Program-made: the position numbers and the translations under genes
In this document: positions 1 to 23,612 of the stretch, piece after piece
Position numbering within the stretch: position 1 is the first letter of the stretch
How the letters are laid out: every line of letters begins with the position of its first letter
Notes under the pieces: generated by a model
The model's database searches: none
Told to the model about the DNA's origin: nothing
The model's input: the letters and a program-made list of their open reading frames with translations, nothing else
IMG/VR virus record: IMGVR_UViG_2648501338_000019
Source of the DNA: a virus
Taxonomy: Duplodnaviria; Heunggongvirae; Uroviricota; Caudoviricetes
Strand: one strand, 5' to 3'
DNA length: 23,612 nucleotides

Positions 1-351
1 ATGCGAGAGACAGTCGAAATTATGCGTTATCCCGTCACTCTTACACCCGCGCCGGAAGGCGGTTATATGGTTTCTTTTGTGGATATCCCTGAAGCGTTGA
101 CCCAGGGCGAAACTGTCGCTGAAGCGATGGAAGCGGCAAAAGATGCTTTACTGACCGCATTTGATTTTTATTTTGAAGATAACGAGCTTATCCCGTTACC
201 TTCGCCATTAAATAGTCACGATCATTTTATTGAAGTACCTTTGAGCGTCGCCTCTAAGGTATTGCTGTTAAATGCTTTTTTACAGTCAGAAATCACTCAG
301 CAAGAGTTAGCCAGGCGAATTGGCAACCCGAATGTAGTCAACCCCAAATAA
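1..351 (+). CDS. hicB: HicB-family antitoxin, N-terminal (HicA-binding) domain only; C-terminal DNA-binding domain absent. Likely true start is the ATG at 22 (MRYPVTL...)
   Basis: Translation MRYPVTLTPAPEGGYMVSFVDIPEALTQGETVAEAMEAAKDALLTAFDFYFEDNELIPLPSPLNSHDHFIEVPLSVASKVLLLNAFLQSEITQQELARRIG matches my recollection of E. coli HicB nearly residue for residue; it then diverges (NPNVVNPK, stop) at about nt 322-330 where a full HicB would continue into its DNA-binding domain. Confidence 0.7.
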   Translation: MRETVEIMRYPVTLTPAPEGGYMVSFVDIPEALTQGETVAEAMEAAKDALLTAFDFYFEDNELIPLPSPLNSHDHFIEVPLSVASKVLLLNAFLQSEITQQELARRIGNPNVVNPK

Positions 352-574
352 CTAAAAATTTTGCAATAAAAAGCCCCATCACAAGGACAAGGCTTAGAAA
401 TCAACTAATTAACATAGTTTCCAGATCAAAAGGGTTATAATGAAATCCATAAAAGGTGATCTGTTAGCTGGGTGCTGTATATCTAAAATGTTACTTAATT
501 AATATCGTTCTGGTGGTTAGCTTTCATCGCATCCCACCAATCTTTTGTGATCTTCATGTTATTGAATTTCATAA

Positions 575-1342
575 TTATTTGCACCCGTACTGGTCAATGT
601 ATGTTCTTGAATATTTTTTATGTACTTCTAAGCGAATCATATCTTGATTATCACGCCACACATAATATTTTTTGTTATCCACTTGGCCTTCATATTGCAT
701 TGCGCCATTCTGATGCGTCACTGTTTTTGTCTTTGCTTTATGCGCGTCATAATTATCACGATACACAAATTCAATAATTTCCCCGTCTTTTACTTTAAGT
801 TTAAGTTCACCAGAGTTATAACGAGGATAGCCAATGTCTTTAACTGCTTTTGTTTCTACCCCGTCTTGGATTTCCCAGCTATAGTGAACATCGCATTGCA
901 ATGTCATGTCTCCGGTAAATCCTTTTGGTTTATCTTCAACCTTCGGTTCTTCCACCACTTTTTCTTCCTGTTTCGGTTGTTCTTCTTCAACCTTCGCAGA
1001 AGTCTCTGAAACGCTCCCTGACGCGGTTTCTTCTTTAGATAATACATTCATCAAGTTTTGGATTTGAGCGTTGTATACAGCCTCCAGTGGCTGAATCTGC
1101 CCGATATTGATCATTGTGTCACGAACAGTTTTATTCCAGTTACGTTGCTCTTGTTTAAGAGACGGATTAATCTTAACAGCCTTAACATATACTTCATGAA
1201 GTTTAGAATCCAGTGCGGAGATTGACTCATTAGCACAAATAAACTTCTCTGATTTGGTAGTAGCCTTAGTGCAATCAAAGGACGCAGCATCAGCACCGAA
1301 AGCAGTAGCAGAAAGCATGATAGCAGCGATAATGTTTTTCAT
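575..1342 (-). CDS. secreted protein with N-terminal signal peptide and LprI/DUF1311-like domain, E/K/P-rich linker and a C-terminal beta-rich domain
   Basis: ORF of 255 aa; N-terminus MKNIIAAIMLSATAFGADAAS resembles a Sec signal peptide; FDCTKATTKSEKFICANESISALDSKLHEVY...QRNWNKTVRD resembles the DUF1311/LprI fold; SD AAGAGGT upstream of the ATG on the minus strand. Confidence 0.55.
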   Translation of the reverse strand: MKNIIAAIMLSATAFGADAASFDCTKATTKSEKFICANESISALDSKLHEVYVKAVKINPSLKQEQRNWNKTVRDTMINIGQIQPLEAVYNAQIQNLMNVLSKEETASGSVSETSAKVEEEQPKQEEKVVEEPKVEDKPKGFTGDMTLQCDVHYSWEIQDGVETKAVKDIGYPRYNSGELKLKVKDGEIIEFVYRDNYDAHKAKTKTVTHQNGAMQYEGQVDNKKYYVWRDNQDMIRLEVHKKYSRTYIDQYGCK

Positions 1343-1563
1343 TTTATACCTCTTTTGGTATGGACTGACTTTTAGATGCTTACTTTATTGATTTTTGATA
1401 TTTTTTCAATTATTGGGGTGAGATTTAGTAATTAAATTAAGAAATTAATACTTGACAAATTAAAAAGGTACTGTTCCATGGATGAAATAAAGGGAGTTTT
1501 CGGCACCCTGGTATTTGATGTGCGTGTGAGATTCTAAAACGTGATCACTTCACTTATGGCGCG

Positions 1564-1576
1564 GTCGCTACGCGAC
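1564..1576. other. GC-rich inverted repeat (GTCGC-TAC-GCGAC) in an AT-rich leader about 125 bp upstream of the small terminase gene; candidate packaging (cos/pac) site
   Basis: Seen directly; position relative to terS is analogous to lambda cos upstream of Nu1. Flanked by TTAGA-n-GCG direct repeats and a TGCGTAA / TTACGCA inverted pair at about 1650-1690 that could be terminase-binding elements. Confidence 0.2.
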
Positions 1577-1700
1577 TATTAACCCACTTCCTAACCCTTA
1601 CCATTACTGGATCTTTCCCTTCGTTAGAATGCGATTTAGGCGCTTAGATTGTGCGTAAAACCAATAAATAAAATTACGCAAATTTAATGGAGGATAACCA

Positions 1701-2255
1701 ATGAAAGAAGAATTAACCCTTACAGAAATTTCCCGTTTATATGGCTATACATTGAATGGTGGCGGTAAGCGATGGTTAGAAAGGGGATTGCCATTTAACA
1801 CCAATACCCGCCGCGTGCCAGCCAAAGAAGGAACAGAATGGGTCTTGAAAAATATTATCAACCCGCTTAAACAAACTTCTATCAAAGAACAAATCGACGT
1901 AGAGAAATTACGCCGTGAACGTGCTTTGGCAGATGCAGCCGAACGAGAGAACCAGGAAAAAATGAATCTCCTGATTCCTGTCGGTTATGTAGAACAGGAA
2001 CTAGCGGAATACTGCGGGAAAGTGAAACAGACTATTTTGCAGATTTGTACGATCGATGCCCTAGAAATTTTAGAATCCGCCACTGATCAGAAAACATTGA
2101 AGAATAAGCTAAGGGAGATCATCGAACGTCGTTTAAATGAAGTAGGGGACTTGTTCGAAAATGCAGATTTGGGAGAAGACGAGGAAGAAGAATTAGCATT
2201 AATGGATGAACCGGAACAAGAACCAGAAGAAGACGATGAATTTGATGTGTCTTAA
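1701..2255 (+). CDS. terminase small subunit, lambda Nu1-like
   Basis: 184 aa; N-terminal winged-HTH-like segment with the GGGK motif (LNGGGKRWLERGLPF) and a following KLRRERA coiled segment resemble lambda Nu1; acidic C-terminal tail; SD GGAGGA 7 nt upstream of the ATG. Confidence 0.7.
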   Translation: MKEELTLTEISRLYGYTLNGGGKRWLERGLPFNTNTRRVPAKEGTEWVLKNIINPLKQTSIKEQIDVEKLRRERALADAAERENQEKMNLLIPVGYVEQELAEYCGKVKQTILQICTIDALEILESATDQKTLKNKLREIIERRLNEVGDLFENADLGEDEEEELALMDEPEQEPEEDDEFDVS

Positions 2256-2306
2256 AAATTAGATACTAAACATATACGTGAAGGATGTTGAGCTGGTCAA
2301 CGTCTA

Positions 2307-2339
2307 CGGGGGAGAACATCCCCCGCTAACCTTTTTCTT
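2307..2339 (+). terminator. stem-loop CGGGGGA-GAACA-TCCCCCG followed by a T-rich run; probable terminator/attenuator after terS
   Basis: 7-bp G/C stem seen in sequence; the T-run is separated from the stem by about 6 nt, so termination efficiency is uncertain. Confidence 0.45.
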
Positions 2340-2355
2340 ATTTGAGGATTTACCT

Positions 2356-2457
2356 ATGGTTGAATTTTTGATTTATCTGGCTGTAGGATTAACTATCGTA
2401 TATTCACTTGCTCACATTGGCATTTCTACTGTGTGTAACGCTTTCAAGTATCATTAA
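2356..2457 (+). CDS. small hydrophobic peptide (33 aa), one predicted TM segment
   Basis: ATG preceded by GAGGAT SD (TTTGAGGATTTACCTATG); product MVEFLIYLAVGLTIVYSLAHIGISTVCNAFKYH is almost entirely hydrophobic. Confidence 0.3.
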   Translation: MVEFLIYLAVGLTIVYSLAHIGISTVCNAFKYH

Positions 2458-2510
2458 TTAAATCGATGAATTGAACTATAGATGATGGTCGTTTTCAAAG
2501 AGGATTATCT

Positions 2511-2684
2511 ATGGATCTTTTTGTCTACTTTGCTACTCTGCTGTTTTTGACTATCGTCGCTGGCATTAAATTGATTTTTATATCGCTGGTGGTGTTTTTC
2601 AAATTTCTAATCGGTACGCCTTACGGCTGGGTATGCTTAATCCTGTTTATTCTTTTTAGTTGCTGTAAAAAGGATACTAAATAA
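2511..2684 (+). CDS. small membrane protein (57 aa), two predicted TM helices, lysine-rich C-terminus
   Basis: ATG preceded by AGAGGAT SD; product MDLFVYFATLLFLTIVAGIKLIFISLVVFFKFLIGTPYGWVCLILFILFSCCKKDTK. Confidence 0.4.
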   Translation: MDLFVYFATLLFLTIVAGIKLIFISLVVFFKFLIGTPYGWVCLILFILFSCCKKDTK

Positions 2685-2842
2685 TAGTGTAATCTGCCTT
2701 TTCTCCTTATGGTTATTAACAGGGGATCTTCTTTGAGGATTCCCGATTAAAAGCCATAAAACACACTCCAGTACAGTGTTTTCATAGTCAGTGATCTATA
2801 CAACACAAAAACATAACAAGTATAGATTGAGTATTAATCCTC

Positions 2843-2868
2843 CCGCCCTTCGGGGCGGTTATTTTTCT
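2843..2868 (+). terminator. rho-independent terminator (CCGCCC-TTCG-GGGCGG followed by TTATTTTT)
   Basis: Perfect G/C stem with a UUCG-type loop immediately followed by a T-run. Confidence 0.6.
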
Positions 2869-2942
2869 GGCTTTAAAGAATAATGTAGCATTATGTTCAT
2901 TATAACCTCATCTTTGTTGTGCAAACCTAACCTAAACTTACT

Positions 2943-2967
2943 AGGGACTCTTCGGAGTCCCTTTTTT
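2943..2967 (+). terminator. rho-independent terminator (GGGACTC-TTCG-GAGTCCC + T6); overlaps the stop codon of the convergent minus-strand gene
   Basis: 7-bp perfect stem, UUCG loop, six T residues; sits at the convergence point of plus and minus transcription units. Confidence 0.6.
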
Positions 2968-3208
2968 ATGCAACAATTCGAAGTGTAGGTTTCTTATGTT
3001 GTGTAGGTTTAGTTTCATTTCGCCACTCAGGAAACACCTGATCCATCATAACCGCATTAGTCTCATCAATCAGTTTTAAGGACTTTCTCAACGCCTTATT
3101 ATCAGCTTTAAGAGTTTTAATCTCTGATTCCATCGCTACCATTCTTTCTTTCATTTTGGTAATTTCTAACATCAGATTACCAAGAAATTCTTTGTTTTGA
3201 TTAATCAT
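2966..3208 (-). CDS. hypothetical coiled-coil protein (80 aa)
   Basis: ORF immediately downstream of the 347-aa gene on the minus strand; heptad-like ITKMKERMVAMESEIKTLKADNKALRKSLKL. Confidence 0.5.
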   Translation of the reverse strand: MINQNKEFLGNLMLEITKMKERMVAMESEIKTLKADNKALRKSLKLIDETNAVMMDQVFPEWRNETKPTQHKKPTLRIVA

Positions 3209-3223
3209 AGAATTACCTCTCTA

Positions 3224-4267
3224 TTAAGCTGCGTAGGCGTAGGCGTAGGCGTAGGCGTAGGCGTAGGCGTAGGCGTAGGCGTAGGCGCTGTAGTTGGTGT
3301 CATAGATAGCGTCATGCAGTGCCATCTGTGCTTCGCGGATCTCGTCTTCGTTTACTTCAATCTCTTCTTGTTCTTCTTCGGTATCTTCCCAAGTGGTTTT
3401 GAATTTAGCCATAAAGTTATTGCGCAGGGATTCAAAGTTAGTAACAGGTGCGGATTTTTCTTCAACCGGAACTACTACCGGATCAGCTTCTTTCTGTTCT
3501 TCCTGTCCTACTTTTTCACCGTTACCCCAGCGATAGTTAAGGAGTTCTTCCAGTTCTTCATCAATGGATTTTTCTTCAACTGCTTCAACTTCAACCGCTG
3601 CTACTTCGAAAGTGGTTTCCTGCGCTGCCAGTTCAGCTTTCAGAGATGCGTTTTCAGCTTCCAGTTCAGCAATGCGTGCTTTCAGTGCTTCAACTTCGGA
3701 AGATTCAACCACTGCAACTTCTTCTTTAACTTCTTCAACTACTACCGGAGCAACTTCTTTCTGTGCTTCTTTTTTGCAGAAGAAGGAGGAAGTAACCTGT
3801 AATGCGTGGTTGTAGAAGGAACCGCCTTTAGCGGTGTTAACAGTACCAGAAACATCCTTTACAGTGGATTCAGTAGCAACAGTACGGAAGCGTTTTGCAA
3901 CTTCCTGGGTCTCTACGCCGTATTCGTTACGCTTGCTCTTGTGATGCATTACAGCACGGAAGCCGGAAGCAGTTTTAATAACAGCGAGATAGTAAGTTTC
4001 ATCGGCTTTAACAGCACGAGCGAAGCAATAAACGGATTCACCTTCTACCAGTGTAGGTTTAACGTGACGTTTGTCGAAACGGTTAGTGATCTGCCATTCA
4101 GCACCGTCTTTGATGCCAGCATTCTGACGCATTTCGGTCAGAGTCTTACCGGATACTACTTCAAAGGATTTGTCTTGTTTGCTTGCTTTACCTTCCATAA
4201 CGGTAATGTTCAGTTTGCCGTTGGATTTGATGAATAGGTTGAAGGTGATGCGCTTAGAATTTTTCAT
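3224..4267 (-). CDS. hypothetical protein (347 aa): N-terminal globular domain, acidic linker, leucine-zipper-like coiled coil, acidic region and a C-terminal (Ala-Tyr)9 dipeptide repeat
   Basis: Good SD (AGGAG) 11 nt upstream of the ATG on the minus strand; sensible amino-acid composition, whereas the overlapping plus-strand ORF 3197-3802 is a Phe-rich low-complexity antisense artefact; coiled coil EALKARIAELEAENASLKAELAAQ. Confidence 0.6.
   Translation of the reverse strand: MKNSKRITFNLFIKSNGKLNITVMEGKASKQDKSFEVVSGKTLTEMRQNAGIKDGAEWQITNRFDKRHVKPTLVEGESVYCFARAVKADETYYLAVIKTASGFRAVMHHKSKRNEYGVETQEVAKRFRTVATESTVKDVSGTVNTAKGGSFYNHALQVTSSFFCKKEAQKEVAPVVVEEVKEEVAVVESSEVEALKARIAELEAENASLKAELAAQETTFEVAAVEVEAVEEKSIDEELEELLNYRWGNGEKVGQEEQKEADPVVVPVEEKSAPVTNFESLRNNFMAKFKTTWEDTEEEQEEIEVNEDEIREAQMALHDAIYDTNYSAYAYAYAYAYAYAYAYAYAA
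3231..3284. repeat. perfect hexanucleotide microsatellite (GCGTAG)9, which encodes (Ala-Tyr)9 at the 3' end of the minus-strand gene
   Basis: Nine uninterrupted GCGTAG units read directly from the sequence, followed by a degenerate unit GCGCTG. Confidence 0.95.
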
Positions 4268-4383
4268 TTATAAATACTCCTGAATGCTGTGTTAGTTTTA
4301 ATTGTTCATTTCAAGTCTCCTTTGCTGCAACAAGGGAGGCTTTTTATTTTTAAAGCCATCATATAATTCTCAGTGAAAGTGGA

Positions 4384-4563
4384 TTAACAAACTTGAACGT
4401 TAATCTTTACCTGAATTTCGTATTTCTTCATTAGCTTATAGAATCCGCTTCTATCAATCCCTTCCTTCTTAAAGAAGTTTTCCCCGCCTCGCTCAGTGTC
4501 GCTGTAAAACCGTTTAGCAATATCAACAATCATTTCACGAGTAAATTTAACAGGTCTAGCCAT
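4384..4563 (-). CDS. small HTH DNA-binding protein (59 aa from the ATG at 4563; the ORF track extends it to a GTG at 4578)
   Basis: MARPVKFTREMIVDIAKRFYSD...GIDRSGFYKLMKKYEI has a resolvase/transposase-type HTH signature; SD GAGGAA 9 nt upstream of the ATG at 4563. Confidence 0.5.
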   Translation of the reverse strand: MARPVKFTREMIVDIAKRFYSDTERGGENFFKKEGIDRSGFYKLMKKYEIQVKINVQVC

Positions 4564-4905
4564 AAATCGATTCCTCACATGTGGATTAATAATTCCTTAA
4601 AAAAGAGCTTTTCGCTCTGAACAATTCTATTTATAAAAATGATTTTCAAAAACTCTGTAAAACAACTGTATATCCGATCAGTGGGAGCACGAATTGCTAA
4701 AGAGAAGATTAATAATTAATCAATTCGTACAATATTCGACCGAAAAAGCACTGCATATCTAACCAGTGCTGTATGAATTAACAGTTAGTCAAGGGATTTT
4801 CAGAAGTGAACAATCATTTTTCATGCATTGTATTTATACACGAAAAATCATGCTTATCATCTATATGGGGATTGTTTGGAAAATTTCAACCCCTACCAAG
4901 GATAA

Positions 4906-4936
4906 AAAGTATAAAATAGTTCTTGACACATGTCAA
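4906..4936 (-). promoter_or_regulatory. candidate sigma70 promoter firing leftward (-35 TTGACA, 17-bp spacer, -10 TATACT); the -35 lies inside the inverted repeat TTGACA-CA-TGTCAA
   Basis: Hexamers and spacing read on the minus strand; the inverted repeat places a second TTGACA on the plus strand, which suggests an operator or divergent promoter. Confidence 0.4.
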
Positions 4937-4964
4937 CATTCATGATCTAAGCGAGAAAGGTGTA

Positions 4965-5133
4965 TCAAAATTTTTGTTTGAAAATGGCAAATAATGATTA
5001 TCAACCTTTTAAACCTTATATGGCACGGAGATCTTTTGAAAATTTCTTTTAAATCATGAATTTACATCTATTTTTGGTGGTTTTTTGGTTGAATAATATA
5101 CAAGAATTTTTTGTCAAAATTTTTGATTGAAAA
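4965..5133. repeat. AT-rich region with two copies of the 20-bp direct repeat TCAAAATTTTTG(T/A)TTGAAAA (4965-4984 and 5114-5133) and related A/T tracts
   Basis: Seen directly; lies immediately upstream of the iteron array. Confidence 0.5.
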
Positions 5134-5252
5134 CCTACACTACACACCTACCCTTTAAAGGGATTGGCCTACACTACACTAGCCAGTAAACCTACACTAT
5201 AACACCCTCAAACCTACACTATGAAACCTACACACCTACACTAACCCTACAC
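5134..5252 (+). repeat. iteron-like array: 7 perfect plus 1 variant copy of CCTACAC (4 as the 10-mer AAACCTACAC) in about 120 bp, three of them at 22-bp spacing
   Basis: Copies at 5134, 5169, 5191, 5213, 5227, 5235, 5246, with variant CCTACCC at 5147; counted directly. Confidence 0.8.
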
Positions 5253-5597
5253 TTCAATCACGTAAGTGTATGACCTTGAAAGGTATTATACCCCACAGAC
5301 CATAGAATATAAAATTCGAACTAACGTTCTCCTTTTTGCTCGCTTTCTCTCACTACGTTCAAGAAAGATCTCGCAAAAAGAATACGGCGTAGCCGTGCGC
5401 GTAGCGCCCACCAACACCTTCTAAGACCTGCAAGCAGGATTCGAAAGGGATTGATAGTTCGCTTCGCTCACGTTCACGCCTACGGCGTTCACTCACTTTT
5501 AAAAGGATTTTCTTAGAAAGGGATTTAATACTAGTTACTAACTGATTCTAGTAAACGAACGAAGTGAGTAACAATCAATTTCTAGAAAGGTATTGGT

Positions 5598-5626
5598 ATC
5601 CCTTCGGGATTGCAACCTTCGGTTGC
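5598..5626 (+). other. two adjacent UUCG-loop hairpins (ATCCC-TTCG-GGGAT and GCAACC-TTCG-GTTGC) in non-coding DNA; possible RNA 3' end or processing/stability element
   Basis: Perfect stems seen in sequence; no overlapping ORF; not followed by a clean T-run. Confidence 0.35.
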
Positions 5627-5867
5627 TAAATTGCTTCCTGATTATTATTTCTTCAAAAGAAAGATTCTTATATTCTAAAGATACTTCTTCGTTTTGATGA
5701 TGATTTAATCAAATCTATGAAGGGGGGCTTTAGCCCGACTGAATCCAATCATCTTTCAAGTACAGACCAGTTTTGGACTCTACCAGATCACTCTTTTCAT
5801 AATAACAAGAATTTTCTCTTTATAAATAATATTAGATTGATTCGCTTTCTTTTAGAGGATTTCCACT

Positions 5868-6335
5868 ATGAACCATAAAATGACTACCACTACTCCTTTC
5901 ATCCTGTTAGGTTTTGATGCTGATAGCTTCCACAATGACAAGTTAATGAAGATCTTTGTTGAACGTGGTTACAACATTCTTTTCAACTCTGATGAATCTC
6001 ATTTCTCTAGTGTATGGTATGCGTTTTGCCGTAATAAGAAGCCGACCATTGTTGTTAACGTCTTCACCGATGAAGGCCGCTTAAAGTACCAGAATATTCC
6101 AGCGATCATCGTTAGCGAATACCTTCCTTTCGAAGTCCGTTCCGGTGATGTTGATCTGGGTAGCTTCTTTACTCTTCAAGAACTGGATGAAGCAATGTTT
6201 AACTACGGCAAAGAAACCGCTCAGAAAGCACCAGAACGCGATGAAGAAGACGAAGATGATGATGACTACGCACCAATCGCTTTTTCTTCTCACGGTGGCT
6301 TCTACGGTTACGATGAAGGCTTAGATATGCTGTAA
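5868..6335 (+). CDS. hypothetical protein (155 aa) with a strongly acidic C-terminal segment (ERDEEDEDDDDY)
   Basis: ATG preceded by AGAGGAT SD; no family recognised from sequence. Confidence 0.55.
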   Translation: MNHKMTTTTPFILLGFDADSFHNDKLMKIFVERGYNILFNSDESHFSSVWYAFCRNKKPTIVVNVFTDEGRLKYQNIPAIIVSEYLPFEVRSGDVDLGSFFTLQELDEAMFNYGKETAQKAPERDEEDEDDDDYAPIAFSSHGGFYGYDEGLDML

Positions 6336-6457
6336 GTTAGGTCAACCCTTTGGCATCTTGTCAAGGGGTATTGGCAAAATTTTCAGACTTTTTTATGATT
6401 ATCGCACTTGACAACTTTGAACTGATTTGACCTAGGTTTGTAAAGAGGATGTGAACT

Positions 6458-6610
6458 ATGAATACTACTAAGAAAATTGATGGACGTAAAAACCCGAACC
6501 GCAAGCCGTGGACACCAAACCTGAATTTCTCGATGGTTGATTACCACGAACGCCAGCGCCAGATTCAAGAAGAAATTGATCGCTGCCTGGCTGAATACAA
6601 AACGAGATAA
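6458..6610 (+). CDS. small basic protein (50 aa)
   Basis: Not in the ORF track (under 60 aa) but has a strong AGAGGAT SD 7 nt upstream of the ATG; product MNTTKKIDGRKNPNRKPWTPNLNFSMVDYHERQRQIQEEIDRCLAEYKTR. Confidence 0.35.
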   Translation: MNTTKKIDGRKNPNRKPWTPNLNFSMVDYHERQRQIQEEIDRCLAEYKTR

Positions 6611-6694
6611 AACTTCTTATAAATAAAATTGTTCCGGTGGTGATGCCGGAACAGGGAGGATTAAATCACTAAACCGTTAAGGGGGATTTTTACT

Positions 6695-7492
6695 ATGAAT
6701 ACTGCTGTTAAAACTGCTTCCGTGTCTCTGGTTGTTGATAACACCAAACCACTGACCATGTCTTCTCGTCAGATCGCTGAATTTACCGGAAAAGAACACA
6801 AAAACGTTAAAGCTGATATTGTTAAGATGTTTAAAGCACTTGAATTAGATGCGCTGAAATCTCAGCGTATCTATTTTGACCAATATGGACGCGAACAAAC
6901 CGAATATCACCTTGACGAAGAAATGACGCTGACTCTTGTTACTGGTTACGATGTTAAACGTCGAATGATTGTTATTCAGGAATGGAAACGACTGAAAGAA
7001 GAAAATGAAAAACTGCGTCAGGAACGTTTAGCCGTTAACCCGTATGCAGACTTTGAAGAAACCGACTGGATCGAACTGGCGTTAAAGAAAACTCGCGAGA
7101 ACAAGCAACTGATTACTCTACATCATCGCAAATCCGTAGATAGCCATTCAATGACGCGTCTGTTAGGTGCTAAAAAGGGCGCTACGAAGGTTAAAGAAGC
7201 ACTGACGGCCTTACGTACTGCCGGATACATTGAGCGCGTCTATGATGAAAATAACAAGCCGTGTGGGTATGTTGCTAATGATTCCGCGATACCGTTTTGC
7301 AGCATGAACGCTCACTATCAACTTTCTTTCACTGTTGATGTGCTTCCGGTGCTGGTTGAATTGGGTGTTCTTGAAGAAGAACAAAAAGCAGCTTTGACAC
7401 TGCCTAAACCGAATAACACGATCATGATTCAGAATAAAGCGACTATCATGATTCGTCAGAATGTTGGATCGCTAGAACACTTCGGACTGTAA
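6695..7492 (+). CDS. phage regulatory protein, Rha family (antirepressor-like N-terminal domain)
   Basis: N-terminal LTMSSRQIAEFTGKEHKNVKADIVKMF matches the Rha/pRha signature as I recall it; followed by a strong terminator. Confidence 0.6.
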   Translation: MNTAVKTASVSLVVDNTKPLTMSSRQIAEFTGKEHKNVKADIVKMFKALELDALKSQRIYFDQYGREQTEYHLDEEMTLTLVTGYDVKRRMIVIQEWKRLKEENEKLRQERLAVNPYADFEETDWIELALKKTRENKQLITLHHRKSVDSHSMTRLLGAKKGATKVKEALTALRTAGYIERVYDENNKPCGYVANDSAIPFCSMNAHYQLSFTVDVLPVLVELGVLEEEQKAALTLPKPNNTIMIQNKATIMIRQNVGSLEHFGL

Positions 7493-7500
7493 TAATTTTT

Positions 7501-7527
7501 GCCCCTGAATTTCAGGGGCTTTTTTGT
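7501..7527 (+). terminator. rho-independent terminator (GCCCCTGAA-T-TTCAGGGGC + T7)
   Basis: 9-bp perfect stem followed directly by TTTTTTG. Confidence 0.75.
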
Positions 7528-7538
7528 ATCTGTAGGTA

Positions 7539-7566
7539 TAAAAAAAGCCAACCCCGAAGGATTGGC
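7539..7566 (-). terminator. minus-strand terminator (on minus: GCCAATCC-TTCG-GGGTTGGC + T8) downstream of the 76-aa gene
   Basis: Imperfect stem with a U-run when read on the minus strand. Confidence 0.5.
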
Positions 7567-7574
7567 CTAGAGAA

Positions 7575-7805
7575 TCAATTTCCTGTTGCTTCTACCATTT
7601 CACCGTCAACCTGAACAAAGAATTTCAAATCAACTTTATGTAGGGATTTGTATAGCTGGGCTATAGATAAGCCATGCTCATTTAATACCCGTTCTTTGTT
7701 CTCTTTACCTTTCGGTGCTTGATAGTACGCTTTTACAATCTCTGCCAGTTGTTCACGATTAAAACGGGCAGGACGACCGCGAGTAGCTTTAGTAGTCATA
7801 GTCAT
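7575..7805 (-). CDS. small HTH DNA-binding protein (76 aa; an alternative ATG at 7799 has better SD spacing); paralog of the 4384-4563 product
   Basis: TRGRPARFNREQLAEIVKAYY...GLSIAQLYKSL shares the R-P-x-x-F-x-R-E...I-x-K-x-Y-Y pattern with the 59-aa protein; the only early-region gene with a TGA stop. Confidence 0.5.
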   Translation of the reverse strand: MTMTTKATRGRPARFNREQLAEIVKAYYQAPKGKENKERVLNEHGLSIAQLYKSLHKVDLKFFVQVDGEMVEATGN

Positions 7806-7833
7806 TTCTCCAAATTAAAGTGAATGTTCACCT

Positions 7834-8439
7834 TTATTTAGAGGACTTACATTTTATCGGAAAAAGTTCTCCATCGTCAACTGACATAAAAAACTCTGCC
7901 TTAATCCCGTACTTCTTCAACCGTGAATAGTATGTACCCCGACTTATATCAACCTTGCGCAGCACTTCGAAGAACTCTTTAGGATTCCTGTAATAATGGC
8001 TATATCGCACGTTAGCGAGTTCTACAAACAATTCCCTTGTATCACCATAGCCTTTCTTGAAAGCCACGTTACGATAGCGTGTAATGGCATGATTCAATCT
8101 CTTCTGTTTAAGCACTTCCCTGATCGGCTTCCACTGCAACCGATAGATTGGACCGTCATCCACTCGATAATAACGCTTGATATCAAAATCAAACCATTCA
8201 CGGACTCGCTGAAACTCTGTCTGTGATGTTCGGTGCTTCTTAAAGAAGTTATGGATATCTGTATACCCATGATCGCGATACAACTCGATTAAAATTTGCT
8301 TCGCTTCTTCGCGACTAAAACCGGATGTAGTGTAATCAGTCTTCTTGTGATGGTGCTTAACTGGCAAACGATATTCATGATCGGTACAACAAGACAAGGC
8401 TAATTCTAATTCATCTCTTTCTTGCTGATTAATTAGCAT
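7834..8439 (-). CDS. hypothetical protein (201 aa) whose C-terminus carries the same HTH motif (DISRGTYYSRLKKYGI)
   Basis: ORF with the HTH motif shared with the two small HTH proteins; transcribed divergently from the large terminase gene. Confidence 0.5.
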   Translation of the reverse strand: MLINQQERDELELALSCCTDHEYRLPVKHHHKKTDYTTSGFSREEAKQILIELYRDHGYTDIHNFFKKHRTSQTEFQRVREWFDFDIKRYYRVDDGPIYRLQWKPIREVLKQKRLNHAITRYRNVAFKKGYGDTRELFVELANVRYSHYYRNPKEFFEVLRKVDISRGTYYSRLKKYGIKAEFFMSVDDGELFPIKCKSSK

Positions 8440-8526
8440 ACACCCCCCTTAAATCTTAATACCCGTATTTATCAAAATATCAACAATTTAATAAATACCT
8501 TCATATTTCGTAATGAGGGTAATTAC

Positions 8527-10431
8527 ATGAAACTGATTTCTAATAAGGCCAAATTAAAAAAGATTCTTAAAAATATCTCTGCGGCAATTCGCCCACCTAA
8601 AACGATGAAACCTAGCGAATGGGTAGAGGCTAATGTAGTTGCAACCGATGGTGTTAAAGCCGGATCTCTAATTAAGTTGCATCCCTTCCAACGTGGAATG
8701 ATGGACGCGATCACCGAAGATAGGCGAAAAATTGTGCTAAAGTGCTCGGCACAGTTGGGTAAAACTCTTGTGCTAAACGGTATTATCTTTCACAGGATCG
8801 CCAGTAACCCTACTAATATCGGTGTTTTGCAAGCGAACGTTCGAGAATTGAACTCATGGATTGCGGGTAAGGTGAAGCCAGTATTAGAGGCAACCCCAGA
8901 ATTAAAGGCGATGATCACCGACAAATCAGATCGCAATGCCGTTAACAACTCATCGATTATTCAGCTTCGTAACGGATCATTCATGTATTTCATGTCGCTG
9001 AACAGTCCATCACACTTGCGCGGTAAGACACTGCCTTTGATTATTCTGGATGAAGTTGATGCGGCTGATGAGTCAGACGAAGGGAACCCGATCCAGCTAG
9101 CGGAACAACGCGCAACCACTTTCGGTGATGATGCAAGGATCGTAATTGCTTCTACTCCAACTTCGCGGGATGGGGCGATAAACCAACAATGGGAACTCTC
9201 GGATAAAAGAAAATACCACGTCGTTTGCCAGCATTGCGGACACAAACACGTAATGGAATGGAGTAGAGTATTCTTTGATTGGCATGTAATCAATGGTAAA
9301 TCACTGCCGAATCCAGACACAGCCGTTTACCGTTGCCCGTCATGTGAAACTGATTGGTCAGAACCAGATCGCCTCCGTGCTGTTGCTCAGGGAGAATGGG
9401 TCGCCACCGAACCAAATGCGGAAGTAATCGGTTTTCATGCTAACCGCCTTATGTCTCCGTTTAGTTCTATCCGTGCGTGTGTGGTGGACTTTGCTGATAG
9501 CTACGCGAATATGTCACTGGCAACGTTCTATAATGTGGTGCTCGGTGAAACCTTCGATGATCTTAACGAAGACCGCACAGCCGACGAACTGGAAACGCTG
9601 AAAACTGACATTAGCTTAGATAATATTCCTGATGATGTTCTGGCTCTGGTAGGTGGAGTTGACCAGCAAAAAGACCGTCTGGAATCTACCTTGCTGGGTA
9701 TCTCTCGTAAGGGGATATGCGTAGTTGATCACCGATCATTCTATGATGTGAACTGCGAACGCCACGAATCGCCAGCATATGACCAGCTTTACAACTTCCT
9801 GAAAGCTAAATTCTATACCCGATCAGGTCAACGAATCCCGATGCTATCTGCTTTCGTGGACTCATCGAACGGACGAGCTACAAACGTGATCTATCGCTTC
9901 TGCACTAGGTGGCAAAACCTATGCGCCATTAAAGGGGCAAGCAATGTTGATGCTCCAATCCTTCCGGTCAAGGACACAAGAACGGGTGGTTTTACTCTTA
10001 AAATTCTGGGCGTAAACAACCTTAAGACGATGATCCGTGAAATGATTAACCGGAACTTGAGAGACAGCGATCCTCATACGGTCTTCCAGATTGGTGACGT
10101 TCCTGATGACTACTGCGAACAATTGTTATCTGAACAGTTGAAACGGCAGGGTAATACCACACGTTGGGTAAAAGTTGGTCAGCAACGAAACGAGGCTCTC
10201 GACTGCCTGGCTTATTCCTATGCTGCTTCTCGCCATGTACTCAATAAAATGTCATGGGAAAAACTCGAAGCCATCAAAGATAGTTTGAACCGCGAACCAG
10301 AAGAACCCGTAGAAGCTCCTAAATCGCAATCTGACGAGCAAATCGAAGAAAATAAGCCAATCACACGACCACAACGTAAAAACATCGCCAGACGCCCAAA
10401 TAGAGGCCGTAGCTGGGTAACATCGTTCTAA
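8527..10431 (+). CDS. terminase large subunit, lambda GpA family
   Basis: 634 aa; Walker A-like KCSAQLGKT, Walker B-like LIILDEVD, and overall length and layout like lambda gpA (N-terminal ATPase, C-terminal nuclease); strong SD. Confidence 0.9.
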   Translation: MKLISNKAKLKKILKNISAAIRPPKTMKPSEWVEANVVATDGVKAGSLIKLHPFQRGMMDAITEDRRKIVLKCSAQLGKTLVLNGIIFHRIASNPTNIGVLQANVRELNSWIAGKVKPVLEATPELKAMITDKSDRNAVNNSSIIQLRNGSFMYFMSLNSPSHLRGKTLPLIILDEVDAADESDEGNPIQLAEQRATTFGDDARIVIASTPTSRDGAINQQWELSDKRKYHVVCQHCGHKHVMEWSRVFFDWHVINGKSLPNPDTAVYRCPSCETDWSEPDRLRAVAQGEWVATEPNAEVIGFHANRLMSPFSSIRACVVDFADSYANMSLATFYNVVLGETFDDLNEDRTADELETLKTDISLDNIPDDVLALVGGVDQQKDRLESTLLGISRKGICVVDHRSFYDVNCERHESPAYDQLYNFLKAKFYTRSGQRIPMLSAFVDSSNGRATNVIYRFCTRWQNLCAIKGASNVDAPILPVKDTRTGGFTLKILGVNNLKTMIREMINRNLRDSDPHTVFQIGDVPDDYCEQLLSEQLKRQGNTTRWVKVGQQRNEALDCLAYSYAASRHVLNKMSWEKLEAIKDSLNREPEEPVEAPKSQSDEQIEENKPITRPQRKNIARRPNRGRSWVTSF

Positions 10432-10503
10432 TAACTCGCCGTCCTTCGGGGCGGCTTACTCCTAAATATTGTTAATCCAATAACAATTAAATAAGGGGTA
10501 ATT

Positions 10504-10998
10504 ATGAGTTTAGAACTAATTCCCTTAGTAATTCGTAAAGGCGAAAAAGTCACGCTGGCGAATGAAGAGGGTGTAACAATTCAGGTAGGAAATAATAAAG
10601 GTATTATCTATCAGGTTGATGATTCTCCGGCTAATCATGAGATTAAAACCTTAGATTTTGCCGAAGGTAAATATACCATCGTAATAACTTTGGAAGAAGA
10701 ACTGGTATCAATGCAGGAATTAACTGTTTTGCCAGTATTCGCCAAACAATCCAAAAAAGAATATCTGCGGGAAACTATCGCCTTAATCGAGCAAGTTATT
10801 TTCGCCCGTTTATCTGGGGACGAAGCCGCATTATCTCAAATGACAGTGAAAGGGAATACTTTCGCCTATGAGTCATTGGCTGTTCTCCAGCAATTAAAGA
10901 CTGATTATGAACGTCAGTTATCTAAATTAATTCAAGCCGAACGACGTAAACAGGGAATTAGTCCGATTAAAAATATCAAATTACGTCTTACGCGATAA
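10504..10998 (+). CDS. hypothetical head-module protein (164 aa) in the position lambda gpW occupies between terminase and portal
   Basis: Synteny only; conserved TAAGGGGTAAT initiation motif upstream. Confidence 0.45.
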   Translation: MSLELIPLVIRKGEKVTLANEEGVTIQVGNNKGIIYQVDDSPANHEIKTLDFAEGKYTIVITLEEELVSMQELTVLPVFAKQSKKEYLRETIALIEQVIFARLSGDEAALSQMTVKGNTFAYESLAVLQQLKTDYERQLSKLIQAERRKQGISPIKNIKLRLTR

Positions 10999-11008
10999 GG
11001 GGTAAATC

Positions 11009-12520
11009 ATGTTTAATCTTTTTCGACGCAAAAAGGCGGTAGAAACTCCAGTTAAAACTAATCACCGCCAGCAACAACAAAAAATCTTTATCGACAAACA
11101 AGTAGAAAAATTCCAGAAATCTCTGGCTACTCGAAGTTTAGGTCTGGTTGGTGATCGCATTGATGGATCGCTTCAACAAGATACTATCACAGGAACCTTC
11201 AATAAGGCTCTCAAATCGAATGGTAAGCGCCTTTATGATCAGGGTCGTACTCTGGCCTTAAACACCTCCGTAGGCAGTCGCTACACGCAATACATCACCG
11301 ATATGGTGGTAGGTACTGGCCTAGATCCGAAGCCGTCAGTTGTTAAATCAAATGGAAAACTTGATAGCGCACTGAATAAGCAGATCGAGAATGCTTTCTG
11401 GAAGTGGGCGCAGAATGCTAAACGCTTCTCTCGTAACGGTCGCTTTAACTTCCGTGAATTGCTGGTAATGGCTGAACGTGAGCGCGTTATGGGTGGTGAG
11501 TGCTTCATAGTTTTAACCAAAGAAAACAATGAGTTAAATGTTTCTATCCTGTCTGCTGATAAGTGCGACTGGACGCTCAACCGTGAAGTAAGCAAAGAAC
11601 GCGCTATCTATCAGGGGATCGAGTATGACGTAGAAACAATGCGCCCTGTTGCATTTTGGTTTCGTAAAATCAACCTACTGACTCAGACTTACACAGGTGA
11701 TAACTATCGCGTAGATGCTTCGCAAGTATGTCATTATTATCAACCACTTGCGGCTGAATCTCTGCGTGGTGTGACTGACTTCCTGCCAGTGATTAAGGAT
11801 ATCGCACATCAAGACGCATTCCGCGAAGCTGTACTGGTACATAAACGAATTTCAAGTTGTAGCATGGCGTTCATCGAGCGTCCGAAAGATTCTGGTGACG
11901 ATTTTGATACTGGTGAAGATGATGAACAATATCAAGCGCCGGAAGTTATTCACGATTTCGCGCCAGGTACTATTCAGGAATTACCGGAAGGGGCAACGAT
12001 CAAGAGTATTCAATCCACGCAAAGCGGCGATGACTTTAACAGCTTCAATGATGGAATGTTCACGAGTATAGCGATGGGTCTTGGCGTGTTCAATCAGGGC
12101 TTAACTGGCGATACTAGCCAAATAAATTACAGCGCCGCACGCTACGGCGAATTACTTCAAAGAACGCGCGTTAAAGCACTGCAAAACAAATTGATTGAAA
12201 CAGTGGTATTGCCAATTTTTGAAGCATATCTACGCCATTATTCTGCGCGTGGTATTGTTCCGATTCGTATTACTGCAATTCCGCATATTATCGAGAACAC
12301 TACTATTATTCGTCCTCGTTTTGAATCCGTCGATCCATTTAAAGACGTAAGCGCCGAGATTGCTTTAATTGATAACGGACTTAAATCACGTACTGCCGTT
12401 ATATTAGAACGTGGTGATGATCCTGAAAAAGTATTCTCAGAGATTCAAGCCGAAAAGAGCGCACTAAATATTATCGTTGATGGTGAGAGCAAGGATAACC
12501 CTTCTCAAACCGATCCCTAA
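11009..12520 (+). CDS. portal protein, lambda gpB-like
   Basis: 503 aa directly after the terminase; segments such as FNSFNDGMFTSIAMGLGVFNQGL resemble the lambda gpB core; acidic C-terminal tail. Confidence 0.85.
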   Translation: MFNLFRRKKAVETPVKTNHRQQQQKIFIDKQVEKFQKSLATRSLGLVGDRIDGSLQQDTITGTFNKALKSNGKRLYDQGRTLALNTSVGSRYTQYITDMVVGTGLDPKPSVVKSNGKLDSALNKQIENAFWKWAQNAKRFSRNGRFNFRELLVMAERERVMGGECFIVLTKENNELNVSILSADKCDWTLNREVSKERAIYQGIEYDVETMRPVAFWFRKINLLTQTYTGDNYRVDASQVCHYYQPLAAESLRGVTDFLPVIKDIAHQDAFREAVLVHKRISSCSMAFIERPKDSGDDFDTGEDDEQYQAPEVIHDFAPGTIQELPEGATIKSIQSTQSGDDFNSFNDGMFTSIAMGLGVFNQGLTGDTSQINYSAARYGELLQRTRVKALQNKLIETVVLPIFEAYLRHYSARGIVPIRITAIPHIIENTTIIRPRFESVDPFKDVSAEIALIDNGLKSRTAVILERGDDPEKVFSEIQAEKSALNIIVDGESKDNPSQTDP

Positions 12521-12565
12521 TAACCAACGGGGGCGCAATGCCCCCAATTAATTAAAGGTGATTAA

Positions 12566-14572
12566 ATGCTTAAATTTCGCCGCGATCTTAACGGTTACGG
12601 TGGAGTTATTAACGAAGGGCAGAATGATCAATACGAATTTGAAATTGCTTTCTCCAGTGAACAGCCTTATCAGCGCCAATTCTGGGATGAGCAAAATCAA
12701 GAAATGGTGGTATTAGATGAAATTCTGGTACATACACCGGAAGCGGTTGATCTGTCTCGTCTGAATAATAACGCTCCGTTGCTGTTCAATCATAATTTCG
12801 ATAATCATATTGGTGTCGTTTGTAACGCTCGAATCGATGCGGATAACGTAGGTCGTGCTCTGGTTAAATTCTCTAAGCATGGCACTTTGGCTAATGATAT
12901 TCGTAATAAAGTCATTGAAGGTACGATGGAAAAAATTTCTGTCGGTTATGACATTAAAGAATATCACATCGACTACACCAAAGGACAATTGATTGTTACT
13001 AAATGGATTCCTCACGAGGTTTCATGGGTGTCTGTTCCCGCAGACGACACCGTGGGTCTGAATCGCTCTCTAAATACTATCACAGTTAATTTGGAGGCTA
13101 AACGCGATATGACTAAAGAACAAATCGAAGAAATCAAAGAAGAACAAGAACCCGCTCAGGTTGAAGAAACTCCGGTAGAAGAAAATAAAGAACCGGAAGT
13201 AGAAGAAACTCAAGAGCGCCAAGTTGAAGAGAATAAAGAAGATGAAAATCTCGAAGACGGAAAAGACGCTAAACATCCTGAAAGTGTTGATGATGATAGT
13301 TCAACTGTTCGGGAAACAGAAGAAGTAAAAGAAGAACGTGAAGCCGCTCCGGTTGAAGAAGAAAAAATCGAAGAAGTGGCTGAACGTTCCGAAGAAGACG
13401 AAGAAGAAATCCGAGCAATCGCTCGTGAGTTAAATATTAACGACGAAGAATTAGAACGCGCATTGGCAGTTAAAGATATGACGCCGGAAGCATTCCGCAC
13501 TAAGGCACTAAATAACATTACCAATGCTCAACGTAATAACGAACAAATTAATAAGGAACAAATCATGGAAAAAACTTTCGATCTTAATAACGTAATCCGC
13601 TCCCTGGTAGATGGCGACGTGCTCGGCGCTAACGAAGCTGAATATTCCGCTATGGCTGCTGGTGCTGCAATGCAGCGTGGTCGTGCTGCTCGCGGTGGCT
13701 CTGTATTCGTTCCGGCTGCTGCTCTGCGTGCTGCTTCCGAAGGTAACACCAAAGCTACTCTGACCGCTGTAACCGACGAAAAACTGCTGACCGAATCCTA
13801 TGTAGAAATGCTGCTTCCACAGTCTGTTCTGGGTCGTCTGGGTGTGACTGTTCTGTCTGGTCTGAATAGCCCGATTGCAGTACCAAAAATGACTGCTTCC
13901 AGCGTCGAAGCCTTTGGTTTTGTTGATGAAAATGGAAGTGCCCCCGAATCGAAGGCTAGCTTTGAAAACGTGAAAATGGCTCCGAAAACTTTTGCTGGTG
14001 GCAACCCGATCAGCCGTCAGTCTCTGAAAACTGTTCCGAATATTGCTACCCTGATCACTGATCACATTAACAAATCTGTTCGGATCAAACTGGAACAACT
14101 GATTCTGTCTGACAAAGACAACGAGCGCGGTCCGAAAGGTCTGGTTAAGCAACTGGTAGACGGTGGTCGCGTTACTAAGAAAGCCGCTTTTAGCTACAAA
14201 GACTTCCTGAAAGAAATTGCAGCACTGACCGACGCTGGCGTTCCGGCACAGTCCATCAAGTTTGCAATGAGCGGTGCAACTGCTGCTGAACTGGAATCTA
14301 CCCTGAAAGATAACGGCGTTTCCGGTTATATCATCGAAAACGGCAAACTGGCTGGTTACGATGTAGTTACTTCTGGCGTTATTCCGGCAGACCACATCGT
14401 TCTGGGTGACTTCTCCGGTATCATGATCGGTGAATGGGGTGGTCTGGAACTGGATATGGACGACACCACTTACCGCGCACAGTCTGCTATCGTTCCGCGT
14501 ATCTGGGTAGACCTGGACTTCACCGTAGTTCAGCCGGAAGCTCTGAAAGTTCTTCACATCTCCGCTGAATGA
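12566..14572 (+). CDS. prohead protease - acidic scaffold-like linker - HK97-fold major capsid protein fusion (668 aa); TGA stop
   Basis: N-terminal region resembles HK97-family prohead protease, the middle about 130 aa is E/K-rich (scaffold/delta-like), the C-terminal about 330 aa resembles HK97-type major capsid proteins; lies between portal and neck genes. Confidence 0.8.
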   Translation: MLKFRRDLNGYGGVINEGQNDQYEFEIAFSSEQPYQRQFWDEQNQEMVVLDEILVHTPEAVDLSRLNNNAPLLFNHNFDNHIGVVCNARIDADNVGRALVKFSKHGTLANDIRNKVIEGTMEKISVGYDIKEYHIDYTKGQLIVTKWIPHEVSWVSVPADDTVGLNRSLNTITVNLEAKRDMTKEQIEEIKEEQEPAQVEETPVEENKEPEVEETQERQVEENKEDENLEDGKDAKHPESVDDDSSTVRETEEVKEEREAAPVEEEKIEEVAERSEEDEEEIRAIARELNINDEELERALAVKDMTPEAFRTKALNNITNAQRNNEQINKEQIMEKTFDLNNVIRSLVDGDVLGANEAEYSAMAAGAAMQRGRAARGGSVFVPAAALRAASEGNTKATLTAVTDEKLLTESYVEMLLPQSVLGRLGVTVLSGLNSPIAVPKMTASSVEAFGFVDENGSAPESKASFENVKMAPKTFAGGNPISRQSLKTVPNIATLITDHINKSVRIKLEQLILSDKDNERGPKGLVKQLVDGGRVTKKAAFSYKDFLKEIAALTDAGVPAQSIKFAMSGATAAELESTLKDNGVSGYIIENGKLAGYDVVTSGVIPADHIVLGDFSGIMIGEWGGLELDMDDTTYRAQSAIVPRIWVDLDFTVVQPEALKVLHISAE

Positions 14573-14701
14573 ACTAACGTAGAACCATCTGAACCTTCCC
14601 CCGATTTGGGGGAAGAAAATCTGATTCCATCTCAGGAAGAAGAATCTCAGACGGTTACGGCGAAAGCCACAGTTAAAAAACAACGTAAAACTAAAGAATA
14701 A
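14573..14701 (+). CDS. in-frame 42-codon extension after the capsid gene TGA (TNVEPSEPSPDLGEENLIPSQEEESQTVTAKATVKKQRKTKE, then TAA TAA); candidate readthrough product
   Basis: Frame checked codon by codon; no start codon with an SD inside; homologous to the extension after the major tail gene. Confidence 0.4.
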   Translation, partial: TNVEPSEPSPDLGEENLIPSQEEESQTVTAKATVKKQRKTKE

Positions 14702-14706
14702 TAATT

Positions 14707-14734
14707 AGCCCTGCCTAACGGTGGGGCTTTTTTG
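14707..14734 (+). terminator. rho-independent terminator (AGCCCTGCC-TAAC-GGTGGGGCT + T6)
   Basis: 9-bp stem with two G-U pairs followed by TTTTTTG; near-identical copy after the major tail gene. Confidence 0.8.
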
Positions 14735-14763
14735 TATGTAAATACTCCATAAAGGGGGTAACT

Positions 14764-15054
14764 ATGTTCAAATTATCAGAATCACAATTAAATCGAATGT
14801 TTAAAAGTGCTCCTGTATTTTCGGTGGAAGGTGGTAAATCAATTCGTGCTTACCATGAAATTACTACTACCGACGAATCAGGTGTAATGACAGAAACCGA
14901 ATTTCTATTCTGTCGTGAGGGAGACTTAAAGCAAGGTGATATTGTCACAGTAGAAAACCAGCGTTTCAAAGTTCAATACGTTAAGCGCAATGGTGACAAT
15001 ACTTGTGATTGCTTTATCACTTTAGCAGGGGGTACACATGCTCGCTACCGTTAA
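14764..15054 (+). CDS. putative head-tail adaptor / head completion protein (96 aa)
   Basis: Size and position immediately after the capsid gene; conserved AAAGGGGGTAAC initiation motif. Confidence 0.45.
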   Translation: MFKLSESQLNRMFKSAPVFSVEGGKSIRAYHEITTTDESGVMTETEFLFCREGDLKQGDIVTVENQRFKVQYVKRNGDNTCDCFITLAGGTHARYR

Positions 15055-15460
15055 TAATATGCCGAGACTGAAAATCAAACGCGCCTTGCAAGATATTATC
15101 GAACAAGATTTAGGTCTGGCTTTAAACGTAGAACAAACTCAGCAAGGCTTTAGTGATGACGTGGTTTGTTGGATTACTGGCATGAATGAAACTTATACGC
15201 GTGTTCGTGGTGGTAATGCAATGCAAGCTGAATGCGTTATCGAAATGCAATTATATTCTCAGATTCATGAAACAAAAATCCATGAGGGTATTTGCCAGAT
15301 AATCCAGATTCAGCCGGATAACCCACGATTTAAAGATTTGGGCTTCTCTATTTCAGATATCACTCCAGTAGCTTCTAATACCGATTATGACGATGATTCT
15401 AGTGATGGGGGTATCGTTGGGACACTTAGCCTTAAATTTTCTTATCTAGCGCGTTTTTAA
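15038..15460 (+). CDS. putative neck / tail completion protein (140 aa); overlaps the upstream gene by 17 nt
   Basis: Synteny; SD AGGGGG 6 nt upstream of the ATG; overlap suggests translational coupling. Confidence 0.45.
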   Translation: MLATVNNMPRLKIKRALQDIIEQDLGLALNVEQTQQGFSDDVVCWITGMNETYTRVRGGNAMQAECVIEMQLYSQIHETKIHEGICQIIQIQPDNPRFKDLGFSISDITPVASNTDYDDDSSDGGIVGTLSLKFSYLARF

Positions 15461-15469
15461 GGGGTAATA

Positions 15470-16303
15470 ATGAATATTACACAAGATAACTTAGATATTT
15501 TCACTGGATCACATGTTGAAGTGTCGATCTCTAACCAGATAGACAATCAGGTCGACTTTTTCGATCCTAGCTTTAGTTCTATGGAGAACATCGCAGCATT
15601 CCCTACGCTAACCGAATCCACAGAGATAGAAACTCTGGAAGAGTACGATCAGGACGCTACGGGGAAACTTGCTGGTTATCGTAGACTGGAACCGACAACA
15701 CTCACATTAAACCGTGTTCTTGACGATGAACATCAAGCAATGTTGATGAAAGCGGTAGAGGATAAAACACCTTTACGCTTCCGTATGTTCTATGTTGTGA
15801 ACTCTGGCTATAGTGCTGCTAACACAGGGTACTTTTGTATATTCGATGCTTACGTCACATCACATAAAACCCGTGGTAGTGATAACAAAGCTGTAACACT
15901 GGAATTTAAACTTGAACCAGATGGCGGGATTTTGGCAAGGGGTATTGCTACCGAAGGCCGGATCTTACGTCAGGGTGATTTTGGTTTGGGTGCTGGTGTA
16001 AATCCATTCACGGGTCCGATTGACAGCGAGGCATTAGCCGGAAACCGTTTCGTAACTTACAAGGGAACTGCTAGCGGTAATCCATATTCAACCGACACAG
16101 CATTAATTCACCTTCAAGCTAATGAGCATGGCGCATGGCAATTAACCTGTAATACTTCTGGCGCACCGCGTTTACGTGTCCGAAATATTCAGGAAAACGG
16201 TCGTTCTGAATGGATCAAGGTATATTCCACCAATGAGAAACCGACACCTAGCGAAATTGGCGCAGTGGCTAAGACTGACCGGATCGATTTCGGCGAATAC
16301 TAA
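15470..16303 (+). CDS. hypothetical structural protein (277 aa), candidate collar or fibre-anchoring protein; C-terminus shares the KPTPxE(I/L)G motif with the fibre
   Basis: Located between neck genes and the fibre gene; C-terminal NEKPTPSEIGAVAKTD parallels GDKPTPTELGVYSKAEVD and KKPTPEQLSQGEIA in the fibre. Confidence 0.5.
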   Translation: MNITQDNLDIFTGSHVEVSISNQIDNQVDFFDPSFSSMENIAAFPTLTESTEIETLEEYDQDATGKLAGYRRLEPTTLTLNRVLDDEHQAMLMKAVEDKTPLRFRMFYVVNSGYSAANTGYFCIFDAYVTSHKTRGSDNKAVTLEFKLEPDGGILARGIATEGRILRQGDFGLGAGVNPFTGPIDSEALAGNRFVTYKGTASGNPYSTDTALIHLQANEHGAWQLTCNTSGAPRLRVRNIQENGRSEWIKVYSTNEKPTPSEIGAVAKTDRIDFGEY

Positions 16304-16335
16304 GGATTCTCCTACCTAAATAAAACATGAACGTT

Positions 16336-16368
16336 GGGAGGTTAACGCCTCCCTTATTCCTGTTTTAT
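16336..16368 (+). terminator. stem-loop GGGAGG-TTAACG-CCTCCC followed by a T-rich tract; candidate terminator/attenuator before the fibre gene
   Basis: Perfect 6-bp stem; the downstream TTATTCCTGTTTTA is only moderately U-rich. Confidence 0.4.
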
Positions 16369-16384
16369 AGTGAGGTGATTCTAG

Positions 16385-19300
16385 ATGCAATCAATCCAAT
16401 TTAAACGCACACAGACGGCGGGTAAAAAACCAACGCCGGAACAATTATCACAGGGTGAAATCGCCTTACAGTTGGCGGATCATGTGATTTACACCAAAGA
16501 CAAAAATAATAACGTAGTCCAAATTAGTGTTTCTCCAGAAAAACACGCTGAACTGAATACGAAAGTAGACAATAACAAAACTAGCACTGACCGTGTTATT
16601 GCTTCCAACAAACAAGAAGCCGCTAATAATCTGGCTAGTGCTAAAGCTGAACTGAATCAGACTATCACTTCTACCCGTGATGCTCTCAATGCTTCAATCA
16701 CTGCTGGCGACACCGCAGCCAACAAACGAATTGATGCTTTGACTACCACAGTAGGTAACAATAAAACCGAAGCGGCTAACGCTCTGGCGGCTGCTAAGAC
16801 TGAACTGAATCAGACTATTACTTCAACCCGCGATACTATCAACGCAACAATTAACAAGAACAAGACAGATATTAATGCACGAGTTGATCAGACTAATACC
16901 AACGTTACTAACTTAACGAATACTGTCTCAGCAAATAAATCAGCCATAGAAACGACCGTAGCAAATAATAAACGCGATGCCGACACGAAGATCACCAATC
17001 TTACGGGGACAGTTAATAGCAACCATACAGCAATTAACAACAAGGTAGACCAGAATAAATCTTCTACTGATGCCGCAATTGCCGCAGCTAACCAGCGAAT
17101 TGATTCTATTGAAGGTAGTGCCGATGCTGCTTACATCAAGAAGAATACCAACACTTACCATCACGGCTATCTGTTAACCAAAACAGCTAACTATTTTGAT
17201 GATGCTGGTGCTCGTAACCTTGATTATTTTGGTGCATTCCGTCCAAACAATGCCGAAGGTTGGGGTAACTTAATCCTTAACATTCCTCATTCTGGCGGTA
17301 AAGCACACGGTCGCGGTTTTGAGTTCCACTATGGGTCTAGCTCATCTCAAGTTAAAACCTATGGCTTTGATAAAGATGGTAATAAGCGATTCAGCTACCG
17401 CATGTATCACGAAGGTGATAAGCCGACTCCGACTGAATTGGGTGTGTATAGTAAAGCCGAAGTTGATCAGATGTTCATCAAGAACGTTAGAATGACCGTT
17501 CCTTCTGGTGATGCTACTCGTGGATACTTCAAGATCGCAACCGCTACGATCCCACAGAATGGTCGAATGGTAATGCTTCGTATCTTCGGTGGTAATGGTT
17601 ATAACGTTAACTCTTATGATCAGGTTGACTTTGTAGAAATTGTCATCCGTTCCGGTAACAATAACCCGAAAGGCGTTAGTATTGCTGCTTATCGTCGAAA
17701 TGCTCTGAACGTTCATCAAGTATTTGCGGTTAATACTTCCGGTGATAACTACGATATCTACGTTAACTACGGTCGTTACACCGATAACGTTATTGTCGAA
17801 TACGGTAAAACTGATGGCGTTACTCTGACAGTACATGATGTTCCTGAATTAACTCTCGTTAAACCTTCTGTTGGTGTTACCGATGCTCGTGTTATTACGA
17901 TGTTCAACACCGAAAACAAAGCCGGAACGTTGATGTTTGATAATAACTCACAAGCAACCTATGATATTGTGAGCCTTAATAACGTACCAGACAACAATAA
18001 AAAATATATGCGTAAATTCCGCAGTCGTGCGGCGGAAACAATATGGCATGAAACTGTTCAAGGTGATGTGTATCGTTTGGCTACTGGTTCCACCGACCAA
18101 AAAGAAGTATTAAAAATTGTTGGTAGTGATGGTTTATTTGTCGATAGACTTCATCTGCAAGGCAATAACGCGATTCGTATGTGGCGTCCTACTGGTCGTA
18201 GTAACTATTTTGAATATATGGATCAGCGAGACGGGGCTAATAAACGTCAAGGCTGGTTTGGTTTTGGTTCTACAGATACTAACGATTTTCAATGGTATAG
18301 TGACGAAGGTAAAAACTTTGTTAAATTAGAAGCAAGTGGTCAAGTATCTTTAAGCACAGGTGCTACCAAAATTGTATACACCAATGGTCAATATGTAGCT
18401 GCTAACAGTGATGCATTCCGTATGATTTACGGTAACTATGGTGCATTCTGGCGTAATGATGGTCAAAACGTATATCTTCTGTCTACTGCCGAAAATGATA
18501 AATTTGGTGGTTGGAACGGCTATCGTCCATTCATTTACAATCTGGGTAGCGGTAATGTTACTTTGGGTGGTGATGGTAACGAAGGTGCATTAGTCTTAGA
18601 ACGTGCAAGTCGTGCTGCTCGTTTTGCTGGAAACACATACATTAAAGGCCAATATTTAACATTTGATGCTGGTGCTGGACAATCCCGCGACTATTTCCGT
18701 TTGAGTCATTGGGGCGATAGCAATAACGCTCGTGATAACGTTATACAGCTTGAAGATAGTAAAGGTGCTCACTTCACCACTGAACGTACTTTAGCAACTG
18801 GTGCGATTAAAACTAAATTCTTCGGTGATTTGGAATCTGCTGGTCTGATTCGCTGGGGTAAGGGTACAGCTACTTCTAGTTTCAATATTCGTGCATGGGG
18901 CGCTGATGCTCGTAAACAAGTATTTGAATGTGCTGATGAAAGCGGTTGGCATTGGTATACCCAACGTCCGGGCGGTCCGGGTACTACGGCAATTGAGTTT
19001 GCCATCAACGGTACTGTTAAGCCTCAAGCAATTCACACTGGCGGTAATATCACGCTTAACGGTGCTGATATTGAATTTAAGCGCACTGGTAATAAGCATT
19101 TGTGGTTTAGAGATCCGAATGGCTTAGAACTAGGTTTGATGTATTCCGATGATGCTGGTGTTATTCGCTTCCGTGGTCAGAAACAAGCCCAGACGTGGAA
19201 ACTTGCGGATAAGATGATCCAGTTGGAATCTGGTACTGTAACCGGTGGCGGTAATGGCCTGATTCGTGGTGAAGTTGCTGGCGGTAGTTGGGCTAGCTGG

Positions 19301-19885
19301 CGTGACCGTGCTGCTGGTCTTATGGTTGGGTGTCCTCAATCCACCAACTCGGCACATAACGTATGGAAAGCGACGCATTGGGGTAAATATCACATTGCAG
19401 CAATGGGTGTGCACGTTCCTGACGGTACTATCGGTAACGCTCTTGTTCGTCTCCATGTTCATGATACTAACTTTGACTTTAACGCTGCTGGTGACTTTAC
19501 CGCAGGTCGTAACGGTTCGTTTAACGATGTTTACATTCGCTCTGACTCCCGTTTGAAGATTAACAAGGAAGAATTACAGGACGGCGCATTAGAGAAAGTA
19601 AACTCACTGAAAGTCTACACCTACGATAAAGTTAAATCTCTTAAAGACCGTAGTGTGATTAAACGCGAAGTAGGTATTATTGCTCAGGATCTGGAAGAAG
19701 TATTGCCGGAAGCAGTAGGTATTCAATCCACCGAAGATCCAGAAAATCCAGAAGCAATCAAGACTATTTCTAACTCTGCTGTCAATGCTTTAATCATCAA
19801 AGCTATGCAGGAAATGGACGCCAAATATAAAGCCCAGATCGAAGCATTACAGAAAGAAATTGCCGAACTGAAAGCAACTAAATAA
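16385..19885 (+). CDS. long fibre protein (1166 aa) with a tandemly duplicated N-terminal rod segment and a C-terminal intramolecular chaperone (peptidase S74-like) domain
   Basis: C-terminus RSDSRLKINKEEL...VYTYDKVK...GIIAQDLEEVLPEAV matches the autoproteolytic chaperone domain of phage fibres and tailspikes; N/T/S-rich beta-type sequence in the middle. Confidence 0.85.
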   Translation: MQSIQFKRTQTAGKKPTPEQLSQGEIALQLADHVIYTKDKNNNVVQISVSPEKHAELNTKVDNNKTSTDRVIASNKQEAANNLASAKAELNQTITSTRDALNASITAGDTAANKRIDALTTTVGNNKTEAANALAAAKTELNQTITSTRDTINATINKNKTDINARVDQTNTNVTNLTNTVSANKSAIETTVANNKRDADTKITNLTGTVNSNHTAINNKVDQNKSSTDAAIAAANQRIDSIEGSADAAYIKKNTNTYHHGYLLTKTANYFDDAGARNLDYFGAFRPNNAEGWGNLILNIPHSGGKAHGRGFEFHYGSSSSQVKTYGFDKDGNKRFSYRMYHEGDKPTPTELGVYSKAEVDQMFIKNVRMTVPSGDATRGYFKIATATIPQNGRMVMLRIFGGNGYNVNSYDQVDFVEIVIRSGNNNPKGVSIAAYRRNALNVHQVFAVNTSGDNYDIYVNYGRYTDNVIVEYGKTDGVTLTVHDVPELTLVKPSVGVTDARVITMFNTENKAGTLMFDNNSQATYDIVSLNNVPDNNKKYMRKFRSRAAETIWHETVQGDVYRLATGSTDQKEVLKIVGSDGLFVDRLHLQGNNAIRMWRPTGRSNYFEYMDQRDGANKRQGWFGFGSTDTNDFQWYSDEGKNFVKLEASGQVSLSTGATKIVYTNGQYVAANSDAFRMIYGNYGAFWRNDGQNVYLLSTAENDKFGGWNGYRPFIYNLGSGNVTLGGDGNEGALVLERASRAARFAGNTYIKGQYLTFDAGAGQSRDYFRLSHWGDSNNARDNVIQLEDSKGAHFTTERTLATGAIKTKFFGDLESAGLIRWGKGTATSSFNIRAWGADARKQVFECADESGWHWYTQRPGGPGTTAIEFAINGTVKPQAIHTGGNITLNGADIEFKRTGNKHLWFRDPNGLELGLMYSDDAGVIRFRGQKQAQTWKLADKMIQLESGTVTGGGNGLIRGEVAGGSWASWRDRAAGLMVGCPQSTNSAHNVWKATHWGKYHIAAMGVHVPDGTIGNALVRLHVHDTNFDFNAAGDFTAGRNGSFNDVYIRSDSRLKINKEELQDGALEKVNSLKVYTYDKVKSLKDRSVIKREVGIIAQDLEEVLPEAVGIQSTEDPENPEAIKTISNSAVNALIIKAMQEMDAKYKAQIEALQKEIAELKATK

Positions 19886-19941
19886 TAAAAGTCGGGGGAC
19901 TAGTTCCCCCGTAATAACAATTTTAATTAAGGGGTAATTCT

Positions 19942-20415
19942 ATGTCTCAGCAATTCAAAGATATTTTTACTGGTGGTCTGGTAAGTCTGTTCTATCACGC
20001 GGACACCACTAATACCGCTCTCGACCACGAAAGCTACGAAGAAATTAAAGAGTGTGCTGGTTTTCCTGAAACTGGTATCGAGCGCGGTACTGTAGAAGTT
20101 AAATCCTTCTCTTCTCAGTATAACCGTAAACTGGTAGGGAAGCTGAACGTTCCTGATCTGACTCTGACCGTTAACTACATCCCAGGCGATGCGGTACATG
20201 AAAAACTGATCAAAGCTGCCGAAGACGGTACTCGTATTCAGATTAAAGTAGAATATTACGTTGACGCAGCAAAACAGACTGGTATTCGCACCGCTTTCAA
20301 CGGCTTCATTTCTAAAGTTGCTATGAACGGTGGCGATGAAGAAGTTGTAACCAAAGAGTTTACCTTCGCGGTGGATGGTGCTCCGCTGAAACAGCAAATC
20401 TTCACTGCCGGATGA
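19942..20415 (+). CDS. major tail (tube) protein (157 aa); TGA stop
   Basis: Size, composition and position immediately upstream of the chaperone and tape-measure genes; conserved TTAAGGGGTAAT initiation motif. Confidence 0.7.
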   Translation: MSQQFKDIFTGGLVSLFYHADTTNTALDHESYEEIKECAGFPETGIERGTVEVKSFSSQYNRKLVGKLNVPDLTLTVNYIPGDAVHEKLIKAAEDGTRIQIKVEYYVDAAKQTGIRTAFNGFISKVAMNGGDEEVVTKEFTFAVDGAPLKQQIFTAG

Positions 20416-20535
20416 ACTAACGAAGAACTTCCCGAACCGGAACCACAGCCGGAACATGAAGCGGTGGTGATTCCAGAAGTAGAAGAAGTTACGGCGAAAG
20501 CCACAGCTAAACGAAGCCGCAAGGCTAAAGATTAA
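20416..20535 (+). CDS. in-frame 39-codon extension after the major tail gene TGA (TNEELPEPEPQPEHEAVVIPEVEEVTAKATAKRSRKAKD, then TAA); candidate readthrough product
   Basis: Frame checked codon by codon; shares the opening TGA ACT AAC G and the closing VTAKAT-x-K...RK-x-K motif with the capsid extension. Confidence 0.4.
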   Translation, partial: TNEELPEPEPQPEHEAVVIPEVEEVTAKATAKRSRKAKD

Positions 20536-20540
20536 TTATA

Positions 20541-20570
20541 AGCCCTGCCTTAATGGTGGGGCTTTTTTAT
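20541..20570 (+). terminator. rho-independent terminator (AGCCCTGCC-TTAAT-GGTGGGGCT + T6), homolog of the one at 14707
   Basis: Same stem sequence as the capsid terminator; loop differs by one inserted base. Confidence 0.8.
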
Positions 20571-20583
20571 TGGAGTAATCAAA

Positions 20584-21090
20584 ATGGCGAATGTCGTTAA
20601 TAAGCCTGGCTGGGTCGGGTCATCTGCTGTTTCTGTAACTGGTCAACGATGGATGAGCGCAGCAATGAACGCATTAAAGGTTAGTCGCCCAGCTAACATG
20701 AGTGCGATGTGTGGTCGTGGTATGGATACGGTTGTAGCTACTGCTGCGTGGTCTACTTCATTGGGTAATAACTGGGGTGTAACTGCTTCAAACTATCCAG
20801 TAACTGACATGCGCGGTAAAGGATCTATGGAGAACCCCGAAAACGTGGGCGTAGGGCGTCTGATTGGCGTTATCGTTGGTCAATTCAATGGCGGTACTCC
20901 TACTATGGCTGTATATCTCCAGAACGGTAGAGCGGGGAATATAACCGTTAATTTGGGTGGTGCTGCTGTCACTGTTCCTTATAACAGTATGCAAAGCGGT
21001 TTTCATTACTATTGGTTAAGCAATCCTCCGGCTGCTTTACTCAATAACATTAAGAAGACTGGCACTAAGCAGACTTTGAAAATCTCTTAA
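20584..21090 (+). CDS. hypothetical protein (168 aa), G/S/T/N-rich beta-type; likely minor structural protein or moron between the tail tube and chaperone genes
   Basis: ORF with SD GGAG; no family recognised. Confidence 0.45.
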   Translation: MANVVNKPGWVGSSAVSVTGQRWMSAAMNALKVSRPANMSAMCGRGMDTVVATAAWSTSLGNNWGVTASNYPVTDMRGKGSMENPENVGVGRLIGVIVGQFNGGTPTMAVYLQNGRAGNITVNLGGAAVTVPYNSMQSGFHYYWLSNPPAALLNNIKKTGTKQTLKIS

Positions 21091-21135
21091 ATTCTAAATA
21101 AATACAGCGTAATCACTATTAATGAGGAAACAATA

Positions 21136-21444
21136 ATGAATCTGAATGAAATGCTGAAAGCTCTTTCTCCGAAACGTGAATCTTTAACCCTCGGAGGATT
21201 TACGTTCTATGCTCGCCCTATGTCGGTACAAGAATTTAATGAACATGTTTTCAATACTGATAAAAAAGACCGTGATGAACGCTCTATTCTTCGTTGTATT
21301 GAAGATGAAGACGGTAAGCCAGTATTTGAATCTATTGAACAAGTTAAGGCATTGTATACTAGCGTCCGCAGCGAATTAATCGGCTTAGTTGCTCAAGCAT
21401 CATTGATGAAAGATGCGGCGGTAATTGAAAACGAGGTAAAGTAA
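21136..21444 (+). CDS. tail assembly chaperone (lambda gpG-like position)
   Basis: 102-aa ORF directly upstream of the tape measure gene, with an overlapping ORF in the -1 frame, which is the canonical G/GT arrangement. Confidence 0.6.
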   Translation: MNLNEMLKALSPKRESLTLGGFTFYARPMSVQEFNEHVFNTDKKDRDERSILRCIEDEDGKPVFESIEQVKALYTSVRSELIGLVAQASLMKDAAVIENEVK

Positions 21445-21452
21445 ACCCGCTC

Positions 21453-21827
21453 TTGAATTTTTATTTTCGGCAAATGATGCGTCGGGGCTTGAGTAAAGAT
21501 GAGATGGATAATATGCCAATTACGCTATTTTGGGCGTTGCATATATTCGATACATATCTTGAACCACAAAGCCCCCTGTTTCAAGATGCGCGACATGCAC
21601 AGTCGATGTATTACATGCACGTTACATCTCCTAACATGACTCGTGAATGGTTGAATAAAATCAATGTTAACCAATTCCGAATGATTAAGGACGACAAGCA
21701 ATTTAAAACGCAAGAAGAAATAAAAGAAATTGCTCGTAAGAAAGAGGAAGAACGTAACGCTGCTTTGGTTGATAGTTTTTTCGACGCTTCATTATTACAA
21801 AAGCTCAAGAGCGGACAATTGGGGTAA
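21453..21827 (+). CDS. T-like ORF in the -1 frame relative to the chaperone gene; probably expressed only as a G-T fusion via programmed -1 frameshift
   Basis: The -1 frame opens at 21429, 16 nt before the G stop; the track's start at 21453 is a TTG with no SD; ends 3 nt before the tape measure ATG. Confidence 0.5.
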   Translation: MNFYFRQMMRRGLSKDEMDNMPITLFWALHIFDTYLEPQSPLFQDARHAQSMYYMHVTSPNMTREWLNKINVNQFRMIKDDKQFKTQEEIKEIARKKEEERNAALVDSFFDASLLQKLKSGQLG

Positions 21828-21830
21828 TTT

Positions 21831-23612
21831 ATGACAAGACATATAGTAACAATAGAAGGAGATAATGACGGTCTAAGGAGAAGTACCAATCAGGCGATAG
21901 AGATGCTTGATAACCTTTCAGAAAGGGCAATGAATCTTGATTTGTCTGGTGGTTTATCTAGTTTAAGTGGAACCCTTCGCGGAACTGGTGGATCGCTTGC
22001 TTTGGCTGCTGGTGGTTTTGTTGGTTTGGCTGCTGGCGCTATTTCTGCTGCAAATGCCATCGGTGATTATGTAAAGGAATACAGCGAAGTTTCAAAAGCA
22101 ACTGGTTTAACCGTCGAAACACTCCAGAAATTAGAGAAGCAATTCTCCGGTACTGGCTTAACCGTTGAGAAATTTGGTGATATTAACAAAGACACCTTAG
22201 ATAAGCTGGCTGATGCATGGCGTAACGGTGGCGGTATTGAAGACGACCTAGAAAGTGTAGGTTTGAAGATTAAAGATTATGCCGAGTTTATGAACGATCC
22301 ACAAGGCGGGATGAAAGCGGCGATCAAGGTCTTCTATGATATGCGCAAGGCTGGTGCGTCTATCGCTGATGTTAAGTTTATGATGGAATCGTTAGCCAGT
22401 GATTCAAGTCATATGGCTGATGAATTGCAGAAATACGGATCTTATCAGGAAGCTGTAAACGCCATTAATCAGCAAACTGTTAAAATCACCAATGACACAG
22501 CCGAAGAATATAATAAATTCTCTAAAAATATGGATACCCTTACCGATAACTTAAAGGGTATGGCTGCAAATGCACTAAATCCAGTTGTTGAAGGGATGAA
22601 TAATCTTTACAACTGGTTTGATAAAGATTGGGAAAAGACCGCTTTATTCAACGCATTAAAGACTTTTAATGAAAGGTTTGAAAAAGCTCGCCAGAATATG
22701 GCTATGGCTAACGGTGGTTTTATTAACAAGCATGGTTATAGTTCTACTGGTCTAGCGGGTGGACAAGCCAGCTTCAACAATAAACCAAATTATCCTGATC
22801 GTTGGGTGGATAGTGAAGGCGTTACCCGTGATAAAAACGGTGATCCGGTAATTACTATCACTGGAAATAAATCGGATACCGGATTTACCCCAACGGGTCA
22901 AGGTGGAGGCGTCACCGGACCATCGAAAAAAGAACAAGAAGAAGCCAAGAAGAAAGCGGAAGAGGCAGCTAAAAAGGCTAAGGAAGCCGCAGAAAAAGCA
23001 CAGAAAGCACGCGAGGATGCAATCAAGCGACTGAATGCTCTTGATGTTAAATTGCAAGGACAGACAGCCGCGTCTATTGCTTCTCAAAACAAGCAGTTAG
23101 AAGCCAGCTTGAAAGATTTAGACACTGCTTTAGATATGGGCTTAATCTCTCAGCAAGACGCAGCCGCTAAACGTCAGCAACTGTTAGATCAGAACGCAGA
23201 AAACATCTATAAAATGATGTTGGGTGCTGATCCGATTGATGCTCTGAATGCCTTAACAGTTTTGCAACAAATCAGGGACAACGAGCTAGAAAGCCATAAA
23301 CGGTTACTTGATGGTAAAGCTATCTCCTACGAAGAATATATGCGTCGTGTGAATGATACCGAGCAAAACTATTCTCAGATTGATAGTCAGTTACAGGGAA
23401 TGGATGGTTTTAAAACCAATCAATTGACTAATAGCTTAGACTATCAGGATTCAAATAACCCGTTTGCTAAATTTAATGCAATCGATCAAGAGAAATCGGA
23501 AGCTGAACAAGATTATGTGAACCGCCCCGGGTTTCCTGGAGAGTGTTTTATCTGTGAACTCAGGCTGCCAGATCATCGTTTCCGATGGAAGCATAATAAG
23601 CTTTTTCTGCTT
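21831..23612 (+). CDS. tail tape measure protein, 5' portion (open to the end of the window)
   Basis: Open frame of 594 codons with no stop; N-terminal glycine/alanine-rich hydrophobic segment (GGSLALAAGGFVGLAAGAISAANAIG) and a lysine/glutamate-rich coiled coil (KKEQEEAKKKAEEAAKKAKEAAEKAQKARE); canonical position after G/GT. Confidence 0.75.
   Translation, partial: MTRHIVTIEGDNDGLRRSTNQAIEMLDNLSERAMNLDLSGGLSSLSGTLRGTGGSLALAAGGFVGLAAGAISAANAIGDYVKEYSEVSKATGLTVETLQKLEKQFSGTGLTVEKFGDINKDTLDKLADAWRNGGGIEDDLESVGLKIKDYAEFMNDPQGGMKAAIKVFYDMRKAGASIADVKFMMESLASDSSHMADELQKYGSYQEAVNAINQQTVKITNDTAEEYNKFSKNMDTLTDNLKGMAANALNPVVEGMNNLYNWFDKDWEKTALFNALKTFNERFEKARQNMAMANGGFINKHGYSSTGLAGGQASFNNKPNYPDRWVDSEGVTRDKNGDPVITITGNKSDTGFTPTGQGGGVTGPSKKEQEEAKKKAEEAAKKAKEAAEKAQKAREDAIKRLNALDVKLQGQTAASIASQNKQLEASLKDLDTALDMGLISQQDAAAKRQQLLDQNAENIYKMMLGADPIDALNALTVLQQIRDNELESHKRLLDGKAISYEEYMRRVNDTEQNYSQIDSQLQGMDGFKTNQLTNSLDYQDSNNPFAKFNAIDQEKSEAEQDYVNRPGFPGECFICELRLPDHRFRWKHNKLFLL

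Follow-up and report, generated by a model that had tools for sequence, protein, structure and literature searches.

How half of an antitoxin gene comes to stand at the head of a run of phage genes is the question raised by this locus. The window, by which we mean the whole stretch of 23,612 nucleotides from the tailed-phage record IMGVR_UViG_2648501338_000019, opens with an ORF at positions 1-351 on the plus strand, present in the ORF list and translated as 116 amino acids. The initial annotation offered two readings of it: (a) a decoy antitoxin carried by a phage and directed against HicA-type toxins, or (b) the left boundary of an element that has entered a chromosomal hicB. The host-junction reading is the one supported by our comparisons, with hicA found upstream, the 3' remnant of hicB at the far end of the element and the empty site in 5282 genomes. 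We are highly confident, on the strength of sequence comparison, that positions 1-351 represent the attL of a tailed temperate phage integrated into hicB by a large serine recombinase (LSR); for the truncated product (HicB') we propose the probable fate considered further below.

The resemblance of the ORF to HicB is genuine. Pfam finds a single domain, PF15919 (HicB_lk_antitox), over residues 10-74 at 33.4 bits against a cut-off of 27, and finds neither HTH_3 nor any other DNA-binding domain within the 116 residues, which bears out the earlier recognition of a HicB N-terminal domain. The HicB of E. coli K-12 has 138 residues, among which Pfam places HicB_lk_antitox at 3-67 and HTH_3 at 88-134, and solved structures of E. 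coli HicB are available (PDB 6HPB, 6HPC and 6U0I). In the nucleotide alignment, positions 1-326 differ from the K-12 hicB locus by only two substitutions and similarity to K-12 hicB, and hence to attB, collapses from position 327. E. coli C325 has a chromosome that is identical to the window over 14 kb (100% across the first 1500 nucleotides), and the hicB part of the window is matched in 5323 of 5426 complete E. coli genomes.

In C325, RefSeq starts hicB at window position 22 and flags it as a pseudogene that is "missing C-terminus". Counted from this start, HicB' has 109 residues, of which the first 101 are identical in protein sequence to residues 1-101 of K-12 HicB, whilst the remaining eight (NPNVVNPK) are phage-encoded and are followed by a stop. 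The cut lies after G101 (...QQELARRIG/KPKQEITRLF..., with the slash at the break), inside the HTH and at the turn that precedes the recognition helix. The earlier observation that the ORF diverges from HicB stands, but the break had been placed where the DNA-binding domain begins and in fact falls within HTH_3. Some 14-20 residues of the HTH are retained and 37 C-terminal residues are missing, taking with them the recognition helix, the helices that follow it and the C-terminal dimerisation strand; the HicA-binding domain is complete. The in-frame ATG at the very start of the window, to which attention had been drawn, is present but is merely an upstream alternative start chosen by gene callers, and the start of the window is without biological meaning.

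The ORF had also, as one alternative, been called an orphan antitoxin, with the suggestion that the DNA upstream be inspected for hicA, and that inspection removes the epithet. The hicA gene itself lies outside the window, its adjacency being known from C325 and from other assemblies that carry exactly this ORF. In C325 the cognate hicA (177 nt) is intact and ends 24 bp upstream of window position 1, preceded by sutR, rlhA and yncJ in the same order as in K-12. Index entries for the exact 116-residue protein occur in 1225 blocks of the collection, and six public assemblies that encode it all show the arrangement sutR-rlhA-yncJ-(hicA)-hicB'-LprI. The coordinates of the features within the window, and of related loci elsewhere, are collected in Table 1.

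Table 1. Features of the window and of related loci (positions are those of the window unless another source is given)
Feature	Position	Strand	Basis or content
Host DNA, 5' part of chromosomal hicB	1..326	+	324/326 identical to K-12; 100% to C325
Truncated hicB' ORF	22..351	+	K-12 and lysogen translations compared; Pfam; RefSeq pseudogene
Central dinucleotide AA of attL, crossover	325..326	.	attB/attL/attR comparison in EC416; ycdX-type phage agrees
Phage arm of attL, the right half of attP, CCCGAATGTAGTCAACCCCAAATAAC	327..352	.	Supplies the last 8 codons and TAA
Left approximately two-thirds of a ~35-kb tailed prophage	327..23517	+	ORFs, PHROGs, annotation of relatives
Terminator-like hairpin and T-run, between the LprI-family gene and the junction	371..395	-	Consensus scan
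LprI-family (lysozyme-inhibitor-like) protein, 255 aa, first prophage gene	575..1342	-	RefSeq annotation of identical DNA; phrog_14799, E 1e-114
End of an IS3-family insertion sequence in the tape-measure gene	23518..23612	.	Matches the terminus of the C325 IS3-family element at 95/95 nt
C325 breakpoints	NZ_CP124819.1; extracted segments L003 14383-15700 and L021 2499-5949		Capsid gene + IS3-family element + ynfF 5' / 279-aa recombinase + ynfF 3'
ycdX-type sibling loci	Extracted segments L007 4276-42244; L017 2148-2552; L018 2746-3150

The architecture of the full element is taken from relatives, the window itself ending in an insertion sequence before the recombinase gene is reached. In the complete genomes H2 and EC416 the order is hicA, the 5' part of hicB, about 35 kb of tailed-phage genes, a gene for a 559-residue recombinase, a 120-nt hicB 3' remnant and ydcR; the attL of EC416 is identical to that of the window, and RefSeq labels the 120-nt fragment "missing N-terminus". 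Between the two hicB pieces lie genes for an LprI-family protein, small terminase, Rha/Ant, terminase gpA, portal, a 668-residue capsid protein, tail fibre, tail tube, tape measure, tail tip and a lysin of the D-Ala-D-Ala carboxypeptidase type. The 559-residue "recombinase family protein" of H2, which adjoins attR, has Resolvase, Recombinase and Zn_ribbon_recom domains by Pfam and is therefore an LSR; its counterpart in EC416 is 99.6% identical, and it is the sole recombinase annotated in these elements. The nearest relatives of the recombinase in the deposited phage collection are only about 30% identical, and a PDB search returned no informative or close solved structure for it.

C325 also has the attR junction with the hicB 3' remnant, so that the 3' portion of hicB expected at the other end of the element is present next to ydcR in H2, EC416 and C325 alike. 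In C325, however, attR lies about 205 kb away and is inverted, leaving the two halves of hicB far apart and in opposite orientation. There attR adjoins a truncated, 279-residue recombinase fused to the ynfF region, and the capsid gene is joined via an insertion sequence to the other part of ynfF; an IS-associated inversion of ~205 kb together with a deletion has locked the remnant in place. A much reduced remnant is found in GCA_951423045.1 (extracted segment L026 3001-6351), where the 559-residue recombinase gene is only about 2.3 kb from attL and nearly all phage genes are deleted. A separate small observation concerns attR of H2 (extracted segment L005 ~12691-12566, minus strand), where an in-frame ATG (ATGATATTAGGG) comes from the left arm of attP. 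It stands three codons ahead of the hicB 3' remnant and would open an ORF of 41 residues (MILG+KPKQEITRLF...LVMV), which is probably meaningless.

With both ends of the element available, the att sites can be given to the base. The attB of K-12 reads GAATTGGC-AA-ACCTAAACAGG, the attL shared by the window, C325 and EC416 reads GAATTGGC-AA-CCCGAATGTAGTC, and the attR of EC416 reads ATATTAGGA-AA-ACCTAAACAGG. The reconstructed attP of the hicB type is GTTATTGTGGGTACATGATATTAGGA-AA-CCCGAATGTAGTCAACCCCAAATAAC, with the core form ...ATATTAGGA-AA-CCCGAATGTAG.... Bacterial identity in EC416 stops at ...GGCAA in attL and starts at AAACC... in attR, and the AA at window positions 325-326 is all that the four sites share. 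The neighbouring GG, CA and the next AA were each considered as the crossover dinucleotide and are incompatible with the observed attL and attR sequences. The inferred attP is dyad-symmetric at 17 of 26 half-site positions, compared with 7 of 24 for attB, and all lysogens examined share one breakpoint, at which the target site is not duplicated and a long core is absent. Serine integrases are recognised by this combination of features: an exchange of 2 bp, a dyad-symmetric attP and no long direct repeat. The att direct repeat that the initial annotation had expected thus exists only nominally, as a shared core of two bases in the window type; the missing longer repeat would not speak against a junction, since a serine recombinase is expected to leave just 2 bp in common. 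The phage arm of the H2 type has 9 bp in common with attB (AAACCTAAA, which contains the AA) and shows a 1-nt shift in register of the ATGTnGTnAACCCC motif relative to the crossover when compared with the window type. The C-terminal tails that result are NPNVVNPK in the window type and KPKCCKPQ in the H2 type, and both stop after exactly eight codons. On the minus strand, the hairpin listed in Table 1 comprises a 10-bp stem and then TTTATTGC, and is a pattern match only.

A second set of prophages allowed the crossover to be checked at an independent site. Sibling prophages split ycdX, which encodes a zinc-binding phosphatase, in UTME-9, 23CRST001 and ETEC1739 and in at least 12 of the surveyed genomes, and carry no hicB sequence. 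The attB in ycdX is ATCCCGGA-AA-TCCCAAATATG, and in UTME-9 the overlap is again AA only, in the same place within an attP that is almost identical to that of the hicB type, its few differing bases lying close to the crossover; the CCCGAATGTAGTCAACCCCAAATAAC arm is also present in the ycdX-type attL. The two attB sites are alike, following GG[C/A]-AA-[A/T]CC[T/C]AAA. The recombinase of the ycdX type is 92% identical to that of the hicB type, with the differences concentrated in residues 151-400, and from sequence comparison these enzymes may possibly be a natural specificity-switch pair in which the determinants of att recognition map to residues ~151-400. As the 92%-identical sibling targets a similar site in the unrelated ycdX, the choice of site appears to follow DNA sequence rather than gene function. 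Scans of the window with Rfam and for tRNA genes found nothing, and integration is therefore not tRNA-associated.

We surveyed 5426 complete E. coli genomes to see how the site is used. Intact attB was found in 5282 of them with 11-mer seeds; an apparent excess of some 260 genomes without intact attB proved to be a seeding artefact of megablast. The phage-side arm of attL occurs in 26 genomes, adjoining hicB in 25 and ycdX in one, and a complete attR junction is present in 22 genomes, whilst about 12 others have a partial one, with the same attP arm next to different phage genes. Occupied hicB sites thus amount to ~34-35 genomes, an occupancy of about 0.6%. HicB' is an open 109-residue ORF in all examined lysogens that have the hicB 5' part. 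The hicA gene is intact in 10 of 13 lysogens examined; the HicA protein is identical to that of K-12 in the four lysogens translated, and two others carry different protein accessions. In the other three (EC42405, 14EC029 and EC05) hicA is damaged, two having a 22-bp deletion and one lacking hicA together with hicB nucleotides 1-180. Neither lesion is peculiar to lysogens. The 22-bp deletion, flanked by TGCG microhomology, is found in identical form in 811 of the 5426 genomes, and the loss of hicA with hicB nucleotides 1-180 in 1093, so that about 35% of complete E. coli genomes carry a hicA-inactivating allele and the hicA locus is one that frequently decays. Selection for hicA loss in lysogens was considered and set aside, as 3/13 against a background of ~35% is no enrichment in what is a small sample uncorrected for phylogeny. 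Given that the lesions are common lineage alleles and that hicA is intact in most of the lysogens, there is no sign of selection against hicA in these strains.

The 2-bp staggered exchange at the central AA, ascribed to the LSR, fell within the codons for the turn of the HicB HTH; it joined hicB codons 1-101 to eight phage codons and a stop and moved the last 37 hicB codons some 35 kb away to attR, beside ydcR. The HicB N-terminal domain neutralises HicA, and EcHicB dimerises via the strand that follows its HTH core (PMC11594946). HicB represses the promoter P2 at hicO, the P2 transcript yielding translated HicB only, and the most prevalent classes of natural HicB are proteins of 63-103 residues without a DNA-binding domain (PMC10865869). 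HicB' keeps the partial RNase-H-fold domain that binds HicA and has lost the recognition helix and the dimerising strand, and by analogy with the natural small HicBs it probably still sequesters HicA, one-to-one, but would be unable to autoregulate, leaving P2 derepressed. In the absence of repression at hicO, expression of hicB' would be constitutive. An intact hicB is predicted to return if the LSR, acting together with a directionality factor, excises the prophage precisely. In the source genome, as in C325, the prophage has probably been disabled by insertion sequences and hicB left permanently split.

The alternatives differ in whether they dispute the origin of the junction or only its consequences. 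A decoy with which a phage counters the HicA-type toxins of its host, as a form of anti-defence, would fit an ORF that has a HicB N-domain, lacks the DNA-binding part and is followed by phage genes; acquisition by phages of antitoxins, or of mimics of them, is known (PMC11594946). We nevertheless give this reading next to no credence. Of the 351 nucleotides, 326 are host chromosome and lie outside the att-delimited phage, to which only positions 327-351 belong; the excised phage, as judged by the reconstructed attP, would hold just the last eight codons; the cognate hicA adjoins; the missing 3' end of hicB has been located at attR; and the ycdX-integrating siblings do without hicB altogether. 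Taken together, the host origin of positions 1-326, the adjoining hicA and the reconstructed attP rule the decoy out, and the ORF is an ordinary host-prophage boundary and not an anti-defence gene. An equally slight chance attaches to the idea that some other process made the junction (a tyrosine integrase, transposition or illegitimate recombination) and that the serine recombinase is incidental. This would have to accommodate a breakpoint that is identical in all lysogens examined and shows neither duplicated target nor long core, a 2-bp overlap that occupies one and the same place in attP for each of two independent target genes, the dyad symmetry of attP, and the fact that the LSR beside attR is the only recombinase annotated in the elements.

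Two further readings accept the serine-integrase junction in hicB and differ over HicB'. It is possible, though on the unlikely side, that HicB' is a dead product, misfolded or rapidly degraded, and that HicA goes unneutralised, its low activity being tolerated and envelope stress responses lowered. Deletion of ydcQ (hicB) is viable in K-12 and suppresses the lethality of an rpoE deletion (PMC2215328), an effect later ascribed to activation of the toxin, and because the deletion is viable the viability of lysogens is no proof that HicA is neutralised. The half HTH left behind and the loss of the dimerisation strand could destabilise HicB', and RefSeq calls the gene a pseudogene. Against this, the HicA-binding domain is whole and natural HicBs of 63-103 residues function without a DNA-binding domain (PMC10865869); hicA is also not preferentially lost from lysogens, with the reservation about sample size and phylogeny given above. 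A more ambitious proposal is that of a phage-operated toxin-antitoxin switch, whereby lysogeny turns an HTH-type HicB into one without a DNA-binding domain, P2 is derepressed, HicA activity changes and excision by the LSR reverses the change. We consider this improbable, and slightly more so the adaptive form of it, in which integration and excision would reversibly rewire hicAB, in the manner of active lysogeny, and phage or host would gain from the altered HicA activity or hicAB expression. An LSR integrates precisely and, in principle, reversibly, the target lies in the regulatory HTH part and spares the neutralising part, both variants of the phage arm end the ORF after exactly eight codons, and HicA modules have been proposed to act in phage defence (PMC10865869). 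The sibling recombinase, however, uses a sequence-similar site in the unrelated ycdX, about 35% of E. coli are without a functional hicA and the phage integrates there too (EC42405, 14EC029, EC05), occupancy of the site is low and several copies are locked remnants. Were such a switch to operate, effects might be seen on envelope stress, dependence on sigma-E or HicA-based phage defence.

The reading that we prefer, a serine-integrase attL in hicB with a product that probably still binds HicA, places the locus among known arrangements. Elements with serine integrases that split host genes include Listeria A118 in comK, the B. subtilis phage SPbeta in spsM and the mycobacteriophage Bxb1 in groEL1, and phiC31 is a further example of such an integrase. 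The hicB phage resembles these in having an LSR with Resolvase, Recombinase and Zn-ribbon domains, an intragenic attB with the halves of the gene at attL and attR, a 2-bp crossover, no long direct repeat and an imperfectly dyad-symmetric attP. It is unlike them in that its host is E. coli and its target a toxin-antitoxin gene. Phages also make antitoxin mimics or decoys, such as Dmd of T4, which acts against RnlA and LsoA, and pseudo-ToxI. The likeness of HicB' to this class is superficial, consisting of an antitoxin-like ORF beside phage genes, and HicB' is not a member, being host DNA with its toxin adjacent.

As to the protein, HicB' derives from the same gene, at the same locus (sutR-rlhA-yncJ-hicA-hicB), as K-12 HicB (b1438/ydcQ), which is the antitoxin and the repressor of hicAB; relative to that protein HicB' is without the last 37 residues, ends in eight phage-encoded residues and has no detectable HTH_3. 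The small HicBs of classes 1 and 2 (Gerdes, mBio 2024, PMC10865869) offer the best functional analogy for how HicB' might still work: they have 63-103 residues to its 109, and both they and HicB' consist of a partial RNase-H-fold domain encoded next to hicA. They are, however, native evolved architectures, whereas HicB' arose when a class 3 (HTH) HicB was truncated by accident, and half of the HTH remains in it. The lysogens provide natural strains, hicA+ with an HTH-truncated hicB, for asking whether the HicB N-domain alone suffices in vivo.

The kind of feature described here, a serine-integrase prophage that splits a host gene, is already known, and RefSeq had already flagged the ORF as a hicB pseudogene. 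Searches of the available literature corpus for hicB or ycdX as the attB of a prophage or serine integrase returned no paper. What the present comparison provides is base-resolution attB, attP, attL and attR sequences, with the AA crossover, for an uncharacterised group of E. coli serine-integrase phages with two intragenic sites, hicB and ycdX. The existence of two 92%-identical enzymes that have near-identical attP sites and different attB sites may be of interest for genome-engineering tools based on serine integrases.

The remainder of the window is phage-like, as had been claimed for everything downstream of the ORF: PHROGs matches (small terminase, Ant/Rha, head-tail joining and tail proteins) and the RefSeq annotation of relatives (terminase gpA, portal, capsid, tail tube and tail fibre) agree on this. 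The gene content between the junction and the insertion sequence comprises a small terminase-like protein, Ant/Rha, terminase gpA, portal, the 668-residue capsid protein, a tail-fibre protein of 1166 residues, tail tube and the start of the tape measure. The relatives H2 and CE0007a cover 85-87% of the window at ~90% identity, and the matches of relatives to the window end at position 23516. The terminal insertion sequence, which we take to be IS629/IS1203-like, interrupts the tape-measure gene, and for this reason the rest of the prophage is hidden from the window and the copy in the source genome is probably defective, unless the contig simply broke at the insertion sequence.

Among 50,697 deposited phage records no whole-phage relative was found at a coverage of at least 80%, the only sharing being in patches with RB49-like phages. 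Two stretches of the window, ~530-3000 (the LprI-family region) and ~18000-19450 (part of the 1166-residue tail-fibre gene), have 80-84% nucleotide identity to phages of the RB49 group, which are lytic, T4-like phages (Krischvirus); in those phages the matching DNA is located between the long-tail-fibre and holin genes. Such a pattern suggests, at the level of sequence, that genes have been exchanged between a temperate and a virulent phage group.

Two repeat-bearing regions of the window may also be mentioned. At positions 3231-3290, within the minus-strand ORF 3224-4267, there is a perfect tandem hexanucleotide, (GCGTAG)n, of about 10 copies, which lies at the 3' end of a hypothetical gene for 347 residues. 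Homologues of this gene in relatives range from 996 to 1056 nt, which suggests polymorphism in repeat number. Further along, positions 4579-5867 form an AT-rich stretch of ~1.3 kb (GC ~0.30-0.41) that has no annotated gene in any relative and no Rfam match. It contains clustered AAACCTACAC(T) repeats at 5131-5242, with inverted copies near 2977-3010, and these could be operator or iteron-like sites.

Follow-up and report, generated by a model that had tools for sequence, protein, structure and literature searches.

In phage lambda, the genes of the two-subunit terminase are arranged in the order cos - nu1 - A - W - B, with nu1 (191-736) lying directly after cos and overlapping A (711-2636) by 26 bp. 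In P2/186-type phages the small subunit gpM and the large subunit gpP are encoded in divergent late operons with the scaffold and capsid genes between them, in T7 the small lysis genes 18.5 and 18.7 are located between the genes for gp18 and gp19, and phage satellites (SaPI/PICI) carry a stand-alone terS without terL and hijack the terL of their helper. In the 23,612-nt stretch of DNA analysed here (the window), terS (1701-2255) and terL (8527-10431) are separated by a gap of 6,271 bp (2256-8526). A preliminary description of the window had reported a Nu1-like gene and a GpA-like gene split by about 6.3 kb, and all of the coordinates were reproduced; its premise that such genes are normally adjacent also holds, for lambda as well as for 15 distant loci.

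As in lambda, a Nu1-type TerS is combined with a gpA-type TerL, and a head-tail joining gene and the gene for a lambda-type portal come next after terL. In contrast to lambda, 6.3 kb of early genes lie between the two terminase genes, terS is closed by terminators of its own, and terL forms a divergent pair with its upstream neighbour. The locus resembles P2/186-type phages, which are cos phages with non-adjacent terminase genes in separate transcription units with shared late promoters; in P2, however, the genes are ~2-3 kb apart inside the morphogenesis cluster, with head genes alone between them, whereas a whole early/control region is found here. The terminase genes of T7 are likewise not strictly contiguous, but they lie less than 1 kb apart in one late operon, belong to different protein families and serve packaging by direct terminal repeats. 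A terS away from any terL and with its own regulation is also known from the SaPI/PICI satellites, whereas the element described here also carries terL and a complete set of virion genes. No principle is overturned, non-adjacent terminase genes being already known in P2-like and T7-like phages; the split terminase is a modestly interesting new variant within a known system, carried by a little-studied prophage lineage of E. coli, Salmonella and Proteus in which the split is conserved.

The small and large terminase genes

The 184-aa product of terS (+ strand) was assigned by means of PHROG 57, hhalign, an AF2 model and distant TerL-adjacent homologues. It gave a significant full-length match to PHROG 57 'terminase small subunit' (E value 6.1e-11, residues 24-172 to profile positions 31-191 of 199), the family of lambda Nu1, which itself scores 1e-76; the TerS proteins of relatives reached 1e-22 (Proteus) and 9e-20 (DCP80) with near full-length coverage. 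Alignment of the family with lambda Nu1 by hhalign yielded a probability of 93% and an E value of 2.7e-7, with residues 5-94 placed onto 3-112. Phage_Nu1 (PF07471) was the top Pfam family in 10 of the 18 TerS family members (best E value 8.6e-5); the TerS of the window had no Pfam match at E<=1, the curated Pfam threshold thus not being reached, and no NCBIfam model matched it. Judged by these sequence comparisons, the product of ORF 1701-2255 is a member of the small-terminase family of lambda Nu1. The RefSeq label of TerS of the window type is 'hypothetical protein' in all complete E. coli genomes carrying it (63/63), and annotation tools seeking terS beside terL will miss this Nu1-family protein.

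An N-terminal MerR-like winged HTH leads into a long helix, which is followed by a helical domain in the C-terminal part and by an acidic, disordered tail with the end sequence EEDDEFDVS. The tail is conserved, and F181 in it is invariant; the winged HTH together with a helical region is the layout of a Nu1-type TerS. The AF2 model (pLDDT 72) contained the HTH, a strand at 38-40 and the long helix at 41-89. A profile search of the PDB retrieved three TerS DNA-binding domains including 1j9i, although weakly (E values 0.1-0.8), the weak matches as a whole being TerS, MerR and Xis DNA-binding domains, and Foldseek with the N-terminal domain gave MerR/BldC/Xis-type matches only, none of which was significant. 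This HTH fold is common to excisionases and regulators.

With an HMM of the TerS family, homologues were detected in 15 distant gpA loci, where their ends lie between -101 and +20 bp relative to the start of TerL, and many of these matches were confined to the non-HTH part of the profile (positions ~58-150). Because a homologue is located immediately upstream of terL in these 15 loci, the Nu1-like family is a true small terminase, and the adjacency of the two genes is ancestral and the split derived in this lineage; a rearrangement separated the genes in its ancestor. Neither in the window nor in its 35 relatives does terS lie directly upstream of, or overlap, a gpA-type terL. Two further ORFs were considered as TerS and rejected, a 164-aa ORF that proved to be the head-tail joining protein and a 201-aa ORF with no TerS-like fold.

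The gene terL (+ strand) encodes a gpA-type large terminase of 634 aa with an N-terminal ATPase domain (GpA_ATPase, PF05876, 1.4e-59, residues 50-291) and a C-terminal endonuclease domain (GpA_nuclease, PF20454, 4.8e-46, residues 301-571), and it matches PHROG 15 with 1.8e-141. The late operon is continued by the genes for the head-tail joining protein (10504-10998, + strand; PHROG 5774, 3e-9) and the lambda-type portal (11009-12520, + strand; PHROG 21, 3e-66, and Pfam Phage_portal_2 in relatives). Among the relatives terL occurs as two alleles (~97% and ~58% identity), whose distribution is independent of terS; the latter is 88-100% identical and does not co-vary with the 58% identical terL alleles. 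Such missing co-variation is unexpected for tightly interacting partners, unless their interface consists of short conserved termini. The N-terminal MKLISNKAKLKKILKN of TerL is kept in both alleles, its first 16 residues do not differ between the two terL alleles of E. coli, and Salmonella, Proteus and DCP80 retain a KLK+I core of this N-terminus. That terL alleles of 58% identity swap freely beside a constant terS limits the need of the Nu1-gpA partnership for linkage and co-evolution.

Layout of the prophage and of the interval

A ~35-kb prophage is inserted in hicB, and the window covers its left two thirds. The 5' part of the host hicB (1-351, + strand; Pfam HicB_lk_antitox, 5.5e-8) ends at attL, and in E. 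coli H2 hicB is split into two pseudogene halves flanking the ~35-kb prophage. An LprI-family moron (575-1342, - strand; Pfam LprI, 2.6e-5; PHROG 14799, 1e-114), which Salmonella, Proteus and many of the E. coli loci either lack or have replaced, is located between attL and terS; the latter is the first conserved phage gene after attL and lies at the prophage end opposite to the recombinase. The group to which this prophage belongs is an uncharacterised one of temperate phages at the hicB site with ~35 kb, 41% G+C, a serine recombinase and a protein-coupled repeat array, and no recognisable replication genes were found in it.

Synteny with related phages, the comparison called for in the preliminary description, revealed that the split is conserved: terS and terL are adjacent in none of the 35 related loci, which come from E. 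coli, Salmonella, Proteus and Atlantibacter, the gaps span 4.8-8.6 kb, and the shared order inside them is leftward operon, ~1.3 kb of non-coding DNA, acidic protein, variable genes and two leftward genes. Split and order hold in 35/35 loci, the most distant of which has a TerS of 36% identity. In the DCP80 block, which contains no recombinase, no terS is found within 1.7 kb upstream of terL, and terS directly follows the lysis genes. Since the split and the inner gene order are conserved across 35 loci of four genera, the separation of terS from terL appears as a conserved oddity of genome layout and not as a recent insertion of foreign cargo. Two observations had been named in advance as speaking against the preliminary account; relatives keeping the split as a conserved layout were found, a different small terminase elsewhere was not. 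A lambda-type terminase can keep working with unlinked genes across the divergence of four enterobacterial genera.

The interval begins with two small hydrophobic ORFs (2278-2457 and 2511-2684, + strand), identified from the ORF list and the relatives, which occupy a variable accessory slot that holds a 94-aa ORF or is empty in relatives. Two intrinsic-terminator-like hairpins on the + strand, at 2843-2858 (CCGCCCTTCGGGGCGG plus a T run) and 2943-2962, close the terS unit. The leftward three-gene operon (2966-3208, 3224-4267 and 4384-4578, - strand) consists of allelic cassettes at a conserved position and encodes proteins of 80 aa (a coiled coil), 347 aa and 64 aa, for which no match was obtained in the family libraries searched. 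It is followed by a non-coding control region of 1,289 bp (4579-5867) with no convincing ORF, which contains a strong leftward promoter-like site (4936-4908) and a block of CCTACAC repeats (5131-5490). Among the 39 loci tabulated, the repeat block is present in exactly those 13 that have the o80/o347 allele (12 relatives and the contig of the window itself) and in none of the 26 without this allele, and it is independent of the terS, terL and o64 alleles. It is probably a binding array for the 347- and 80-aa proteins of the operon, and its co-variation with the leftward operon proteins points to the interval as a replication or regulatory core of the phage.

A rightward gene group (5868-7492, + strand) comprises the gene for an acidic 155-aa protein in a conserved slot (5868-6335), a 50-aa ORF and, in a variable slot, the gene for a Rha/Ant-type protein (6695-7492; Pfam Phage_pRha, 2.7e-11). 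Two leftward genes for proteins of 76 aa and 201 aa (7575-7805 and 7834-8439, - strand) are divergent from terL and occur in all relatives; a small domain of both proteins is paralogous to one in the 64-aa protein, the AF2 model for 201 aa consists of two units, each a helical bundle plus a hairpin, to which nothing in the PDB corresponded, and no TerS-like feature was found in this gene pair. Divergent promoter-like sites and terminators mark the operon limits, and all relatives have the same order of slots, comprising the leftward operon, the non-coding gap, the gene for the acidic protein and the 76- and 201-aa genes. The gap contents given in the preliminary description (TM peptides, leftward operon, non-coding stretch, acidic protein and Rha) were recovered, apart from its label 'HTH genes', for which there was no library support. 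Among the relatives the interval does not show the variable presence, dispensability and lack of synteny that characterize accessory cargo or a moron island, and only LprI, the TM ORFs and the Rha slot behave in a moron-like manner. Elsewhere in the prophage, no gene for regulation or replication was found.

Upstream sequences of terS and terL

Upstream of terS a conserved non-coding block (1452-1700) was identified, which is a candidate regulatory and/or cos/terS-binding region. It contains GGGAGTTTTCGGCACCC (1492-1508), a GC-rich palindrome GTCGC-TAC-GCGAC (1564-1576) and an inverted repeat TGCGTAA-N15-TTACGCA (1652-1680). The sequence from 1452 onward is nearly invariant in the E. coli relatives, Salmonella retains the inverted repeat and a GTTT(T)CGG element, and the part at 1540-1650 varies with the N-terminal allele of terS. 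A AATAAATA box (1663-1670, + strand) lies between the two arms of this inverted repeat, 38 nt upstream of the start codon of terS. The same box (8490-8497, + strand) and, on the opposite strand, GATAAATA (8466-8473) are found in the divergent control region of 87 bp before terL (8440-8526), which is almost invariant in E. coli, Salmonella and Proteus regardless of the terL allele that follows, the terL and o201 boxes being invariant across genera.

All three AATAAATA copies of the window lie upstream of a + strand start codon (-38 for terS, -37 for terL and -39 for ORF 21136); their count is not above chance, and they are unusual in their positions only. In the whole prophage 9-10 of the 11 ATAAATA copies are intergenic and face a gene start, and TATAAATA, GATAAATA or CATAAATA precedes the start codons of other prophage genes by ~32-41 nt, or by 51 nt for the 155-aa gene. 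Because the AATAAATA box is common to terS and terL, 37-38 nt before their start codons, co-regulation of both genes is suggested at the sequence level. The ATAAATA core also precedes early-looking genes and may for this reason simply be the -10-like element of this phage. The promoter-like box is found before lysis and tail genes as well. A packaging (cos) site was not found, nor any similarity to lambda cos, and the contig ends fall at att and not at cos.

Proposed packaging scheme and alternative readings

The locus is probably best explained by a temperate phage in hicB with a lambda-type two-subunit terminase, whose unlinked genes enclose a conserved early core. The phage would integrate into hicB by means of its large serine recombinase, and its DNA would be packaged by a Nu1-family TerS and a gpA-family TerL from unlinked genes. 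Here, terS would be a self-contained unit with its own conserved upstream block and its own terminators, and the early core would comprise the leftward operon, the ~1.3-kb control region, the rightward operon and two putative regulators divergent from terL, with the repeat array bound by the proteins of the leftward operon as origin iterons or operators. TerS would act in trans and bind DNA via its N-terminal winged HTH, and TerL may be recruited through the conserved acidic tail of TerS (..EEFDVS) touching the conserved basic N-terminus of TerL. For cosB binding and the recruitment or stimulation of TerL, as expected of a Nu1-type protein, these termini and the repeat-containing conserved block before terS are indirect indications. 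Both genes would be coordinated by the promoter-like AATAAATA box ~37 nt before each ATG and not by operon linkage. The weakest step is the position of cos, for which the conserved 250-bp block upstream of terS is the foremost but tentative candidate.

It is unlikely that the Nu1-like protein has ceased to be a packaging subunit and is a MerR/Xis-type DNA-binding protein that either serves the serine recombinase as recombination directionality factor or regulates transcription, TerL working alone or with an unrecognised partner. Such a different role, raised in the preliminary description, would agree with the location of terS next to attL and apart from the late operon, with its possession of a separate upstream block and separate terminators, with its lack of co-variation with the terL alleles, with weaker secondary matches of relatives to PHROG 66 'excisionase and transcriptional regulator' (3e-5 to 9e-5) and with the non-significant fold matches to BldC, MerR-family regulators and mycobacteriophage Xis. 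However, the best and longest TerS matches are to the Nu1 family, and the homology reaches past the HTH into the TerS-specific C-terminal part, which is homologous to proteins in the canonical TerS position. With 184 aa, a coiled coil and an acidic tail the protein is unlike small Xis proteins, and it is not an HTH-only protein linked to a recombinase; the distant DCP80 block keeps terS after the lysis genes even though it has no recombinase. Moreover, no other small-terminase candidate was found, and the upstream box is common to terS and terL.

Hardly tenable is a recent mosaic insertion, in which ~6.3 kb of cargo split an adjacent Nu1-A pair in this prophage: adjacency is the ancestral state in distant relatives, the interval is partly mosaic (small TM ORFs, Rha, allelic operon cassettes) and the G+C content of the window (~41%) is well under the ~51% typical of E. 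coli, but the low G+C spans the whole prophage and not the interval alone, all 35 related loci share the split and its gene order, and the interval holds the only candidate control and replication functions of the prophage, together with a co-varying protein/site pair. The mosaic insertion of the preliminary description can be retained in a deep-evolutionary sense only, given the distant homologues directly upstream of gpA terminases, and not as recent cargo. It is also very unlikely that the element is a decaying or defective prophage whose layout is without functional meaning. No recognisable replication protein or CI-type repressor was found in family searches of the prophage, and INPHARED contained no cultured phage relative except the chimeric DCP80 record; against this, dozens of genomes from four genera carry all of the structural, lysis and integration ORFs intact and in syntenic order, alleles are actively exchanged as in live phage populations, and the att-bounded contigs (34.9-37.7 kb) suggest excised or polymorphic copies.

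T4-type late promoters, (T/A)ATAAATA, are recognised by gp55 (PMC1524935). The AATAAATA box before terS, terL and ORF 21136 is alike, but the core occurs here also before early-looking genes, and no gp55 or gp33 homologue was detectable in the prophage. It is distinctly unlikely that the packaging genes are coordinated by a promoter code of this kind, in which a T4-late-type VATAAATA box ~35 nt before terS, terL, lysis and tail genes would be read by an unrecognised phage factor or by the gp55 machinery of a superinfecting T-even phage. If such a T4-type link were true, the unlinking from terL would let terS, and probably cos, be an independently fired unit at the prophage end. Compatible with a code of this type, the prophages carry T-even-like gp37/gp38 fibre genes, the 26-kb virion/lysis/terS block of a relative was co-assembled with a T4-like genome (GenBank PQ671644), and terS is located across attP from the end of the late operon.

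Separation of the terminase genes in a prophage lineage

The Nu1-like ORF (terS, 1701-2255, 184 aa) and the GpA-like ORF (terL, 8527-10431, 634 aa) are separated by 6,271 bp (2256-8526), in agreement with the preliminary description, in which this interval of about 6.3 kb had been regarded as cargo and attributed either to a large mosaic insertion or to a different role of the Nu1-like protein. The gene content listed there also stands, except for the label 'HTH' of the last two genes (7575-7805 and 7834-8439, both leftward), for which no library support was obtained. Both terminase genes were found in 35 other loci from complete E. coli genomes, IMG/VR proviruses, Logan contigs, Salmonella, Proteus and Atlantibacter, the TerS of the latter three genera being 53%, 53% and 36% identical to the window copy, respectively. 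The distance from terS to terL amounts to 4.8-8.6 kb in all 35 loci, and adjacency was observed in none of them. Moreover, the gene order does not vary: a leftward operon with genes of about 100, 320 and 60 codons (in the window 2966-3208, 3224-4267 and 4384-4578) is followed by a gene-free stretch of 1.3-1.4 kb, the gene for an acidic protein of 151-157 aa, a variable slot (Rha or others) and two leftward genes of ~75 and ~200 codons, after which terL begins. Divergent alleles fill individual slots, which is the usual phage mosaicism, and the architecture is constant in the 35 related loci. A recent cargo insertion is contradicted by this constancy of gap and order and was rejected.

Reviews emphasise that tailed phages usually have their packaging genes in one group (PMC13595911, PMC3185647). 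Phage lambda has the same protein types as found here, but in a different layout, its nu1 overlapping A. Non-adjacent terminase genes are already known in other phages: gpM and gpP of P2 and 186 are encoded in divergent late operons with head genes between them, small lysis genes lie between gp18 and gp19 of T7, and in phage satellites terS occurs by itself. The novelty lies in a Nu1/gpA pair stably parted by the entire early region in a whole lineage, which is of value for the correction of annotations and as a natural experiment on terminase gene linkage.

Host sequence occupies bases 1-351 of the window, namely the 5′ part of hicB, an antitoxin gene. E. coli C325 is 99.9-100% identical to the window over 1-14136. 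E. coli H2 is ~90% identical to the window over most of its length, and two hicB pseudogene halves flank there an element of ~35 kb with genes for an LprI-family protein, terminase, portal, protease-capsid fusion, tail, tail fibre and M15 endolysin; at its end lie the gene for a large serine recombinase of 559 aa and then three small genes in leftward orientation. From this layout, the window covers two thirds of a temperate prophage, counted from its left end. The insertion leaves hicA intact beside the truncated hicB. The complete prophage (locus L003, 13334-48497; 35 kb) holds a complete virion, lysis and integration set, and no replication protein or CI/Cro-type repressor was recognisable in it. 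The G+C content of the window is ~41%, that of E. coli ~51%.

The terS gene with its upstream block was found in 63 of the 5,426 complete E. coli genomes, its product being labelled 'hypothetical protein' (RefSeq) among the matches listed. A megablast search of 1400-10600 against 50,697 phage records (INPHARED) gave no match, that is, no cultured phage is alike at the DNA level, so the genome ends are not obtainable from a characterised relative. Rfam and tRNA scans of the window returned nothing, and no relevant literature on this prophage family or on split Nu1/A genes was found; the family is so far uncharacterised.

Identity of the terminase proteins

With matches to GpA_ATPase (1.4e-59) and GpA_nuclease (4.8e-46), ORF 8527-10431 is unambiguously predicted to encode a gpA-type large terminase. 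The window copy of TerS has no Pfam or NCBIfam match; it matches almost the entire profile of PHROG 57 (E = 6e-11), the family of lambda Nu1 itself (1e-76), to which its homologues from Proteus and from the phage record DCP80 score 1e-22 and 9e-20. PF07471 (Phage_Nu1) is the commonest Pfam match in the family (10 of 18 members, best 8.6e-5), a profile of these 18 members aligned to lambda Nu1 with 93% probability, and a PDB sequence search with TerS returned three small-terminase DNA-binding domains, including 1j9i, with weak E-values. In the AF2 model of TerS (pLDDT 72), the HTH is followed by a helix of 49 residues and a helical C-terminal domain, and the acidic tail is disordered. Foldseek comparison of this model with the PDB gave nothing significant, with trends only towards MerR/BldC/Xis-like folds. 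Judged by its profile matches, ORF 1701-2255 belongs to the Nu1 family.

In order to compare gene positions, gpA-type terminases were surveyed in one genome per species (80 loci; TerL 27-31% identical except for Atlantibacter), and all ORFs of these loci were searched with an HMM of the Nu1-like family. Leaving out Atlantibacter and one multi-HTH protein, 15 matches were obtained, all of them to ORFs whose ends fall in the range from 101 bp within terL to 20 bp ahead of its estimated start. Since the homologues occupy the canonical terS position, adjacency is ancestral, and the split arose in the common ancestor of the enterobacterial lineage described here. In most of the 15, the match covers profile positions ~58-150, the non-HTH part, so the kinship is with small terminases and goes beyond a common winged-helix fold. 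This positional orthology in distant phages is the strongest argument for a predicted function of the Nu1-like protein as small terminase, and together with the extent of the matches it makes the different role considered earlier unlikely.

A directionality factor would be one such role. The N-terminal fold is common to excisionases and MerR regulators, and the gene lies beside attL; however, the protein is TerS-like over its full length, terS and the recombinase gene are located at opposite prophage ends, and the related block in DCP80 keeps terS directly after the lysis genes and has no recombinase, so that this reading is unlikely. As for other small terminases, no candidate was found among the ORFs examined (the 164-aa and 201-aa ORFs and right-arm ORFs without assignment): the 164-aa ORF after terL encodes a head-tail joining protein, and the 201-aa protein, modelled as a tandem of a small helical-plus-hairpin domain without structural relative, gave nothing in Foldseek and PDB profile searches. 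A point against the small-terminase identity comes from the alleles of terL. Two of them, ~97% and ~58% identical to that of the window, occur in the E. coli relatives and combine freely with a nearly constant terS and constant flanking genes, where co-variation would be expected of interacting partners. The 201-aa and 164-aa genes flanking the swapped terL, and also terS, are 87-100% identical, terL being exchanged as a cassette. Both alleles nevertheless begin with the same 16 residues (MKLISNKAKLKKILKN), a KLK+I core is kept in the other genera, and the acidic tail of TerS (residues 158-184) is likewise conserved, with an invariant F181 and ..EEFDVS. A short contact between the basic helix of TerL and the acidic tail of TerS would explain the tolerance of alleles by a small terminase.

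The C-terminal ~70 residues of TerL are also common to both alleles, and the window allele is closer to the Salmonella allele (81%). DCP80 (PQ671644.1), an Escherichia phage, is a 141-kb 'complete genome' filed as a T4-like Gaprivervirus. It starts with a 26-kb block (terL, tail, endolysin and terS-like genes) that is distant kin of this prophage family, while the rest contains duplicated T4 genes, with two each of rIIA, spackle and nucleoid disruption protein, and the accession numbers of its proteins do not run consecutively. The record has the appearance of a chimera or a scaffolding error, in which a T-even phage was joined to another phage of the same lysate.

The interval as early control region

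The 1.3-kb non-coding stretch contains a near-consensus leftward promoter-like site (4936..4908), rightward promoter-like sites near 5800 and about ten CCTACAC repeats at 5131-5260. The repeat block 5131-5490 is present in exactly 13 loci (12 relatives and the window's own source contig), which are all those with the window's alleles of the 80-aa (2966-3208) and 347-aa (3224-4267) proteins, and it is missing from every tabulated locus without them. The 64-aa gene (4384-4578) and the left part of the gap, between block and operon, assort independently, as do terS and terL. Because protein and DNA site stay together through recombination, the block and the two proteins probably form an initiator-iteron or repressor-operator pair. 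A function of 5131-5490 as terS recognition site was rejected, as the array co-varies with the 80-aa and 347-aa genes and not with terS or terL. This protein-site pair, the Rha-type regulator and the failure to find other candidate early genes in the rest of the prophage identify the interval as core early DNA and not cargo; accessory-like behaviour is limited to LprI, two small membrane ORFs and the Rha slot.

Inverted CCTACAC copies are located at 2977-3010. The 3′ end of the 347-aa gene consists of a perfect hexanucleotide repeat (GCGTAG x9.5, 3231-3287), so that the protein ends in an (AY)n tail. Its homologue in E. coli H2 has 333 aa and the alignment is limited to residues 1-332; the C-termini may differ in repeat number, possibly reflecting a slippage-prone tract. 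The 64-aa protein (minus strand), the 76-aa protein (7575-7805, minus strand) and both halves of the 201-aa protein (7834-8439, minus strand) have a small domain in common, in which a bundle of three helices leads into a hairpin bearing the motif (F)FxxVDDGE; the 64-aa and 76-aa proteins also have a (G)RPxxF arm at the N-terminus. The domain has no relative in PDB or Pfam, and the three proteins are a paralogous family confined to this prophage lineage.

Upstream signals and candidate genome ends

A 250-bp block upstream of terS is almost invariant among the E. coli relatives and two terminator hairpins lie 3′ of the gene, so terS is predicted to be a closed unit. All three window copies of AATAAATA are on the plus strand, 37-39 nt before the start codons of terS, terL and ORF 21136, and a similar ribosome-binding context, TAATGRRG, comes after each. 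In the complete prophage, 11 copies of the core ATAAATA were counted, with no excess over composition; 9-10 of them lie between genes and are directed towards a gene no more than 100 nt away. For six, the distance to the start codon is 32-41 nt, the genes concerned being terS, terL, the 201-aa gene, a tail gene, a right-arm gene and the lysis cassette. VATAAATA boxes are located at 1663-1670, 8466-8473 (minus strand), 8490-8497 and 21097-21104 in the window and at 37252, 44001 and 47484 (minus strand) in L003. Those in the 87-bp divergent region between terL and the 201-aa gene are invariant from E. coli to Proteus with either terL allele. The box is identical to the T4-like late-promoter consensus (T/A)ATAAATA (PMC1524935). 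As no gp55 or gp33 homologues were found in the prophage and TATAAATA variants precede early-looking genes, the box is regarded as a shared promoter-like signal only, which is consistent with terS being fired together with the unlinked terL. The terS box lies between the two arms of a conserved inverted repeat (TGCGTAA-N15-TTACGCA, 1652-1680), a possible operator. No strong plus-strand terminator was detected between the late operon and terS across attP; read-through of the late transcript into terS is speculation.

The 87-bp region before terL is AT-rich and promoter-like, and the repeat array belongs to the leftward operon. On the model of lambda, the best candidate for cos is tentatively seen in the conserved block upstream of terS, which has a GC-rich palindrome (1564-1576) and the GAGTTTTCGG element, conserved over a wide range of relatives. 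When 1400-1700 was aligned locally to lambda cos/cosB, the score did not exceed those of shuffled sequences. In contigs of 34.9-37.7 kb, the ends were located either ~370-390 bp before terS or, close to the hicB junction, ~280 bp past the LprI gene; these ends were rejected as cos because other contigs run on past the same points, and they mark assembly branch points, probably at att or variable-moron boundaries. The proviruses from IMG/VR are trimmed, and the block before terS is not marked as cos by any contig end.

The terS leader region (1621-1645) has a 25-nt inverted match (22/25) to the 3′ end of terL (10313-10337), with ~0.003 expected by chance (rough estimate by hand). It is kept at 18-23/25 in the E. 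coli relatives only, being absent in Salmonella and Proteus, and shows no compensatory changes; RNA pairing and a second binding site were considered as its possible meaning.

Within the 668-aa protease-capsid fusion ORF (12566-14572), a TAAATAC box, GGAGG and an in-frame ATG at 13109 (codon 182) were noted at 13071-13111; this ATG may be a nested start yielding a protease-less scaffold/capsid product. In the region 15470-21090, a T-even-like gene for a distal tail fibre of 1,166 aa (gp37-like, PHROG 1699) occurs together with an adhesin gene of gp38 type (20584-21090, PHROG 1121). The fibre genes are embedded between two paralogous tail-tube-like genes (15470-16303 and 19942-20415), an unusual position.

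Follow-up and report, generated by a model that had tools for sequence, protein, structure and literature searches.

The leftward operon of a prophage integrated in E. coli hicB was found to carry, within its coding DNA, three exact copies of the 10-mer AAACCTACAC that recurs in the repeat array of the same prophage. The codon-level match of these genic sites to the repeat was non-random, the sites were inherited together with the array cassette, and the N-terminal domain of a 347-aa protein encoded in the operon co-varied with the repeat. We favour, at about evenly balanced confidence, the reading that the genic copies represent recent and dispensable auxiliary binding sites, which would loop to or titrate the protein bound at the array. 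The analysis was based on a stretch of 23,612 nucleotides, termed the window, and on related prophages.

The window covers the left part of an uncharacterised siphovirus-type prophage of ~35 kb. Hosts of the prophage lineage are E. coli, Shigella and Salmonella, and ~1% of complete E. coli genomes carry it. Positions 2600-6400 gave zero matches to phages and plasmids by megablast, the 347-aa protein gave zero matches to phages by tblastn, and the top phage match of TerL was just 44% identical. Neither a P, DnaB-loader or DnaC-like partner (Pfam and PHROGs searches) nor an HTH repressor fold was recognisable. The prophage family is without recognisable replication or repressor genes. A literature search on the hicB prophage returned nothing relevant, and nothing was found in Rfam and tRNA scans. 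DnaA-box matches were not enriched in the window (7 vs. 6.5 expected), and the near region had a single match at 4580-4588. The flank left of the array has a GC content of 35%. RNAalifold gave no support for a conserved double hairpin, in a run where the second stem was misaligned.

Table 1. Features of the window. Positions are those of the window; loci named L are related prophage loci.
Feature	Position	Strand	Description
80-aa coiled-coil protein	2966-3208	-	Last gene of the leftward operon; in the type-specific cassette; holds genic copies 1 and 2
Cassette A	2970-4268		Without homology to type-2 elements (blastn of the window against L017, L013 and L032)
Genic copy 1	2983-2992	-	K-P-T-(L), part of the tail ...KKPTLRIVA that is conserved at the C-terminus of the 80-aa protein
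Genic copy 2	3001-3010	-	T-K-P-T-Q; a rearrangement relative to L034 (..EWRTPKQEKPTLRLVG) affects this short part of the 80-aa protein
347-aa protein	3224-4267	-	Probable repeat-binding factor (modular alignment)
Genic copy 3	4051-4060	-	Codons 70-72 (K-P-T) and first base of Leu73, N-terminal domain of the 347-aa protein
64-aa (annotated 59-aa) protein	4384-4578	-	First gene of the leftward operon; conserved across array types
Sigma-70-like promoter match	4908-4936	-	TTGACA-17-TATACT, 11/12; best in consensus scan
Cassette B	5128-5492		Second non-homologous segment: array and ~240 bp rightward (blastn)
Primary array	5131-5252	+	7 CCTACAC cores at 5134, 5168, 5191, 5213, 5227, 5235 and 5246
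Minus-strand promoter-like site	5313-5285	-	TTTATA-17-TATAAT, just right of the array
Fourth extra-array copy	22255-22264	-	In the plus-strand tape-measure gene, read ..E-S-V-G-L-K..

The array consists of direct repeats that are roughly helically phased, with core spacings of 34, 23, 22, 14, 8, and 11 bp. Four of the seven cores are full 10-mers (plus strand, starting at 5131, 5188, 5210, and 5224; span 5131-5233), and a degenerate CCTACCC is present at 5147. Type-2 arrays have spacings of 63, 22, 43, 21, and 34 bp. Other types carry an array of unrelated repeats at the same position, and the repeats found among the relatives include CCTACAC, CCTGCAC, TTGCCCCTGAA, and others. Cassette A is made up of exactly the 80-aa and 347-aa genes and holds all three genic copies; cassettes A and B were invariably inherited together. 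The predicted leftward promoter would drive the operon encoding the 64-aa, 347-aa, and 80-aa proteins. The array is located ~200-340 bp upstream of this promoter and the genic sites ~0.85 and 1.9 kb downstream of it.

Eight exact copies of AAACCTACAC are present in the window, four of them in the array on the plus strand, three in the operon on the minus strand and one at 22255, also on the minus strand. The mononucleotide expectation is 0.055 copies per window, and 100 dinucleotide-preserving shuffles of the window gave 0 matches. The earlier note had located three minus-strand copies in the operon, two in the 80-aa gene and one in the 347-aa gene, and had considered them very unlikely to occur by chance; positions and gene placement were found to be exact, and both the shuffles and the recoding test described below agree that chance is exceeded. 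It had also counted three copies outside the array, which is correct for those three, but the copy in the tape-measure gene was overlooked. Outside the array the CCTACAC core was found only within these four full 10-mers, all of which carry the AAA extension. The three operon copies share one reading frame, AAA-CCT-ACA (Lys-Pro-Thr, KPT), and all point the same way, inverted relative to the array. The tape-measure copy is unlinked to array type: the type-2 prophage L017 has a 97% identical allele with the same 10-mer, while the type-1 prophage L002 has another tape-measure allele without it. Throughout the whole of L002 only two copies exist outside the array, both in cassette A.

Codon usage was assessed in 3000 recodings of the operon, in which the protein sequences were fixed and codons were drawn according to the phage's own usage. 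No copy of the 10-mer arose in 2801 trials, one arose in 192, two in 7, and at least three in none. At least two copies were therefore obtained in 0.2% of the recodings, and the chance per KPT was ~0.03. The window has four further KPT tripeptides, none of which is spelled with the codons of the 10-mer. The tripeptide itself is over-represented in the operon, with 3 per 491 aa vs. ~0.08 expected from composition.

The repeat-binding factor is very probably a product of the leftward operon, because co-variation with the repeat type is confined to the N-terminal domain of the 347-aa protein. The suggestion made earlier, that the operon may encode such a factor, is thus strengthened by the comparison of five array types, in which this domain alone changes with the repeat. 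The type-specific domain comprises ~165-170 aa (nt 3758-4267) and is followed by a coiled coil and an acidic linker; the C-terminal tail is conserved and terminates in (YA)9-A. The window and L034 both have CCTACAC repeats and N-terminal domains that are 78% identical, L035 has CCTGCAC and a domain that is 46% identical, and TTGCCCCTGAA is found together with an unrelated domain. L015 has a composite array and two large proteins. Other proteins were considered as repeat readers and rejected. Between array types the TerS-like protein keeps 98% identity, the 155-aa protein does not follow array type, and for the 64-aa and 50-aa proteins the same accessions are found in both types. The 64-aa protein (WP_021515494.1 in type-1 L001 and L003 and in type-2 L014) is conserved across array types and is therefore not the specificity determinant.

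The 347-aa protein had no meaningful sequence match in Pfam, PHROGs or PDB and belongs to no known initiator family. A phmmer search with the N-terminal domain against 1.8 billion representatives gave 7 matches, all of them family members or noise, and the proteins retrieved by profile search were without exception unannotated ones from Escherichia, Shigella, and Salmonella. AF2 models reached a pLDDT of 44 from the single sequence and 38 from a 14-sequence alignment. Only helix 190-217 was modestly confident (pLDDT ~70-78), and the modelled helix is consistent with a coiled coil. Relatives are named 'coiled-coil domain-containing' or 'bZIP' in RefSeq, and the 80-aa protein gave weak bZIP/YabA-like coiled-coil matches below the cut-off.

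The genic copies could instead be a functionless by-product, an explanation that we regard as a serious possibility although on the whole improbable. Ancestral KPT codons would have drifted to the spelling of the repeat in an allele that then spread, with VKPT of the N-terminal domain and KPTLR[IL]V of the small-protein tail being the ancestral peptides; the third copy would be a local micro-duplication or indel beside the second, and any binding would be incidental. This agrees with L034, where the KPT peptides are conserved as AAA-CCA-ACC and AAA-CCC-ACT (spellings AAACCAACCA and AAACCCACTT), so that no genic 10-mer is formed; the L034 counterpart of site 4051 reads GTA AAA CCA ACC ATG. It also agrees with the tail codons of two relatives, which come close to the 10-mer: AAA CCT ACC C in the Salmonella relative L036 (assembly GCA_019699565.1) matches at 9/10 positions and AGA CCT ACC C in L015 at 8/10. 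Site 2983 is one synonymous change away from the ancestral codons. It lies within the type-specific cassette, 14 bp from the left edge, and 15 bp separate it from the stop codon; it was found intact in only 12 of 29 type-1 loci, CCT being changed to CTT in 16 and to CAT in one. The 17 loci in which the site is broken thus carry non-synonymous changes at a core position that is invariant in the array, and this loss in most loci again fits a by-product, as do the exact unlinked copy in the tape-measure gene and the lack of operon copies in other array types.

The remaining two sites were fully retained. Site 3001 was kept in 29/29 type-1 loci, with only 23% of the 10-mers of the 80-aa gene being invariant. 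Site 4051 was kept in 32/32, in a region where the flanking DNA is nearly invariant (23 of 495 columns variable) and 66% of all 10-mers do not vary. Judged from these alignments, the conservation over ~30 type-1 loci amounts to essentially one allele, because the E. coli type-1 N-terminal domain is 98-99% identical wherever it is found. Genome-contig scans revealed no further independent type-1 lineages, and the metagenome scan gave only copies of 98-99% identity. A viral scan with the profile of the 155-aa protein gave 3 loci only, the scan patterns being of low complexity. A single low-diversity allele likewise fits the by-product explanation. Against it speaks the improbability of the codon coincidence, three copies being reached in none of the 3000 recodings, together with the over-representation of KPT in the operon and the uniform orientation of the copies. 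In addition, sites 2983 and 3001, which are 18 bp apart and both among the final 15 codons of the 80-aa ORF, have in common exactly the 10-mer and nothing further, unlike an old tandem duplication that has diverged randomly.

If the genic copies are auxiliary binding sites, as we favour, AAACCTACAC would be the recognition sequence of the 347-aa N-terminal domain, and the main target of the protein would be the phased intergenic array, acting either as operator or as putative 'iteron' origin of the hicB-integrating prophage. One recent E. coli cassette allele would then have written the recognition sequence into the coding DNA of the operon as well. At sites 4051 and 2983, where the Lys-Pro-Thr peptides are ancestral, synonymous codon choice may have produced the 10-mer, and site 3001 may stem from a small rearrangement that added a third such peptide. 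Array-bound protein, oligomerised through the coiled coil, could bridge to the genic sites by a U-shaped loop, and the inverted orientation would bring the genic sites alongside the array in matching polarity. The predicted outcome would be negative feedback on the protein's own operon, by looping or as a roadblock, and/or titration of the protein.

We infer binding, looping and any regulatory effect from the arrangement of the sites. Autoregulation or looping, which the earlier note had also proposed, is plausible on this basis, maybe in one lineage only. As a general design of the system the genic copies found no support. Besides the broken copies of site 2983, L034 speaks against auxiliary sites, as it shares the array core and has a homologous N-terminal domain, but no genic site. 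In the operons of L035 and the type-2 elements, too, the respective array repeat is absent, and L017 has its own repeat nowhere outside the array. Because close relatives are without the sites and one site is polymorphic, any effect would be dispensable or recently acquired.

A further-reaching proposal, which we put forward tentatively and think rather unlikely, is that selection acting through synonymous codons has embedded the recognition sequence of the protein in its own gene, giving autogenous feedback at the DNA level. The unknown-fold domain and its matching phased array would then form a specificity system that can be swapped by cassette and that serves as replicon or immunity determinant.

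Two more explanations were considered, and both are very improbable. The first is a signal at the RNA level, where operon mRNA carrying AAACCUACAC three times would pair, in cis or in trans, with RNA from the array and modulate translation or stability. Given the inverted orientation, RNA antisense to the array is complementary to the mRNA, and leftward transcription beginning right of the array, where the minus-strand promoter-like site is located, could yield RNA with up to seven GUGUAGG(UUU) units. However, the best leftward promoter is located left of the array, so that the main mRNA would exclude it, and duplexes of 10 nucleotides at 1-2 kb distance are weak. The Rfam scan was empty, the co-variation of repeat and protein domain points to recognition by protein, and genic copies are lacking in L034, L035, and type 2. 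The second is a role in DNA transactions, as polar replication-fork barriers or, in specificity-cassette exchange, as markers or hot spots; the sites are asymmetric with a common direction and copies 1 and 2 are placed 14-32 bp inside the left boundary of cassette A, but no such site is present at its right edge (4268) or at either edge of cassette B, other types swap the same cassettes without operon copies, and no associated recombinase or Tus-like function was found with Pfam.

The arrangement was compared with known systems. In P1 (incA) and mini-F (incC) extra iterons are located near the gene for the binding protein, outside the minimal origin, and act through titration, handcuffing or looping, and promoter autorepression; classical iterons are 17-22 bp long. 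The same modes of action have been associated with auxiliary sites for RctB at ori2 of Vibrio cholerae, namely the ori2-inc iterons and the 29/39-mers (PMC6090056). The E. coli type-1 allele resembles these systems in having a direct-repeat array and extra copies near the gene of the candidate binder. It differs in that the units are short, with a core of 7-10 bp, and in that the extra copies are single 10-mers in coding sequence rather than intergenic clusters and are missing in the closest relatives. Moreover, the 347-aa protein has no sequence match to recognised Rep families (winged-helix Rep_3/RepA/pi/TrfA, RctB and others), and no clear DnaA-box/DUE signature was found.

Auxiliary operators within coding regions are known from lac (O2 in lacZ) and gal (OI in galE), where they cooperate by DNA looping. 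Here, too, exact copies of a site are present in coding DNA of the putatively regulated transcription unit, at distances from the primary sites that range from hundreds of bp to kb, and a putative oligomeric binder could bridge the distance. The primary site is, however, an array of 7-8 copies 200-340 bp upstream of the predicted promoter instead of a single operator, and the genic sites are lineage-specific, not being retained in L034 despite its CCTACAC array.

In lambda the entire iteron cluster, the origin, lies within O. The prophage is similar to the lambdoid O/ori arrangement in that a type-specific N-terminal domain, putatively DNA-binding, co-varies with the repeats while the C-terminal part is conserved, in that cassettes are swapped among similar phages, and in that the recognition sequence occurs within the protein's own gene. 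Unlike lambda, the array is intergenic with one copy in the gene, and the protein has no sequence similarity to O. Lambdoid immunity regions likewise have a repressor DNA-binding domain that co-varies with the operators. Shared with these are the specificity cassettes, which have sharp edges and are located between divergent transcription units, and the several heterotypic variants per host species, whereas the repeats here are direct and phased, not palindromic operators, and the HTH fold is not recognisable. Dispersed operators of the P1 C1 type, of which many copies are scattered through a genome and typically located at promoters, were rejected on the number of extra-array copies in L002 (two) and L017 (none of its own repeat). 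A centromere or partition site (parC or tubC type) was rejected as well, the window and the complete prophages L002 and L017 having shown no gene for a ParA, ParM or TubZ NTPase.

Should the genic copies turn out not to be bound, they would serve as a warning that conserved peptides and the spread of a single allele can yield exact extra copies of a recognition sequence. If they are bound, they would constitute a clean natural case of a regulatory site made within coding sequence by synonymous codons. L034 would represent the state before the codon change, and the CTT and CAT variants of site 2983 natural knock-outs, which together would make a cheap test system. The N-terminal domain of the 347-aa protein, as the probable specificity determinant of the array, provides a first functional handle on this prophage family.

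The open reading frame at 1-351 was found to be the 5' part of hicB, and the window covers the left ~23.5 kb of a siphovirus-type prophage of ~35 kb inserted in this gene. A large serine recombinase is located at the opposite end of two complete relatives, L002 and L017. The 2600-6400 region was found in 63 of 5426 complete E. coli genomes, and no close relative was found among deposited phages or plasmids. The repeat array lies right of the leftward operon in 1.3 kb of intergenic DNA, and the rightward operon beyond it carries, in order, the 155-aa gene, the 50-aa gene, Rha and then the terminase and structural genes. No recognisable replication or repressor gene was identified across the whole prophage.

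Positions of features in the window
Feature	Position	Strand	Remark
LprI-like gene		minus	left of leftward operon
TerS-like gene		plus	after LprI-like gene
Convergent terminator	2943-2962		between TerS-like gene and leftward operon
80-aa gene	2966-3208	minus	leftward operon
Protein-gene cassette	2970-4268		80-aa and 347-aa genes; no homology to type 2
Leftward-operon 10-mers	2983, 3001, 4051	minus	three genic copies
347-aa gene	3224-4267	minus	leftward operon
GCGTAG hexamers	3231-3284		nine in tandem
64-aa gene	4384-4578	minus	leftward operon
Terminator-like hairpin AGAGCGAAAAGCTCT	4604-4618	minus	followed by T-run
Top promoter match	4936-4908	leftward	TTGACA-17-TATACT; ~200 bp left of array
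Palindrome TTGACACATGTCAA	4921-4940		at top promoter match
Array cassette	5128-5492		array and ~240 bp; no homology to type 2
Array 10-mers	5131, 5188, 5210, 5224	plus	intergenic, four copies
Double hairpin	5575-5640		right of array; wider region 5290-5640
Rha terminator	7494-7526		directly after Rha
76-aa gene	7575-7805	minus
201-aa gene	7834-8439	minus	C-terminus paralogue-like
Major-tail-protein family matches	15470-16303, 19942-20415
Tail-fibre-adhesin family match	20584-21090
Fourth extra-array 10-mer	22255-22264	minus	inside tape-measure gene
Unaligned end	23517-23612		~96 bp

The nearest genome, strain C325 (L001, 99.7-99.9% identical to the window), has an IS3-family element (locus coordinates 31600-32813) that truncates the prophage in the capsid-protease gene; the window is therefore a different, more complete copy. 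No relative aligns with the final ~96 bp, every whole-window alignment ending at 23516, and the tape-measure gene probably breaks off here at a mobile element or other junction. The tail region (15470-21090) is an unusual mosaic in which the major-tail-protein family was matched twice with fibre/adhesin genes in between, including a 1166-aa gene with best matches to long-tail-fibre distal-subunit families.

The 10-mer AAACCTACAC had eight exact matches in the 23.6 kb window and none in 100 dinucleotide-preserving shuffles. Its core, CCTACAC, was found seven times in the array and at only four sites outside it in a scan of the window; the AAA extension was complete at all four, with ~2.2 core matches expected from composition. 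The earlier note had described three minus-strand copies in the leftward operon, which lie exactly where it placed them, and had missed the fourth copy outside the array.

The three genic copies are in frame and AAA-CCT-ACA-C encodes Lys-Pro-Thr (KPT). This tripeptide occurs seven times in the 6282 aa of the window proteome (~1 expected), three of them in the 491-aa leftward operon; the four remaining ones use different codons. Phage codon usage is 67% AAA for Lys, 25% CCT for Pro and 19% ACA for Thr. We recoded the operon 3000 times, keeping the proteins fixed and redrawing codons by the phage's own usage. The 10-mer was absent from 2801 recodings, present once in 192, twice in seven and three times or more in none. 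The match at the DNA level is therefore non-random, in agreement with the earlier claim that three copies are unlikely by chance.

At least five specificity types were found among the compared prophages. Type 1 (the window and the related loci L001-L012, L018-L029 and L039-L045) has CCTACAC arrays, while type 2 (L013, L014, L016, L017, L032 and L033) has an array of TTTTGCCCCTGAAA at the same position. Locus L035 has an array of CCCTGCACTAA, in which the type-1 core is changed at one base, and L030 represents a further separate type. L015, of a third type, carries two tandem large proteins (locus coordinates 701-2749), one with the C-terminus ..RPTLRLVA, similar to the 80-aa protein tail, and a composite array (3600-3955) that combines TCCCCG-type repeats with a run of ACC-rich units recurring every 8 bp.

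The 347-aa protein family is modular. From type to type, the N-terminal ~165 aa (N-domain) show either no relationship or strong divergence; the middle, with its coiled coil and acidic stretch, and the C-terminal tail are shared. Likeness of the repeat was found to follow likeness of the N-domain: locus L034 has a 78% identical N-domain and the same core as the window, L035 a 46% identical N-domain and a repeat one base off, and in type 2 both are unrelated. As repeat readers we rejected the 64-aa and 50-aa proteins (same accessions in both types), the 155-aa protein (varies independently of type) and the TerS-like protein (98% identical across types). Homology between the window and type 2 is interrupted at exactly two sharp-edged cassettes, spaced by a conserved stretch of ~860 bp and swapped jointly among prophages otherwise 80-96% identical. 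The protein-gene cassette, co-inherited with the array, contains all three genic copies. Since the N-domain tracks the repeat, the other proteins do not, and homology breaks at these two cassettes, the repeat-binding factor is very probably a product of the leftward operon, as the earlier note had considered possible; the binding itself is inferred. The array may be an origin or an operator. The 347-aa protein was a member of no known initiator or repressor family, modelling yielded no fold for it, and DnaA boxes showed no enrichment.

The hexamers in the 347-aa gene encode a (YA)9 C-terminal tail. Relatives have 2 to ~9 units and lengths of 328-347 aa, so tail length varies by repeat slippage. 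Ends in -AA, -VA or -VG are frequent in the family and appear to resemble C-terminal degron-like tails.

Other features surround the operon and array. The palindrome offers a TTGACA -35 hexamer both ways and is kept in type-2 loci. From the predicted leftward promoter to the 64-aa gene runs a leader of ~300 nt that contains the terminator-like hairpin, a possible attenuator conserved across types. The 64-aa and 76-aa proteins and the 201-aa C-terminus resemble paralogues, with the pattern ..RP.KF.RE....I...Y........F......G.....Y.L.KK..I......V.., and may form a small DNA-binding family; no Pfam match was found for this set. In conserved DNA right of the array are two adjoining small hairpins with TTCG loops. 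By eye, the second stem changes among relatives with pairing kept perfect (GCAACC/GGTTGC, GCCCC/GGGGC, GCAGC/GCTGC), a pattern suggestive of a structured element, either RNA or DNA, upstream of the 155-aa gene; RNAalifold misaligned the double hairpin and gave no support, and Rfam had no match.

The equivalents of sites 4051 and 3001 were present in all type-1 loci compared (32/32 and 29/29, respectively). Site 2983 was intact in 12 of 29, CCT being changed to CTT in 16 and to CAT in one; both changes are non-synonymous and affect a core base that is invariant in the array. Type-1 N-domain DNA varied in 23 of 495 columns with 66% of 10-mers invariant, and type-1 N-domains from 5.8 billion proteins, IMG/VR and metagenomes were all 93-100% identical. 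The type-1 cassette is effectively one allele, and conservation of the genic copies therefore has little weight.

In L034 VKPTM is encoded by GTA AAA CCA ACC ATG beside a CCTACAC array, the tail EKPTLRLVG starts GAA AAA CCC ACT TTA, and the genic core is absent altogether. L035 lacks KPT at the N-domain position and has no genic copy. No type-2 operon contains a copy of the type-2 repeat, which in L017 is confined to the array. Judged from these outgroup sequences, the genic sites are not a feature of the family. L034 has an intergenic inverted pair of cores flanking GTATTTATAA (AACCTACACTAGTATTTATAACGCGTTGTGTAGGG) ~330 bp from its array (locus coordinates 5402-5434), which looks like an operator; such a pair is absent from E. 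coli type-1 elements.

The C-terminal tail of the small protein, (P)TLR[IL]V[AGS], is conserved as protein across types. The tail codons are AAA CCT ACC CTG in the Salmonella locus L036, a 9/10 match to the 10-mer, and AGA CCT ACC CTT in L015; the ancestral codons therefore needed a single synonymous change to become site 2983. Repeat-like sequences also exist without functional pairing to the resident array. The tape-measure allele with the fourth copy is 97% identical in L017, which is without a CCTACAC array, while type-1 L002 has another allele without the copy. Likewise, the intrinsic Rha terminator of the type-1 window (ATTTTTGCCCCTGAA-TTTCAGGGGC-TTTTTT) consists, in its 5' half, of 15 nt of the type-2 repeat and forms an inverted pair of the type-2 core. 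Of the fetched loci, 12 have this terminator, with both types represented but mostly type 1; it may be the source of the type-2 repeats or serve as a binding site across types. The main rival explanation, possible but the less probable one, is that the genic copies have no function and result from ancestral KPT peptides, codons already close to a match and the spread of a single allele. Roles in RNA-level pairing or in DNA transactions are minor rivals, each very improbable.

We favour, with about as much doubt as confidence, a reading in which all three copies serve the 347-aa protein as auxiliary binding sites, of recent origin and specific to this lineage. They would have been formed at KPT codons already in place, within the limits set by the coding sequence. 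The protein, bound to the array and oligomerised via its coiled coil, could then loop to its own operon, block it or be titrated by it; the genic sites are inverted relative to the array, which would suit a U-shaped loop. The earlier suggestion that the iteron-binding factor also contacts its operon is partly supported, as to a likely binder encoded there and non-random copies, but not as a conserved design, with one copy already decaying.

P1 incA and F incC are auxiliary iterons, and lac O2 and gal OI are auxiliary operators inside genes; the proposed genic sites would be analogous to both. They would likewise resemble the auxiliary iterons and initiator sites of RctB/ori2 (PMC6090056). Recognition sites of this auxiliary kind, placed within the gene for the binder or close to it, are a class already known; here the putative binder comes from a protein family that is uncharacterised. 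Of more interest is a side result, the cassette-type co-variation of a putative DNA-binding N-domain with the repeat array.

Follow-up and report, generated by a model that had tools for sequence, protein, structure and literature searches.

Repeat tract and operon of an integrated prophage

The window, meaning the whole stretch of 23,612 nucleotides that was analyzed, covers the left half of a ~41-kb siphovirus-like prophage that is inserted in the antitoxin gene hicB of an E. coli chromosome. The preliminary description spoke of a phage; the element is not a free one but is integrated in E. coli as a prophage. A near-identical prophage copy has a large serine recombinase at its far end, and the halves of hicB are split on both sides of it. 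Genes in the window encode a TerS-like protein (1701-2255), TerL (8527-10431), a portal protein (11009-12520), and a protease-capsid fusion (12566-14572), along with tail and tail-fiber proteins. No isolated phage is closely related: in TerL the best match reaches 43.7% identity, and searches of the locus for near and distant DNA matches in 50,697 phage records returned only a 69-bp match to a Proteus phage. Across complete E. coli genomes, any match to the locus is present in 63 of 5426 (about 1%) and a full-length match in 18 of 5426, all of them chromosomal. The prophage family is uncharacterized and lacks recognizable replication genes.

The repeat lies in a three-gene operon on the minus strand. 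Its first gene, as judged from RefSeq annotation of identical genes, is a 59-aa open reading frame (ORF; 4384-4563) located upstream of a 347-aa ORF (3224-4267). Downstream is an ORF of 80 aa (2966-3208), predicted to encode a coiled coil, whose GAGG ribosome-binding site (RBS) and ATG fall within the 15 nt that follow the stop of the 347-aa ORF. A GC-rich hairpin terminator (2943-2962) closes the operon and is accompanied by a convergent terminator on the plus strand (2843-2858). Synteny is kept in relatives, in which TerL, a gene of ~200 aa, Rha, and genes of ~58 and ~150 aa are followed by a noncoding gap of 1.2-1.3 kb, a gene of ~60 aa, a gene of the 347-aa type, and a gene for a small coiled-coil protein.

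The 347-aa protein is an orphan. It consists of an N-terminal alpha/beta domain (about aa 1-170; 3758-4267, minus strand), an acidic coiled-coil middle, a conserved C-terminal motif, and an Ala-Tyr (AY) tail. The motif, LHDAIYDTNYS (3287-3319, minus strand), directly precedes the repeat-encoded tail and reads IHDEMYGTNFS in the type-B homolog, which has an unrelated N-terminal domain, and LHDAMFDTNYG in homolog P0121. The 80-aa ORF is present in a relative that shares the N-terminal domain (L029) and absent from type-B prophages. Searches of Pfam, PHROGs, NCBIfam, and PADLOC with the protein and its neighbors yielded coiled-coil noise and no family match, a PDB profile search likewise yielded coiled-coil noise alone, and tblastn of the protein against phages had no match. 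An exhaustive HMMER search with the N-terminal domain against 1.84 billion protein representatives recovered just three to four clusters of true relatives. The AF2 model is poor (pLDDT of 53 overall, 70-84 in the N-terminal domain, and <50 in the tail), produced no fold match, and has no recognizable DNA-binding fold; neither sequence nor fold reveals homology to any known initiator family. A long helix predicted at residues 190-247, together with weak bZIP-like matches, makes the earlier coiled-coil label a reasonable one.

The tract forms the 3' end of the 347-aa ORF. Tandem Repeats Finder (TRF) run on the window reports a repeat at 3231-3287 with a period of 6, 9.5 copies, 100% matches, and a score of 114. 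Direct reading of the plus strand gives GCGTAG x9 at 3231-3284, with periodicity extending to 3287, so that both the nine-unit in-frame repeat and the ORF length given in the preliminary description are confirmed. In the coding register of the minus strand the sequence is AGC (GCC TAC)x9 GCA GCT TAA. The (Ala-Tyr)9 codon pairs occupy 3233-3286, two terminal Ala codons (GCA GCT) occupy 3227-3232, and the stop codon occupies 3224-3226. The terminal Ala codons are the same in all complete tails and lie outside the expanding unit. The protein thus ends in ...LHDAIYDTNYS-(AY)9-AA-stop: the (Ala-Tyr)9 tail described earlier is present, but the true C-terminus is formed by two further Ala residues. 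Sequences flanking the tract are GACACCAACTACAGC and GCAGCTTAATAGAG. A regular-expression census of the 23.6-kb window for perfect repeats with units of at least four bases in at least three copies found no second one, which excludes chance as an explanation of the tract. RNA folding predicted no structure in the surrounding mRNA (z = +0.78), and Rfam and tRNA scans of the window had no match. A plus-strand ORF across the tract (3197-3802; GVGVGV...) is a shadow frame and was rejected, since homologs and RefSeq annotations are all on the minus strand and the GCC/GCA difference among alleles is synonymous on that strand but exchanges Gly and Cys in the plus-strand frame.

Iterons and the 347-aa protein

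The iteron core CCTACAC has 11 exact copies in the window versus 1.34 expected. Seven of the cores, as AAACCTACACTA units, form an array on the plus strand with partly 22-bp spacing (5131-5255). Two others, reading GTGTAGG on the plus strand and thus oriented on the minus strand, lie at 2983 and 3001 in the 3' end of the 80-aa ORF (2983-3007), and a single minus-strand core is within the 347-aa ORF (4051-4057). A block of 23% GC (5060-5139) precedes and adjoins the array, as an AT-rich unwinding region would at a putative replication origin, though a regulatory operator array would have the same appearance.

Across relatives, iteron sequence correlates with the type of N-terminal domain in the 347-aa protein. 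Iteron CCTACACTA occurs with the window-type domain, in the window and in L029 (N-terminal domain 77% identical). Iteron CCCTGCACTA occurs with a domain that is 45% identical (P0123, from locus L028), and TTGCCCCTGAA occurs with the unrelated type-B domain in three E. coli genomes, in one of which the prophage is in hicB like that of the window. No neighboring gene follows iteron type in this manner. GN4741 has different iterons but a 59-aa protein of 100% identity, which is therefore not the specificity determinant, and the 155-aa protein is only 38% identical in L029, which has the same iterons, versus 66% in GN4741, which has different ones. Because iterons co-vary with the N-terminal domain across the three specificity types compared, it is probably the 347-aa protein that binds the iterons in this prophage family, as a replication initiator or as a regulator. 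In such a protein, the N-terminal domain would give specificity and the shared C-terminal half, with its tail, would be the effector part.

The similarity of the repeat to the iterons raises a question of whether the tract functions as DNA. The preliminary description pointed out that the unit GCCTAC contains the CCTAC core of the iterons. This is literally so, and each junction between units reads CCTACGC, which matches six of the seven positions of the core. In this reading, the iteron-binding protein would recognize (GCCTAC)n as an iteron-like decoy or as a binding array. The iteron core is genuine and strongly enriched, one array member, at 5168, reads GCCTACAC, and the tract runs in the same direction as the cores on the minus strand (2983, 3001, and 4051). 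However, units are spaced 6 bp apart versus 22 bp for iterons, and they depart from the AAACCTACACTA consensus because iteron flanks (AAA before the core and CTA after) are unmatched in the tract. L029, with the same iterons, encodes its tail as GCT TAC GCT TAC, without CCTAC, and other lineages have enlarged GCATAC. By our own arithmetic, one 6/7 match to a 7-mer is expected ~2-3 times per kb over two strands, so the match in the ancestral sequence needs no explanation. We regard a function at the DNA level as very unlikely and reject an iteron-derived origin of the repeat on account of L029. We judge the resemblance in CCTAC to be a coincidence of codon choice.

Copy number and origin of the repeat

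Alleles differ by whole units among genes that are otherwise near-identical. Relative to the window gene, with nine units, genes without a single substitution outside the tract have two (L002), three (L011 and L012), four (L009 and L010), or 11 units (L001, strain C325); a five-unit allele (L008) differs by eight substitutions. The alignment of the window to the C325 prophage spans 14,136 bp with one mismatch and a single gap of 12 nt, which is exactly two repeat units, indicating that the tract is by far the most mutable site of the prophage. These comparisons bear out the earlier proposal that slippage would change tail length without breaking frame, and repeat counts across related isolates, suggested as a check, do vary, from 2 to 11 units. 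The same description held that a repeat number invariant across populations and a repeat absent from homologs would speak against it. Copy number is not invariant; as for homologs, most hold just the two-unit proto-repeat, and no such tail is present in a divergent branch of the family.

The two-unit state nevertheless dominates, at 16 of 18 complete-genome loci. Protein tails were counted in the best 120 of 202 homologous protein clusters, which are 94-100% identical. Among these 120 representatives, 91 have two AY units, five have three, five have four, and nine have five, while in four the first AY unit is altered by a point substitution and in six the tail is truncated or otherwise altered. 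The nine units of the window exceed every tail among the best 120 of the 202 clusters. Proteins with three and with four units are each encoded on dozens of contigs, indicating that alleles are heritable.

Long alleles may be undersampled. In three draft assemblies of the window lineage, contigs break off exactly where the tract begins, at its first bases, which hints at tracts beyond the reach of short-read assembly, so that longer or heterogeneous alleles may escape counting. A collection of 15 billion proteins has no exact match to the 347-aa or the 351-aa protein, and a second large-scale search, in which the last 100 aa served as the query so that long-tailed alleles would rank first, returned fragments only. 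The same broken contigs and missing proteins could be taken to mean that the nine-unit tract is an error of assembly or polishing. But copy number is graded (2, 3, 4, 5, 9, and 11 units) across independent assemblies that include finished chromosomes, all alleles differ by whole units with the frame kept, and a tract of 57 bp is shorter than a typical read. An artifact is therefore extremely unlikely.

Alleles in complete genomes show how the repeat was born. Fifteen of the 18 complete-genome loci have GCC TAC GCA TAC, which is two Ala-Tyr units that are imperfect as DNA. The remaining three have GCC TAC GCC TAC, GCC TAC GCA TAC GCA TAC, and 11 GCCTAC units, at one locus each. A synonymous A-to-C difference from the common form renders both units identical in the window lineage, and high copy numbers are found in this lineage only. 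In other lineages (L004, L014, and L013), whose genes are 25-34 substitutions away from the window gene, GCATAC has separately expanded to two or three copies, so the slippage process is general with respect to sequence. Changes are thus recurrent and independent, involving GCCTAC in one lineage and GCATAC in others, as expected of a variable-number tandem repeat (VNTR). In the lineage with perfect repeats, the only changes seen are expansions above two units, a pattern that could reflect mutational bias or selection.

Microsatellites classically arise from a proto-repeat that is purified and then slips at a rate that grows with its length. The tract follows this path. The ancestral state is the commonest one, GCC TAC GCA TAC GCA GCT TAA, which encodes AYAYAA. 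The synonymous A-to-C change produced the perfect pair GCC TAC GCC TAC in the window lineage, and from this pair came alleles of 3, 4, 5, 9 (the window), and 11 units with little or no other change in sequence. Comparison between isolates points to replication slippage (slipped-strand mispairing) as the mechanism, with a mutability that would grow with copy number and purity of the repeat. Added length would be tolerated and close to neutral, with no programmed switch. On the strength of these sequence comparisons, we consider it likely that the tract is a hypermutable in-frame hexanucleotide VNTR that formed when a proto-repeat of two units, located at the 3' end of a prophage gene, underwent slippage, and that its extra length is near-neutral.

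Tail length and comparison with known systems

Expansion affects only the length of the tail. In all 26 tails read at the DNA level, the frame, the terminal Ala-Ala, and the stop codon are kept, and AA followed by the stop ends every complete tail among the best 120 of 202 protein clusters. The alleles therefore represent a length polymorphism and not an on/off switch, and the sole effect on the product is the addition of Ala-Tyr pairs between LHDAIYDTNYS and the C-terminal AA. The 15-nt spacer with the RBS of the 80-aa ORF is likewise preserved in every allele. A hypermutable tract that lies 15 nt ahead of where the next gene starts invites comparison with a phase-variable contingency locus, in which copy number would toggle the 347-aa or the 80-aa gene. 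We give this next to no chance, because the unit has six bases, the 26 DNA tails and the complete tails among the best 120 of 202 protein clusters keep frame, AA, and stop, and copy number has no effect on how far the downstream RBS and ATG lie from the stop codon. None of the observed alleles shifts the frame.

The short tail itself probably matters at the protein level. AYAYAA is encoded with GCC and GCA in E. coli versus GCT TAC GCT TAC GCT GCT in the L029 homolog, which is 61% identical, and conservation across different codons implies that the tail is not functionless and that its lengthening may not be neutral. Distant homologs end otherwise, in RRAA (P0123), SYCQ (type B), or FHL (P0127), so the AY tail is not universal.

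This raises the possibility of an adaptive rheostat, in which the AY array is a variable spacer that tunes a C-terminal signal, either an ssrA-like degron or a partner-binding tail. Slippage would then adjust the level or activity of the iteron-binding protein in a heritable and reversible manner and, through it, prophage replication or induction. Consistent with this possibility, AYAYAA is kept despite differing codon usage; the terminal AA is invariant in complete tails and present even in the 45%-identical P0123; the array directly follows a motif that is conserved even beside a different N-terminal domain; and the end of the protein, ...AIYDTNYS(AY)nAA, bears a loose resemblance to AANDENYALAA, the ssrA tag of E. 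coli. In this tag, LAA is critical and a 4-residue spacer (DAS+4) alters SspB-dependent delivery (PMC9382460). The likeness to ssrA and DAS+4, as judged from sequence, would lie in a C-terminus of the form ...NY...AA that ends in nonpolar residues and has a spacer of variable length after an upstream motif (PMC9382460). Unlike ssrA, the tail ends in YAA instead of LAA, its upstream identity is partial (four of seven positions in the SspB-binding part), and it is encoded in the genome rather than added by tmRNA. Moreover, the C-terminal AA of the window lineage and P0123 is not found family-wide, being absent in type B and P0127; the two-unit state prevails at 16 of 18 loci and in 91 of the best 120 of 202 clusters; long alleles are found in prophages that are truncated or riddled with insertion sequence (IS) elements; and AF2 confidence in the tail is below 50. 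We consider such tuning unlikely. The more specific proposal is that, in a family of iteron-binding prophage proteins not recognized before, the array is a slippage-driven, heritable dial for the length of the C-terminal signal. The spacing between the motif HDxxYDTNYS and the terminal Ala-Ala would set stability or partner binding, as in an ssrA-like, adaptor-dependent degron, and through it the level of prophage replication or induction, so that lysogen lineages could evolve prophage activity rapidly and reversibly. This proposal we judge improbable.

The best reading is that additional Ala-Tyr pairs are tolerated and nearly neutral. The 11-unit allele is in a prophage remnant truncated by IS3, a location for the longest allele that fits tolerance rather than need, and a near-identical prophage copy with two units is riddled with IS elements.

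A VNTR at this site is of interest for several reasons. It provides a clean natural case of the birth of a coding microsatellite, from two perfect units to 11, while the surrounding 14 kb are nearly unchanged. Lineages that harbor the prophage could be typed on a fine scale with the tract. The repeat also points to an orphan protein whose co-swap of N-terminal domain and iterons suggests a role in binding an origin or operator. If tail length did affect stability or activity, the tract would be a rare example of a phage regulator with a repeat dial that is graded and does not shift the frame.

Relative to known systems, the tract has the tested features of a slippage VNTR, with 9.5 perfect head-to-tail copies of a 6-base unit, and it lacks those of contingency loci and iterons. 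Like the contingency loci of Neisseria, Haemophilus, and Campylobacter, it would mutate by slipped-strand mispairing at a rate far above the genomic background. Those loci shift frame or promoter spacing and switch expression on or off, whereas here a 6-base unit alters length alone. For the protein, the closest parallel is with O-type initiators of lambdoid phages, in which a type-specific N-terminal half tracks the iteron and a C-terminal half is common to types. The 347-aa protein likewise has an N-terminal domain that co-varies with iterons and a shared C-terminal half. Unlike in lambdoid phages, the iterons are in a 1.3-kb noncoding gap upstream of the operon instead of within the gene, there is no recognizable partner that loads a helicase, and the role in replication is putative.

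Six-base VNTRs are already known in E. coli, and this particular locus seems to be undescribed, as no description of the repeat or locus was found in the literature searched. Seven of nine standard loci for multilocus VNTR analysis (MLVA) of O157:H7 have 6-bp units, with alleles of ~2-13 copies (PMC3768571), and only three short hexanucleotide repeats are reported for strain K-12 (PMC7015867, citing Gur-Arie 2000). Like the O157:H7 loci (TR/Vhec/O157-n), the tract has perfect 6-bp units in ~2 to >10 copies, is in the accessory genome, and differs by whole units between close isolates (PMC3768571). Unlike those loci, it is carried by a prophage whose family is present in ~1% of complete E. coli genomes, and its origin can be followed, beginning with a two-unit proto-repeat that was imperfect and passing through a synonymous change.

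Length plasticity of the 347-aa protein

In its acidic coiled-coil middle (aa ∼170–310; window 3330–3770), this protein is made of imperfect short repeats and is rich in insertions and deletions. Among homologs that are 94–99% identical, this region has gaps of 2–5 residues and a 7-residue insertion (EMTAVKT). Because the middle is itself indel-rich, the Ala-Tyr tract at the C terminus is the extreme case within a protein that is length-plastic in general. The first bases of the repeat are also the exact contig ends in three independent draft assemblies (L031, L032, and L033). In a further contig, L034, the last codons after ...GAC ACC are replaced by unrelated sequence (1370–1424), possibly the end of a mobile element.

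Iteron arrays and the N-terminal domain

Iteron arrays are located in a noncoding gap of 1.2–1.3 kb, at 5131–5255 in the window, 5131–5323 in the P0123 locus (L028), 5001–5435 in the relative with window-type iterons (L029), and 3368–3565 in another compared locus (L007). Further iteron sites are at window 2983–3007, 4051–4057, and 22255–22261. Across the three specificity types compared, the 347-aa protein co-varies with the arrays in its N-terminal domain, but the small proteins next to it do not. This pattern suggests that the 347-aa protein represents an unrecognized family of iteron-binding proteins, acting as initiator or regulator, with swappable N-terminal domains. Immediately upstream of the array in the window is a block of 23% GC (window 5060–5139) that may serve for unwinding or as a promoter region, and an island of 65% GC near the iterons (window 5380–5419) has two GCGTAG hexamers (acGGCGTAGCCGTGCGCGTAGCGCC).

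Gene order and prophage boundaries

A TerS-like gene (window 1701–2255; PHROG 57, E = 6e-11) is separated by 6 kb from TerL (8527–10431), with two small membrane-protein ORFs, the minus-strand three-gene operon, the iteron gap, and a Rha/Ant-like gene in between. Neither replication genes nor a CI-type repressor are recognizable within the window. The last 95 bases (window 23518–23612), when inverted, match the end of an IS3-family element in the C325 prophage locus (L001 31300–32555), where the element truncates the prophage exactly at the end of similarity to the window (window 14136). Given the match, the window's strain seems to have its tail module interrupted by an IS3 as well, and the two strains seem to be separated by an IS-mediated rearrangement.

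The prophage, which carries a large serine recombinase at its far end, is inserted in the antitoxin gene hicB and splits it into 5′ and 3′ pseudogene halves (window 1–411; L015, NZ_CM149869.1 2454000–2500000). A minus-strand gene (window 575–1342) that appears to be a moron separates the hicB junction from the first phage gene; it encodes an LprI-family, lysozyme-inhibitor-like protein and varies in length by strain (768 vs. 795 nt). In GN4741, FXCREC043, and L029, sister prophages belonging to this family are located in ycdX instead of hicB.

Follow-up and report, generated by a model that had tools for sequence, protein, structure and literature searches.

Small regulators of phage switches include the Cro/CI-type repressors and the Mor/C late activators of phage Mu. 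On plasmids, copy-control repressors are encoded upstream of rep with a countertranscript in between, as in CopG-RNAII-RepB (pMV158), CopR-RNAIII-RepR (pIP501) and CopB-CopA-RepA (R1). Here we analyse a 23,612-nt stretch of a Caudoviricetes virus (IMG/VR record IMGVR_UViG_2648501338_000019), referred to as the window, which encodes three helix-turn-helix (HTH) proteins: p59, p76 and p201. Unlike Cro/CI repressors and Mor/C activators, these proteins carry no XRE/Cro or Mor signature, and their helix topology is different, with an added hairpin. Instead of an unrelated pair such as CI and Cro, they form a set of three paralogues, one of which is an internal tandem duplication.

Four copies of one module in three proteins

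The three minus-strand reading frames reported by a first-pass annotation of this DNA are all present, and their parts are as follows.

4384..4563, minus strand: p59, a 59-aa single-module HTH protein (ORF and ribosome-binding site), made of the N-terminal arm MARPVKFTRE, three predicted helices and a short C-terminal tail
7575..7805, minus strand: p76, a single-module HTH protein with a C-terminal beta-hairpin (ORF, AlphaFold2)
7834..8439, minus strand: p201, a 201-aa two-module HTH protein (ORF, AlphaFold2)
8125..8322, minus strand: module N of p201, residues ~40-105 (BLASTP, hhalign, AlphaFold2)
7852..8049, minus strand: module C of p201, residues ~131-196 (BLASTP, hhalign, AlphaFold2)

The ATG that opens p59 at these coordinates is correct and has a GAGGA Shine-Dalgarno sequence 8 nt upstream. 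The N-terminus MARPVKFTRE is invariant among p59 homologues, and alignment shows the tail to be a short VKINVQVC after the helical part of the module. p59 is the first gene of a leftward unit, p59-cc347-p80. The p76 frame is open over 7575-7805; a GGAG box stands at a better distance from the ATG at 7799, and databases list the protein at 74 aa, so that this ATG is likely the true start. In the p201-p76 operon, p201 is divergent from the terminase large-subunit gene (terL), p76 comes second, and a terminator (7568-7545, minus strand) ends the operon.

The three proteins are indeed paralogous, as had been proposed: a single module of ~55-65 aa is common to all of them. In pairwise BLASTP, p59 matches p76 (E=1e-7), the C-terminal half of p201 (E=5e-7) and p201 residues 41-88 (E=0.004), while p76 against p201 is not significant (E=0.46). 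Profile searches had been suggested as a check, and hhalign of family profiles is significant for all six module pairs, with E-values from 4.6e-12 to about 2e-5 (2.3e-5): 4.6e-12 for p59 and p76, 3e-8 for p59 and module N, 1.5e-7 for p59 and module C, 3e-8 for p76 with either p201 module, and 2e-5 between the two p201 modules. Similarity thus extends over the same module in all members of one paralogous family. The first-pass annotation had p201 ending in the same HTH as p59 and p76, which the BLASTP match of module C to p59 bears out. It also counted three copies of the module; the sharing stands but the count does not, since p201 has two and there are four in three proteins.

Predicted fold and relation to known HTH families

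AlphaFold2 models of p76 and p201 show three helices per module, followed in p76 and in both p201 modules by a beta-hairpin with the motif [FY][FY]x[VI]DDGx[ILV][FY]. In p76 (pLDDT 81) the helices span residues 15-27, 32-41 and 46-55, and the strands 60-64 and 67-71. In p201 (pLDDT 71 overall, 80-90 inside the modules), module N has helices at 43-57, 62-68 and 73-83 and a beta-hairpin at 87-101, and module C has helices at 135-148, 153-162 and 167-176 and a beta strand formed by 181-187 and the following residues; the N-terminus (1-30) and the linker (112-126) are disordered. The module is predicted to have the tri-helical HTH fold with an N-terminal basic arm, of the HTH_Tnp_1 type.

Searches of p59, p76 and p201 against Pfam, NCBIfam, PHROG and PADLOC returned nothing at threshold. 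p76 scores 14.1 bits against Pfam HTH_Tnp_1 (PF01527), under the gathering cut-off of 24.1 (E=0.055), and p59 and p201 do not match this family. Querying PDB sequences with profiles of the module and of p201 yielded no significant match. Among 1.84 billion proteins, a profile search led to arrays of HTH_Tnp_1/HTH_23/HTH_28/HTH_7 repeats, with scores for these multi-repeat proteins inflated by the adding up of weak matches. Because the closest relatives beyond the lineage are such arrays of IS3-transposase/resolvase-type HTHs, the earlier label of a resolvase/transposase-type HTH is a fair one.

Compared to the HTHs of IS3 OrfA (HTH_Tnp_1), HTH_23, HTH_28 and Hin (HTH_7), the module described here stands alone or is internally duplicated, has no attached or adjacent catalytic domain, and in p76 and both p201 modules adds the C-terminal beta-hairpin. 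No Resolvase domain is found in p59, p76 or p201, as a Hin-type fusion of HTH_7 to a serine recombinase would have, and neither the window nor intact relatives have a transposase gene (DDE type) beside any of the three genes. IS elements are present at some loci, as unrelated secondary insertions. The module family is new and the kind of protein ordinary; it adds one more HTH family for annotation, useful because all members are currently called 'hypothetical protein'.

From this fold, we infer that the proteins would bind DNA sequence-specifically through a tri-helical HTH of the Hin / IS3-OrfA / homeodomain-like class, with the basic N-terminal arm ((G/A)RPxxF) probably lying in the minor groove. 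The beta-hairpin of p76 and of the p201 modules probably pairs modules: p201 would then be a covalent two-module 'pseudo-dimer' and p76 probably a homodimer.

An uncharacterised prophage lineage

The host element is an uncharacterised E. coli prophage of ~36 kb, inserted in hicB by a large serine recombinase, a separate protein of 532 aa encoded ~30 kb from the HTH genes. No described prophage integrated in hicB came up in a literature search. The lineage is present in 58 of 5,426 complete E. coli genomes (about 1%), and intact orthologues of the three genes, with 42-100% identity and in the same order, are found in E. coli, Salmonella and Proteus prophages. So far, the HTH family has been seen only in E. 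coli/Shigella/Salmonella/Proteus prophages, in one further prophage contig and in a T4-like contig, and p59 homologues only in this prophage lineage and the T4-like contig. p201 and p76 are always adjacent among relatives. L049, a distant relative, has the pair at the front of a single leftward operon that also includes p59 and the cc gene, directly downstream of the iterons; the p201 homologue is broken there by a stop, and hence p201 is dispensable in L049 at least for prophage carriage.

No match to p201, p59, cc347 or the T4-like cassette proteins was found by tblastn/megablast in 50,697 phage records and 72,556 plasmids, and no new contexts came from scanning GTDB species representatives twice and IMG/VR once more. 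The window holds no Rfam families and no tRNAs.

Candidate regulators at the p201-terL control region

The recognisable DNA-binding proteins of the whole prophage are the three HTH paralogues, Rha, a TerS-like protein and the integrase; apart from these, neither a CI/XRE-type repressor nor any further HTH protein can be detected in it, and the lineage has no recognisable repressor or replication genes. By elimination, the three genes are probably the phage's own gene regulators. The first-pass idea of a regulatory set is therefore plausible, given that these are nearly the sole recognisable DNA-binding proteins of the prophage, but its other part, the reading of AAACCTACAC repeats, is not supported (see below). 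Overall, there is about an even chance that this is a lineage-specific DNA-binding family built from one module and acting as transcriptional regulators of a temperate phage, p59 on a cassette and p201/p76 at the late operon. Our best guess is autoregulation of the cassette by p59, with p201/p76 as a repressor or activator pair for the prophage.

8440..8526, no strand assigned: control region of 87 bp that separates p201 from terL, with conservation reaching from E. coli to Proteus (alignment, 27 distinct variants)

This control region would serve both the p201-p76 operon and the late operon of terminase and structural genes, and p201/p76 may be considered the best candidate for the prophage's maintenance repressor, for a regulator of the late genes, or for both. 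Within the 87 bp, the word ATAAATAC occurs twice in inverted orientation, at 8465-8472 and at 8491-8498, with one copy directed toward each gene; both are candidate promoter or operator elements. An inverted repeat, GTATTTAT-N18-ATAAATAC, was considered as a dimer operator and dropped as the main reading for three reasons: its spacing shifts (N26 in Proteus, about N2 in L039), several GTATTTAT matches elsewhere are mere RBS spacers, and two divergent promoters that each use the ATAAATAC word account better for its arms.

ATAAATA(C) is the only word common to all control regions. The window has nine ATAAATA words, all of them non-coding, and seven point to a start codon 26-69 nt downstream, a trend that recurs in the Proteus, Salmonella and L049 relatives. 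There is a small chance that the paralogues act as specificity factors, be it activators or sigma-like adaptors, for the ATAAATA(C)-type promoters placed before nearly every transcription unit: the conserved core of the p201-terL region consists of two such words, inverted, and among the prophages examined from E. coli, Salmonella and Proteus, word and HTH family co-occur. However, overall the word is not enriched over chance (9 versus 6.6 expected), AT-rich intergenic DNA favours such words, two of them can be framed by ordinary sigma-70 hexamers, and contact with RNA polymerase is purely conjectural. Nor need ATAAATA(C) be an operator; it could be an ordinary promoter element. Three LexA-like boxes were also seen, and by-eye placement of sigma-70 elements singled out no controlled promoter.

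The prophage has a large serine recombinase and no annotated recombination directionality factor (RDF), and serine-integrase RDFs are small proteins of diverse kinds whose genes are often distant from int. One paralogue, most likely p76 or p59, might thus be the RDF for excision from hicB. We hold this to be improbable: such RDFs work by protein-protein contact and do not need an HTH, there is no positional tie to int, ~30 kb away, and a p59 homologue occurs in a lytic T4-like contig with no integrase among its called genes.

We give still less credence to p201 and p76 being packaging-site recognition proteins, small-terminase-like HTHs working with the adjacent gpA-type large terminase. The two genes lie immediately upstream of terL, many TerS N-domains are HTHs of this class, and Sf6_terminase and Phage_terminase are among the Pfam matches of the distant repeat proteins. 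Yet transcription of p201/p76 runs away from terL, their L049 homologues are not beside terL, and the models show no oligomerisation domain, so that the combination expected of a small terminase subunit (HTH plus oligomerisation domain, co-oriented with terL) is absent. A better TerS candidate lies at 1701-2255 (phrog_57 at 6e-11); its L049 orthologue has faint Phage_Nu1/DUF1441 matches and a Nu1-like N-terminus.

Iterons and the p59 cassette

The best guess for p59, autoregulation of a cassette, concerns the region around the following features.

3224..4267, minus strand: cc347, a 347-aa protein, downstream of p59 (N-domain/iteron match)
4269..4352, plus strand: candidate short antisense RNA between p59 and cc347 (terminator scan)
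5127..5260, plus strand: type I iterons, 7 x CCTACAC, all on one strand

Relatives carry four different words at the repeat position (AAACCTACACT, TTTGCCCCTGAA, ATCCCCGT and CATCCCTAGC), and the cluster of the cc347 N-terminal domain matches the iteron type in 41/41 loci. These 41 are the temperate loci; L049 and the T4-like contigs, assigned separately by inspection, bring two more iteron types, each with its own cc N-domain cluster. Since its N-domain type matches the iteron type one-to-one, cc347 is likely the iteron binder, and possibly a replication initiator. HTH variants behave differently: the p59 class 96-100% identical to that of the window is found with iterons of types I and II, even an identical p59 accompanying both, the ~55% class with types I to IV, and p76 and p201 variants assort independently of iteron type. 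None of the three thus co-varies with the iterons as a specificity factor would, and it is unlikely that HTH proteins read the AAACCTACAC repeats.

The first-pass proposal that all three recognise AAACCTACAC iterons or GAAAGGGATT words within 4580-5870 is very improbable: p59 adjoins the repeat-bearing non-coding region, the L049 iterons lie directly upstream of the p201 homologue and the models show a DNA-binding fold, but the decoupling just described stands against it, as do a T4-like p59 homologue with the same N-terminal arm beside unrelated iterons, and the position of the GAAAGGGATT words in a stretch whose hairpins persist via compensatory changes. With the HTH proteins set aside as iteron readers, the iterons would be best paired with cc347 and the promoters with the HTH proteins. 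The iteron/binder pairs of the lineage are exchanged in the manner of immunity cassettes.

The order of elements in the portable cassette is iterons, promoter, p59, antisense-oriented terminator, iteron-matched protein (cc347) and, where present, an 80-aa protein. The T4-like contig has another iteron sequence, a promoter, a p59 homologue with MARPVKFTRE, a homologue of the cc347 N-domain (E=3e-10) and an 80-aa ORF, so that a lytic T4-like phage has one cassette in common with the lineage. This gene order, which holds for every temperate relative and for the T4-like cassette, resembles that of plasmid Cop systems: the gene of a small DNA-binding protein comes first, directly upstream of a gene whose product matches the nearby iteron array, and the spacer holds an antisense-oriented terminator and a promoter-like word over the next gene's RBS. 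The analogy is one of gene order. There is no sequence relationship, with p59 and cc347 lacking homologues in the 72,556 plasmids, p59 is an HTH protein and not a ribbon-helix-helix one like CopG, and the host element is a phage, in which replication, antisense RNA and repression are putative. p59 would be a regulator travelling with the portable cassette and most likely repressing the cassette's own promoter, like plasmid Cop or Cro.

As a long shot, a lineage without canonical CI/Cro might run its whole programme on one duplicated HTH module, with the p201 pseudo-dimer, p76 and p59 acting directly at (T)ATAAATA(C) elements of T4-late-like type, whether as promoter-specificity factors or as a graded repressor set for one common word, and p59 also moving between temperate and T4-like phages in a self-contained iteron/antisense RNA/initiator cassette.

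No strict coupling was seen between p59 class and the leader variant upstream of p59. The candidate antisense RNA, on the plus strand, has a TATAAATA word opposite the cc347 RBS, followed by a hairpin (4313-4342) and a U-tract. Every relative, the T4-like contig among them, keeps the hairpin and U-tract in the spacer separating p59 from the cc gene, and 5 of the 11 hairpin pairs show compensatory changes.

Prophage organisation and distribution

The window, 23.6 kb long, corresponds to the left half of an E. coli prophage. Bases 1-351 code for an N-terminal portion of the antitoxin HicB, and in complete genomes hicB is interrupted by the same element, whose other end lies ~36 kb plus IS elements away and consists of a large serine recombinase followed by the remainder of hicB. 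At window 1-575, and in the related loci L008 and L009, the prophage is found inside hicB (the antitoxin gene of the hicAB toxin-antitoxin pair), inserted by the large serine recombinase, and hicA is intact beside the truncated gene.

Genes of the window (coordinates, strand, description)
575-1342, minus: LprI-like gene
1701-2255, plus: small-terminase-like gene (phrog_57 at 6e-11)
2966-3208, minus: 80-aa gene
3224-4267, minus: cc347, a 347-aa coiled-coil protein
4269-4352, plus: candidate ~70-nt antisense RNA between p59 and cc347 (hairpin and U-tract)
4384-4563, minus: p59
4564-5867: non-coding region of 1.3 kb
5868-7492, plus: rightward unit of a 155-aa gene, a 50-aa gene and a Rha/anti-repressor-like gene
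7575-7805, minus: p76
7834-8439, minus: p201
8527-10431, plus: gpA-type large terminase (terL), then portal, protease-capsid fusion, fibre and tail genes

Relatives occur in 58 of 5,426 complete E. coli genomes (~1%). Megablast found no close cultured phage. Among cultured phages the best TerL match, with 44% identity, comes from the beginning of PQ671644.1 (Escherichia phage DCP80; L001), a 141-kb record classified as T4-like Gaprivervirus in which the sizes of the next genes fit the gene order of this prophage; the record is either chimeric or a further link of the prophage lineage to T4-like phages. The prophage end of a distant relative, L049, carries a reverse-transcriptase-TIR gene (L049 coordinates 14543-16174), likely defence cargo.

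Four copies of one DNA-binding module

The first-pass annotation had described p59, p76 and p201 as three paralogous ORFs. All three are present, and their paralogy is borne out: when family profiles were compared, using orthologues taken from 48 related loci and a large protein database, all six pairs among p59, p76 and the N- and C-terminal modules of p201 were significant (4.6e-12 to 2.3e-5). BLASTP with single sequences matched p59 to p76 (E=1e-7), to p201 residues 134-187 (E=5e-7) and a second time to p201 residues 41-88 (E=0.004); between p76 and p201 it gave no significant similarity. Since the p201 module pair is significant along with all others, p201 is an internal duplication and the phage has four copies of the module.

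AlphaFold2, run with orthologue alignments, predicts three helices in the module of p76 and in each module of p201 (pLDDT 80-90). In all of these the helices are followed by a beta-hairpin, where the motif [FY][FY]x[VI]DDGx[ILV][FY] is conserved. The alignment of p59 covers the helical part, after which the protein stops with a short tail. Disorder is predicted for p201 residues 1-30 and 112-126. The start giving p59 its 59 aa is correct; for p76 the ATG at 7799 is better spaced and yields 74 aa, matching database calls. In two relatives (L036 and L040, about 10001-10060) the p201 gene has, at its 5' end, additional tandem 15-nt units (…LVLSCLVLSC…), whose copies expand the disordered N-terminus or shift the frame.

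The description of the module as a resolvase/transposase-type HTH stands as a statement of fold or superfamily; it does not extend to family, since every curated family scores below threshold and no transposase or recombinase domain is attached. Curated libraries recognised none of the three proteins, the sole hint being HTH_Tnp_1 for p76 (E=0.055). PDB sequence searches gave no significant match, and fold searches gave only weak matches to generic three-helix DNA-binding domains (top viral match a phage 'transposase', E=0.06). An exhaustive search of 1.84 billion representative proteins with the module profile returned 30 proteins: members of the same lineage, some truncated or fragmentary, a few small relatives (P0080, P0084, P0096), and a remainder that includes longer proteins with several matched stretches. 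The label is nonetheless reasonable, because the six longer proteins scanned proved to be tandem HTH_Tnp_1, HTH_23, HTH_28 or HTH_7 arrays, or an IS3 OrfA-like protein. Hin, in its complex with DNA, has a minor-groove arm, which the conserved (G/A)RPxxF arm ahead of helix 1 of the prophage modules appears to resemble. The family is new and narrowly distributed, and its proteins are of an ordinary kind.

Control regions and proposed roles

Control elements of the window (coordinates, description)
1664, 4270, 4634, 4837, 5822, 6619, 8472, 8491 and 21098: nine ATAAATA words
4604-4618: terminator-like hairpin
4664-4683, 4749-4768 and 4767-4786: three LexA-box-like CTG-N10-CAG sites
4925-4938: palindromic back-to-back -35 boxes TTGACACATGTCAA with a near-consensus leftward promoter TTGACA-17-TATACT
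5127-5260: type I iterons, seven CCTACAC on one strand, in the non-coding region
5275-5640: hairpin stretch, some with UUCG loops (e.g. ATCCCTTCGGGAT, GCAACCTTCGGTTGC), with GAAAGG[GT]ATT words between

We propose that p59, p76 and p201 would be the phage's own sequence-specific regulators. p59 would most likely autoregulate the iteron cassette in a Cop- or Cro-like manner; p201, as a single-chain pseudo-dimer, would most likely provide together with p76 repression and/or late-gene control at conserved control regions, a role assigned partly by elimination, because no other repressor-like protein was found in the prophage. To this general picture, with p59 on the cassette and p201 and p76 at the control regions, we give an even chance.

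The 87-bp spacer between p201 and terL is nearly invariant from E. coli through Proteus, and its core is an inverted pair of ATAAATAC words, each facing one gene. We dropped this pair as a candidate dimer operator: its spacing is N18, N26 or about N2, and the word also stands ahead of most transcription units.

All nine ATAAATA words of the window lie in non-coding DNA (17.5% of the DNA), and the same pattern is seen in Proteus, Salmonella and L049 relatives. The word, often TATAAATAC, resembles the T4 late promoter, and may be a promoter element, an HTH target, or both. Seven of the nine are oriented towards a start codon lying 26-69 nt downstream, as would suit HTH proteins acting as promoter-specificity factors for ATAAATA promoters, but the total count in the window is not above chance; we therefore treat the word as a lead. 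Such a function we consider improbable. Lower still do we rate a recombination directionality factor, and lower again binding to packaging sites.

The three LexA-like sites, clustered at 4664-4786, are the only ones in the whole window with at least 13/20 consensus matches, and they are conserved in one leader variant; the Salmonella relative L048 has TACTGTATATTCATACAGTA in the same region, matching the LexA consensus at 18/20 and overlapping a TTGATT-N16-TATACT promoter. This suggests SOS control of the region. Immediately before the p59 RBS, and at the same place in all relatives, stands the terminator-like hairpin, which could serve as an attenuator or as a stabilising hairpin at the 5' end.

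The iterons follow the coiled-coil protein

The three HTH proteins had also been proposed to form a regulatory set, possibly reading the AAACCTACAC repeats. Of that proposal, the paralogy, the HTH class and the plausibility of a regulatory role survive; the link to the repeats does not. In place of CCTACAC, 20 loci carry TTTGCCCCTGAA, two carry ATCCCCGT and a Proteus prophage carries 16 copies of CATCCCTAGC; the distantly related L049 (TCRRATGCYA) and a T4-like contig (AGCGATTAC) add two more types. When the protein encoded directly downstream of p59 was clustered on its N-terminal 170 residues, the clusters coincided with iteron types in 41/41 temperate loci, plus the two outliers. The p59 class 96-100% identical to that of the window, in contrast, is found alongside iterons of types I and II, another class of ~55% identity alongside types I to IV, and the two p76 classes, like the p201 classes, assort freely relative to iteron type. 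Judged by this covariation, the specificity partner of the iterons is thus cc347 rather than the HTH proteins, whose service as iteron readers is the least probable of the readings considered.

Among the otherwise similar prophages L002-L048 the iterons (window 5127-5260) vary, with four types in 41 temperate loci, and iteron type corresponds one-to-one with the N-domain type in the protein (309-351 aa) whose gene lies downstream of p59. Iterons and N-domain look like a binder and its site, exchangeable as a pair, for specificity of origin or immunity. At the C-terminus of cc347 (3224-3290, minus strand), a short tandem repeat in the DNA encodes an (Ala-Tyr)n run, …AYAYAYAYAYAYAYAYAA; type I proteins range from 328 to 351 aa across relatives, possibly owing to this repeat.

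Next to the iterons, GAAAGGGATT words are interspersed with hairpins, several of them UUCG-looped, whose pairing is kept in the Salmonella relative L048 through compensatory changes. Rfam holds no family matching this stretch (5275-5640), which resembles a structured element of RNA or DNA more than it does an array of protein sites, and may be a structured RNA.

A cassette common to temperate and T4-like phages

More interesting than the HTH family are its surroundings: swappable iteron/binder pairs, a cassette that is also present in a T4-like phage, and the lack of a canonical repressor. Between p59 and the cc gene, the spacer of every relative contains an antisense-oriented hairpin followed by a U-tract, with compensatory changes in 5 of 11 pairs. 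Most relatives have a TATAAATA word opposite the cc RBS; in the window it is opposite the cc347 RBS, ahead of the hairpin. Plasmid modules have a cop-countertranscript-rep layout, which p59, the antisense hairpin and the cc gene share; the likeness is limited to organisation, as the cassette genes have no homology to plasmid genes.

In L049 the iterons are directly followed by a single leftward operon of p201, p76, p59 and cc protein homologues, in which the p201 homologue (L049 coordinates 9554-10354) is interrupted by a stop within helix 3 of module N; on the other side, the Rha unit leads straight into terL. The HTH paralogues probably arose as tandem genes in one operon, so the position of p201 and p76 beside terL is likely secondary.

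A 168-kb T4-like contig (L050; ENA ERZ27275837) carries the cassette at 4850-6625, between genes 3 and 2. It comprises hairpin-rich DNA, about 12 AGCGATTAC iterons, a TTGACA promoter, a p59 homologue (64 aa, N-terminus MARPVKFTRE), a homologue of the cc347 N-domain (E=3e-10) and an 80-aa ORF. p59 is therefore functionally part of the cassette, not of lysogeny as such, and its presence in a lytic T4-like phage makes the module common to temperate and T4-like phages.

Follow-up and report, generated by a model that had tools for sequence, protein, structure and literature searches.

Between the two divergent early operons of an Escherichia coli prophage, as these are recognised by sequence comparison, lies a long stretch of DNA (positions 4579–5867) that appears to carry no gene, and the question is what such a stretch does. 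Positions are those of the window, by which we mean the whole 23,612-nt stretch of DNA that was analysed. The initial annotation saw in this region a structured non-coding RNA locus, a control region, or both. From the comparison of its sequence with that of its relatives we consider that the region is not a gene and that it probably serves a temperate phage as its hub for early control and replication. The suggestion of a control region agrees with what is found there: conserved putative LexA boxes, a promoter close to the consensus, an AT-rich segment, iterons that co-vary with a protein and a promoter-like cassette ahead of the rightward operon. This reading would provide a testable map of how an unstudied family of E. 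coli prophages is switched on and copied.

That the stretch is truly long and non-coding, as had been stated, is confirmed by the relatives: no ORF within it is conserved and its size is kept at 1227–1449 nt in 21 distinct variants. It contains three ORFs of at least 50 residues (4766–4945, 5717–5878 and 5266–5424), and the first two have a frameshift or a stop in most relatives. The third, of 52 residues, was rejected as a hidden gene; it starts with GTG, has no ribosome-binding site, is frameshifted in one relative (L010) and is intact only in DNA that is almost invariant, and the other variant types lack it. RefSeq annotates nothing inside the stretch in any of the 58 genomes that carry the prophage.

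The prophage is ~35 kb long and sits in hicB, where a serine recombinase encoded at its far end has inserted it. Its large terminase subunit is of the lambda gpA type and its portal is also lambda-type, and the element is temperate and siphovirus-like. Of 5426 complete E. coli genomes, 58 (~1%) carry a member of the family, O55:H7, ETEC and STEC strains among them. We found no cultured relatives, and scans of genome contigs gave none outside Escherichia; two metagenome matches (L041 and L047) were dropped as chance matches to a 20-mer. Megablast and blastn searches of phage and plasmid collections with the region found no match except for a 75-nt element in RB49-like phages (see below), and our literature search found nothing on the region's sequences or on the hicB prophage. 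No replication gene is recognisable in the prophage, nor does it encode a helicase, a helicase loader or a primase.

The genes that flank the stretch are

4384–4563 (or 4578), minus strand: 59- (or 64-) residue protein, first gene of the leftward operon, with an alternative GTG start at 4578
5868–6335, plus strand: 155-residue protein, start of the rightward operon

The leftward operon encodes the 59-residue protein, a 347-residue protein and an 80-residue coiled-coil protein, and the rightward operon comprises the genes for the 155-residue protein, a 50-residue protein and Rha/anti-repressor. Searches of Pfam, PHROG and NCBIfam with the eight small flanking proteins returned nothing usable. 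Read by eye, the 59-residue protein looks like a resolvase/Hin-type helix-turn-helix protein (GIDRSGFYKLMKKY), a likeness with no family match behind it; its gene has at least four alleles.

Predicted control elements of the left part

In the part of the stretch next to the leftward operon (4579–5133) the following elements were located:

4604–4618, minus strand: leader hairpin of the leftward operon, AGAGC-GAAAA-GCUCU, then U6
4625–4644: TTCTATTTATAAAAATGATT box, a direct repeat of 5814–5833, with TATAAATA on the minus strand (4628–4635)
4664–4683: putative LexA (SOS) box 1, AACTGTATATCCGATCAGTG, a CTG-N10-CAG match of 13.7 bits
4749–4768 and 4767–4786: putative LexA boxes 2 and 3, overlapping by 2 nt, of 15.0 and 20.8 bits
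4908–4936, minus strand: predicted sigma-70 promoter, TTGACA-17-TATACT, with 11 of the 12 consensus positions

CTG-N10-CAG is the consensus of LexA sites, and colicin operators carry two overlapping SOS boxes (PMC2994835), as boxes 2 and 3 overlap here. The scores come from a matrix built from ~20 E. coli sites, which themselves score 12.9–27.2 (median 21.5), and the predicted boxes fall within the range of these genuine sites; 100 shuffles of the window gave nothing above 19.1 bits. Three of the four best matches in the 23.6-kb window lie within 4664–4786. The positions of the three boxes are also the top three matches in 21 of 21 variants, where CTG and CAG are retained and the spacer bases drift, and at least one of boxes 2 and 3 scores 17–21 bits in every variant.

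The relation of the boxes to promoters is less simple. Box 1 abuts a weak −35 (TTTACA, 4656–4661), with which the TTCTATTTATAAAAATGATT box is likely to form the −10 zone of a leftward promoter. Boxes 2 and 3 lie 15 nt after a TACAAT without a good −35, and the near-consensus promoter at 4908–4936, set within the palindrome TTGACACATGTCAA (4923–4936) and with both hexamers conserved in all variants, is ~115 nt from the boxes. A convincing promoter could not be placed squarely under the LexA boxes, and in this the region differs from LexA-controlled elements. The leader hairpin, which is conserved in the relatives, looks like an attenuator or terminator.

Several phages make direct use of LexA, among them GIL01, CTXphi and coliphage 186 (tum gene). 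Direct use is plausible here too, because the prophage has no gene for a CI-type self-cleaving repressor (compare GIL01, PMC4551915), but unlike GIL01-like systems no gp7-like LexA helper protein was identified in it. In a lysogen, host LexA would hold the early promoters shut; DNA damage would remove LexA and the leftward operon, with the 59-residue, 347-residue and 80-residue proteins, would be expressed.

The sequence TATAAATA precedes both divergent genes as well as the Rha gene. It was considered as a T4 late promoter and the idea was dropped: the window has five copies compared with 1.6 expected, a count reached in 5 of 100 shuffles, and no gp55-like factor is present. We treat its copies as ordinary AT-rich −10 boxes.

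Iterons and the 347-residue protein

The features that bear on replication are

4954–5133: AT-rich segment, a candidate DNA-unwinding element, bounded by two 31-nt repeats
5134–5253, plus strand: iteron array, eight direct copies of CCTAC(A/C)C at a spacing of 8–23 bp
3224–4267, minus strand: gene of the 347-residue orphan protein, ~900 bp to the left of the iterons with one gene between
3743–4267, within this gene: N-terminal domain of ~175 residues, which an acidic coiled-coil linker joins to a C-terminal domain that assorts separately

The AT-rich DNA (4950–5170) has a GC content of 27–30%, and the 31-nt repeats at its borders (4954–4984 and 5103–5133) share a conserved core, TCAAAATTTTTGNTTGAAAA. 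CCTACAC occurs seven times in 5134–5252 and 11 times in the window, compared with 1.3 expected, and the copy number of the iterons shifts by units of 22 nt in two relatives (L008 and L014). Other relatives have one of three unrelated iteron types instead, almost all on the same strand and with spacings of 11 and 21–23 bp; over all types the arrays hold eight to fifteen same-strand repeats.

The type of iteron is matched by the type of the N-terminal domain. CCTACAC iterons are always found with the N-terminal type MKNSK and TTGCCCCTGAAA iterons with MLFSAN; likewise CCCCAAGATTCCAC iterons are always found with MKNVK and TCCCCG iterons with MKQNN. The four iteron types and four N-terminal types pair one-to-one, without exception, in all loci that carry both. 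The C-terminal domains and the alleles of the 59-residue protein assort independently of this pairing; one relative (L019), for example, has the 59-residue allele of the window together with type-2 iterons and a type-2 N-terminal domain. Among type-1 relatives (those with the iterons of the window) third-codon identity in the gene of the 347-residue protein is 97%, and the iterons together with the block to their right are 91–99% identical. The DNA between gene and iterons is 83–87% identical, and in the portal and capsid genes identity at third positions is 81–87%. The gene and the iteron-plus-block DNA thus share one recent history, with the intervening DNA at the neutral level. That iteron type and N-terminal domain co-vary while the DNA between them recombines freely points to an origin and its own initiator. 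We therefore put the 347-residue protein forward as a candidate iteron-binding replication initiator, whose N-terminal domain would give the specificity. If the co-variation reflects binding, the protein would represent a new origin-binding family with four specificities to compare. In one relative mcr-1 adjoins the gene.

The layout is a familiar one. Same-strand direct repeats beside an AT-rich segment are found at lambda ori with its O protein and in the oriV of the iteron plasmids RK2, R6K and RSF1010, as here. Lambda O is modular, with a DNA-binding N-terminal domain, a linker and an exchangeable C-terminal domain. Among lambdoid O proteins the DNA-binding domain changes with the repeats and the second domain is exchangeable, which is the pattern seen in the 347-residue protein. 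By analogy, the N-terminal domain would bind the iterons, the adjoining AT-rich DNA would open and the exchangeable C-terminal domain would recruit host replication proteins. The short opposite-strand hairpins beside the iterons recall ssiA and ssiB of RSF1010. There are also differences. Unlike lambda ori, the origin proposed here lies outside the initiator gene, ~900 bp away and across another gene, and unlike known iteron origins it has no DnaA or IHF sites and is not accompanied by a phage-encoded helicase, loader or primase. The origin part contains no DnaA box, the nearest match being TAATCCACA with one mismatch at the left edge of the stretch (4580–4588), and the single match to an IHF site in the region is conserved in none of the relatives. 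CTAG-rich repeats were rejected as a second iteron family, with three copies in the window's block compared with 2.7 expected.

Could the iterons be operator, centromere-like or handcuffing sites of a regulatory 347-residue protein, with replication starting elsewhere? The co-variation by itself would show specific binding only and not replication, immunity regions too are typically variable in their specificity types, and DnaA and IHF sites are absent. The protein moreover has no match in Pfam, PHROG or NCBIfam and no similarity in sequence or fold to O, RepA, TrfA, Pi or RepC; an HMMER search of 1.8 billion representatives gave three real homologues of the N-terminal domain, and homologues of the protein come from Escherichia and Shigella only. 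Against this, eight to fifteen same-strand repeats beside a segment of such low GC content are the classic layout of an origin, the prophage offers no other candidate replication gene or origin, and the domain structure of the protein parallels that of lambda O. We judge such a purely regulatory role to be quite unlikely and retain the iterons as the putative origin.

Boxes and mini-hairpins of the right part

To the right of the iterons (5254–5867) the stretch is built of modules, namely GAAAGGKATT boxes, hairpins whose loops have three bases, and a promoter-like element with a stem-loop after it. The first two classes comprise

5278, 5443, 5516 and 5585, plus strand: GAAAGGKATT boxes, the linkers between modules, with a variant at 5156
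5332–5350 and 5362–5380: arms of a 19-nt imperfect inverted repeat
5384–5407, plus strand: tandem mini-hairpins ACGGC-GTA-GCCGT and GCGC-GTA-GCGC, C(GNA)G type
5461–5467 and 5476–5488, minus strand: mini-hairpins GCGAAGC and ACGCC-GTA-GGCGT, C(GNA)G type
5598–5626, minus strand: tandem hairpins ATCCC-GAA-GGGAT and GCAACC-GAA-GGTTGC, C(GNA)G type

Most of the repeats listed in the initial annotation are exact, namely the two copies of GAAAGGTATT (5278–5287 and 5585–5594), the two of GCGTAGC (5387–5393 and 5399–5405) and the CGTTCAC repeats (5471–5477 and 5486–5492) that bracket a GCC-TAC-GGC hairpin, the stem of which reaches further, to ACGCC/GGCGT (5476–5488). Two items needed correction. Of three supposed copies of GAAAGGGATTG that at 5443–5453 is exact, and the others read TAAAGGGATTG (5155–5165) and GAAAGGGATTT (5516–5526). 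The tandem hairpins described as having UUCG loops are present (5598–5610 and 5612–5626), but pair best as 5- and 6-bp stems with 3-nt TTC loops and are not UUCG tetraloops.

Both classes are well above expectation. The four GAAAGGKATT boxes, all on the plus strand within 5278–5594, compare with 0.12 expected. Short GC-rich hairpins number seven in 5254–5760 compared with 0.55 ± 0.73 in 500 shuffles, the densest cluster in the 23.6-kb window. Hairpin positions are retained across variants and loops and stems change: at 5384–5407 the loop GTA becomes GAA in relatives with the stem kept, at 5598–5626 TTC becomes TGC in one relative (L008) and is still GNA on the minus strand, and iteron types 3 and 4 have another hairpin, GACGCTC-(T)AGG-GAGCGTC, at the latter position. 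Recombination junctions in the 58 genomes lie at ~5493, ~5585 and ~5639, the borders of modules.

We consider it unlikely that the block 5254–5640 is the source of structured non-coding RNAs, one or several, made in the lysogen or at an early stage of infection. In favour of RNA, the block is 91–100% identical among type-1 relatives and the DNA nearby 83–87%, and its folding energy is well below that of shuffled sequences, with z-scores of −4.2 (plus strand) and −4.9 (minus strand). Two substitutions, C to T at 5343 and A to G at 5495, would leave G-U pairs if the plus strand is read, and hairpin 5384–5396 differs from its GGGC/GCCC counterpart in other types by one compensatory pair; apart from this pair and the two G-U-compatible changes, most stems are invariant within a type. 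However, both strands fold about equally, as expected of DNA palindromes, and the identity within type 1 may reflect recent common descent and not selection, because the gene of the 347-residue protein is equally identical. Rfam gave nothing at the gathering threshold, with chance-level matches only up to an E-value of 10, ARAGORN found no tRNA or tmRNA in the region, and consensus scans found no pair of promoter and intrinsic terminator that would delimit a small RNA. The only long-range stem, which would close a multibranch RNA at 5457–5570 (~5457–5470 with 5555–5570), is lost in L010 and in iteron types 2–4. Stems of 4–6 bp with 3-nt loops are marginal for RNA, and in other iteron types the block is swapped wholesale. 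These results do not support the suggestion of a structured RNA locus; some transcription of the block is conceivable. A 13-nt complementarity between 4451–4463 and 5445–5457 was set aside as near chance (~0.05 by hand estimate for a region of such size).

As the most GC-rich and partly symmetric spot in an AT-rich region, the hairpin cluster might also be read as the cos or pac site of a lambda-type gpA terminase; the large subunit is of that type and no small terminase gene stands ahead of it. We reject this reading as highly improbable, since block type and the allele of the TerL N-terminus assort independently: one relative (L018) combines a different block with the TerL N-terminus of the window (100% identity), and another (L002) has the same block and a divergent TerL N-terminus. 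A distance of 2.9 kb, taken up in part by other operons, also separates the block from the terminase gene.

All five triloop hairpins of the region with stems of at least 4 bp are of the C(GNA)G type on one strand, compared with one of seven outside. With GCGAAGC at 5461–5467, six C(GNA)G/GCGNAGC motifs fall within ~250 nt (5384–5626), compared with 22 in the other 22.3 kb. Iteron types 1 and 2 agree in the strand order of these motifs (two plus, then four minus) and differ in the stems. Hairpins of the C(GNA)G class are known for their stability in DNA rather than RNA, and GCGNAGC mini-hairpins are reported from the complementary-strand priming origins of G4, St-1 and alpha3, from ssiA of RSF1010 and from the N4 early promoters (PMC13037366). 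The identical motif is present here (GCGTAGC twice, GCGAAGC once), on both strands and clustered beside the putative origin.

On these grounds the cluster 5384–5626 could be a working part of the origin, a real if minor possibility in our estimate: after opening of the origin the mini-hairpins would extrude from the single-stranded DNA, resist coating by SSB and act as entry signals for primase or primosome on both strands, in the manner of G4-type origins or of ssiA and ssiB. The loop substitutions GTA to GAA and TTC to TGC preserve G-N-A, and the block lies next to the iterons and follows their type. On the other hand the GNA loop is not universal, since iteron types 3 and 4 have two C(GNA)G motifs each and largely 4-nt loops or other hairpins in their place, GGGC-TTT-GCCC variants are common, and GCGNAGC alone is weakly enriched over the whole window (13 compared with 7.3 expected). 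Homologous hairpin-plus-promoter units in T4-type phages stand at places not known as origins. Nor does the phage, which is temperate and double-stranded, have a dedicated primase or an RNA polymerase of the N4 type, and in this it departs from the systems where such mini-hairpins are reported. Priming by hairpins is compatible with a control region and replication hub; the only reading it would displace is that of the right third as an array of promoters and attenuators. Dense and ordered as they are, the GNA mini-hairpins form a natural test of whether DNA hairpins of this kind take part in the replication of double-stranded phages.

A bolder view combines these features into a previously unseen phage replicon, with an initiator of new DNA-binding fold, interchangeable iterons and an ordered, strand-specific battery of mini-hairpins as priming or loading signals for host enzymes. 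We think this rather unlikely; were it true, the hairpin-plus-promoter units of RB49-like phages could mark origins not yet recognised.

Promoter-like cassette and its homologues in RB49-like phages

The remainder of the right part contains

5638–5736, plus strand: promoter-like cassette, with an AT-rich upstream part, TTGATG (5694–5699), a 16-nt spacer and TATGAA (5716–5721)
5725–5736: stem-loop GGGC-TTTA-GCCC directly downstream of the promoter-like hexamers
5814–5867, plus strand: TTCTCTTTATAAATAATATT box, with TATAAATA at 5821–5828, the Shine–Dalgarno sequence AGAGGA at 5854–5859 and the ATG at 5868

Intergenic elements of RB49-like phages match positions 5638–5721 of the cassette with ~80% identity over ~75 nt. 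In RB49 and phi1 the elements called PeSL (promoter-early stem-loop) combine a stem-loop and AT-rich DNA with a promoter of sigma-70 type before a gene, and the published RB49 hexamers are near-perfect (TTGACA-N17-TATAAT; PMC2839356, PMC4122927). The cassette resembles such a composite and has the same hairpin-then-promoter order as the RB49-like intergenic units, which may themselves be among the published PeSLs. Hairpins upstream (5598–5626) and downstream (5725–5736) of it keep their positions in all variants, and here as there the cassettes that genomes have in common mark joints of modular exchange. It differs from PeSLs in that its host is a temperate prophage and not a T4-type phage, in that several hairpin modules follow one another with no ORF in between, and in that it does not stand directly before an ORF with its Shine–Dalgarno sequence: the promoter-like element is 123 nt from that sequence and the −10 ~130 nt before it. 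Its hexamers are also far from the near-perfect consensus, with a weak −10 that does not end in T and reads TATGAA here and CATGAA in a number of relatives. The homologues in RB49 and KFS-EC (TTGATC-17-TATTAA and TTGGTT-16-TATAAA) have a better −10.

Within the probable control region and replication hub, we read the right third (5254–5867) as a PeSL-like array of promoters and attenuators. Such an array would shield the origin from transcription and start expression of the rightward operon, and its recombination joints would be the places where one origin type is exchanged for another; a further possible role of its hairpins is on single-stranded DNA during replication. The 91–100% conservation of the block within type 1 is more than a mere scaffold for recombination would need. 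On the minus strand the hairpins at 5384–5407 look like a terminator, because ATTCTTTTTG comes next there. The common cassette shows that regulatory DNA, and not genes alone, moves between temperate and virulent T4-type phages. In RB49 and KFS-EC the units lie on the strand opposite to that of their own neighbouring genes.

A gene-free region in a family of E. coli prophages

The region 4579–5867 is flanked by two divergent operons.

Left operon: 59-aa helix-turn-helix-like gene (4384–4563, minus strand), 347-aa gene (3224–4267, minus strand), 80-aa coiled-coil gene
Right operon: 155-aa gene (5868–6335, plus strand), 50-aa gene, Rha/anti-repressor gene

The initial annotation had taken the region to be non-coding, and indeed none of its three open reading frames of at least 50 aa behaves as a gene. 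Two carry a frameshift or stop in most relatives, and the third, which lacks a ribosome-binding site, is intact only where the DNA hardly varies and is missing from the other variant types. The 155-aa protein encoded next to the region matches no known family; its N-terminal half exists in several alleles and its tail is strongly acidic (ERDEEDEDDDDYAPIAFSS...GFYGYDEGLDML). Speculatively, it may be a DNA mimic or a host-protein binder.

E. coli genomes, IMG/VR and metagenomes supplied 21 distinct versions of the region for comparison. All are 1227–1449 nt long and their alignment is a mosaic. The evidence is comparative throughout and comes from relatives that share close common descent; from it we conclude that the region is probably a composite control and replication region. 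The control function proposed earlier is strengthened by conserved LexA-type sites, a near-consensus promoter and an iteron–protein pair, all found by comparison. The reported hairpin density also holds: seven are observed where shuffles give 0.55 ± 0.73, no other part of the window is as dense, and both strands fold far better than shuffles (z = −4.2 and −4.9). A structured RNA gene is the least supported of the options offered in the initial annotation. The motifs listed there lie within 1–2 bases of the positions given, with two corrections: of the three claimed copies of GAAAGGGATTG only one is exact, whereas the relaxed form GAAAGGKATT has four copies against 0.12 expected, and the "UUCG" hairpins, in their best pairing, have stems of 5 and 6 bp closed by TTC triloops.

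The chromosome of E. coli C325 is identical (100%) to window 4300–6400, and 57 further complete E. coli genomes match at 82–96%. These 58 carriers among 5426 complete genomes are chromosomal in every case, and none has any annotation over the region. Over the region, IMG/VR contig 2648501730_000022 likewise shows 100% identity. The element, a prophage of ~35 kb with a large serine recombinase at its end, splits the antitoxin gene hicB, and thereby inactivates this half of the hicAB pair and leaves hicA intact. The window starts within hicB (ORF 1–351; window 1–575; loci L001, L002 and L021), and the second fragment lies at the far end, past the 559-aa serine recombinase. The structural genes comprise a lambda-type gpA terminase, a lambda-family portal, a fused protease–capsid gene and a T4 gp37-like fibre; no close cultured phage was found, the top terminase identity being 43.7%. 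The first ~130 residues of the large terminase (8527–8920) occur as two clearly different alleles among relatives, one in the window, L016, L018 and L019 and the other in L002, making another mosaic joint. In C325 (L001 28267–31101) an IS3-family element truncates the prophage within the capsid gene, which is intact in the window; the window therefore comes from another isolate. In E. coli PE15 (L019 1–1626, NZ_CP041628.1) an ISApl1–mcr-1.1 unit sits ~400 bp past the end of the related prophage's candidate initiator gene, where the window has left-arm genes.

Iterons and the 347-aa protein

The middle of the region consists of a repeat array.

5134–5253, one strand: iteron array, eight copies of CCTAC(A/C)C spaced by 8–23 bp

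Units of 22 nt are gained or lost in relatives. Other relatives carry unrelated repeats in place of the array, TTTTTGCCCCTGAAA (9 copies), ATCCCCAAGATTCCAC (5 copies) or (A/T)TCCCCG (~15 copies), the first two entirely and the last almost entirely on one strand. The N-terminal ~170 residues of the 347-aa protein fall into four unalignable types, each found with one iteron type only, and this one-to-one pairing is, within the comparative evidence, the decisive result. It is not simple linkage, because the 59-aa gene and the left third (4579–5133), which separate the 347-aa gene from the iterons, both recombine freely. The window's 59-aa allele is seen with iteron types 1 (its own) and 2, and allele B with types 1 and 3; the C-terminal domains of the 347-aa protein (ending AYAYAA, NFSYCQ, VRKAA or DFAA) assort independently too. 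Between the window and its relative L002, third codon positions of the candidate initiator gene are 97% identical and the iterons plus the block to their right (~5254–5640) 91–99%, against 83–87% for the DNA between gene and iterons, the same as portal and capsid third positions (81–87%).

Comparison thus establishes a specific pair at the level of sequence, and we conclude that the N-terminal domain of the 347-aa protein probably reads the iterons. The most economical reading would be an origin and its initiator, on the model of lambda O with its ori, because iterons and N-terminal domain match, the neighbouring DNA is AT-rich and the prophage holds no other replication gene; none of its genes resembles a known replication gene or a CI-type repressor gene. 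We infer origin function for the middle part on these grounds. The 347-aa protein itself lends the initiator reading no support: it matches no family, a search against phages gave no hit, only three real homologs occur among 1.8 billion representatives, and the predicted model is of moderate quality (pLDDT 70) and resembles only generic beta-barrels. No conserved DnaA or IHF sites were found.

The 3′ end of the 347-aa gene (3231–3285) is a tandem hexanucleotide, (GCGTAG)n, each unit containing a C-GTA-G motif and the whole coding for an (Ala-Tyr)n tail; in type-1 relatives the whole protein measures 331 to 351 aa, with tails from ...SAYAYAA to ...(AY)n AA. An -AA ending is found in three of the four C-terminal types and speculatively recalls ssrA-like degradation tags. 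Within the 59-aa gene, 13 nt coding for the helix-turn-helix EGIDRS segment (4451–4463) are the perfect complement of the GAAAGGGATTGATAG box (5445–5457), by rough estimate near chance level; other 59-aa alleles have similar partial matches to their own local boxes.

LexA-type sites and putative promoter of the left third

The left third is common to all versions at 80–93% identity, with sharply conserved islands.

4664–4683, 4749–4768 and 4767–4786: CTG-N10-CAG sites in conserved islands, matching the LexA matrix
From 4936 leftward (minus strand): near-consensus promoter TTGACA-17-TATACT, a conserved consensus match
4950–5133: AT-rich segment (27–30% GC) bordered by two conserved 31-nt repeats

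The three sites are among the four best LexA-matrix matches in the 23.6-kb window and rank as the top three in 21 of 21 versions, scores from this matrix of about 20 E. coli sites being indicative only. Across versions the spacer varies while CTG and CAG are kept, so that conservation of these LexA-type sites is evident from comparison. The second and third share two bases, an overlap typical of the LexA boxes in colicin operators (PMC2994835). SOS control of the prophage may be inferred; no good promoter could be placed directly under the LexA boxes, and here the regulatory reading is weakest.

Hairpin modules of the right third and their relatives in RB49-like phages

The right third (5254–5867) is modular, its units joined by GAAAGGKATT-like linkers, and homology breakpoints in the 58 genomes coincide with linker joints at ~5493, 5585 and 5639. 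Hairpin positions are fixed; their sequences differ by type and the loops vary freely (GTA, GAA, TTT, TTTA, TAT, CGAAG). Comparison of sequences thus reveals a modular hairpin array. Triloop hairpins of the C(GNA)G class, on either strand, make up 5/5 in the region against 1/7 outside. The region also holds:

5461–5467: GCGAAGC

Six motifs of this class lie within 250 nt, compared with 22 in the other 22.3 kb. Loop substitutions retain G-N-A, and iteron types 1 and 2 share one strand order (two plus, then four minus) despite differing stems. The pattern has exceptions: types 3 and 4 carry just two of these motifs apiece, with four-base loops or other hairpins instead. GCGNAGC-type hairpins are exceptionally stable DNA structures and occur at the priming origins of G4, St-1 and alpha3, at RSF1010 ssiA and at N4 promoters (PMC13037366). 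In the reading we favour, the right third would be a promoter/attenuator array insulating the origin and starting the rightward operon. A serious alternative, compatible with that reading, is that the mini-hairpins act on single-stranded DNA as replication proceeds. The promoters are putative, the calls in the region being consensus matches. The independent assortment of block type and terminase allele makes a packaging site unlikely.

Window 5638–5721 has counterparts of ~80% identity in RB49-like phages (Krischvirus), in intergenic DNA that carries no annotation. RB49 has two tandem copies in a 413-bp gene-free gap between ORF164c and ORF165c (L020 1396–1808; RB49 97434–97848), both on the opposite strand from the flanking genes, and KFS-EC (L048 820–1021) has one, antisense, between gp35 and gp36. 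In these phages the unit might serve as an antisense early promoter, an origin or a small RNA. The aligned core reads as an AT-rich stretch, TTGNTN, 16–18 bases and a −10; the T4-type copies have a good one (TATTAA, TATAAA), the prophage a poor one (TATGAA or CATGAA). Before the unit, both groups carry CGCTTCGC(GA) and a mini-hairpin with a GTA or TAC loop; in the prophage GGGC-loop-GCCC follows it. This resembles the architecture of the PeSL promoter/stem-loop cassettes proposed to mediate modular shuffling (PMC2839356, PMC4122927). The published RB49 PeSLs have near-perfect hexamers. Two prophage genes match the gp37 region of RB49-like phages at 80–88% DNA identity.

575–1342: LprI-like gene
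16385–19885: 1166-aa tail-fibre gene

This identity indicates recent exchange between the prophage and T4-type groups and points to host-range modules having passed between a temperate and a virulent phage group.

Follow-up and report, generated by a model that had tools for sequence, protein, structure and literature searches.

Introduction

The replication origin of lambdoid phages consists of repeats that are bound by the type-specific N-terminal half of the O protein, the C-terminal half of which is common to the types. This origin adjoins AT-rich DNA, and its helicase and primase are supplied by the host; early transcription in its vicinity activates it. Here, we analyzed a window of 23,612 nucleotides from a virus of the class Caudoviricetes (IMG/VR record IMGVR_UViG_2648501338_000019); "the window" refers to this whole stretch of DNA. 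The window contains an array of CCTACAC direct repeats and a cassette of three genes for a 59-aa, a 347-aa, and an 80-aa protein. Similar to the lambdoid origin and its O protein, the N-terminal domain of the 347-aa protein co-varies with the repeats. Unlike the repeats of the present cassette, the lambda iterons are inverted-repeat sites inside the O gene. Furthermore, the present prophage has no P-like helicase loader, and its mini-hairpin cluster has no counterpart in lambda.

The locus also resembles oriV of the IncQ plasmid RSF1010, which combines an iteron block, easily melted DNA, and two single-strand initiation hairpins on opposite strands. The RSF1010 ssiA contains a CCGAAGG mini-hairpin (PMC13037366), and the same heptamer is found twice on the − strand of the window, at 5598–5626. 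However, RSF1010 encodes RepC, the RepA helicase, and the RepB' primase, none of which is present here. The two loci share no sequence similarity, and priming at the present locus is putative. The origins of SaPI/PICI elements provide another parallel, as their iteron sets flank an AT-rich spacer, which is also the layout of the array types C, D, and F described below, and their matched origin and initiator specificities are exchanged as a module between related elements. In SaPI, however, Rep is a helicase with a primase partner, and the host and the element type differ as well.

In phage T4, oriE comprises a cluster of short direct repeats near an early promoter with divergent transcription, for which a replication role is suspected but unproven (PMC3016281). 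A cassette homologous to the present one lies in a T4-like phage, approximately 2.6 kb from the syntenic position of oriE. Compared by size and position, the T4 genes repEA and repEB differ from the cassette genes: in the T4 annotation they are antisense ORFs of 50 and 45 aa in gene 5, far smaller than the cassette proteins. Finally, plasmid centromeres such as R1 parC/ParR and pBtoxis tubC/TubR also consist of phased direct repeats upstream of the operon of their binder and serve at the same time as an autoregulatory operator. In contrast, the present element integrates, has no partition NTPase, and belongs with a family of binders of 313–371 aa for which no fold match was found.

Results

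Prophage context of the locus

The window is the left part of an uncharacterized E. coli prophage of approximately 35 kb inserted in hicB. An intact relative in FDAARGOS_946 is a prophage of about 35 kb in hicB, with a large serine recombinase at its far end. The segment 4300–5900 is 100% identical to E. coli C325, and related DNA was found in 58 of 5426 complete E. coli genomes (about 1%).

The left end of the window contains a hicB' remnant, followed by an LprI-like gene and by a 184-aa gene with DNA in common with RB49-type phages. Then follow the three leftward cassette genes (80 aa, 347 aa, and 59 aa) and a gene-free gap of 1.3 kb (4564–5867) that holds the array. On the right of the gap, the rightward 155-aa, 50-aa, and Rha genes are followed by two leftward genes. 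Farther right are the genes for a lambda gpA-type large terminase (TerL), a portal, a protease-capsid fusion, and tail proteins. No replication protein, helicase, or primase was recognizable in the 35 kb prophage, and neither was a CI-type or other canonical repressor. A ParA-, ParM-, or TubZ-type NTPase was neither annotated nor detected in it. In the window, no tRNA was found and no Rfam family reached its gathering threshold.

The acidic tail of the 155-aa protein (5868–6335, encoded 3' of the gap), DDDDYAPIAF...GFYGYDEGLDML, recalls the C-terminal tips of SSB. The protein matched no family and might be a replication partner. In addition, a T4 late-promoter consensus, TATAAATA, is present at 5821–5828, 40 bp 5' of the 155-aa gene, in a region common to all array types.

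The CCTACAC repeat array

The array consists of eight units, all on the + strand (Table 1). Perfect CCTACAC units start at 5134, 5168, 5191, 5213, 5227, 5235, and 5246, and a variant with one mismatch, CCTACCC, starts at 5147. Both strands of the 23.6 kb window together contain 11 copies of CCTACAC compared to 1.34 expected, and this number was reached in 0 of 100 shuffles of the window. The units at 5191, 5213, and 5235 are separated by exact steps of 22 bp, and TRF reported a 22-bp period at 5188–5243. The eight units are helically phased with a Rayleigh R of 0.83 at a period of 11.2, which was matched by 9 of 2000 random placements. A palindrome, CCCTTTAAAGGG, lies inside the array at 5151–5162. 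Thus, the unit count, the exact 22-bp spacing of three units, and the palindrome, all of which had been described in the initial annotation, were found as they had been reported.

Table 1. Positions of the cassette genes, the repeat array, and the associated sequence elements in the window.
Feature	Position	Strand	Remarks
80-aa coiled-coil protein (up)	2966–3208	−	ends PTLRIVA; part of type-A-specific block 2970–4267
Two reverse-orientation copies, AAACCTACACT and AAACCTACACA	2982–2992, 3000–3010	−	3' end of 80-aa gene, coding KPTQHKKPTL
347-aa protein (big), inferred iteron binder, candidate initiator	3224–4267	−	beta-rich N-terminal domain of ~170 aa
Extra 11-mer AAACCTACACT	4050–4060	−	inside 347-aa gene; kept in all type-A loci
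59-aa protein MARPVKFTRE... (s60)	4384–4563	−	HTH-like by eye, without family match; first cassette gene
Sigma-70 promoter-like site TTGACA-17-TATACT	4908–4936	−	11/12 consensus; reads leftward into 59-aa, 347-aa, and 80-aa genes
AT-rich block with two 20-bp direct repeats (4965–4984, 5114–5133)	4964–5133		left of array; each repeat holds palindrome TCAAAATTTTTG(A/T)
Type-A-specific cassette, array and first part of hairpin region	5128–5492		from pairwise BLAST breakpoints
CCTACAC array, 7 perfect and 1 variant	5134–5252	+	extended consensus aAACCTACACta; helically phased
Inverted repeat TACACTT-N9-AAGTGTA	5248–5270		last iteron is one arm; kept in L012 and Salmonella
Two abutting GNA-triloop mini-hairpins, ACGGC-GTA-GCCGT and GCGC-GTA-GCGC	5384–5407	+	each with heptamer GCGTAGC
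GNA-triloop mini-hairpin ACGCC-GTA-GGCGT	5476–5488	−	sequence as read on − strand
Two GNA-triloop mini-hairpins, ATCCC-GAA-GGGAT and GCAACC-GAA-GGTTGC	5598–5626	−	both with CCGAAGG

Within the type-A genes, the extended iteron AAACCTACAC(T/A) is found three more times, in reverse orientation, and codes there for KPTL or KPTQ. All three are kept in all type-A loci, and chance would give approximately 0.01 perfect 11-mers by a rough estimate of 4^-11 per position. These copies could be secondary sites for looping, handcuffing, or a roadblock, or else a coincidence.

A second + strand motif, (A/T)GAAAGG(G/T)ATT, is present in 8 copies at 4793–5613 (e.g., at 5160, 5282, 5447, 5520, and 5589). Each gap contains 6–8 copies in the type-A loci and 2–5 copies in the other types. 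The shorter GGGATT has 15 copies in the window, of which 6 fall in the gap. The recurrence of this motif suggests a putative second binding protein common to all types.

Co-variation of array type and the 347-aa protein

The homologous gap was read in 45 loci: the window itself, 15 further E. coli genomes, and those 29 IMG/VR contigs of prophages that were usable. Every locus contains a same-strand direct-repeat array at the equal position, and each array is built from one of four unrelated units. These units are CCTACAC (type A, 17 loci), TTTTTGCCCCTGAAA (type B, 23 loci), TCCCCG(T/C) (type C, 4 loci), and GATGTACAAG (type D, 1 locus). The homologs of the 347-aa protein were clustered on their first 170 residues, and the four clusters obtained coincided with the array type in 45 of 45 loci. 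The N-terminal domain is 87–98% identical within a cluster and gives no BLAST match between clusters. The other genes assorted independently of the array type. These included the 59-aa gene, which lies between the 347-aa gene and the array, and the genes for the ~150-aa protein, Rha, the 76-aa protein, and the two TerL alleles.

In pairwise BLAST, homology to type B ends at 5127 and restarts at 5493, and homology to type C ends at 5131 and restarts at 5585. Homology between the types spans 4268–5127 and is lost again over 2970–4267, which forms a second type-specific block. That the two separated blocks are kept together across a freely recombining spacer points to a link between them that is functional and not merely physical. 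The limits of 5134–5252 originally given for the element are too small; the functional unit extends to approximately 5492 and includes the genes at 2966–4267. In one type-B locus, a different C-terminal domain is joined to the same N-terminal domain, which indicates that the specificity resides in the N-terminal domain.

Two further pairings were found. Type E, from one further locus (L052), combines the unit (A/C)CCCTGCACTAA with a 46%-identical protein. Type F, from Proteus, combines 15 copies of the unit (A/C)ATCCCTAG with its own protein type, and its array includes blocks in which the spacing is exactly 11 bp. A single-strand orientation and a phasing of 10.2–11.2 bp are true of all arrays of types A–F. 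At least three phased direct repeats of the same orientation, as in iteron origins, are present in the window, in types B–F, and in the array of the T4-like phage.

The Salmonella ortholog, approximately 78% identical to type A by eye, retains CCTACAC. Compared to E. coli type A, 54 of 56 positions are identical within the units (96%) and 55 of 85 between them (65%). The proposal of a protein-binding array is strongly supported, as the units are far better conserved than the spacers in Salmonella and the 45/45 co-variation points to a cis-encoded protein whose specificity matches the repeats. By this comparison of sequences, it appears close to settled that the array is the binding site of the 347-aa protein family. 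The initial annotation had seen no recognizable initiator next to the array. This holds by homology, but the co-variation marks the adjacent 347-aa protein as the probable cognate binder.

Cassette genes and proteins

In the 347-aa protein, a beta-rich N-terminal domain is followed by a coiled coil, then by an acidic region, and finally by a tail that ends in (YA)nA. It matched no Pfam family, including Phage_rep_O, no NTPase or helicase domain, and no HTH family. Homology to the initiators Rep_3/RepA, lambda O, P4 alpha, and Pri-Rep was not found. An HUH rolling-circle nuclease was rejected because the protein has only a single conserved His and no HUH motif. Among 1.84 billion representatives, the N-terminal domain gave 7 matches, 3 of which were informative, and the variant in the T4-like phage is a singleton. 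No match was obtained among the GTDB species representatives. Likewise, none of the plasmids and GenBank phages carries any of the six types, and no GenBank phage matched any of the protein types.

The counterpart of the 80-aa protein in types C and D is 333–363 aa long. It has a beta-rich N-terminal region similar to that of the 347-aa protein and a coiled coil, and it ends in PTLRLVA. The C-termini of the cassette proteins were -YAA, -LAA, -RAA, -KAA, -LVA, -IVA, and -NVA (genes at 3224–4267 and 2966–3208 and homologs in L008, L020, L052, and L059). They resemble ssrA-type ClpXP degradation tags, so the cassette proteins may be unstable.

The (YA)n tail of the 347-aa protein is encoded by a perfect hexanucleotide tandem repeat, (GCGTAG)x9.5, at 3231–3287. 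The length of this repeat differs among strains, giving proteins of 322–347 aa. On the + strand it consists of overlapping GCGTAGC heptamers, as found in the mini-hairpins, and on the − strand its unit is CCTACGC, one mismatch from the iteron CCTACAC.

AT-rich flank and promoter elements

An AT-rich block with two 20-bp repeats upstream of the array had been noted initially, and both features were confirmed. The two repeats are identical at 19 of 20 positions, and the AT content is 68–82% across 4964–5123 in 40-bp windows. The block belongs to the conserved, freely assorting flank (4268–5127), between the promoter and the array. AT-rich DNA beside the array is present in the window and occurs as spacers in types C, D, and F, where iteron blocks flank spacers of 67–83% AT that carry TGATTTT. 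It is absent from L012-type and type-E loci. The initial description needs correcting in that the block is part of a separate flank, which assorts freely and is not present in some type-A loci (L012).

The −35 hexamer of the leftward promoter lies within the palindrome TTGACACATGTCAA (4923–4936). Identical promoter hexamers are present in L012, at 35 bp from the first iteron. The palindrome TTGACACATGTCAA and the palindromes TCAAAATTTTTG(A/T) of the two 20-bp repeats (4965–4977 and 5114–5126) resemble operators of a different regulator. In the stretch that separates the leftward promoter from the 59-aa gene, a terminator-like hairpin with a T-run is present on the − strand at 4604–4618; it is kept in L012. 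This hairpin implies a leader or small RNA of approximately 300 nt, or else regulated read-through. A − strand TTTATA-17-TATAAT site at 5313–5285 is lost in L012. The rightward promoter is poorly defined.

DnaA boxes were not enriched, with one 8-of-9 box per gap compared to 0.5 expected, and the single DnaA-like box sits at the ribosome-binding region of the 59-aa gene, away from the array. DnaA dependence therefore has no support. A CsrA-type sponge RNA was rejected, as the type-A units have no GGA on either strand and no promoter consistently reads into the array.

GNA mini-hairpin cluster

The type-specific block continues for at least 240 bp past the array, and as single-stranded DNA it is strongly structured (fold z-score −4.75). 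The window contains six GC-closed GNA/TNC triloop hairpins, five of which fall within 5384–5626, where shuffles give 0.03. Among 87 triloop hairpins in 17 gaps, 80 were of the GNA type. Taken as single-strand initiation signals, the five GNA hairpins of this cluster would form one set per strand, two on the + strand and then three on the − strand.

The order of two hairpins on one strand and then others on the opposite strand is repeated in types A and B and in Salmonella type A, although the stem sequences differ. In type E, all but the last hairpin follow this order of + then −. The T4-like cassette, read flipped, has one hairpin per strand in the same + then − order. The middle base of the loop is variable (GTA or GAA), and the changes in the stems are compensatory. 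The hairpins at 5598–5626 are in the region common to all E. coli types, and the Salmonella stems differ from them by compensatory changes. Mini-hairpins with GCGNAGC and CCGAAGG are extraordinarily stable and are known at the G4 complementary-strand origin, RSF1010 ssiA, and the N4 virion-polymerase promoters (PMC13037366).

Discussion

The best reading of the locus appears to be an iteron replication origin with its own initiator, the 347-aa protein, and with priming hairpins, and we regard this reading as somewhat probable. It was ranked first on the basis of the phased one-strand iterons with a matched binder, whose N-terminal domain is variable and whose remaining part is largely shared, and of the AT-rich DNA or spacers together with the opposed-strand mini-hairpins. 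Furthermore, the operon shows features of early-type expression, the site lies between divergent transcription units, and the phage has no other replication candidate. On these grounds, the origin layout suggested in the initial annotation gives the best fit. However, the fit is circumstantial, the binder has no likeness to a known initiator, and DnaA boxes are not enriched. Several further points were counted against an origin. The phage has no recognizable helicase, loader, or primase, the module is found on no autonomous replicon, and the array adjoins the promoter in several loci. The cassette is also found in a T4-like phage, although T4 oriE itself has iterons.

If the locus is an origin, infection or induction would lead to expression of the 59-aa, 347-aa, and 80-aa genes from the leftward promoter. 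The 347-aa protein would bind the phased same-strand iterons through its N-terminal domain, and its coiled coil would join the bound copies, by which the DNA would be bent or wrapped on one face. Adjacent, easily melted DNA would then open; in the window this would be the AT-rich block, and in types C, D, and F the spacers of high AT content within the array. Divergent transcription units lie on both sides, and the negative supercoiling that they generate may aid this opening. The mini-hairpins would be extruded, two on the + strand (5384–5407) and three on the − strand (5476–5626), and could act as single-strand initiation signals for the host primase, one set per strand, like G4 oric or RSF1010 ssiA/ssiB.

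Alternatively, the 347-aa protein may control its own leftward promoter, and perhaps the rightward operon, with the array as an autoregulatory operator or as part of a type-specific switch or immunity-like module. We consider this unlikely, and equally so that the array types are regulatory and not replication specificities. Nevertheless, it remains a serious rival, since the protein matches no known family, no helicase or primase is present, and the cassette is found in a T4-like phage. The array starts approximately 35 bp upstream of the promoter −35 in L012, in type E, and in the T4-like cassette, and extra AAACCTACACT sites lie inside the operon. The tails -AA, -LVA, and -IVA suggest unstable regulators, a canonical repressor is not recognizable in the prophage, and heteroimmune repressor-operator modules likewise switch type with a conserved partner domain. 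However, the array of the window is at least 197 bp from the −35, and in no locus does an array overlap the promoter core (−35/−10). A promoter with 11/12 consensus should need no activator, and it would be unusual for an operator to have 7 to 16 repeats on one strand that are interrupted by AT-rich spacers. Compared to CI/Cro-type immunity, the repeats are direct and not inverted, and the protein matches no HTH family. Furthermore, an operator accounts neither for the AT-rich spacers nor for the type-specific, structurally conserved mini-hairpin cluster, and it is not obvious what an immunity module would do in a T4-like phage, which is lytic. The proximity of array and promoter does not discriminate between the origin and the operator, because iteron replicons also autoregulate via their iterons.

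The one-face phasing of direct repeats upstream of the binder's operon, the long coiled coil of the binder, and the exact 11-bp spacing of the type F blocks are also consistent with a centromere-like or scaffold site, where a coiled-coil protein would coat the phased repeats and form a higher-order nucleoprotein complex for partition, genome positioning, or protection, like ParR-parC and TubR-tubC. This is very unlikely, as the prophage has no partition NTPase of the types given above, and the hairpin cluster and the AT-rich spacers are unexplained by it. Moreover, the phage integrates via a serine recombinase, so a partition system is unneeded. Even less probable is a packaging site (cosB or pac-like), with the 347-aa protein as a small-terminase-like factor and the GC-rich hairpin segment as a gpA-type cleavage site. 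A TerL of the gpA type implies cos packaging, and no small-terminase gene adjoins TerL; a weak terS-like match (phrog_57) lies 6 kb off, at 1701–2255. The gap is upstream of the structural genes, and the protein resembles small terminases in its make-up of DNA-binding domain, coiled coil, and tail. The main ground for rejecting a packaging site is that TerL assorts independently of the array and hairpin type. TerL (8527–10431) has two alleles, approximately 55% identical mutually, in otherwise similar prophages; both alleles are found with array types A, B, and C, and near-identical TerL is paired with arrays and GC-rich hairpin sequences that differ between loci. Nor does the C-terminal variant of the 347-aa protein track TerL, and an early-type promoter drives transcription of the 347-aa gene away from the structural operon. 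Unlike a lambda-type cos, the gap is separated from TerL by 2.7 kb and five genes, and its site specificity is independent of TerL. Finally, the cassette also lies between genes 3 and 2 of a T4-like phage, and T4-like phages package by headful.

Spread of the cassette between temperate and T4-like phages

The T4-like phage has a genome of 169 kb and encodes a 204-aa relative of the 347-aa protein. The order of its cassette is the same: hairpins are followed by a AGCGATTA array and a promoter, and then by the genes for three proteins, namely a homolog (64 aa) of the 59-aa protein, the 204-aa relative itself, and a protein of 80 aa. The presence of the same cassette in this phage indicates that the cassette is mobile between very different phages.

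Returning to the reading as an origin, we tentatively propose a self-contained mobile origin cassette, which is possible but rather doubtful. An undescribed origin-binding family with at least six DNA specificities would use only the host helicase and primase. It would move between lytic T4-like phages and the temperate siphophages that infect Escherichia, Salmonella, and Proteus. In the T4-like phages it would supply an initiator-dependent origin, as has long been suspected, though never demonstrated, for the oriE iterons of T4. With the same reserve, the parts of this cassette may be the GNA mini-hairpins, the phased array, the early promoter, the 59–64 aa HTH-like protein, the beta-rich coiled-coil binder, and the small coiled-coil protein.

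Iteron origins are already known; new here would be the unrelated binder family, its six specificities, and the priming-type mini-hairpins. If the locus is an origin, the reliance on host enzymes and the mobility between temperate and T4-like phages would also be new. Such an origin would represent a new initiator family and a design without a phage helicase or primase, based on iterons and opposed GNA mini-hairpins. The six natural protein-DNA specificity pairs on one scaffold could be used for reprogramming of DNA recognition and for orthogonal replicons or binders. The cassette is also a tractable relative for the question of the iteron role in T4-type phages. Even if its function is regulatory, the co-variation gives an orphan protein family a DNA target.

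DNA that is 80–88% identical to RB49-type (Krischvirus) T4-like phages was found at approximately 525–2700, at 5638–5721, and at approximately 19700–19800. These stretches cover ORFan genes, a PeSL-like early-promoter element (5638–5721, intergenic in the RB49-type phages), and the distal tail-fibre/adhesin region, and they point to gene flow between the temperate siphophage lineage and lytic T4-like phages. In Proteus mirabilis (L059, 11016–11447), the related prophage also adjoins a HicB-like gene, which suggests that the target of the serine recombinase in hicB may be conserved across genera.

Follow-up and report, generated by a model that had tools for sequence, protein, structure and literature searches.

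A G-run motif before the late genes of an Escherichia coli prophage, probably a lineage-specific spelling of the Shine-Dalgarno site

In polycistronic operons, termination-reinitiation junctions place the upstream stop codon in or beside the next ribosome-binding site. In phage T4, RegB switches translation from early to late genes through cleavage of GG*AGRAYARAA within the ribosome-binding sites of early genes (PMC3014915). In Staphylococcus aureus, extended Shine-Dalgarno usage is reported, with initiation sites conserved beyond the 4-5-nt core (PMC13009471). We compared with these systems a G-rich motif found before late genes in a stretch of viral DNA of 23,612 nt (IMGVR_UViG_2648501338_000019), referred to as a whole as the window. 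The motif is probably a lineage-specific spelling, or ‘dialect’, of the ordinary Shine-Dalgarno site in the late operon of a 34-kb temperate, siphovirus-like E. coli prophage.

The late motif resembles the canonical and extended Shine-Dalgarno site (UAAGGAGGUGAUC) in position, spacing and complementarity to 16S nucleotides 1534-1542, and its place is taken by GAGGUGA or GGAGGU in orthologous genes; position, complementarity and replaceability are as expected of a Shine-Dalgarno site. It differs in two ways: 14 of 22 late genes have G for the central A, with a G.U wobble or one-base bulge, and the spacer is almost invariantly UAA(U). Like the RegB targets and RegA operators of T4 (PMC3014915), the motif is a class-biased sequence, longer than the core, at phage ribosome-binding sites. 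However, neither motif of this prophage holds the RegB consensus (a GGAG/U core plus RAYARAA), as the late sites lack GGAG and the early GAGGAT is followed by T-rich sequence, and the two motifs are not conserved at orthologues. The S. aureus usage is reportedly a host-wide trait tied to the host ribosome, whereas the present spelling belongs to one prophage clade and is absent from the host genes sampled.

The late starts named in the initial annotation exist, being RefSeq-annotated starts in close relatives, and a G-rich motif lies just 5' of all seven on the plus strand. These are the sites of the large terminase TerL (TGAGGGTAAT, 8514-8523, ATG 8527; no GGGG), a 164-aa head-tail joining-like gene (TAAGGGGTAAT, 10492-10502, ATG 10504), the portal gene (TAAGGGGTAAA, 10996-11006, ATG 11009), a 96-aa gene (AAAGGGGGTAAC, 14751-14762, ATG 14764; -12.1 kcal/mol), a 277-aa tail-protein-like gene (TAAGGGGTAAT, 15458-15468, ATG 15470), the tail tube gene (TAAGGGGTAAT, 19928-19938, ATG 19942) and the tape measure gene (TTGGGGTAAT, 21819-21828, ATG 21831). 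A 140-aa gene, missing from the earlier list, has a further plus-strand site (AGGGGGTAC, 15027-15035, ATG 15038). The repeated late motif is borne out in part: its consensus is looser than claimed, with AAGGGGTAAT exact only at 10493-10502, 15459-15468 and 19929-19938, and the reported spacing of 3-6 nt was off, as 1-3 nt separate the last base of the motif from the ATG, with the last G 5-7 nt away in each of the eight G-rich late sites. Four late genes on the same strand have sites without a G-run, namely the protease-capsid gene (AAAGGTGATT, 12554-12563, ATG 12566), whose site pairs with 16S GAUCACCU (-10.8 kcal/mol), the tail fibre gene (GAGGTGATT, a canonical extended Shine-Dalgarno site at 16372-16380, ATG 16385; -14.0 kcal/mol), the gp38-like adhesin gene (GGAGTAAT, 20572-20579, ATG 20584) and the tail assembly chaperone gene, whose site is of the ‘early’ type (GAGGAAA, 21124-21130, ATG 21136).

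The plus strand of positions 8440-23612 contains nine copies of GGGGTAA, against 0.92 +/- 0.96 expected from 300 dinucleotide shuffles, and six of the nine lie within the 14 positions that make up the slot before 12 late starts (binomial P = 1.5e-10). G-runs in the ribosome-binding slot are followed by TAA in six of seven cases, those elsewhere in 3 of 26 (P = 5e-4). In a scan of the complete prophage L007 (34,385 bp), 9 of 11 plus-strand GGGGT[AG]A sat in the ribosome-binding slot before a late gene, as did neither of the two on its minus strand. A run of at least four G forms the site of 14 of 22 late genes of the E. coli clade and of 4 of 60 control genes (P = 3e-7), the controls being 29 flanking host genes (0/29) and 31 genes of another E. 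coli prophage (4/31).

We checked that the annotated 16S rRNA ends in the tail GGAUCACCUCCUUA-3' in all 5426 E. coli genomes. The duplex of UAAGGGGU with the tail ACC(U)CCUUA-3' has 8 bp, a single bulge or G.U wobble and an energy of about -8.5 kcal/mol. Against GAUCACCUCCUUA, RNAduplex gives -8.3 to -8.6 kcal/mol for (U)UAAGGGGUA, -9.3 for GGGGGU and -10.2 for GGAGGU; G-run sites overall range from -6.1 to -12.1 kcal/mol. The ribosome would bind at the motif, with the G-run standing in for GGAGG or GAGG: GGGGGU would pair with 16S CCUCC plus A1534 through a central G.U wobble, and in the 8-bp duplex of UAAGGGGU it is U1537 that would bulge. The AA(T) at the 3' end is unpaired with 16S in the minimum-energy duplex, and TGAT would pair better than TAAT; as this AA(T) is over-represented, 16S complementarity leaves some of the 11 positions unexplained. 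The AA(T) is probably an A/U-rich spacer, resembling the GAU of a perfect GGUGAU and dispensable for pairing.

The 5' UAA of the motif is complementary to the last three 16S bases and at some junctions serves also as the upstream stop codon. The TAA at 10996-10998 terminates the 164-aa gene and forms the first three bases of TAAGGGG at the portal site, that at 15458-15460 likewise terminates the 140-aa gene and forms the first three bases of TAAGGGG at the 277-aa gene site, and the TAA at 21825-21827, within the tape measure site and 3 nt from its ATG, closes ORF 21453-21827. The initial annotation had counted two such overlaps rather than three, and its suggestion of a ‘dual signal’ holds in the limited sense that the TAA of the motif is an upstream stop at these sites. 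Because the UAA there doubles as a stop, a terminating ribosome would be released atop the next ribosome-binding site, as in termination-reinitiation coupling. Coupling is no general explanation of the motif, since only three of the eight G-rich sites are so arranged; at 8527, 10504, 14764 and 19942 the previous stop is 56-190 nt away.

We compared orthologues from relatives with about 60% portal identity. In the Salmonella and Providencia relatives and the more distant L044 and phage DCP80, late orthologues carry GAGGTGA, GGAGGT or GAGGAA in the same place, and GAGGTT or AGGGTGA also occur at orthologous genes in the first three. The initial annotation had linked its proposal to conservation of the motif in relatives; these late orthologues have canonical sites, and TAAGGGGTAA is kept in all relatives only at the 164-aa gene (the instance at 10504). 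TerL orthologues keep GAGGGTAAT in Salmonella only, portal orthologues in Salmonella and Providencia have TAAGAGGTGAGAA, those of the 96-aa gene AGGAGGAAT or AGGAGGGTAT, those of the 277-aa gene GCGAGGTTCTA, those of the tube AAAGGGTGATAAT and those of the tape measure AAGAGGTGAAT. The 140-aa gene of Providencia has AGGAGGTAC in an otherwise identical context, a single A/G swap (AGGAGGTACAC there, AGGGGGTACAC here). A second tube allele, present at 13 E. coli-clade loci, has AGAAGGAAAA, and the tape measure 5' flank varies among relatives (AAAGGGG, AACGGGG, ATTGGGG), with AAGAGGTCAAT in L010. Variants within the clade are neutral or tend toward better 16S pairing (TAAT to TGAT, TACAC to TGCAC, and G- or A-run length).

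On the left arm, plus-strand sites read GGAGGAT before the small-terminase-like gene (TerS, phrog_57; 1689-1695, ATG 1701), GAGGAT before a 33-codon ORF (2344-2349, ATG 2356), a 57-aa ORF (2500-2505, ATG 2511), a 155-aa gene (5855-5860, ATG 5868) and a 50-aa gene (6445-6450, ATG 6458), and AAGGGGGAT before a Rha/anti-repressor-like gene (6679-6687, ATG 6695). The GAGGAT that had been assigned to six early genes is indeed present 7-9 nt before the first five of these starts, but 6695 has GGGGGAT, a hybrid of a G-run core and the ‘early’ AT. Of the supposed early genes, 1701 encodes a small-terminase-like protein with no early function, and 2356 and 2511 are small ORFs unannotated in relatives, RefSeq omitting both in a 99.9% identical strain. 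All six left-arm genes have A directly after the GG core, where 11 of 12 late genes have T (P = 4e-4), and left-arm plus-strand sites are spaced 7-9 nt from the start versus 5-7 nt for late sites (P = 0.004). The difference between two classes of ribosome-binding site is therefore statistically real, but it is a tendency that leaks both ways: TerS, a packaging gene, has an ‘early-type’ site, the four late genes described above lack a G-run, and G-runs occur outside the late operon at 6695 and before a 201-aa gene on the minus strand (AAGGGGGGTGT, 8440-8450, ATG at 8439; -14.3 kcal/mol). The motif of the 201-aa gene is spelled AAGGGGGGT, and its Salmonella orthologues have AGGAGGTTGT or AAGGAGGTGTGA. 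Given the G-runs at these two genes, the dialect is a property of the clade rather than strictly of one class of genes.

The two spellings, GGGGTAAT late and GAGGAT early, might instead be recognised by a factor acting in trans, an RNA-binding protein or endoribonuclease, which moves translation on from early to late messages, with A-free G-run sites immune to RegB-like cutting. The class tendency, the extension of both motifs past the base-pairing core and the precedents of RegB and RegA in T4 (PMC3014915) speak for such a switch. Most left-arm proteins have no recognisable function, so that a factor could hide among them. However, the motif is lost at orthologous genes, the classes overlap, and the second tube allele works with its own sequence at all its loci. 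The early motif also drifts among close relatives, the site at 6458 becoming GGGGAT, AAGGAT or GAGGGT. Searches of 20 window proteins against Pfam and PHROGs found no RegB or RegA homologue and no other recognisable RNA-targeting protein, the right end of the prophage, outside the window, being judged by RefSeq product names only. Predicted 16S pairing energies of the two classes are alike (-8.3 vs -8.9 kcal/mol, P = 0.5). These results speak against the class-specific translational control that had been proposed; the late motif is neither limited to one temporal class nor conserved in diverged relatives. We therefore consider it very unlikely that a clade-specific factor, from an unannotated left-arm gene or the host, reads the G-run against GAGGAU and times or protects late translation. 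Such a factor would be a temperate-phage analogue of T4 RegB/RegA and would make the shift from GGAGG to GGGGG an adaptation to it, and only if the spelling is read by a specific factor would the motif have greater importance. With a trans-acting reader of the exact sequence, TAAGGGGTAAT and TAAGGAGGTGAT at equal spacing would differ in induced lysogens only.

Local structure offers another reading, in which the motif is the 3' arm of hairpins and an upstream anti-Shine-Dalgarno mimic (TTACTCCT, TACCTTCAT or TACTCC) masks the site, GUAA having been selected to pair with the UUAC of the mRNA itself for structure-based control of late translation. Predicted hairpins do mask the sites of TerL (in the 3' arm of 8496-8521), the 164-aa gene (10456-10501, where the site pairs with TTACTCCT at 10456-10463) and the 96-aa gene, and the sites of TerL, the 164-aa gene and one gene further downstream are more paired than those of at least 99% of shuffles. 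In Salmonella and Providencia the stems are retained, their C/U changes being one-sided and opposite G; the TerL hairpin of Salmonella relatives keeps its stem while its loop changes. However, across all 21 late genes of a complete prophage the mean unpaired probability is 0.31 versus 0.30 in shuffles (Wilcoxon P = 0.84), and the pairing partner is absent at 15470, 19942 and 21831, which makes this reading improbable. That GGGGTAAT doubles as an element of internal late promoters, its TAAT being the last four bases of TATAAT and hence -10-like, is hardly credible: the 1-3 nt between motif and ATG are too few for a leader that has a ribosome-binding site of its own, and a sigma-70 scan returned 30 sites versus 41 in shuffles, none on the plus strand at a motif.

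Read as a Shine-Dalgarno dialect, the motif is of value mainly for annotation, in that a prophage clade can own a tight ribosome-binding-site spelling that is rare in the sampled host genes. The G-run could help in calling gene starts and in spotting imported modules, which have ordinary sites. A small natural set of A/G swaps, each in surroundings that are otherwise identical, offers a test of how wobble and bulged Shine-Dalgarno duplexes perform.

The convergence on one spelling may result partly from short-patch copying of initiation cassettes inside the genome and partly from an unexplained clade-wide A-to-G preference in the core; at 42% G+C, neutral drift would be expected to favour A, so that a directional force still lacks an explanation. 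The identity of the sites could also be wholly historical, an ancestral cassette of the 164-aa gene having been copied to other junctions by short-patch recombination or gene conversion where any adequate ribosome-binding site would have served. The 164-aa site alone is common to all lineages, and the modules that L009 and L010 have imported come with ordinary sites. The sites at 10504 and 19942 share 27 nt (score 38 versus a null maximum of 28), a common cassette that points to copying of this pair. Apart from the pair, however, likeness between sites stops at an 11-12-mer, downstream late genes have varied G-run forms (GGGGGC, GGGGGTG, GGGGTGAAT) and no single cassette, and the direction of change cannot be set without an outgroup. 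We regard this historical account as possible but doubtful. Other regulatory cassettes appear to have been copied, as the capsid and tube genes have in common a 175-nt 3' repeat and twin terminators. Separately, conserved in-frame UGA extensions are seen in the capsid gene as well as the tail-tube gene.

The window holds the left two thirds of an E. coli prophage of ~34 kb and ~42% G+C, and is identical to the IMG/VR contig UViG_2648501730_000022. Of 5426 complete E. coli genomes, 55 contain a relative that is 90-95% identical, inserted in hicB or ycdX and with a serine recombinase at its far end. In this lineage the prophage splits the antitoxin gene hicB and leaves the adjoining hicA intact (window 1-351; related loci considered, L001, L007, L009 and L010); in other strains ycdX is split instead, indicating two attachment sites among closely related serine-recombinase prophages.

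The late operon runs on the plus strand from a gpA-type large terminase gene (TerL, start 8527) through a 164-aa head-tail joining-like gene (ATG 10504), a lambda-type portal, a protease-capsid fusion, small head/tail genes, a tail fibre (16385-19885) whose distal part is RB49 gp37-like, the tail tube (ATG 19942), a gp38-like adhesin (20584-21090), a tail assembly chaperone (phrog_344, 21136-21444) and then the tape measure. Approximately 2.5 kb of the fibre gene shares 79-82% DNA identity with gp37 (distal long tail fibre) of RB49-like myoviruses, and with the gp38-like adhesin it makes up a T-even host-range module in a siphovirus-like prophage, between head and tail-tube genes. The left arm contains mainly genes of unknown function, plus a Rha/anti-repressor-like gene and a small-terminase-like gene (TerS, 1701-2255; phrog_57, E = 6e-11). 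The latter lies at the far left end, separated from TerL by 6 kb that include oppositely oriented genes, and its orthologue in a Salmonella relative has a faint Nu1 match.

The G-rich motif preceding late genes is real and strongly non-random. GGGGTAA occurs nine times on the plus strand of the late region (0.92 expected), and six of the nine fall within a 14-position slot 5' of 12 late starts (P = 1.5e-10). A G-run followed by TAA accounts for 6/7 cases in the ribosome-binding slot versus 3/26 elsewhere. The initial annotation placed an extended motif at seven late starts (8527, 10504, 11009, 14764, 15470, 19942 and 21831), all of which match annotation in relatives and have a G-rich element just 5', but the exact consensus AAGGGGTAAT was found only three times; the four remaining sites read GAGGGTAAT, GGGGTAAA, GGGGGTAAC and TTGGGGTAAT. 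The spacing is 5-7 nt when counted from the last G to the ATG, rather than the 3-6 nt first proposed for the end of the motif, and a TAA of the motif doubles as the upstream stop codon at three junctions (10996, 15458 and 21825), one more than previously noted.

Everything measurable about the motif fits a Shine-Dalgarno site. The 3' end of E. coli 16S rRNA is GGAUCACCUCCUUA-3', and RNAduplex predicts that (U)UAAGGGGUA pairs with CACC(U)CCUUA over 8 bp with one U bulged (-8.3 to -8.6 kcal/mol), the trailing AA(T) of the motif being unpaired in the best predicted duplex. With this predicted pairing, the motif's 5' TAA complements the three 3'-terminal bases of the rRNA, as happens in the textbook perfect site, UAAGGAGG. 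As TAA is also a stop codon, it could play a double role at gene junctions. The central G has a small cost, given the RNAduplex energies of GGGGGU (-9.3 kcal/mol) and GGAGGU (-10.2 kcal/mol).

Late and left-arm sites differ in tendency. The base 3' of the GG core is T in 11/12 late genes and A in 6/6 left-arm genes on the plus strand (P = 4e-4), and the difference is smaller when all 12 left-arm genes are included (T in 4/12; P = 0.009). Spacing to the ATG is 5-7 nt in late genes versus 7-9 nt in the left arm (P = 0.004), and the GGT/GGA tendency is also seen in Salmonella and Providencia relatives. The proposal of two distinct site classes holds to this extent, but the boundaries leak. The TerS gene has GGAGGAT, and the minus-strand gene at 8439 has AAGGGGGGT (GGAGGT in Salmonella orthologues). 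Four late genes are exceptions (GGTGATT, GAGGTGATT, GGAGTAAT and GAGGAAA). Late sites are not predicted to be stronger than early ones, as mean predicted duplex energies are -8.9 and -8.3 kcal/mol, respectively (P = 0.5).

Five of the six starts reported to carry the early element GAGGAT do so, 7-9 nt before the ATG, but the Rha-like gene (6695) has GGGGGAT. Among the named 'early genes', 1701 belongs to DNA packaging and two are small ORFs that lack annotation. The two ORFs, 2356-2457 (33 codons) and 2511-2684 (57 codons), have good GAGGAT-N7/8-ATG initiation regions and lie in a region left unannotated by RefSeq in a 99.9% identical strain. Read post hoc, the left-arm plus-strand genes 5868, 6458 and 6695 and their orthologues (L001 and L003-L005) have (A)CT directly before the ATG in common, and two of them start with ATGAATACT, suggesting that the early initiation region is also conserved beyond GAGGAT.

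A search of genome contigs with a portal alignment returned no relative; relatives were recovered instead from contigs encoding homologous proteins and from IMG/VR. The comparison set comprised Salmonella (L004-L006) and Providencia (L003) prophages and one from an IMG/VR contig (L044), all at 57-64% portal identity, together with phage DCP80 (L011), the nearest cultured phage by TerL (44% identity). Ordinary sites occupy the same place in orthologues of the genes for the portal (TAAGAGGTGAGAA), the 277-aa protein (GCGAGGTTCTA), the tube (AAAGGGTGATAAT), the tape measure (AAGAGGTGAAT) and the 96-aa protein (AGGAGGAAT). The 140-aa gene differs by one A/G swap (Providencia cAGGAGGTACAC, window cAGGGGGTACAC), and DCP80 has ordinary ribosome-binding sites. 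Such lack of conservation in relatives is an outcome that the initial annotation itself named as refuting its reading. The 164-aa gene is the only one at which TAAGGGGTAA(T/C) is kept in all lineages. In ~40 loci of the E. coli clade, motifs and flanks alike are nearly invariant; this conservation is uninformative because whole -25 to -1 regions are near-invariant at ~92% overall identity. Rare variants in this clade include TAAT to TGAT, TACAC to TGCAC and run-length changes, and a tube allele with AGAAGGAAAA is present in 13 loci. The early GAGGAT of a 50-aa gene varies to GGGGAT, AAGGAT, GAGGGT and TGGAAT among close relatives. Modules of other phages imported into the loci L009 and L010 have ordinary sites.

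The G-run excess is not predicted by drift in an A+T-rich genome. In L007, a complete prophage of the E. coli clade, a G-run of at least four precedes 14/22 late genes, compared with 0/29 flanking host genes and 4/31 genes of a same-species lambdoid prophage (P = 3e-7), and 9 of 11 plus-strand GGGGT[AG]A sit in late ribosome-binding slots. Copying may be part of the explanation: the leaders of 10504 and 19942 have 27 nt in common, and other duplicated regulatory cassettes are present in the genome. Evasion of CsrA (GGA motif), RNase E sites and restriction-site avoidance were considered and set aside; GAGG is not avoided genome-wide.

Late sites might alternatively be masked by hairpins in which upstream sequence resembling the rRNA tail (TTACTCCT or TACCTTCAT) pairs with the ribosome-binding site. 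Folding predicts such hairpins, with partial conservation, at TerL and the 164-aa gene. Over 21 late genes, however, predicted pairing of the sites is no greater than in shuffles (mean unpaired probability 0.31 versus 0.30, P = 0.84), and general masking was rejected; predicted masking is limited to three genes. The masking hairpins would form at 8496-8521 for TerL (TACCTTCAT / ATGAGGGTA) and at 10456-10501 for the 164-aa gene (TTACTCCT / AGGGGTAA). For both sites, predicted pairing exceeds that in at least 99% of shuffles, and Salmonella and Providencia retain the stems, with different loops and C/U substitutions facing G. G+C-rich intergenic hairpins lacking T-tracts were also identified at 12528-12546 (portal/capsid), 16336-16353 (277-aa gene/fibre; 3' arm GCCTCCC, like the anti-Shine-Dalgarno sequence) and 19893-19911 (fibre/tube).

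A promoter reading was rejected, as a sigma-70 scan gave no enrichment and no promoter-like site at the motifs, and an Rfam search of the window returned no family. The closest known class-specific extended motif at ribosome-binding sites is the target of T4 RegB, which cuts GG*AGRAYARAA within early ribosome-binding sites (PMC3014915). Neither window motif matches it, and no RegB/RegA-like protein was found among the window proteins. The best reading of the motif is an ordinary ribosome-binding site in a spelling particular to this clade, overlapping a stop codon in some cases. The class-specific translational control initially suggested is not supported, given that the site is not kept in relatives, the classes overlap and the energies are alike; we consider such control by the motif very improbable.

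More unusual than the motif itself are UGA extensions of the capsid and tail-tube genes. Both genes stop at TGA-A (context GAA/GGA-TGA-ACT-AAC-G), followed by a conserved in-frame open extension of 43 codons in the capsid gene (14570-14701, ending in VTAKATVKKQRKTKE) and 39 codons in the tube gene (20413-20532, ending in VTAKATAKRSRKAKD). The extensions are acidic and E- and P-rich with a basic tail at the end. They are present in ~39/43 loci for the capsid (25-45 codons) and 22/37 for the tube (36-41 codons), the stop in these related loci always being TGA-A, and they remain open despite in-frame indels and sequence variation (more than 20 variants). The Providencia capsid gene also has a UGA extension; in the Salmonella relatives, and in a second tube allele, the stop is TAA and no extension follows. 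From sequence, this looks like candidate programmed UGA readthrough. The outcome would resemble what Listeria phages PSA, A118 and A500 achieve by frameshifting, namely extended capsid and tail proteins (PMC5009743); our literature search turned up no description of such readthrough. A direct repeat of ~175 nt (14559-14733 and 20402-20567, 76% identical) spans both gene ends, the extensions and a pair of almost identical intrinsic terminators (14707-14728 and 20540-20564), each consisting of AGCCCTGCCT(T)AA(C/T)GGTGGGGCT and a T-run.

The ORF at 21453-21827 lies 3' of the chaperone gene (21136-21444) in the -1 frame and lacks both an ATG and a ribosome-binding site. A -1 shift is possible only within 21429-21444, where A_AAG (21438-21441) is directly 5' of the TAA stop and GAGG is at 21433-21436; the pair is probably a frameshift of the lambda G/GT type. 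Finally, a gene-free stretch of ~1.3 kb (4579-5867) separates divergent left-arm genes, and the Salmonella and Providencia relatives have such a stretch at the same location. Within it are seven CCTACAC copies (AACCTACACTA-like iterons) at 5134-5252, absent from the rest of the window, as well as strong promoter-like sites in divergent orientation around 4833-4936; the stretch probably serves as an origin or operator.

Follow-up and report, generated by a model that had tools for sequence, protein, structure and literature searches.

The major capsid gene and the tail tube gene of this E. coli prophage each end in a TGA beyond which the same reading frame stays open, which makes programmed stop-codon readthrough a candidate mechanism here, apparently for the first time in a tailed DNA phage. 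Judging from comparisons among related sequences, we consider it probable that, through selected readthrough of UGA, each virion contains a few capsid and tube subunits with an extension, the extension being part of a portable module carried by the two proteins most abundant in the virion. All positions given below refer to the window, that is, the whole stretch of 23,612 nucleotides that was analysed. The sample for comparison comprised 63 related loci: 36 for the capsid, taken from prophages of E. coli and from contigs in IMG/VR, and 27 for the tube. The features of the capsid module are as follows:

12566..14569 (ORF through the stop, 12566-14572), plus strand: major capsid gene, 668 aa, a single ORF joining a prohead protease, an acidic linker resembling a scaffold and a capsid domain of HK97 fold
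14570..14572, plus strand: TGA closing the capsid gene, a candidate leaky stop, with A[C/A]T next in 36/36 capsid loci
14573..14698, plus strand: in-frame capsid extension of 42 codons, TNVEPSEPSPDLGEENLIPSQEEESQTVTAKATVKKQRKTKE, with frame 0 open in all 20 unique capsid variants
14699..14704, plus strand: tandem stop TAA TAA closing the extension, 6 nt upstream of the terminator stem
14708..14733, plus strand: intrinsic terminator GCCCTGCC-taac-GGTGGGGC-TTTTTT, from sequence and folding (stem 14708-14727, T-run 14728-14733)

The capsid ORF contains Pfam domains PF04586 (Peptidase_S78, residues 40-162) and PF05065 (Phage_capsid, residues 410-664), matches PHROG 617 (major head protein, E=2e-94) and is homologous in sequence (E=5e-28) to the capsid protein of roseophage R4C (8GTA_A), the solved structure of which is T=7 (PMC10276861). 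Pfam and PDB 8GTA_A together place an S78 prohead protease and an HK97-fold capsid in the same ORF. A preliminary description of this DNA had reported a protease-capsid fusion ending in TGA, a frame open for 42 further codons, and TAA TAA with a terminator behind it, and all of this is borne out at the positions listed. Its remark that TAA closes nearly every other gene is in line with the count for the window: of 27 plausible genes, 22 end in TAA, four in TGA and one in TAG. The extension consists of an acidic proline-rich linker, a conserved motif (VTAKAT) and a basic tail (KKQRKTKE). Among relatives its length ranges from 27 to 45 codons, and it closes with TAATAA at 34 of the 36 loci and with TGATAA at two. 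The terminator is kept in relatives, its loop showing indels of 1-2 nt.

The strongest evidence comes from a second module, missed by the preliminary description, in which the TGA and extension (20413-20535) follow the tail tube gene:

19942..20412 (with stop to 20415), plus strand: gene for the tail tube (major tail) protein of 157 aa, the counterpart of lambda gpV's tube-forming domain
20413..20415, plus strand: second candidate leaky stop TGA, in the context TGA ACT AAC, with TGA then ACT in 27/27 tube loci
20416..20532, plus strand: in-frame tube extension of 39 codons, TNEELPEPEPQPEHEAVVIPEVEEVTAKATAKRSRKAKD, homologous to the capsid extension
20533..20541, plus strand: closing stops TAA, one codon TTA, second TAA, the first stop being 6 nt upstream of the terminator stem
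20540..20568, plus strand: tube-module intrinsic terminator, nearly identical to the terminator after the capsid module

The tube protein belongs to PHROG 158 (major tail protein, E=3e-21) and matches Pfam Phage_TTP_11 with E=2e-6 and 28.3 bits (cutoff 28.4), and a Foldseek search with its AlphaFold model gave lambda gpV (7T2E and 8K36) as the top matches, with probability 1.00 and a TM score (target) of 0.6. In lambda gpV, an Ig-like domain comes after the tube domain; here, the AlphaFold model predicts that the extension is disordered (pLDDT <50). The tube extension is 36, 39 or 41 codons long in relatives, always in frame, with indels of 6 and 15 nt, and its closing stop reads TAATTATAA or TAATTTTAA in 27/27 loci. 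An exact 19-mer repeat (14654-14672 and 20488-20506) joins the two modules. Extension and terminator are separable, since one locus (L066) carries the same tube extension with a different terminator.

The preliminary description regarded the TGA as a deliberate and leaky choice, and the comparative tests favour this view. Taken by itself, the 42-codon open frame might be chance; the pattern seen across the aligned loci is not chance. TGA followed by A[C/A]T occurs in 63/63 loci amid variable flanking codons, as would be expected of a leaky stop: the codon before the capsid TGA is GAA, GAG or GAC, and the codon before the tube TGA is GGA, GGT, GCT or TCT. Frame 0 is free of stops in 37/37 unique extensions, and frames +1 and +2 carry stops in every one of them. 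All nine indel events inside the extensions are multiples of three (48, 27, 15, 6 and 3 nt), compared with six of six events of 1-2 nt in the adjacent terminator and spacer (Fisher p=2e-4). There have been approximately 98 substitution events in the extensions, and with 4.4% of possible substitutions creating a stop, the probability that no stop would arise is 0.012. Frame-breaking indels and in-frame stops, which would speak against the proposal, were looked for in the 63 loci and none was seen. The downstream ORF is in frame with the gene before it and is kept as an ORF without a conserved start, which is the arrangement of readthrough genes. It should be noted that the number of truly independent events behind these figures is modest because the variants are closely kin and mosaic.

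Several other explanations were rejected. A minus-strand ORF (13508-14683) runs over the capsid extension, and an antisense gene could have preserved the frame; stops interrupt this ORF in many relatives, which marks it as a by-product of codon bias, and its counterpart over the tube module is likewise interrupted by stops. An extension of the frameshift type (+1 or -1) does not fit, as the extension is in frame 0 and both other frames are closed in all variants. Genome-wide reassignment of TGA (code 4 or a suppressor tRNA) was rejected because only two genes show TGA with an in-frame extension, no such tRNA accompanies them and the host is E. coli; a suppressor tRNA was found neither in the window nor among the annotations of a related complete prophage.

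At the protein level, charge is conserved more clearly than sequence. The preliminary description had predicted an acidic, proline-containing linker and a lysine-rich tail, and this pattern recurs throughout: in each of the 10 variant classes, the nucleotide sequences of which differ, the linker carries a charge of -3 to -9 and the tail one of +5 to +6. The codon-level conservation (dN/dS-type) check that it suggested was run and gave a result that is right in direction and weak in strength. Synonymous changes make up 31% of changes in the capsid extension, 36% in the tube extension and 33% in both combined, against 24% expected; the combined excess has p=0.03, and the excess is not significant for either gene alone. 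Purifying selection on the amino acids thus appears weak and the sequence drifts, so a test of this kind would look unconvincing if taken alone. Some variant tails (KKVGRPPKAK and KKAGRPPKAK) contain an AT-hook-like GRP core, and the GRPP motif is retained through synonymous changes; the window's own tails, KKQRKTKE in the capsid and KRSRKAKD in the tube extension, are without GRP. Tube orthologs of Salmonella and Edwardsiella bear fused basic C-terminal tails that can be aligned with the extension, and in Edwardsiella tarda the tail alignable to the tube extension is fused without a stop.

The module is portable. It occurs, in frame, after a capsid just 38% identical to that of the window, and it is found with two different terminators. 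Other relatives have no module: a tube ortholog that is 60% identical ends in TAA(TAA) and a terminator without an extension, as do capsids from Atlantibacter, Yersinia and metagenomes. The wider genome scan yielded no more than three distant capsids (from Atlantibacter and Yersinia), of which 0/3 had the extension. A third carrier gene was sought by scanning IMG/VR with a 16-nt core motif; apart from chance matches, this led only to the module behind the tube gene and behind capsids of the two types. Among complete E. coli genomes, about 1% (54/5426) carry the prophage, so strains for experiments are available. No near DNA match was found among 50,697 phage records, and no cultured phage with the module; the closest protein match among cultured phages, Escherichia phage DCP80, has 43% identity. 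A fusion of the extension through a sense codon was not found among 5.8 billion database proteins. The only database proteins that include the extension are P0082, a 33-aa call starting at TTG, and P0083, a gene call with W for TGA; the latter is an apparent sense-codon fusion that was rejected, as its DNA has TGA and was translated with the wrong code (Trp). NCBI PGAP places no annotation in the extension region.

The position of the closing stops bears on an alternative in which readthrough is real and the peptide is a by-product. A ribosome at TAATAA would cover the 5' arm of the terminator and could thereby suppress terminator action or shield the mRNA's 3' end, and as a consequence the frequency of readthrough would set the fraction of transcripts reaching the downstream genes. 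We regard both this effect and its consequence as rather unlikely. In both modules exactly 6 nt separate the extension's first stop from the terminator stem, whereas the stop is approximately 9-27 nt from the stem in relatives without an extension; the weak amino-acid constraint is as expected if the open frame alone matters; and capsid and tube proteins are needed in far greater amounts than the products of the downstream genes. Nevertheless, an acidic linker and a basic tail of +5 or +6 in all 10 variant classes, and tube orthologs in which basic tails are fused, argue for the peptide itself. A weaker terminator would also be a simpler route to the same effect, an alternative antiterminator pairing, as expected of a leader-peptide transcription attenuator, was not found, and at one locus (L031) an extra TAA places the first stop 9 nt from the stem.

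A second alternative concerns the RNA. Two structures lie within the capsid extension:

14583..14656, plus strand: extended RNA stem-loop, its base starting 10 nt past the UGA, with an apical 8-bp hairpin at 14595-14615
14659..14668, plus strand: mini hairpin GGC-GAAA-GCC, within the 19-nt core common to the capsid and tube modules

The minimum free energy of the capsid extension without the terminator is -38.1 kcal/mol (z=-5.2, with control coding windows at a mean of -0.14, sd 1.1), and the tube extensions have z-scores of -2.3 to -3.4. Stable structure begins 10 nt past the UGA in four of five variant classes. Across 14 unique long capsid variants, paired positions hold fewer variable sites (5/54) than unpaired ones (19/42; p=9e-5). 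Only in this long class does sequence variation give significant support, the short capsid and tube classes being too invariant. The mini hairpin shows a compensatory form, GGA-GAAA-TCC, in two relatives (L040 and L067) and a wobble form, GGT-GAAA-GCC, in two others (L022 and L043), and a GGYGG/CCRCC stem covaries among relatives. The preliminary description had proposed the 8-bp hairpin as a possible stimulator of readthrough. The hairpin exists (CTTCCCCC/GGGGGAAG, 22 nt past the stop), but it forms the tip of the larger structure and is absent from some variants. The 27/28-codon capsid variants and the tube gene carry other stems at the equivalent position, which makes it a plausible tuner and not a proven stimulator, and the outer stem of the long structure is lost in variants L013 and L026.

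Constraint on the RNA is real and could account for part of the nucleotide conservation without translation. Carried to its end, this gives an untranslated structured 3' element, either a stabiliser of the mRNA or a 3'-UTR-derived sRNA, that recombination spread behind genes of high expression and that has its open frame only by coincidence, through shared ancestry. The significantly stable fold, the avoidance of paired bases by variation in the long capsid class, the compensatory double change and the covarying stem would all fit, as would the weak synonymous excess and the silence of PGAP in this region. A non-coding RNA, however, gives no reason for 9/9 indels to be multiples of three against 0/6 in the neighbouring DNA, nor for exactly one frame to be left free of stops in 37 unique sequences, and it leaves unexplained both the TGA-A in 63/63 loci and the in-frame joining to an unrelated capsid. 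In addition, a permissive Rfam scan (E up to 10) for known RNA families, SECIS included, found no family; a match to Phe_leader was far under threshold (20 vs 55 bits). We accordingly think this explanation unlikely.

It is very improbable that the extension is a separate small gene with an internal non-ATG start, such as the capsid-module TTG at 14606 or, for the tube, a GTG, although one public gene call (P0082) does start at that TTG. The preliminary description had stated that the extension holds no internal start with a Shine-Dalgarno sequence; there is indeed no Shine-Dalgarno sequence, but an in-frame TTG is present at 14606-14608, in the hairpin loop. This TTG is not conserved: relatives have TCG, TTA or CTG there. 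At the matching place in the tube module no start codon occurs, and the preservation of frame and the in-frame indels reach as far as the TGA, which precedes every candidate start.

There is likewise very little likelihood that the TGA is a fairly recent nonsense mutation which cut off a once-fused tail and left the extension to decay. The fused tails in the Edwardsiella and Salmonella tube orthologs and the weak amino-acid constraint would be in keeping with such a history. Decay, however, predicts stops and frameshifts, of which there are none in 63 loci; no relative has a sense codon at the position of the TGA, and the same TGA-A context occurs on two genes and in two capsid lineages that are 38% identical.

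Insertion of selenocysteine at the UGA, with the downstream hairpin as a bacterial SECIS, is scarcely credible: a UGA with a hairpin within about 10-25 nt superficially resembles E. coli fdhF, but SelB needs a specific loop and bulge, the hairpin is wholly different between variant classes (loops GAUUU, GAAA or none) and the permissive Rfam scan yielded no SECIS family.

Under UGA readthrough, the reading that we prefer, the majority of ribosomes would terminate at the capsid UGA (14570) and the tube UGA (20413) and produce the proteins in their normal form. A minority, probably in the range of one to a few percent, would decode the UGA by a near-cognate tRNA, most likely Trp-tRNA in competition with release factor 2, and would go on in frame for 42 codons in the capsid or 39 in the tube, to the tandem stop before the terminator. 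The weak UGA-A context is one likely signal for readthrough, and the stable stem-loop that starts 10 nt downstream probably sets its level. The products would be minor, C-terminally extended capsid and tube subunits with a disordered, acidic and proline-rich linker and a Lys/Arg-rich tail, which in some variants would include a GRP motif resembling an AT-hook. In natural E. coli isolates, RF2 is more active than in K-12, and basal readthrough may be below 1%. Readthrough of UGA in E. coli has been put at approximately 2-4%, with Trp-tRNA competing with RF2 (PMC10570021). At 2-4%, the extended form would make up about 8-17 of the 415 capsid subunits and a few of the tube subunits in each tail. 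The basic tail may lie on the virion exterior and act there as a weak adhesive or an assembly contact. The architecture described above and its evolutionary conservation can be read directly from the sequences, whereas we infer that the extension is translated, which amino acid is inserted and how efficiently. More tentatively, the unit from TGA to double stop may be a portable recoding cassette that recombination can graft in frame onto any abundant virion protein, giving a few subunits a flexible acidic arm with a basic, AT-hook-like tip, and the readthrough ribosomes may in addition tune downstream transcription.

The nearest precedent is phage Qbeta, in which the coat UGA is read through at a rate of about 1/15 with insertion of Trp, giving a minor extended subunit (A1) in the virion, and a proline-rich stretch in the A1 extension has been described as a polyproline type II helix (PMC8067240). 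Here, as in Qbeta, the phage is one of E. coli, the coat gene ends in UGA and an in-frame extension with a proline-rich stretch follows, in our case as seen in the sequence. The stop context in Qbeta is also UGA-A. Qbeta differs in that it is a small phage with ssRNA, its T=3 coat has an unrelated fold and its extension, of about 195 aa, is folded, whereas the present case concerns a tailed dsDNA prophage with an HK97-fold capsid and an extension of 27-45 aa that is predicted to be disordered and occurs on the tube gene as well. To our knowledge, stop-codon readthrough in phages is known only from Qbeta and related small RNA phages, and recoding at the ends of structural genes in tailed phages only as frameshifting (T7 and Listeria phages). 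No case of readthrough in a tailed phage was found in the full-text literature, the coverage of which leaves out most subscription journals.

The frameshifting systems are alike in location, the extension here also being at the 3' end of the major capsid and major tail genes. In Listeria phages PSA, A118 and A500, the capsid (Cps) and tail (Tsh) proteins are both extended by frameshifting (PMC5009743), so that, as predicted here, capsid and major tail each have a short major and a long minor form; in T7 and T3, recoding at the 3' end of the capsid gene (10A/10B) gives a minor C-terminally extended form. In these phages the ribosome shifts by +1 or -1 at a slippery site, and in several the added part is an Ig-like domain; the extension described here, in contrast, is in frame behind a UGA, needs no slippery site and would be a short, disordered and charged peptide. 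Alphaviruses, furoviruses and tobraviruses combine a UGA with a 7-9 nt spacer and a stem-loop spanning about 75-140 nt of the readthrough ORF (PMC3159437). The extended stem-loop after a short spacer, here of 10 nt, is similar, but those cases involve eukaryotic ribosomes and a proven 3- to 14-fold stimulation, while the candidate structure here varies between classes. The tube extension also resembles the Ig-like domain of lambda gpV in being an accessory C-terminal appendage after a tube-forming domain; in lambda, the domain is fused, folded and on every subunit, whereas here it would be unstructured and is predicted on few subunits. C-terminal appendages of phage capsid and tail proteins are found on the tail exterior and are thought to give weak adhesion to surfaces.

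Annotation pipelines overlook the extension entirely or mis-call it, as in the gene call that reads TGA as Trp. The module nevertheless leaves a signature for which prophages can be scanned, consisting of a conserved TGA-A, an open in-frame extension, indels in multiples of three only, and a tandem stop abutting a terminator. If the proposed reading is true, this would be the first programmed stop-codon readthrough described for a tailed dsDNA phage, and a modular one. Its confirmation would mean that one module serves capsid and tail tube alike, would provide a natural case of sub-stoichiometric peptide display on a virion, and would extend programmed readthrough to dsDNA phages whose host, E. 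coli, is more tractable than any other available.

The window is part of an Escherichia coli prophage, and the database relatives of its capsid protein are proteins of E. coli, Shigella and E. albertii. The following features bear on the ends of its capsid and tail tube genes:

Late region of the window: genes for a lambda-type large terminase and a portal
12566-14572: capsid ORF, a fusion of an S78 prohead protease, an acidic linker and an HK97-fold capsid domain
14570-14572: TGA stop of the capsid ORF, as read in the sequence
Directly after the TGA: capsid extension of 42 codons in frame 0, TNVEPSEPSPDLGEENLIPSQEEESQTVTAKATVKKQRKTKE, then TAA TAA at 14699-14704
14708: start of the terminator stem after the capsid extension, 6 nt past the TAATAA
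19942-20568: stretch holding the tail tube gene and its module, with a 39-codon in-frame extension homologous to that of the capsid, TNEELPEPEPQPEHEAVVIPEVEEVTAKATAKRSRKAKD, then TAA TTA TAA and a terminator near-identical to the capsid one

The TGA, the in-frame extension, the double TAA and the terminator reported in the preliminary description are thus all present in the sequence, as is the 8-bp hairpin at 14595-14615, and the prevalence of TAA was borne out (TAA 22, TGA 4 and TAG 1 among 27 plausible genes). To compare this arrangement among relatives, capsid loci were collected from IMG/VR (31 loci, 86-100% capsid protein identity), from complete E. coli genomes (5 loci out of 54 matching genomes) and by scanning for the conserved core motif, which yielded additional loci. 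All 36 usable loci end the capsid gene with TGA and then A[C/A]T, while the last sense codons vary. Behind it the extension is open in frame for 27, 28, 33, 42, 43, 44 or 45 codons, depending on the locus, and always closes with the same TAATAA just before the terminator, except for TGATAA in 2 loci. E. coli UTAK-14 (NZ_CP168998) matches the window without a difference over 14420-14765, a segment that includes the capsid extension, and strains 14EC029 and PSJ-22 do so over the tube module.

Tabulation of stop codons revealed a second module, on the tube gene (19942-20415), which became central to our verdict. This gene ends TGA ACT AAC GAA, the capsid counterpart being TGA ACT AAC GTA, and a 19-nt core, GTTACGGCGAAAGCCACAG, is identical between the two modules. 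The product is a tail tube protein (PHROG 158, E=3e-21; lambda-like TTP match in Pfam), and the tube domain of lambda gpV is the best match of its AlphaFold model. TGA-ACT ends the tube gene in 27/27 related loci, with extensions of 36, 39 or 41 codons. The first 154 residues of a 277-aa protein encoded at 15470-16303, ahead of the tail fiber gene, match PHROG 158 as well (E=1e-8), so that the phage has two tube-like genes. The tube gene lies between a T4-like long tail fiber gene (16385-19885; Gp34 trimerisation and S74 chaperone domains) and a Gp38-like adhesin gene (20584-21090) that precedes the tail assembly chaperone gene; tail fiber and adhesin content varies among related prophages. 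Past the tube gene, two adjoining small ORFs occupy 21136-21827, where the conserved siphophage G/GT -1 frameshift is expected, and the first matches a tail assembly chaperone family.

The reading frame itself points to more than chance. Every unique extension has stops in frames +1 and +2 and none in frame 0; with about 98 substitution events and 4.4% of possible substitutions creating a stop, the probability of finding no stop is 0.012, the capsid and tube relatives compared being close and mosaic. Frame-breaking indels, named beforehand as evidence against a coding role, are absent from the extensions of related loci: gaps measure 48, 27 and 3 nt in the capsid extension and 6 and 15 nt in that of the tube; those in the terminator loop and in the spacer leading to the next gene are 1-2 nt long. 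All 9 indel events within the extensions of both genes are multiples of 3, compared with 0 of 6 outside them (Fisher p=2e-4). At codon level the excess of synonymous changes is weak, at 31% in the capsid and 36% in the tube against 24% expected (combined p=0.03), in a sequence that is evolving fast.

The predicted composition of an acidic, proline-rich linker and a basic tail is kept across all ten variant classes. The Pro/Glu-rich linker carries a net charge of -3 to -9 and is followed by the motif V-T-A-K-A-T, and the final 14 residues have a charge of +5 or +6 in every class. The tail variants KKQRKTKE, KKERKTKAK, KKVGRPPKAK, KRGRKPKE, KRSRKAKD and KRGRKAKN differ in nucleotide sequence, and GRPP is preserved through synonymous changes (GGA/GGT, CGT/CGC, CCA/CCG). 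The architecture of the extension, rather than its sequence, is what evolution keeps. By AlphaFold prediction the extension is disordered (pLDDT <50, no secondary structure). Salmonella and Providencia tube orthologs have short fused tails ending ...[S/A/G]RK, and in a syntenic Edwardsiella tarda prophage (locus L139, 6001-6528) the tube protein, of 175 aa, runs uninterrupted by a stop into a fused tail, ...PDAPLATYHMNVIPEAVAAKEK; this tail of 20 aa, ...NVIPEAVAAKEK, aligns with the E. coli extension. These fused tails show that a basic C-terminal tail is genuinely part of the protein elsewhere in the family.

RNA-level constraint coexists with this coding signal. Without its terminator, the capsid extension has a folding energy of -38.1 kcal/mol (z=-5.2); z is -5.3 for the short capsid variant and -2.3 to -3.4 for tube variants, whereas 66 coding-region control windows of the same phage have a mean z of -0.14 (sd 1.1), 2 of them below -3. 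One control window, 13316-13441 in the capsid gene just past the acidic linker, also has an unusually stable fold (z=-4.3). The structure has its base 10 nt past the UGA in the long and the short capsid class and in two tube classes. Variation spares paired sites in the 14 unique long capsid variants, where 5 of 54 paired sites vary against 19 of 42 unpaired sites (p=9e-5); the other classes vary too little for this comparison. The 8-bp hairpin, put forward as a readthrough stimulator, proves to be the tip of this conserved structure, although it is not universal among variants. By analogy with other viruses, in which stem-loops lie 7-9 nt after leaky stops (PMC3159437), we infer a candidate stimulatory role for the stem-loop. 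The shared 19-nt core also contains a mini hairpin, GGC-GAAA-GCC (14659-14668 and 20493-20502), with a compensatory variant GGA-GAAA-TCC (loci L040 and L067) and a wobble variant GGT-GAAA-GCC (L022 and L043) across capsid and tube contexts, which suggests selection at the RNA level on top of coding. The sequence encoding KKVGRPP (L008, L015, L022 and others) folds into a hairpin of 5 bp, GGTGG-n5-CCACC; L015 and L022 have GGCGG-n5-CCGCC instead, a Val-to-Ala and a synonymous Pro change that preserve base pairing.

Other ways of accounting for the extension were considered. Under a regulatory reading, a ribosome positioned at the TAATAA may block the terminator. Independent initiation finds little in its favour, for, as originally described, the extension lacks a start of its own: no start codon is conserved in the capsid and tube variants, the in-frame TTG at 14606 is TCG in one long variant, the leucine codon of short variants is TTG, TTA, CTG or TCG, and the tube module has no start codon at the equivalent position. 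A search of 5.8 billion database proteins finds the extension only twice, once as a 33-aa gene call starting at TTG 14606 and once in P0083, a 198-aa tube protein that has W where the TGA lies. The DNA behind P0083 reads TGA (L138, ENA contig k141_243218), and this entry is evidently an annotation artefact of a gene caller that took TGA as Trp, presumably owing to the coding score of the extension. In none of the relatives does a sense codon stand at the junction, and no tRNA gene was found within the window. A 391-aa minus-strand ORF (13508-14683) over the capsid 3' part and most of the extension was rejected as a by-product of capsid codon bias, since stops interrupt it in many relatives.

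Its distribution marks the module as portable and as particular to this lineage. In 3 E. coli prophages, capsids ~38% identical to that of the window and differing at the C-terminus (...TVVQKKVD or ...TVVQKKGE) carry this same extension, again in frame after TGA-A. One locus has a different terminator behind the tube extension, and in a prophage that shares the capsid module of the window unchanged, the tube ortholog (60% identical) ends in TAA directly before the terminator. More distant capsids (metagenomic at ~40% identity, Atlantibacter, Yersinia) all end in TAA or TAATAA plus terminator, without an extension, and the IMG/VR scan for the core motif turned up no carrier gene of a third kind. 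The gene of a sister capsid lineage, ~39-43% identical (L001 7756-7881, Escherichia phage DCP80; L071 1700-1787 and L072, E. coli prophages), ends in TAA, with an A-run lysine codon (GAA AAG, GTA AAA ACG) just upstream and, between the TAA and the terminator, a hairpin and a short lysine-rich -1-frame ORF (...AAPVKKSKSASG, ...SPAKVKKPRALKVK). In these few sequences, this ORF might have arisen by chance, or might be the counterpart of the basic tail, reached here by frameshifting.

Readthrough of UGA is the most likely mechanism for both modules, and translation of the extensions is predicted. Like Listeria phages PSA, A118 and A500 and T7 10A/10B, the phage would make major and minor forms of a capsid and a tail protein, but those systems use frameshifting (PMC5009743); the decoding event would be that of A1 in Qbeta, an RNA phage whose coat is unrelated. 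A literature search, incomplete in its coverage, found no case of stop-codon readthrough in a tailed phage. The majority of ribosomes would stop at the UGA, and a minority would read it by means of near-cognate Trp-tRNA, which competes with RF2, a competition that gives ~2-4% readthrough in E. coli (PMC10570021); for Qbeta A1 the figure is ~1/15 (PMC8067240). At 2-4%, a T=7 capsid of 415 subunits, a number assumed by homology with R4C (PMC10276861), would hold ~8-17 extended ones, and each tail a handful. The extended subunits are predicted to display the peptide on the virion exterior. HK97-fold capsid proteins (T7 10B, P22) expose their C-termini on the outer surface of the particle and lambda gpV has an Ig-like domain after its tube domain, a layout that would place the peptide externally. 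There it may adhere weakly through electrostatic forces or provide a contact during assembly, which is the least certain step of the proposed mechanism.
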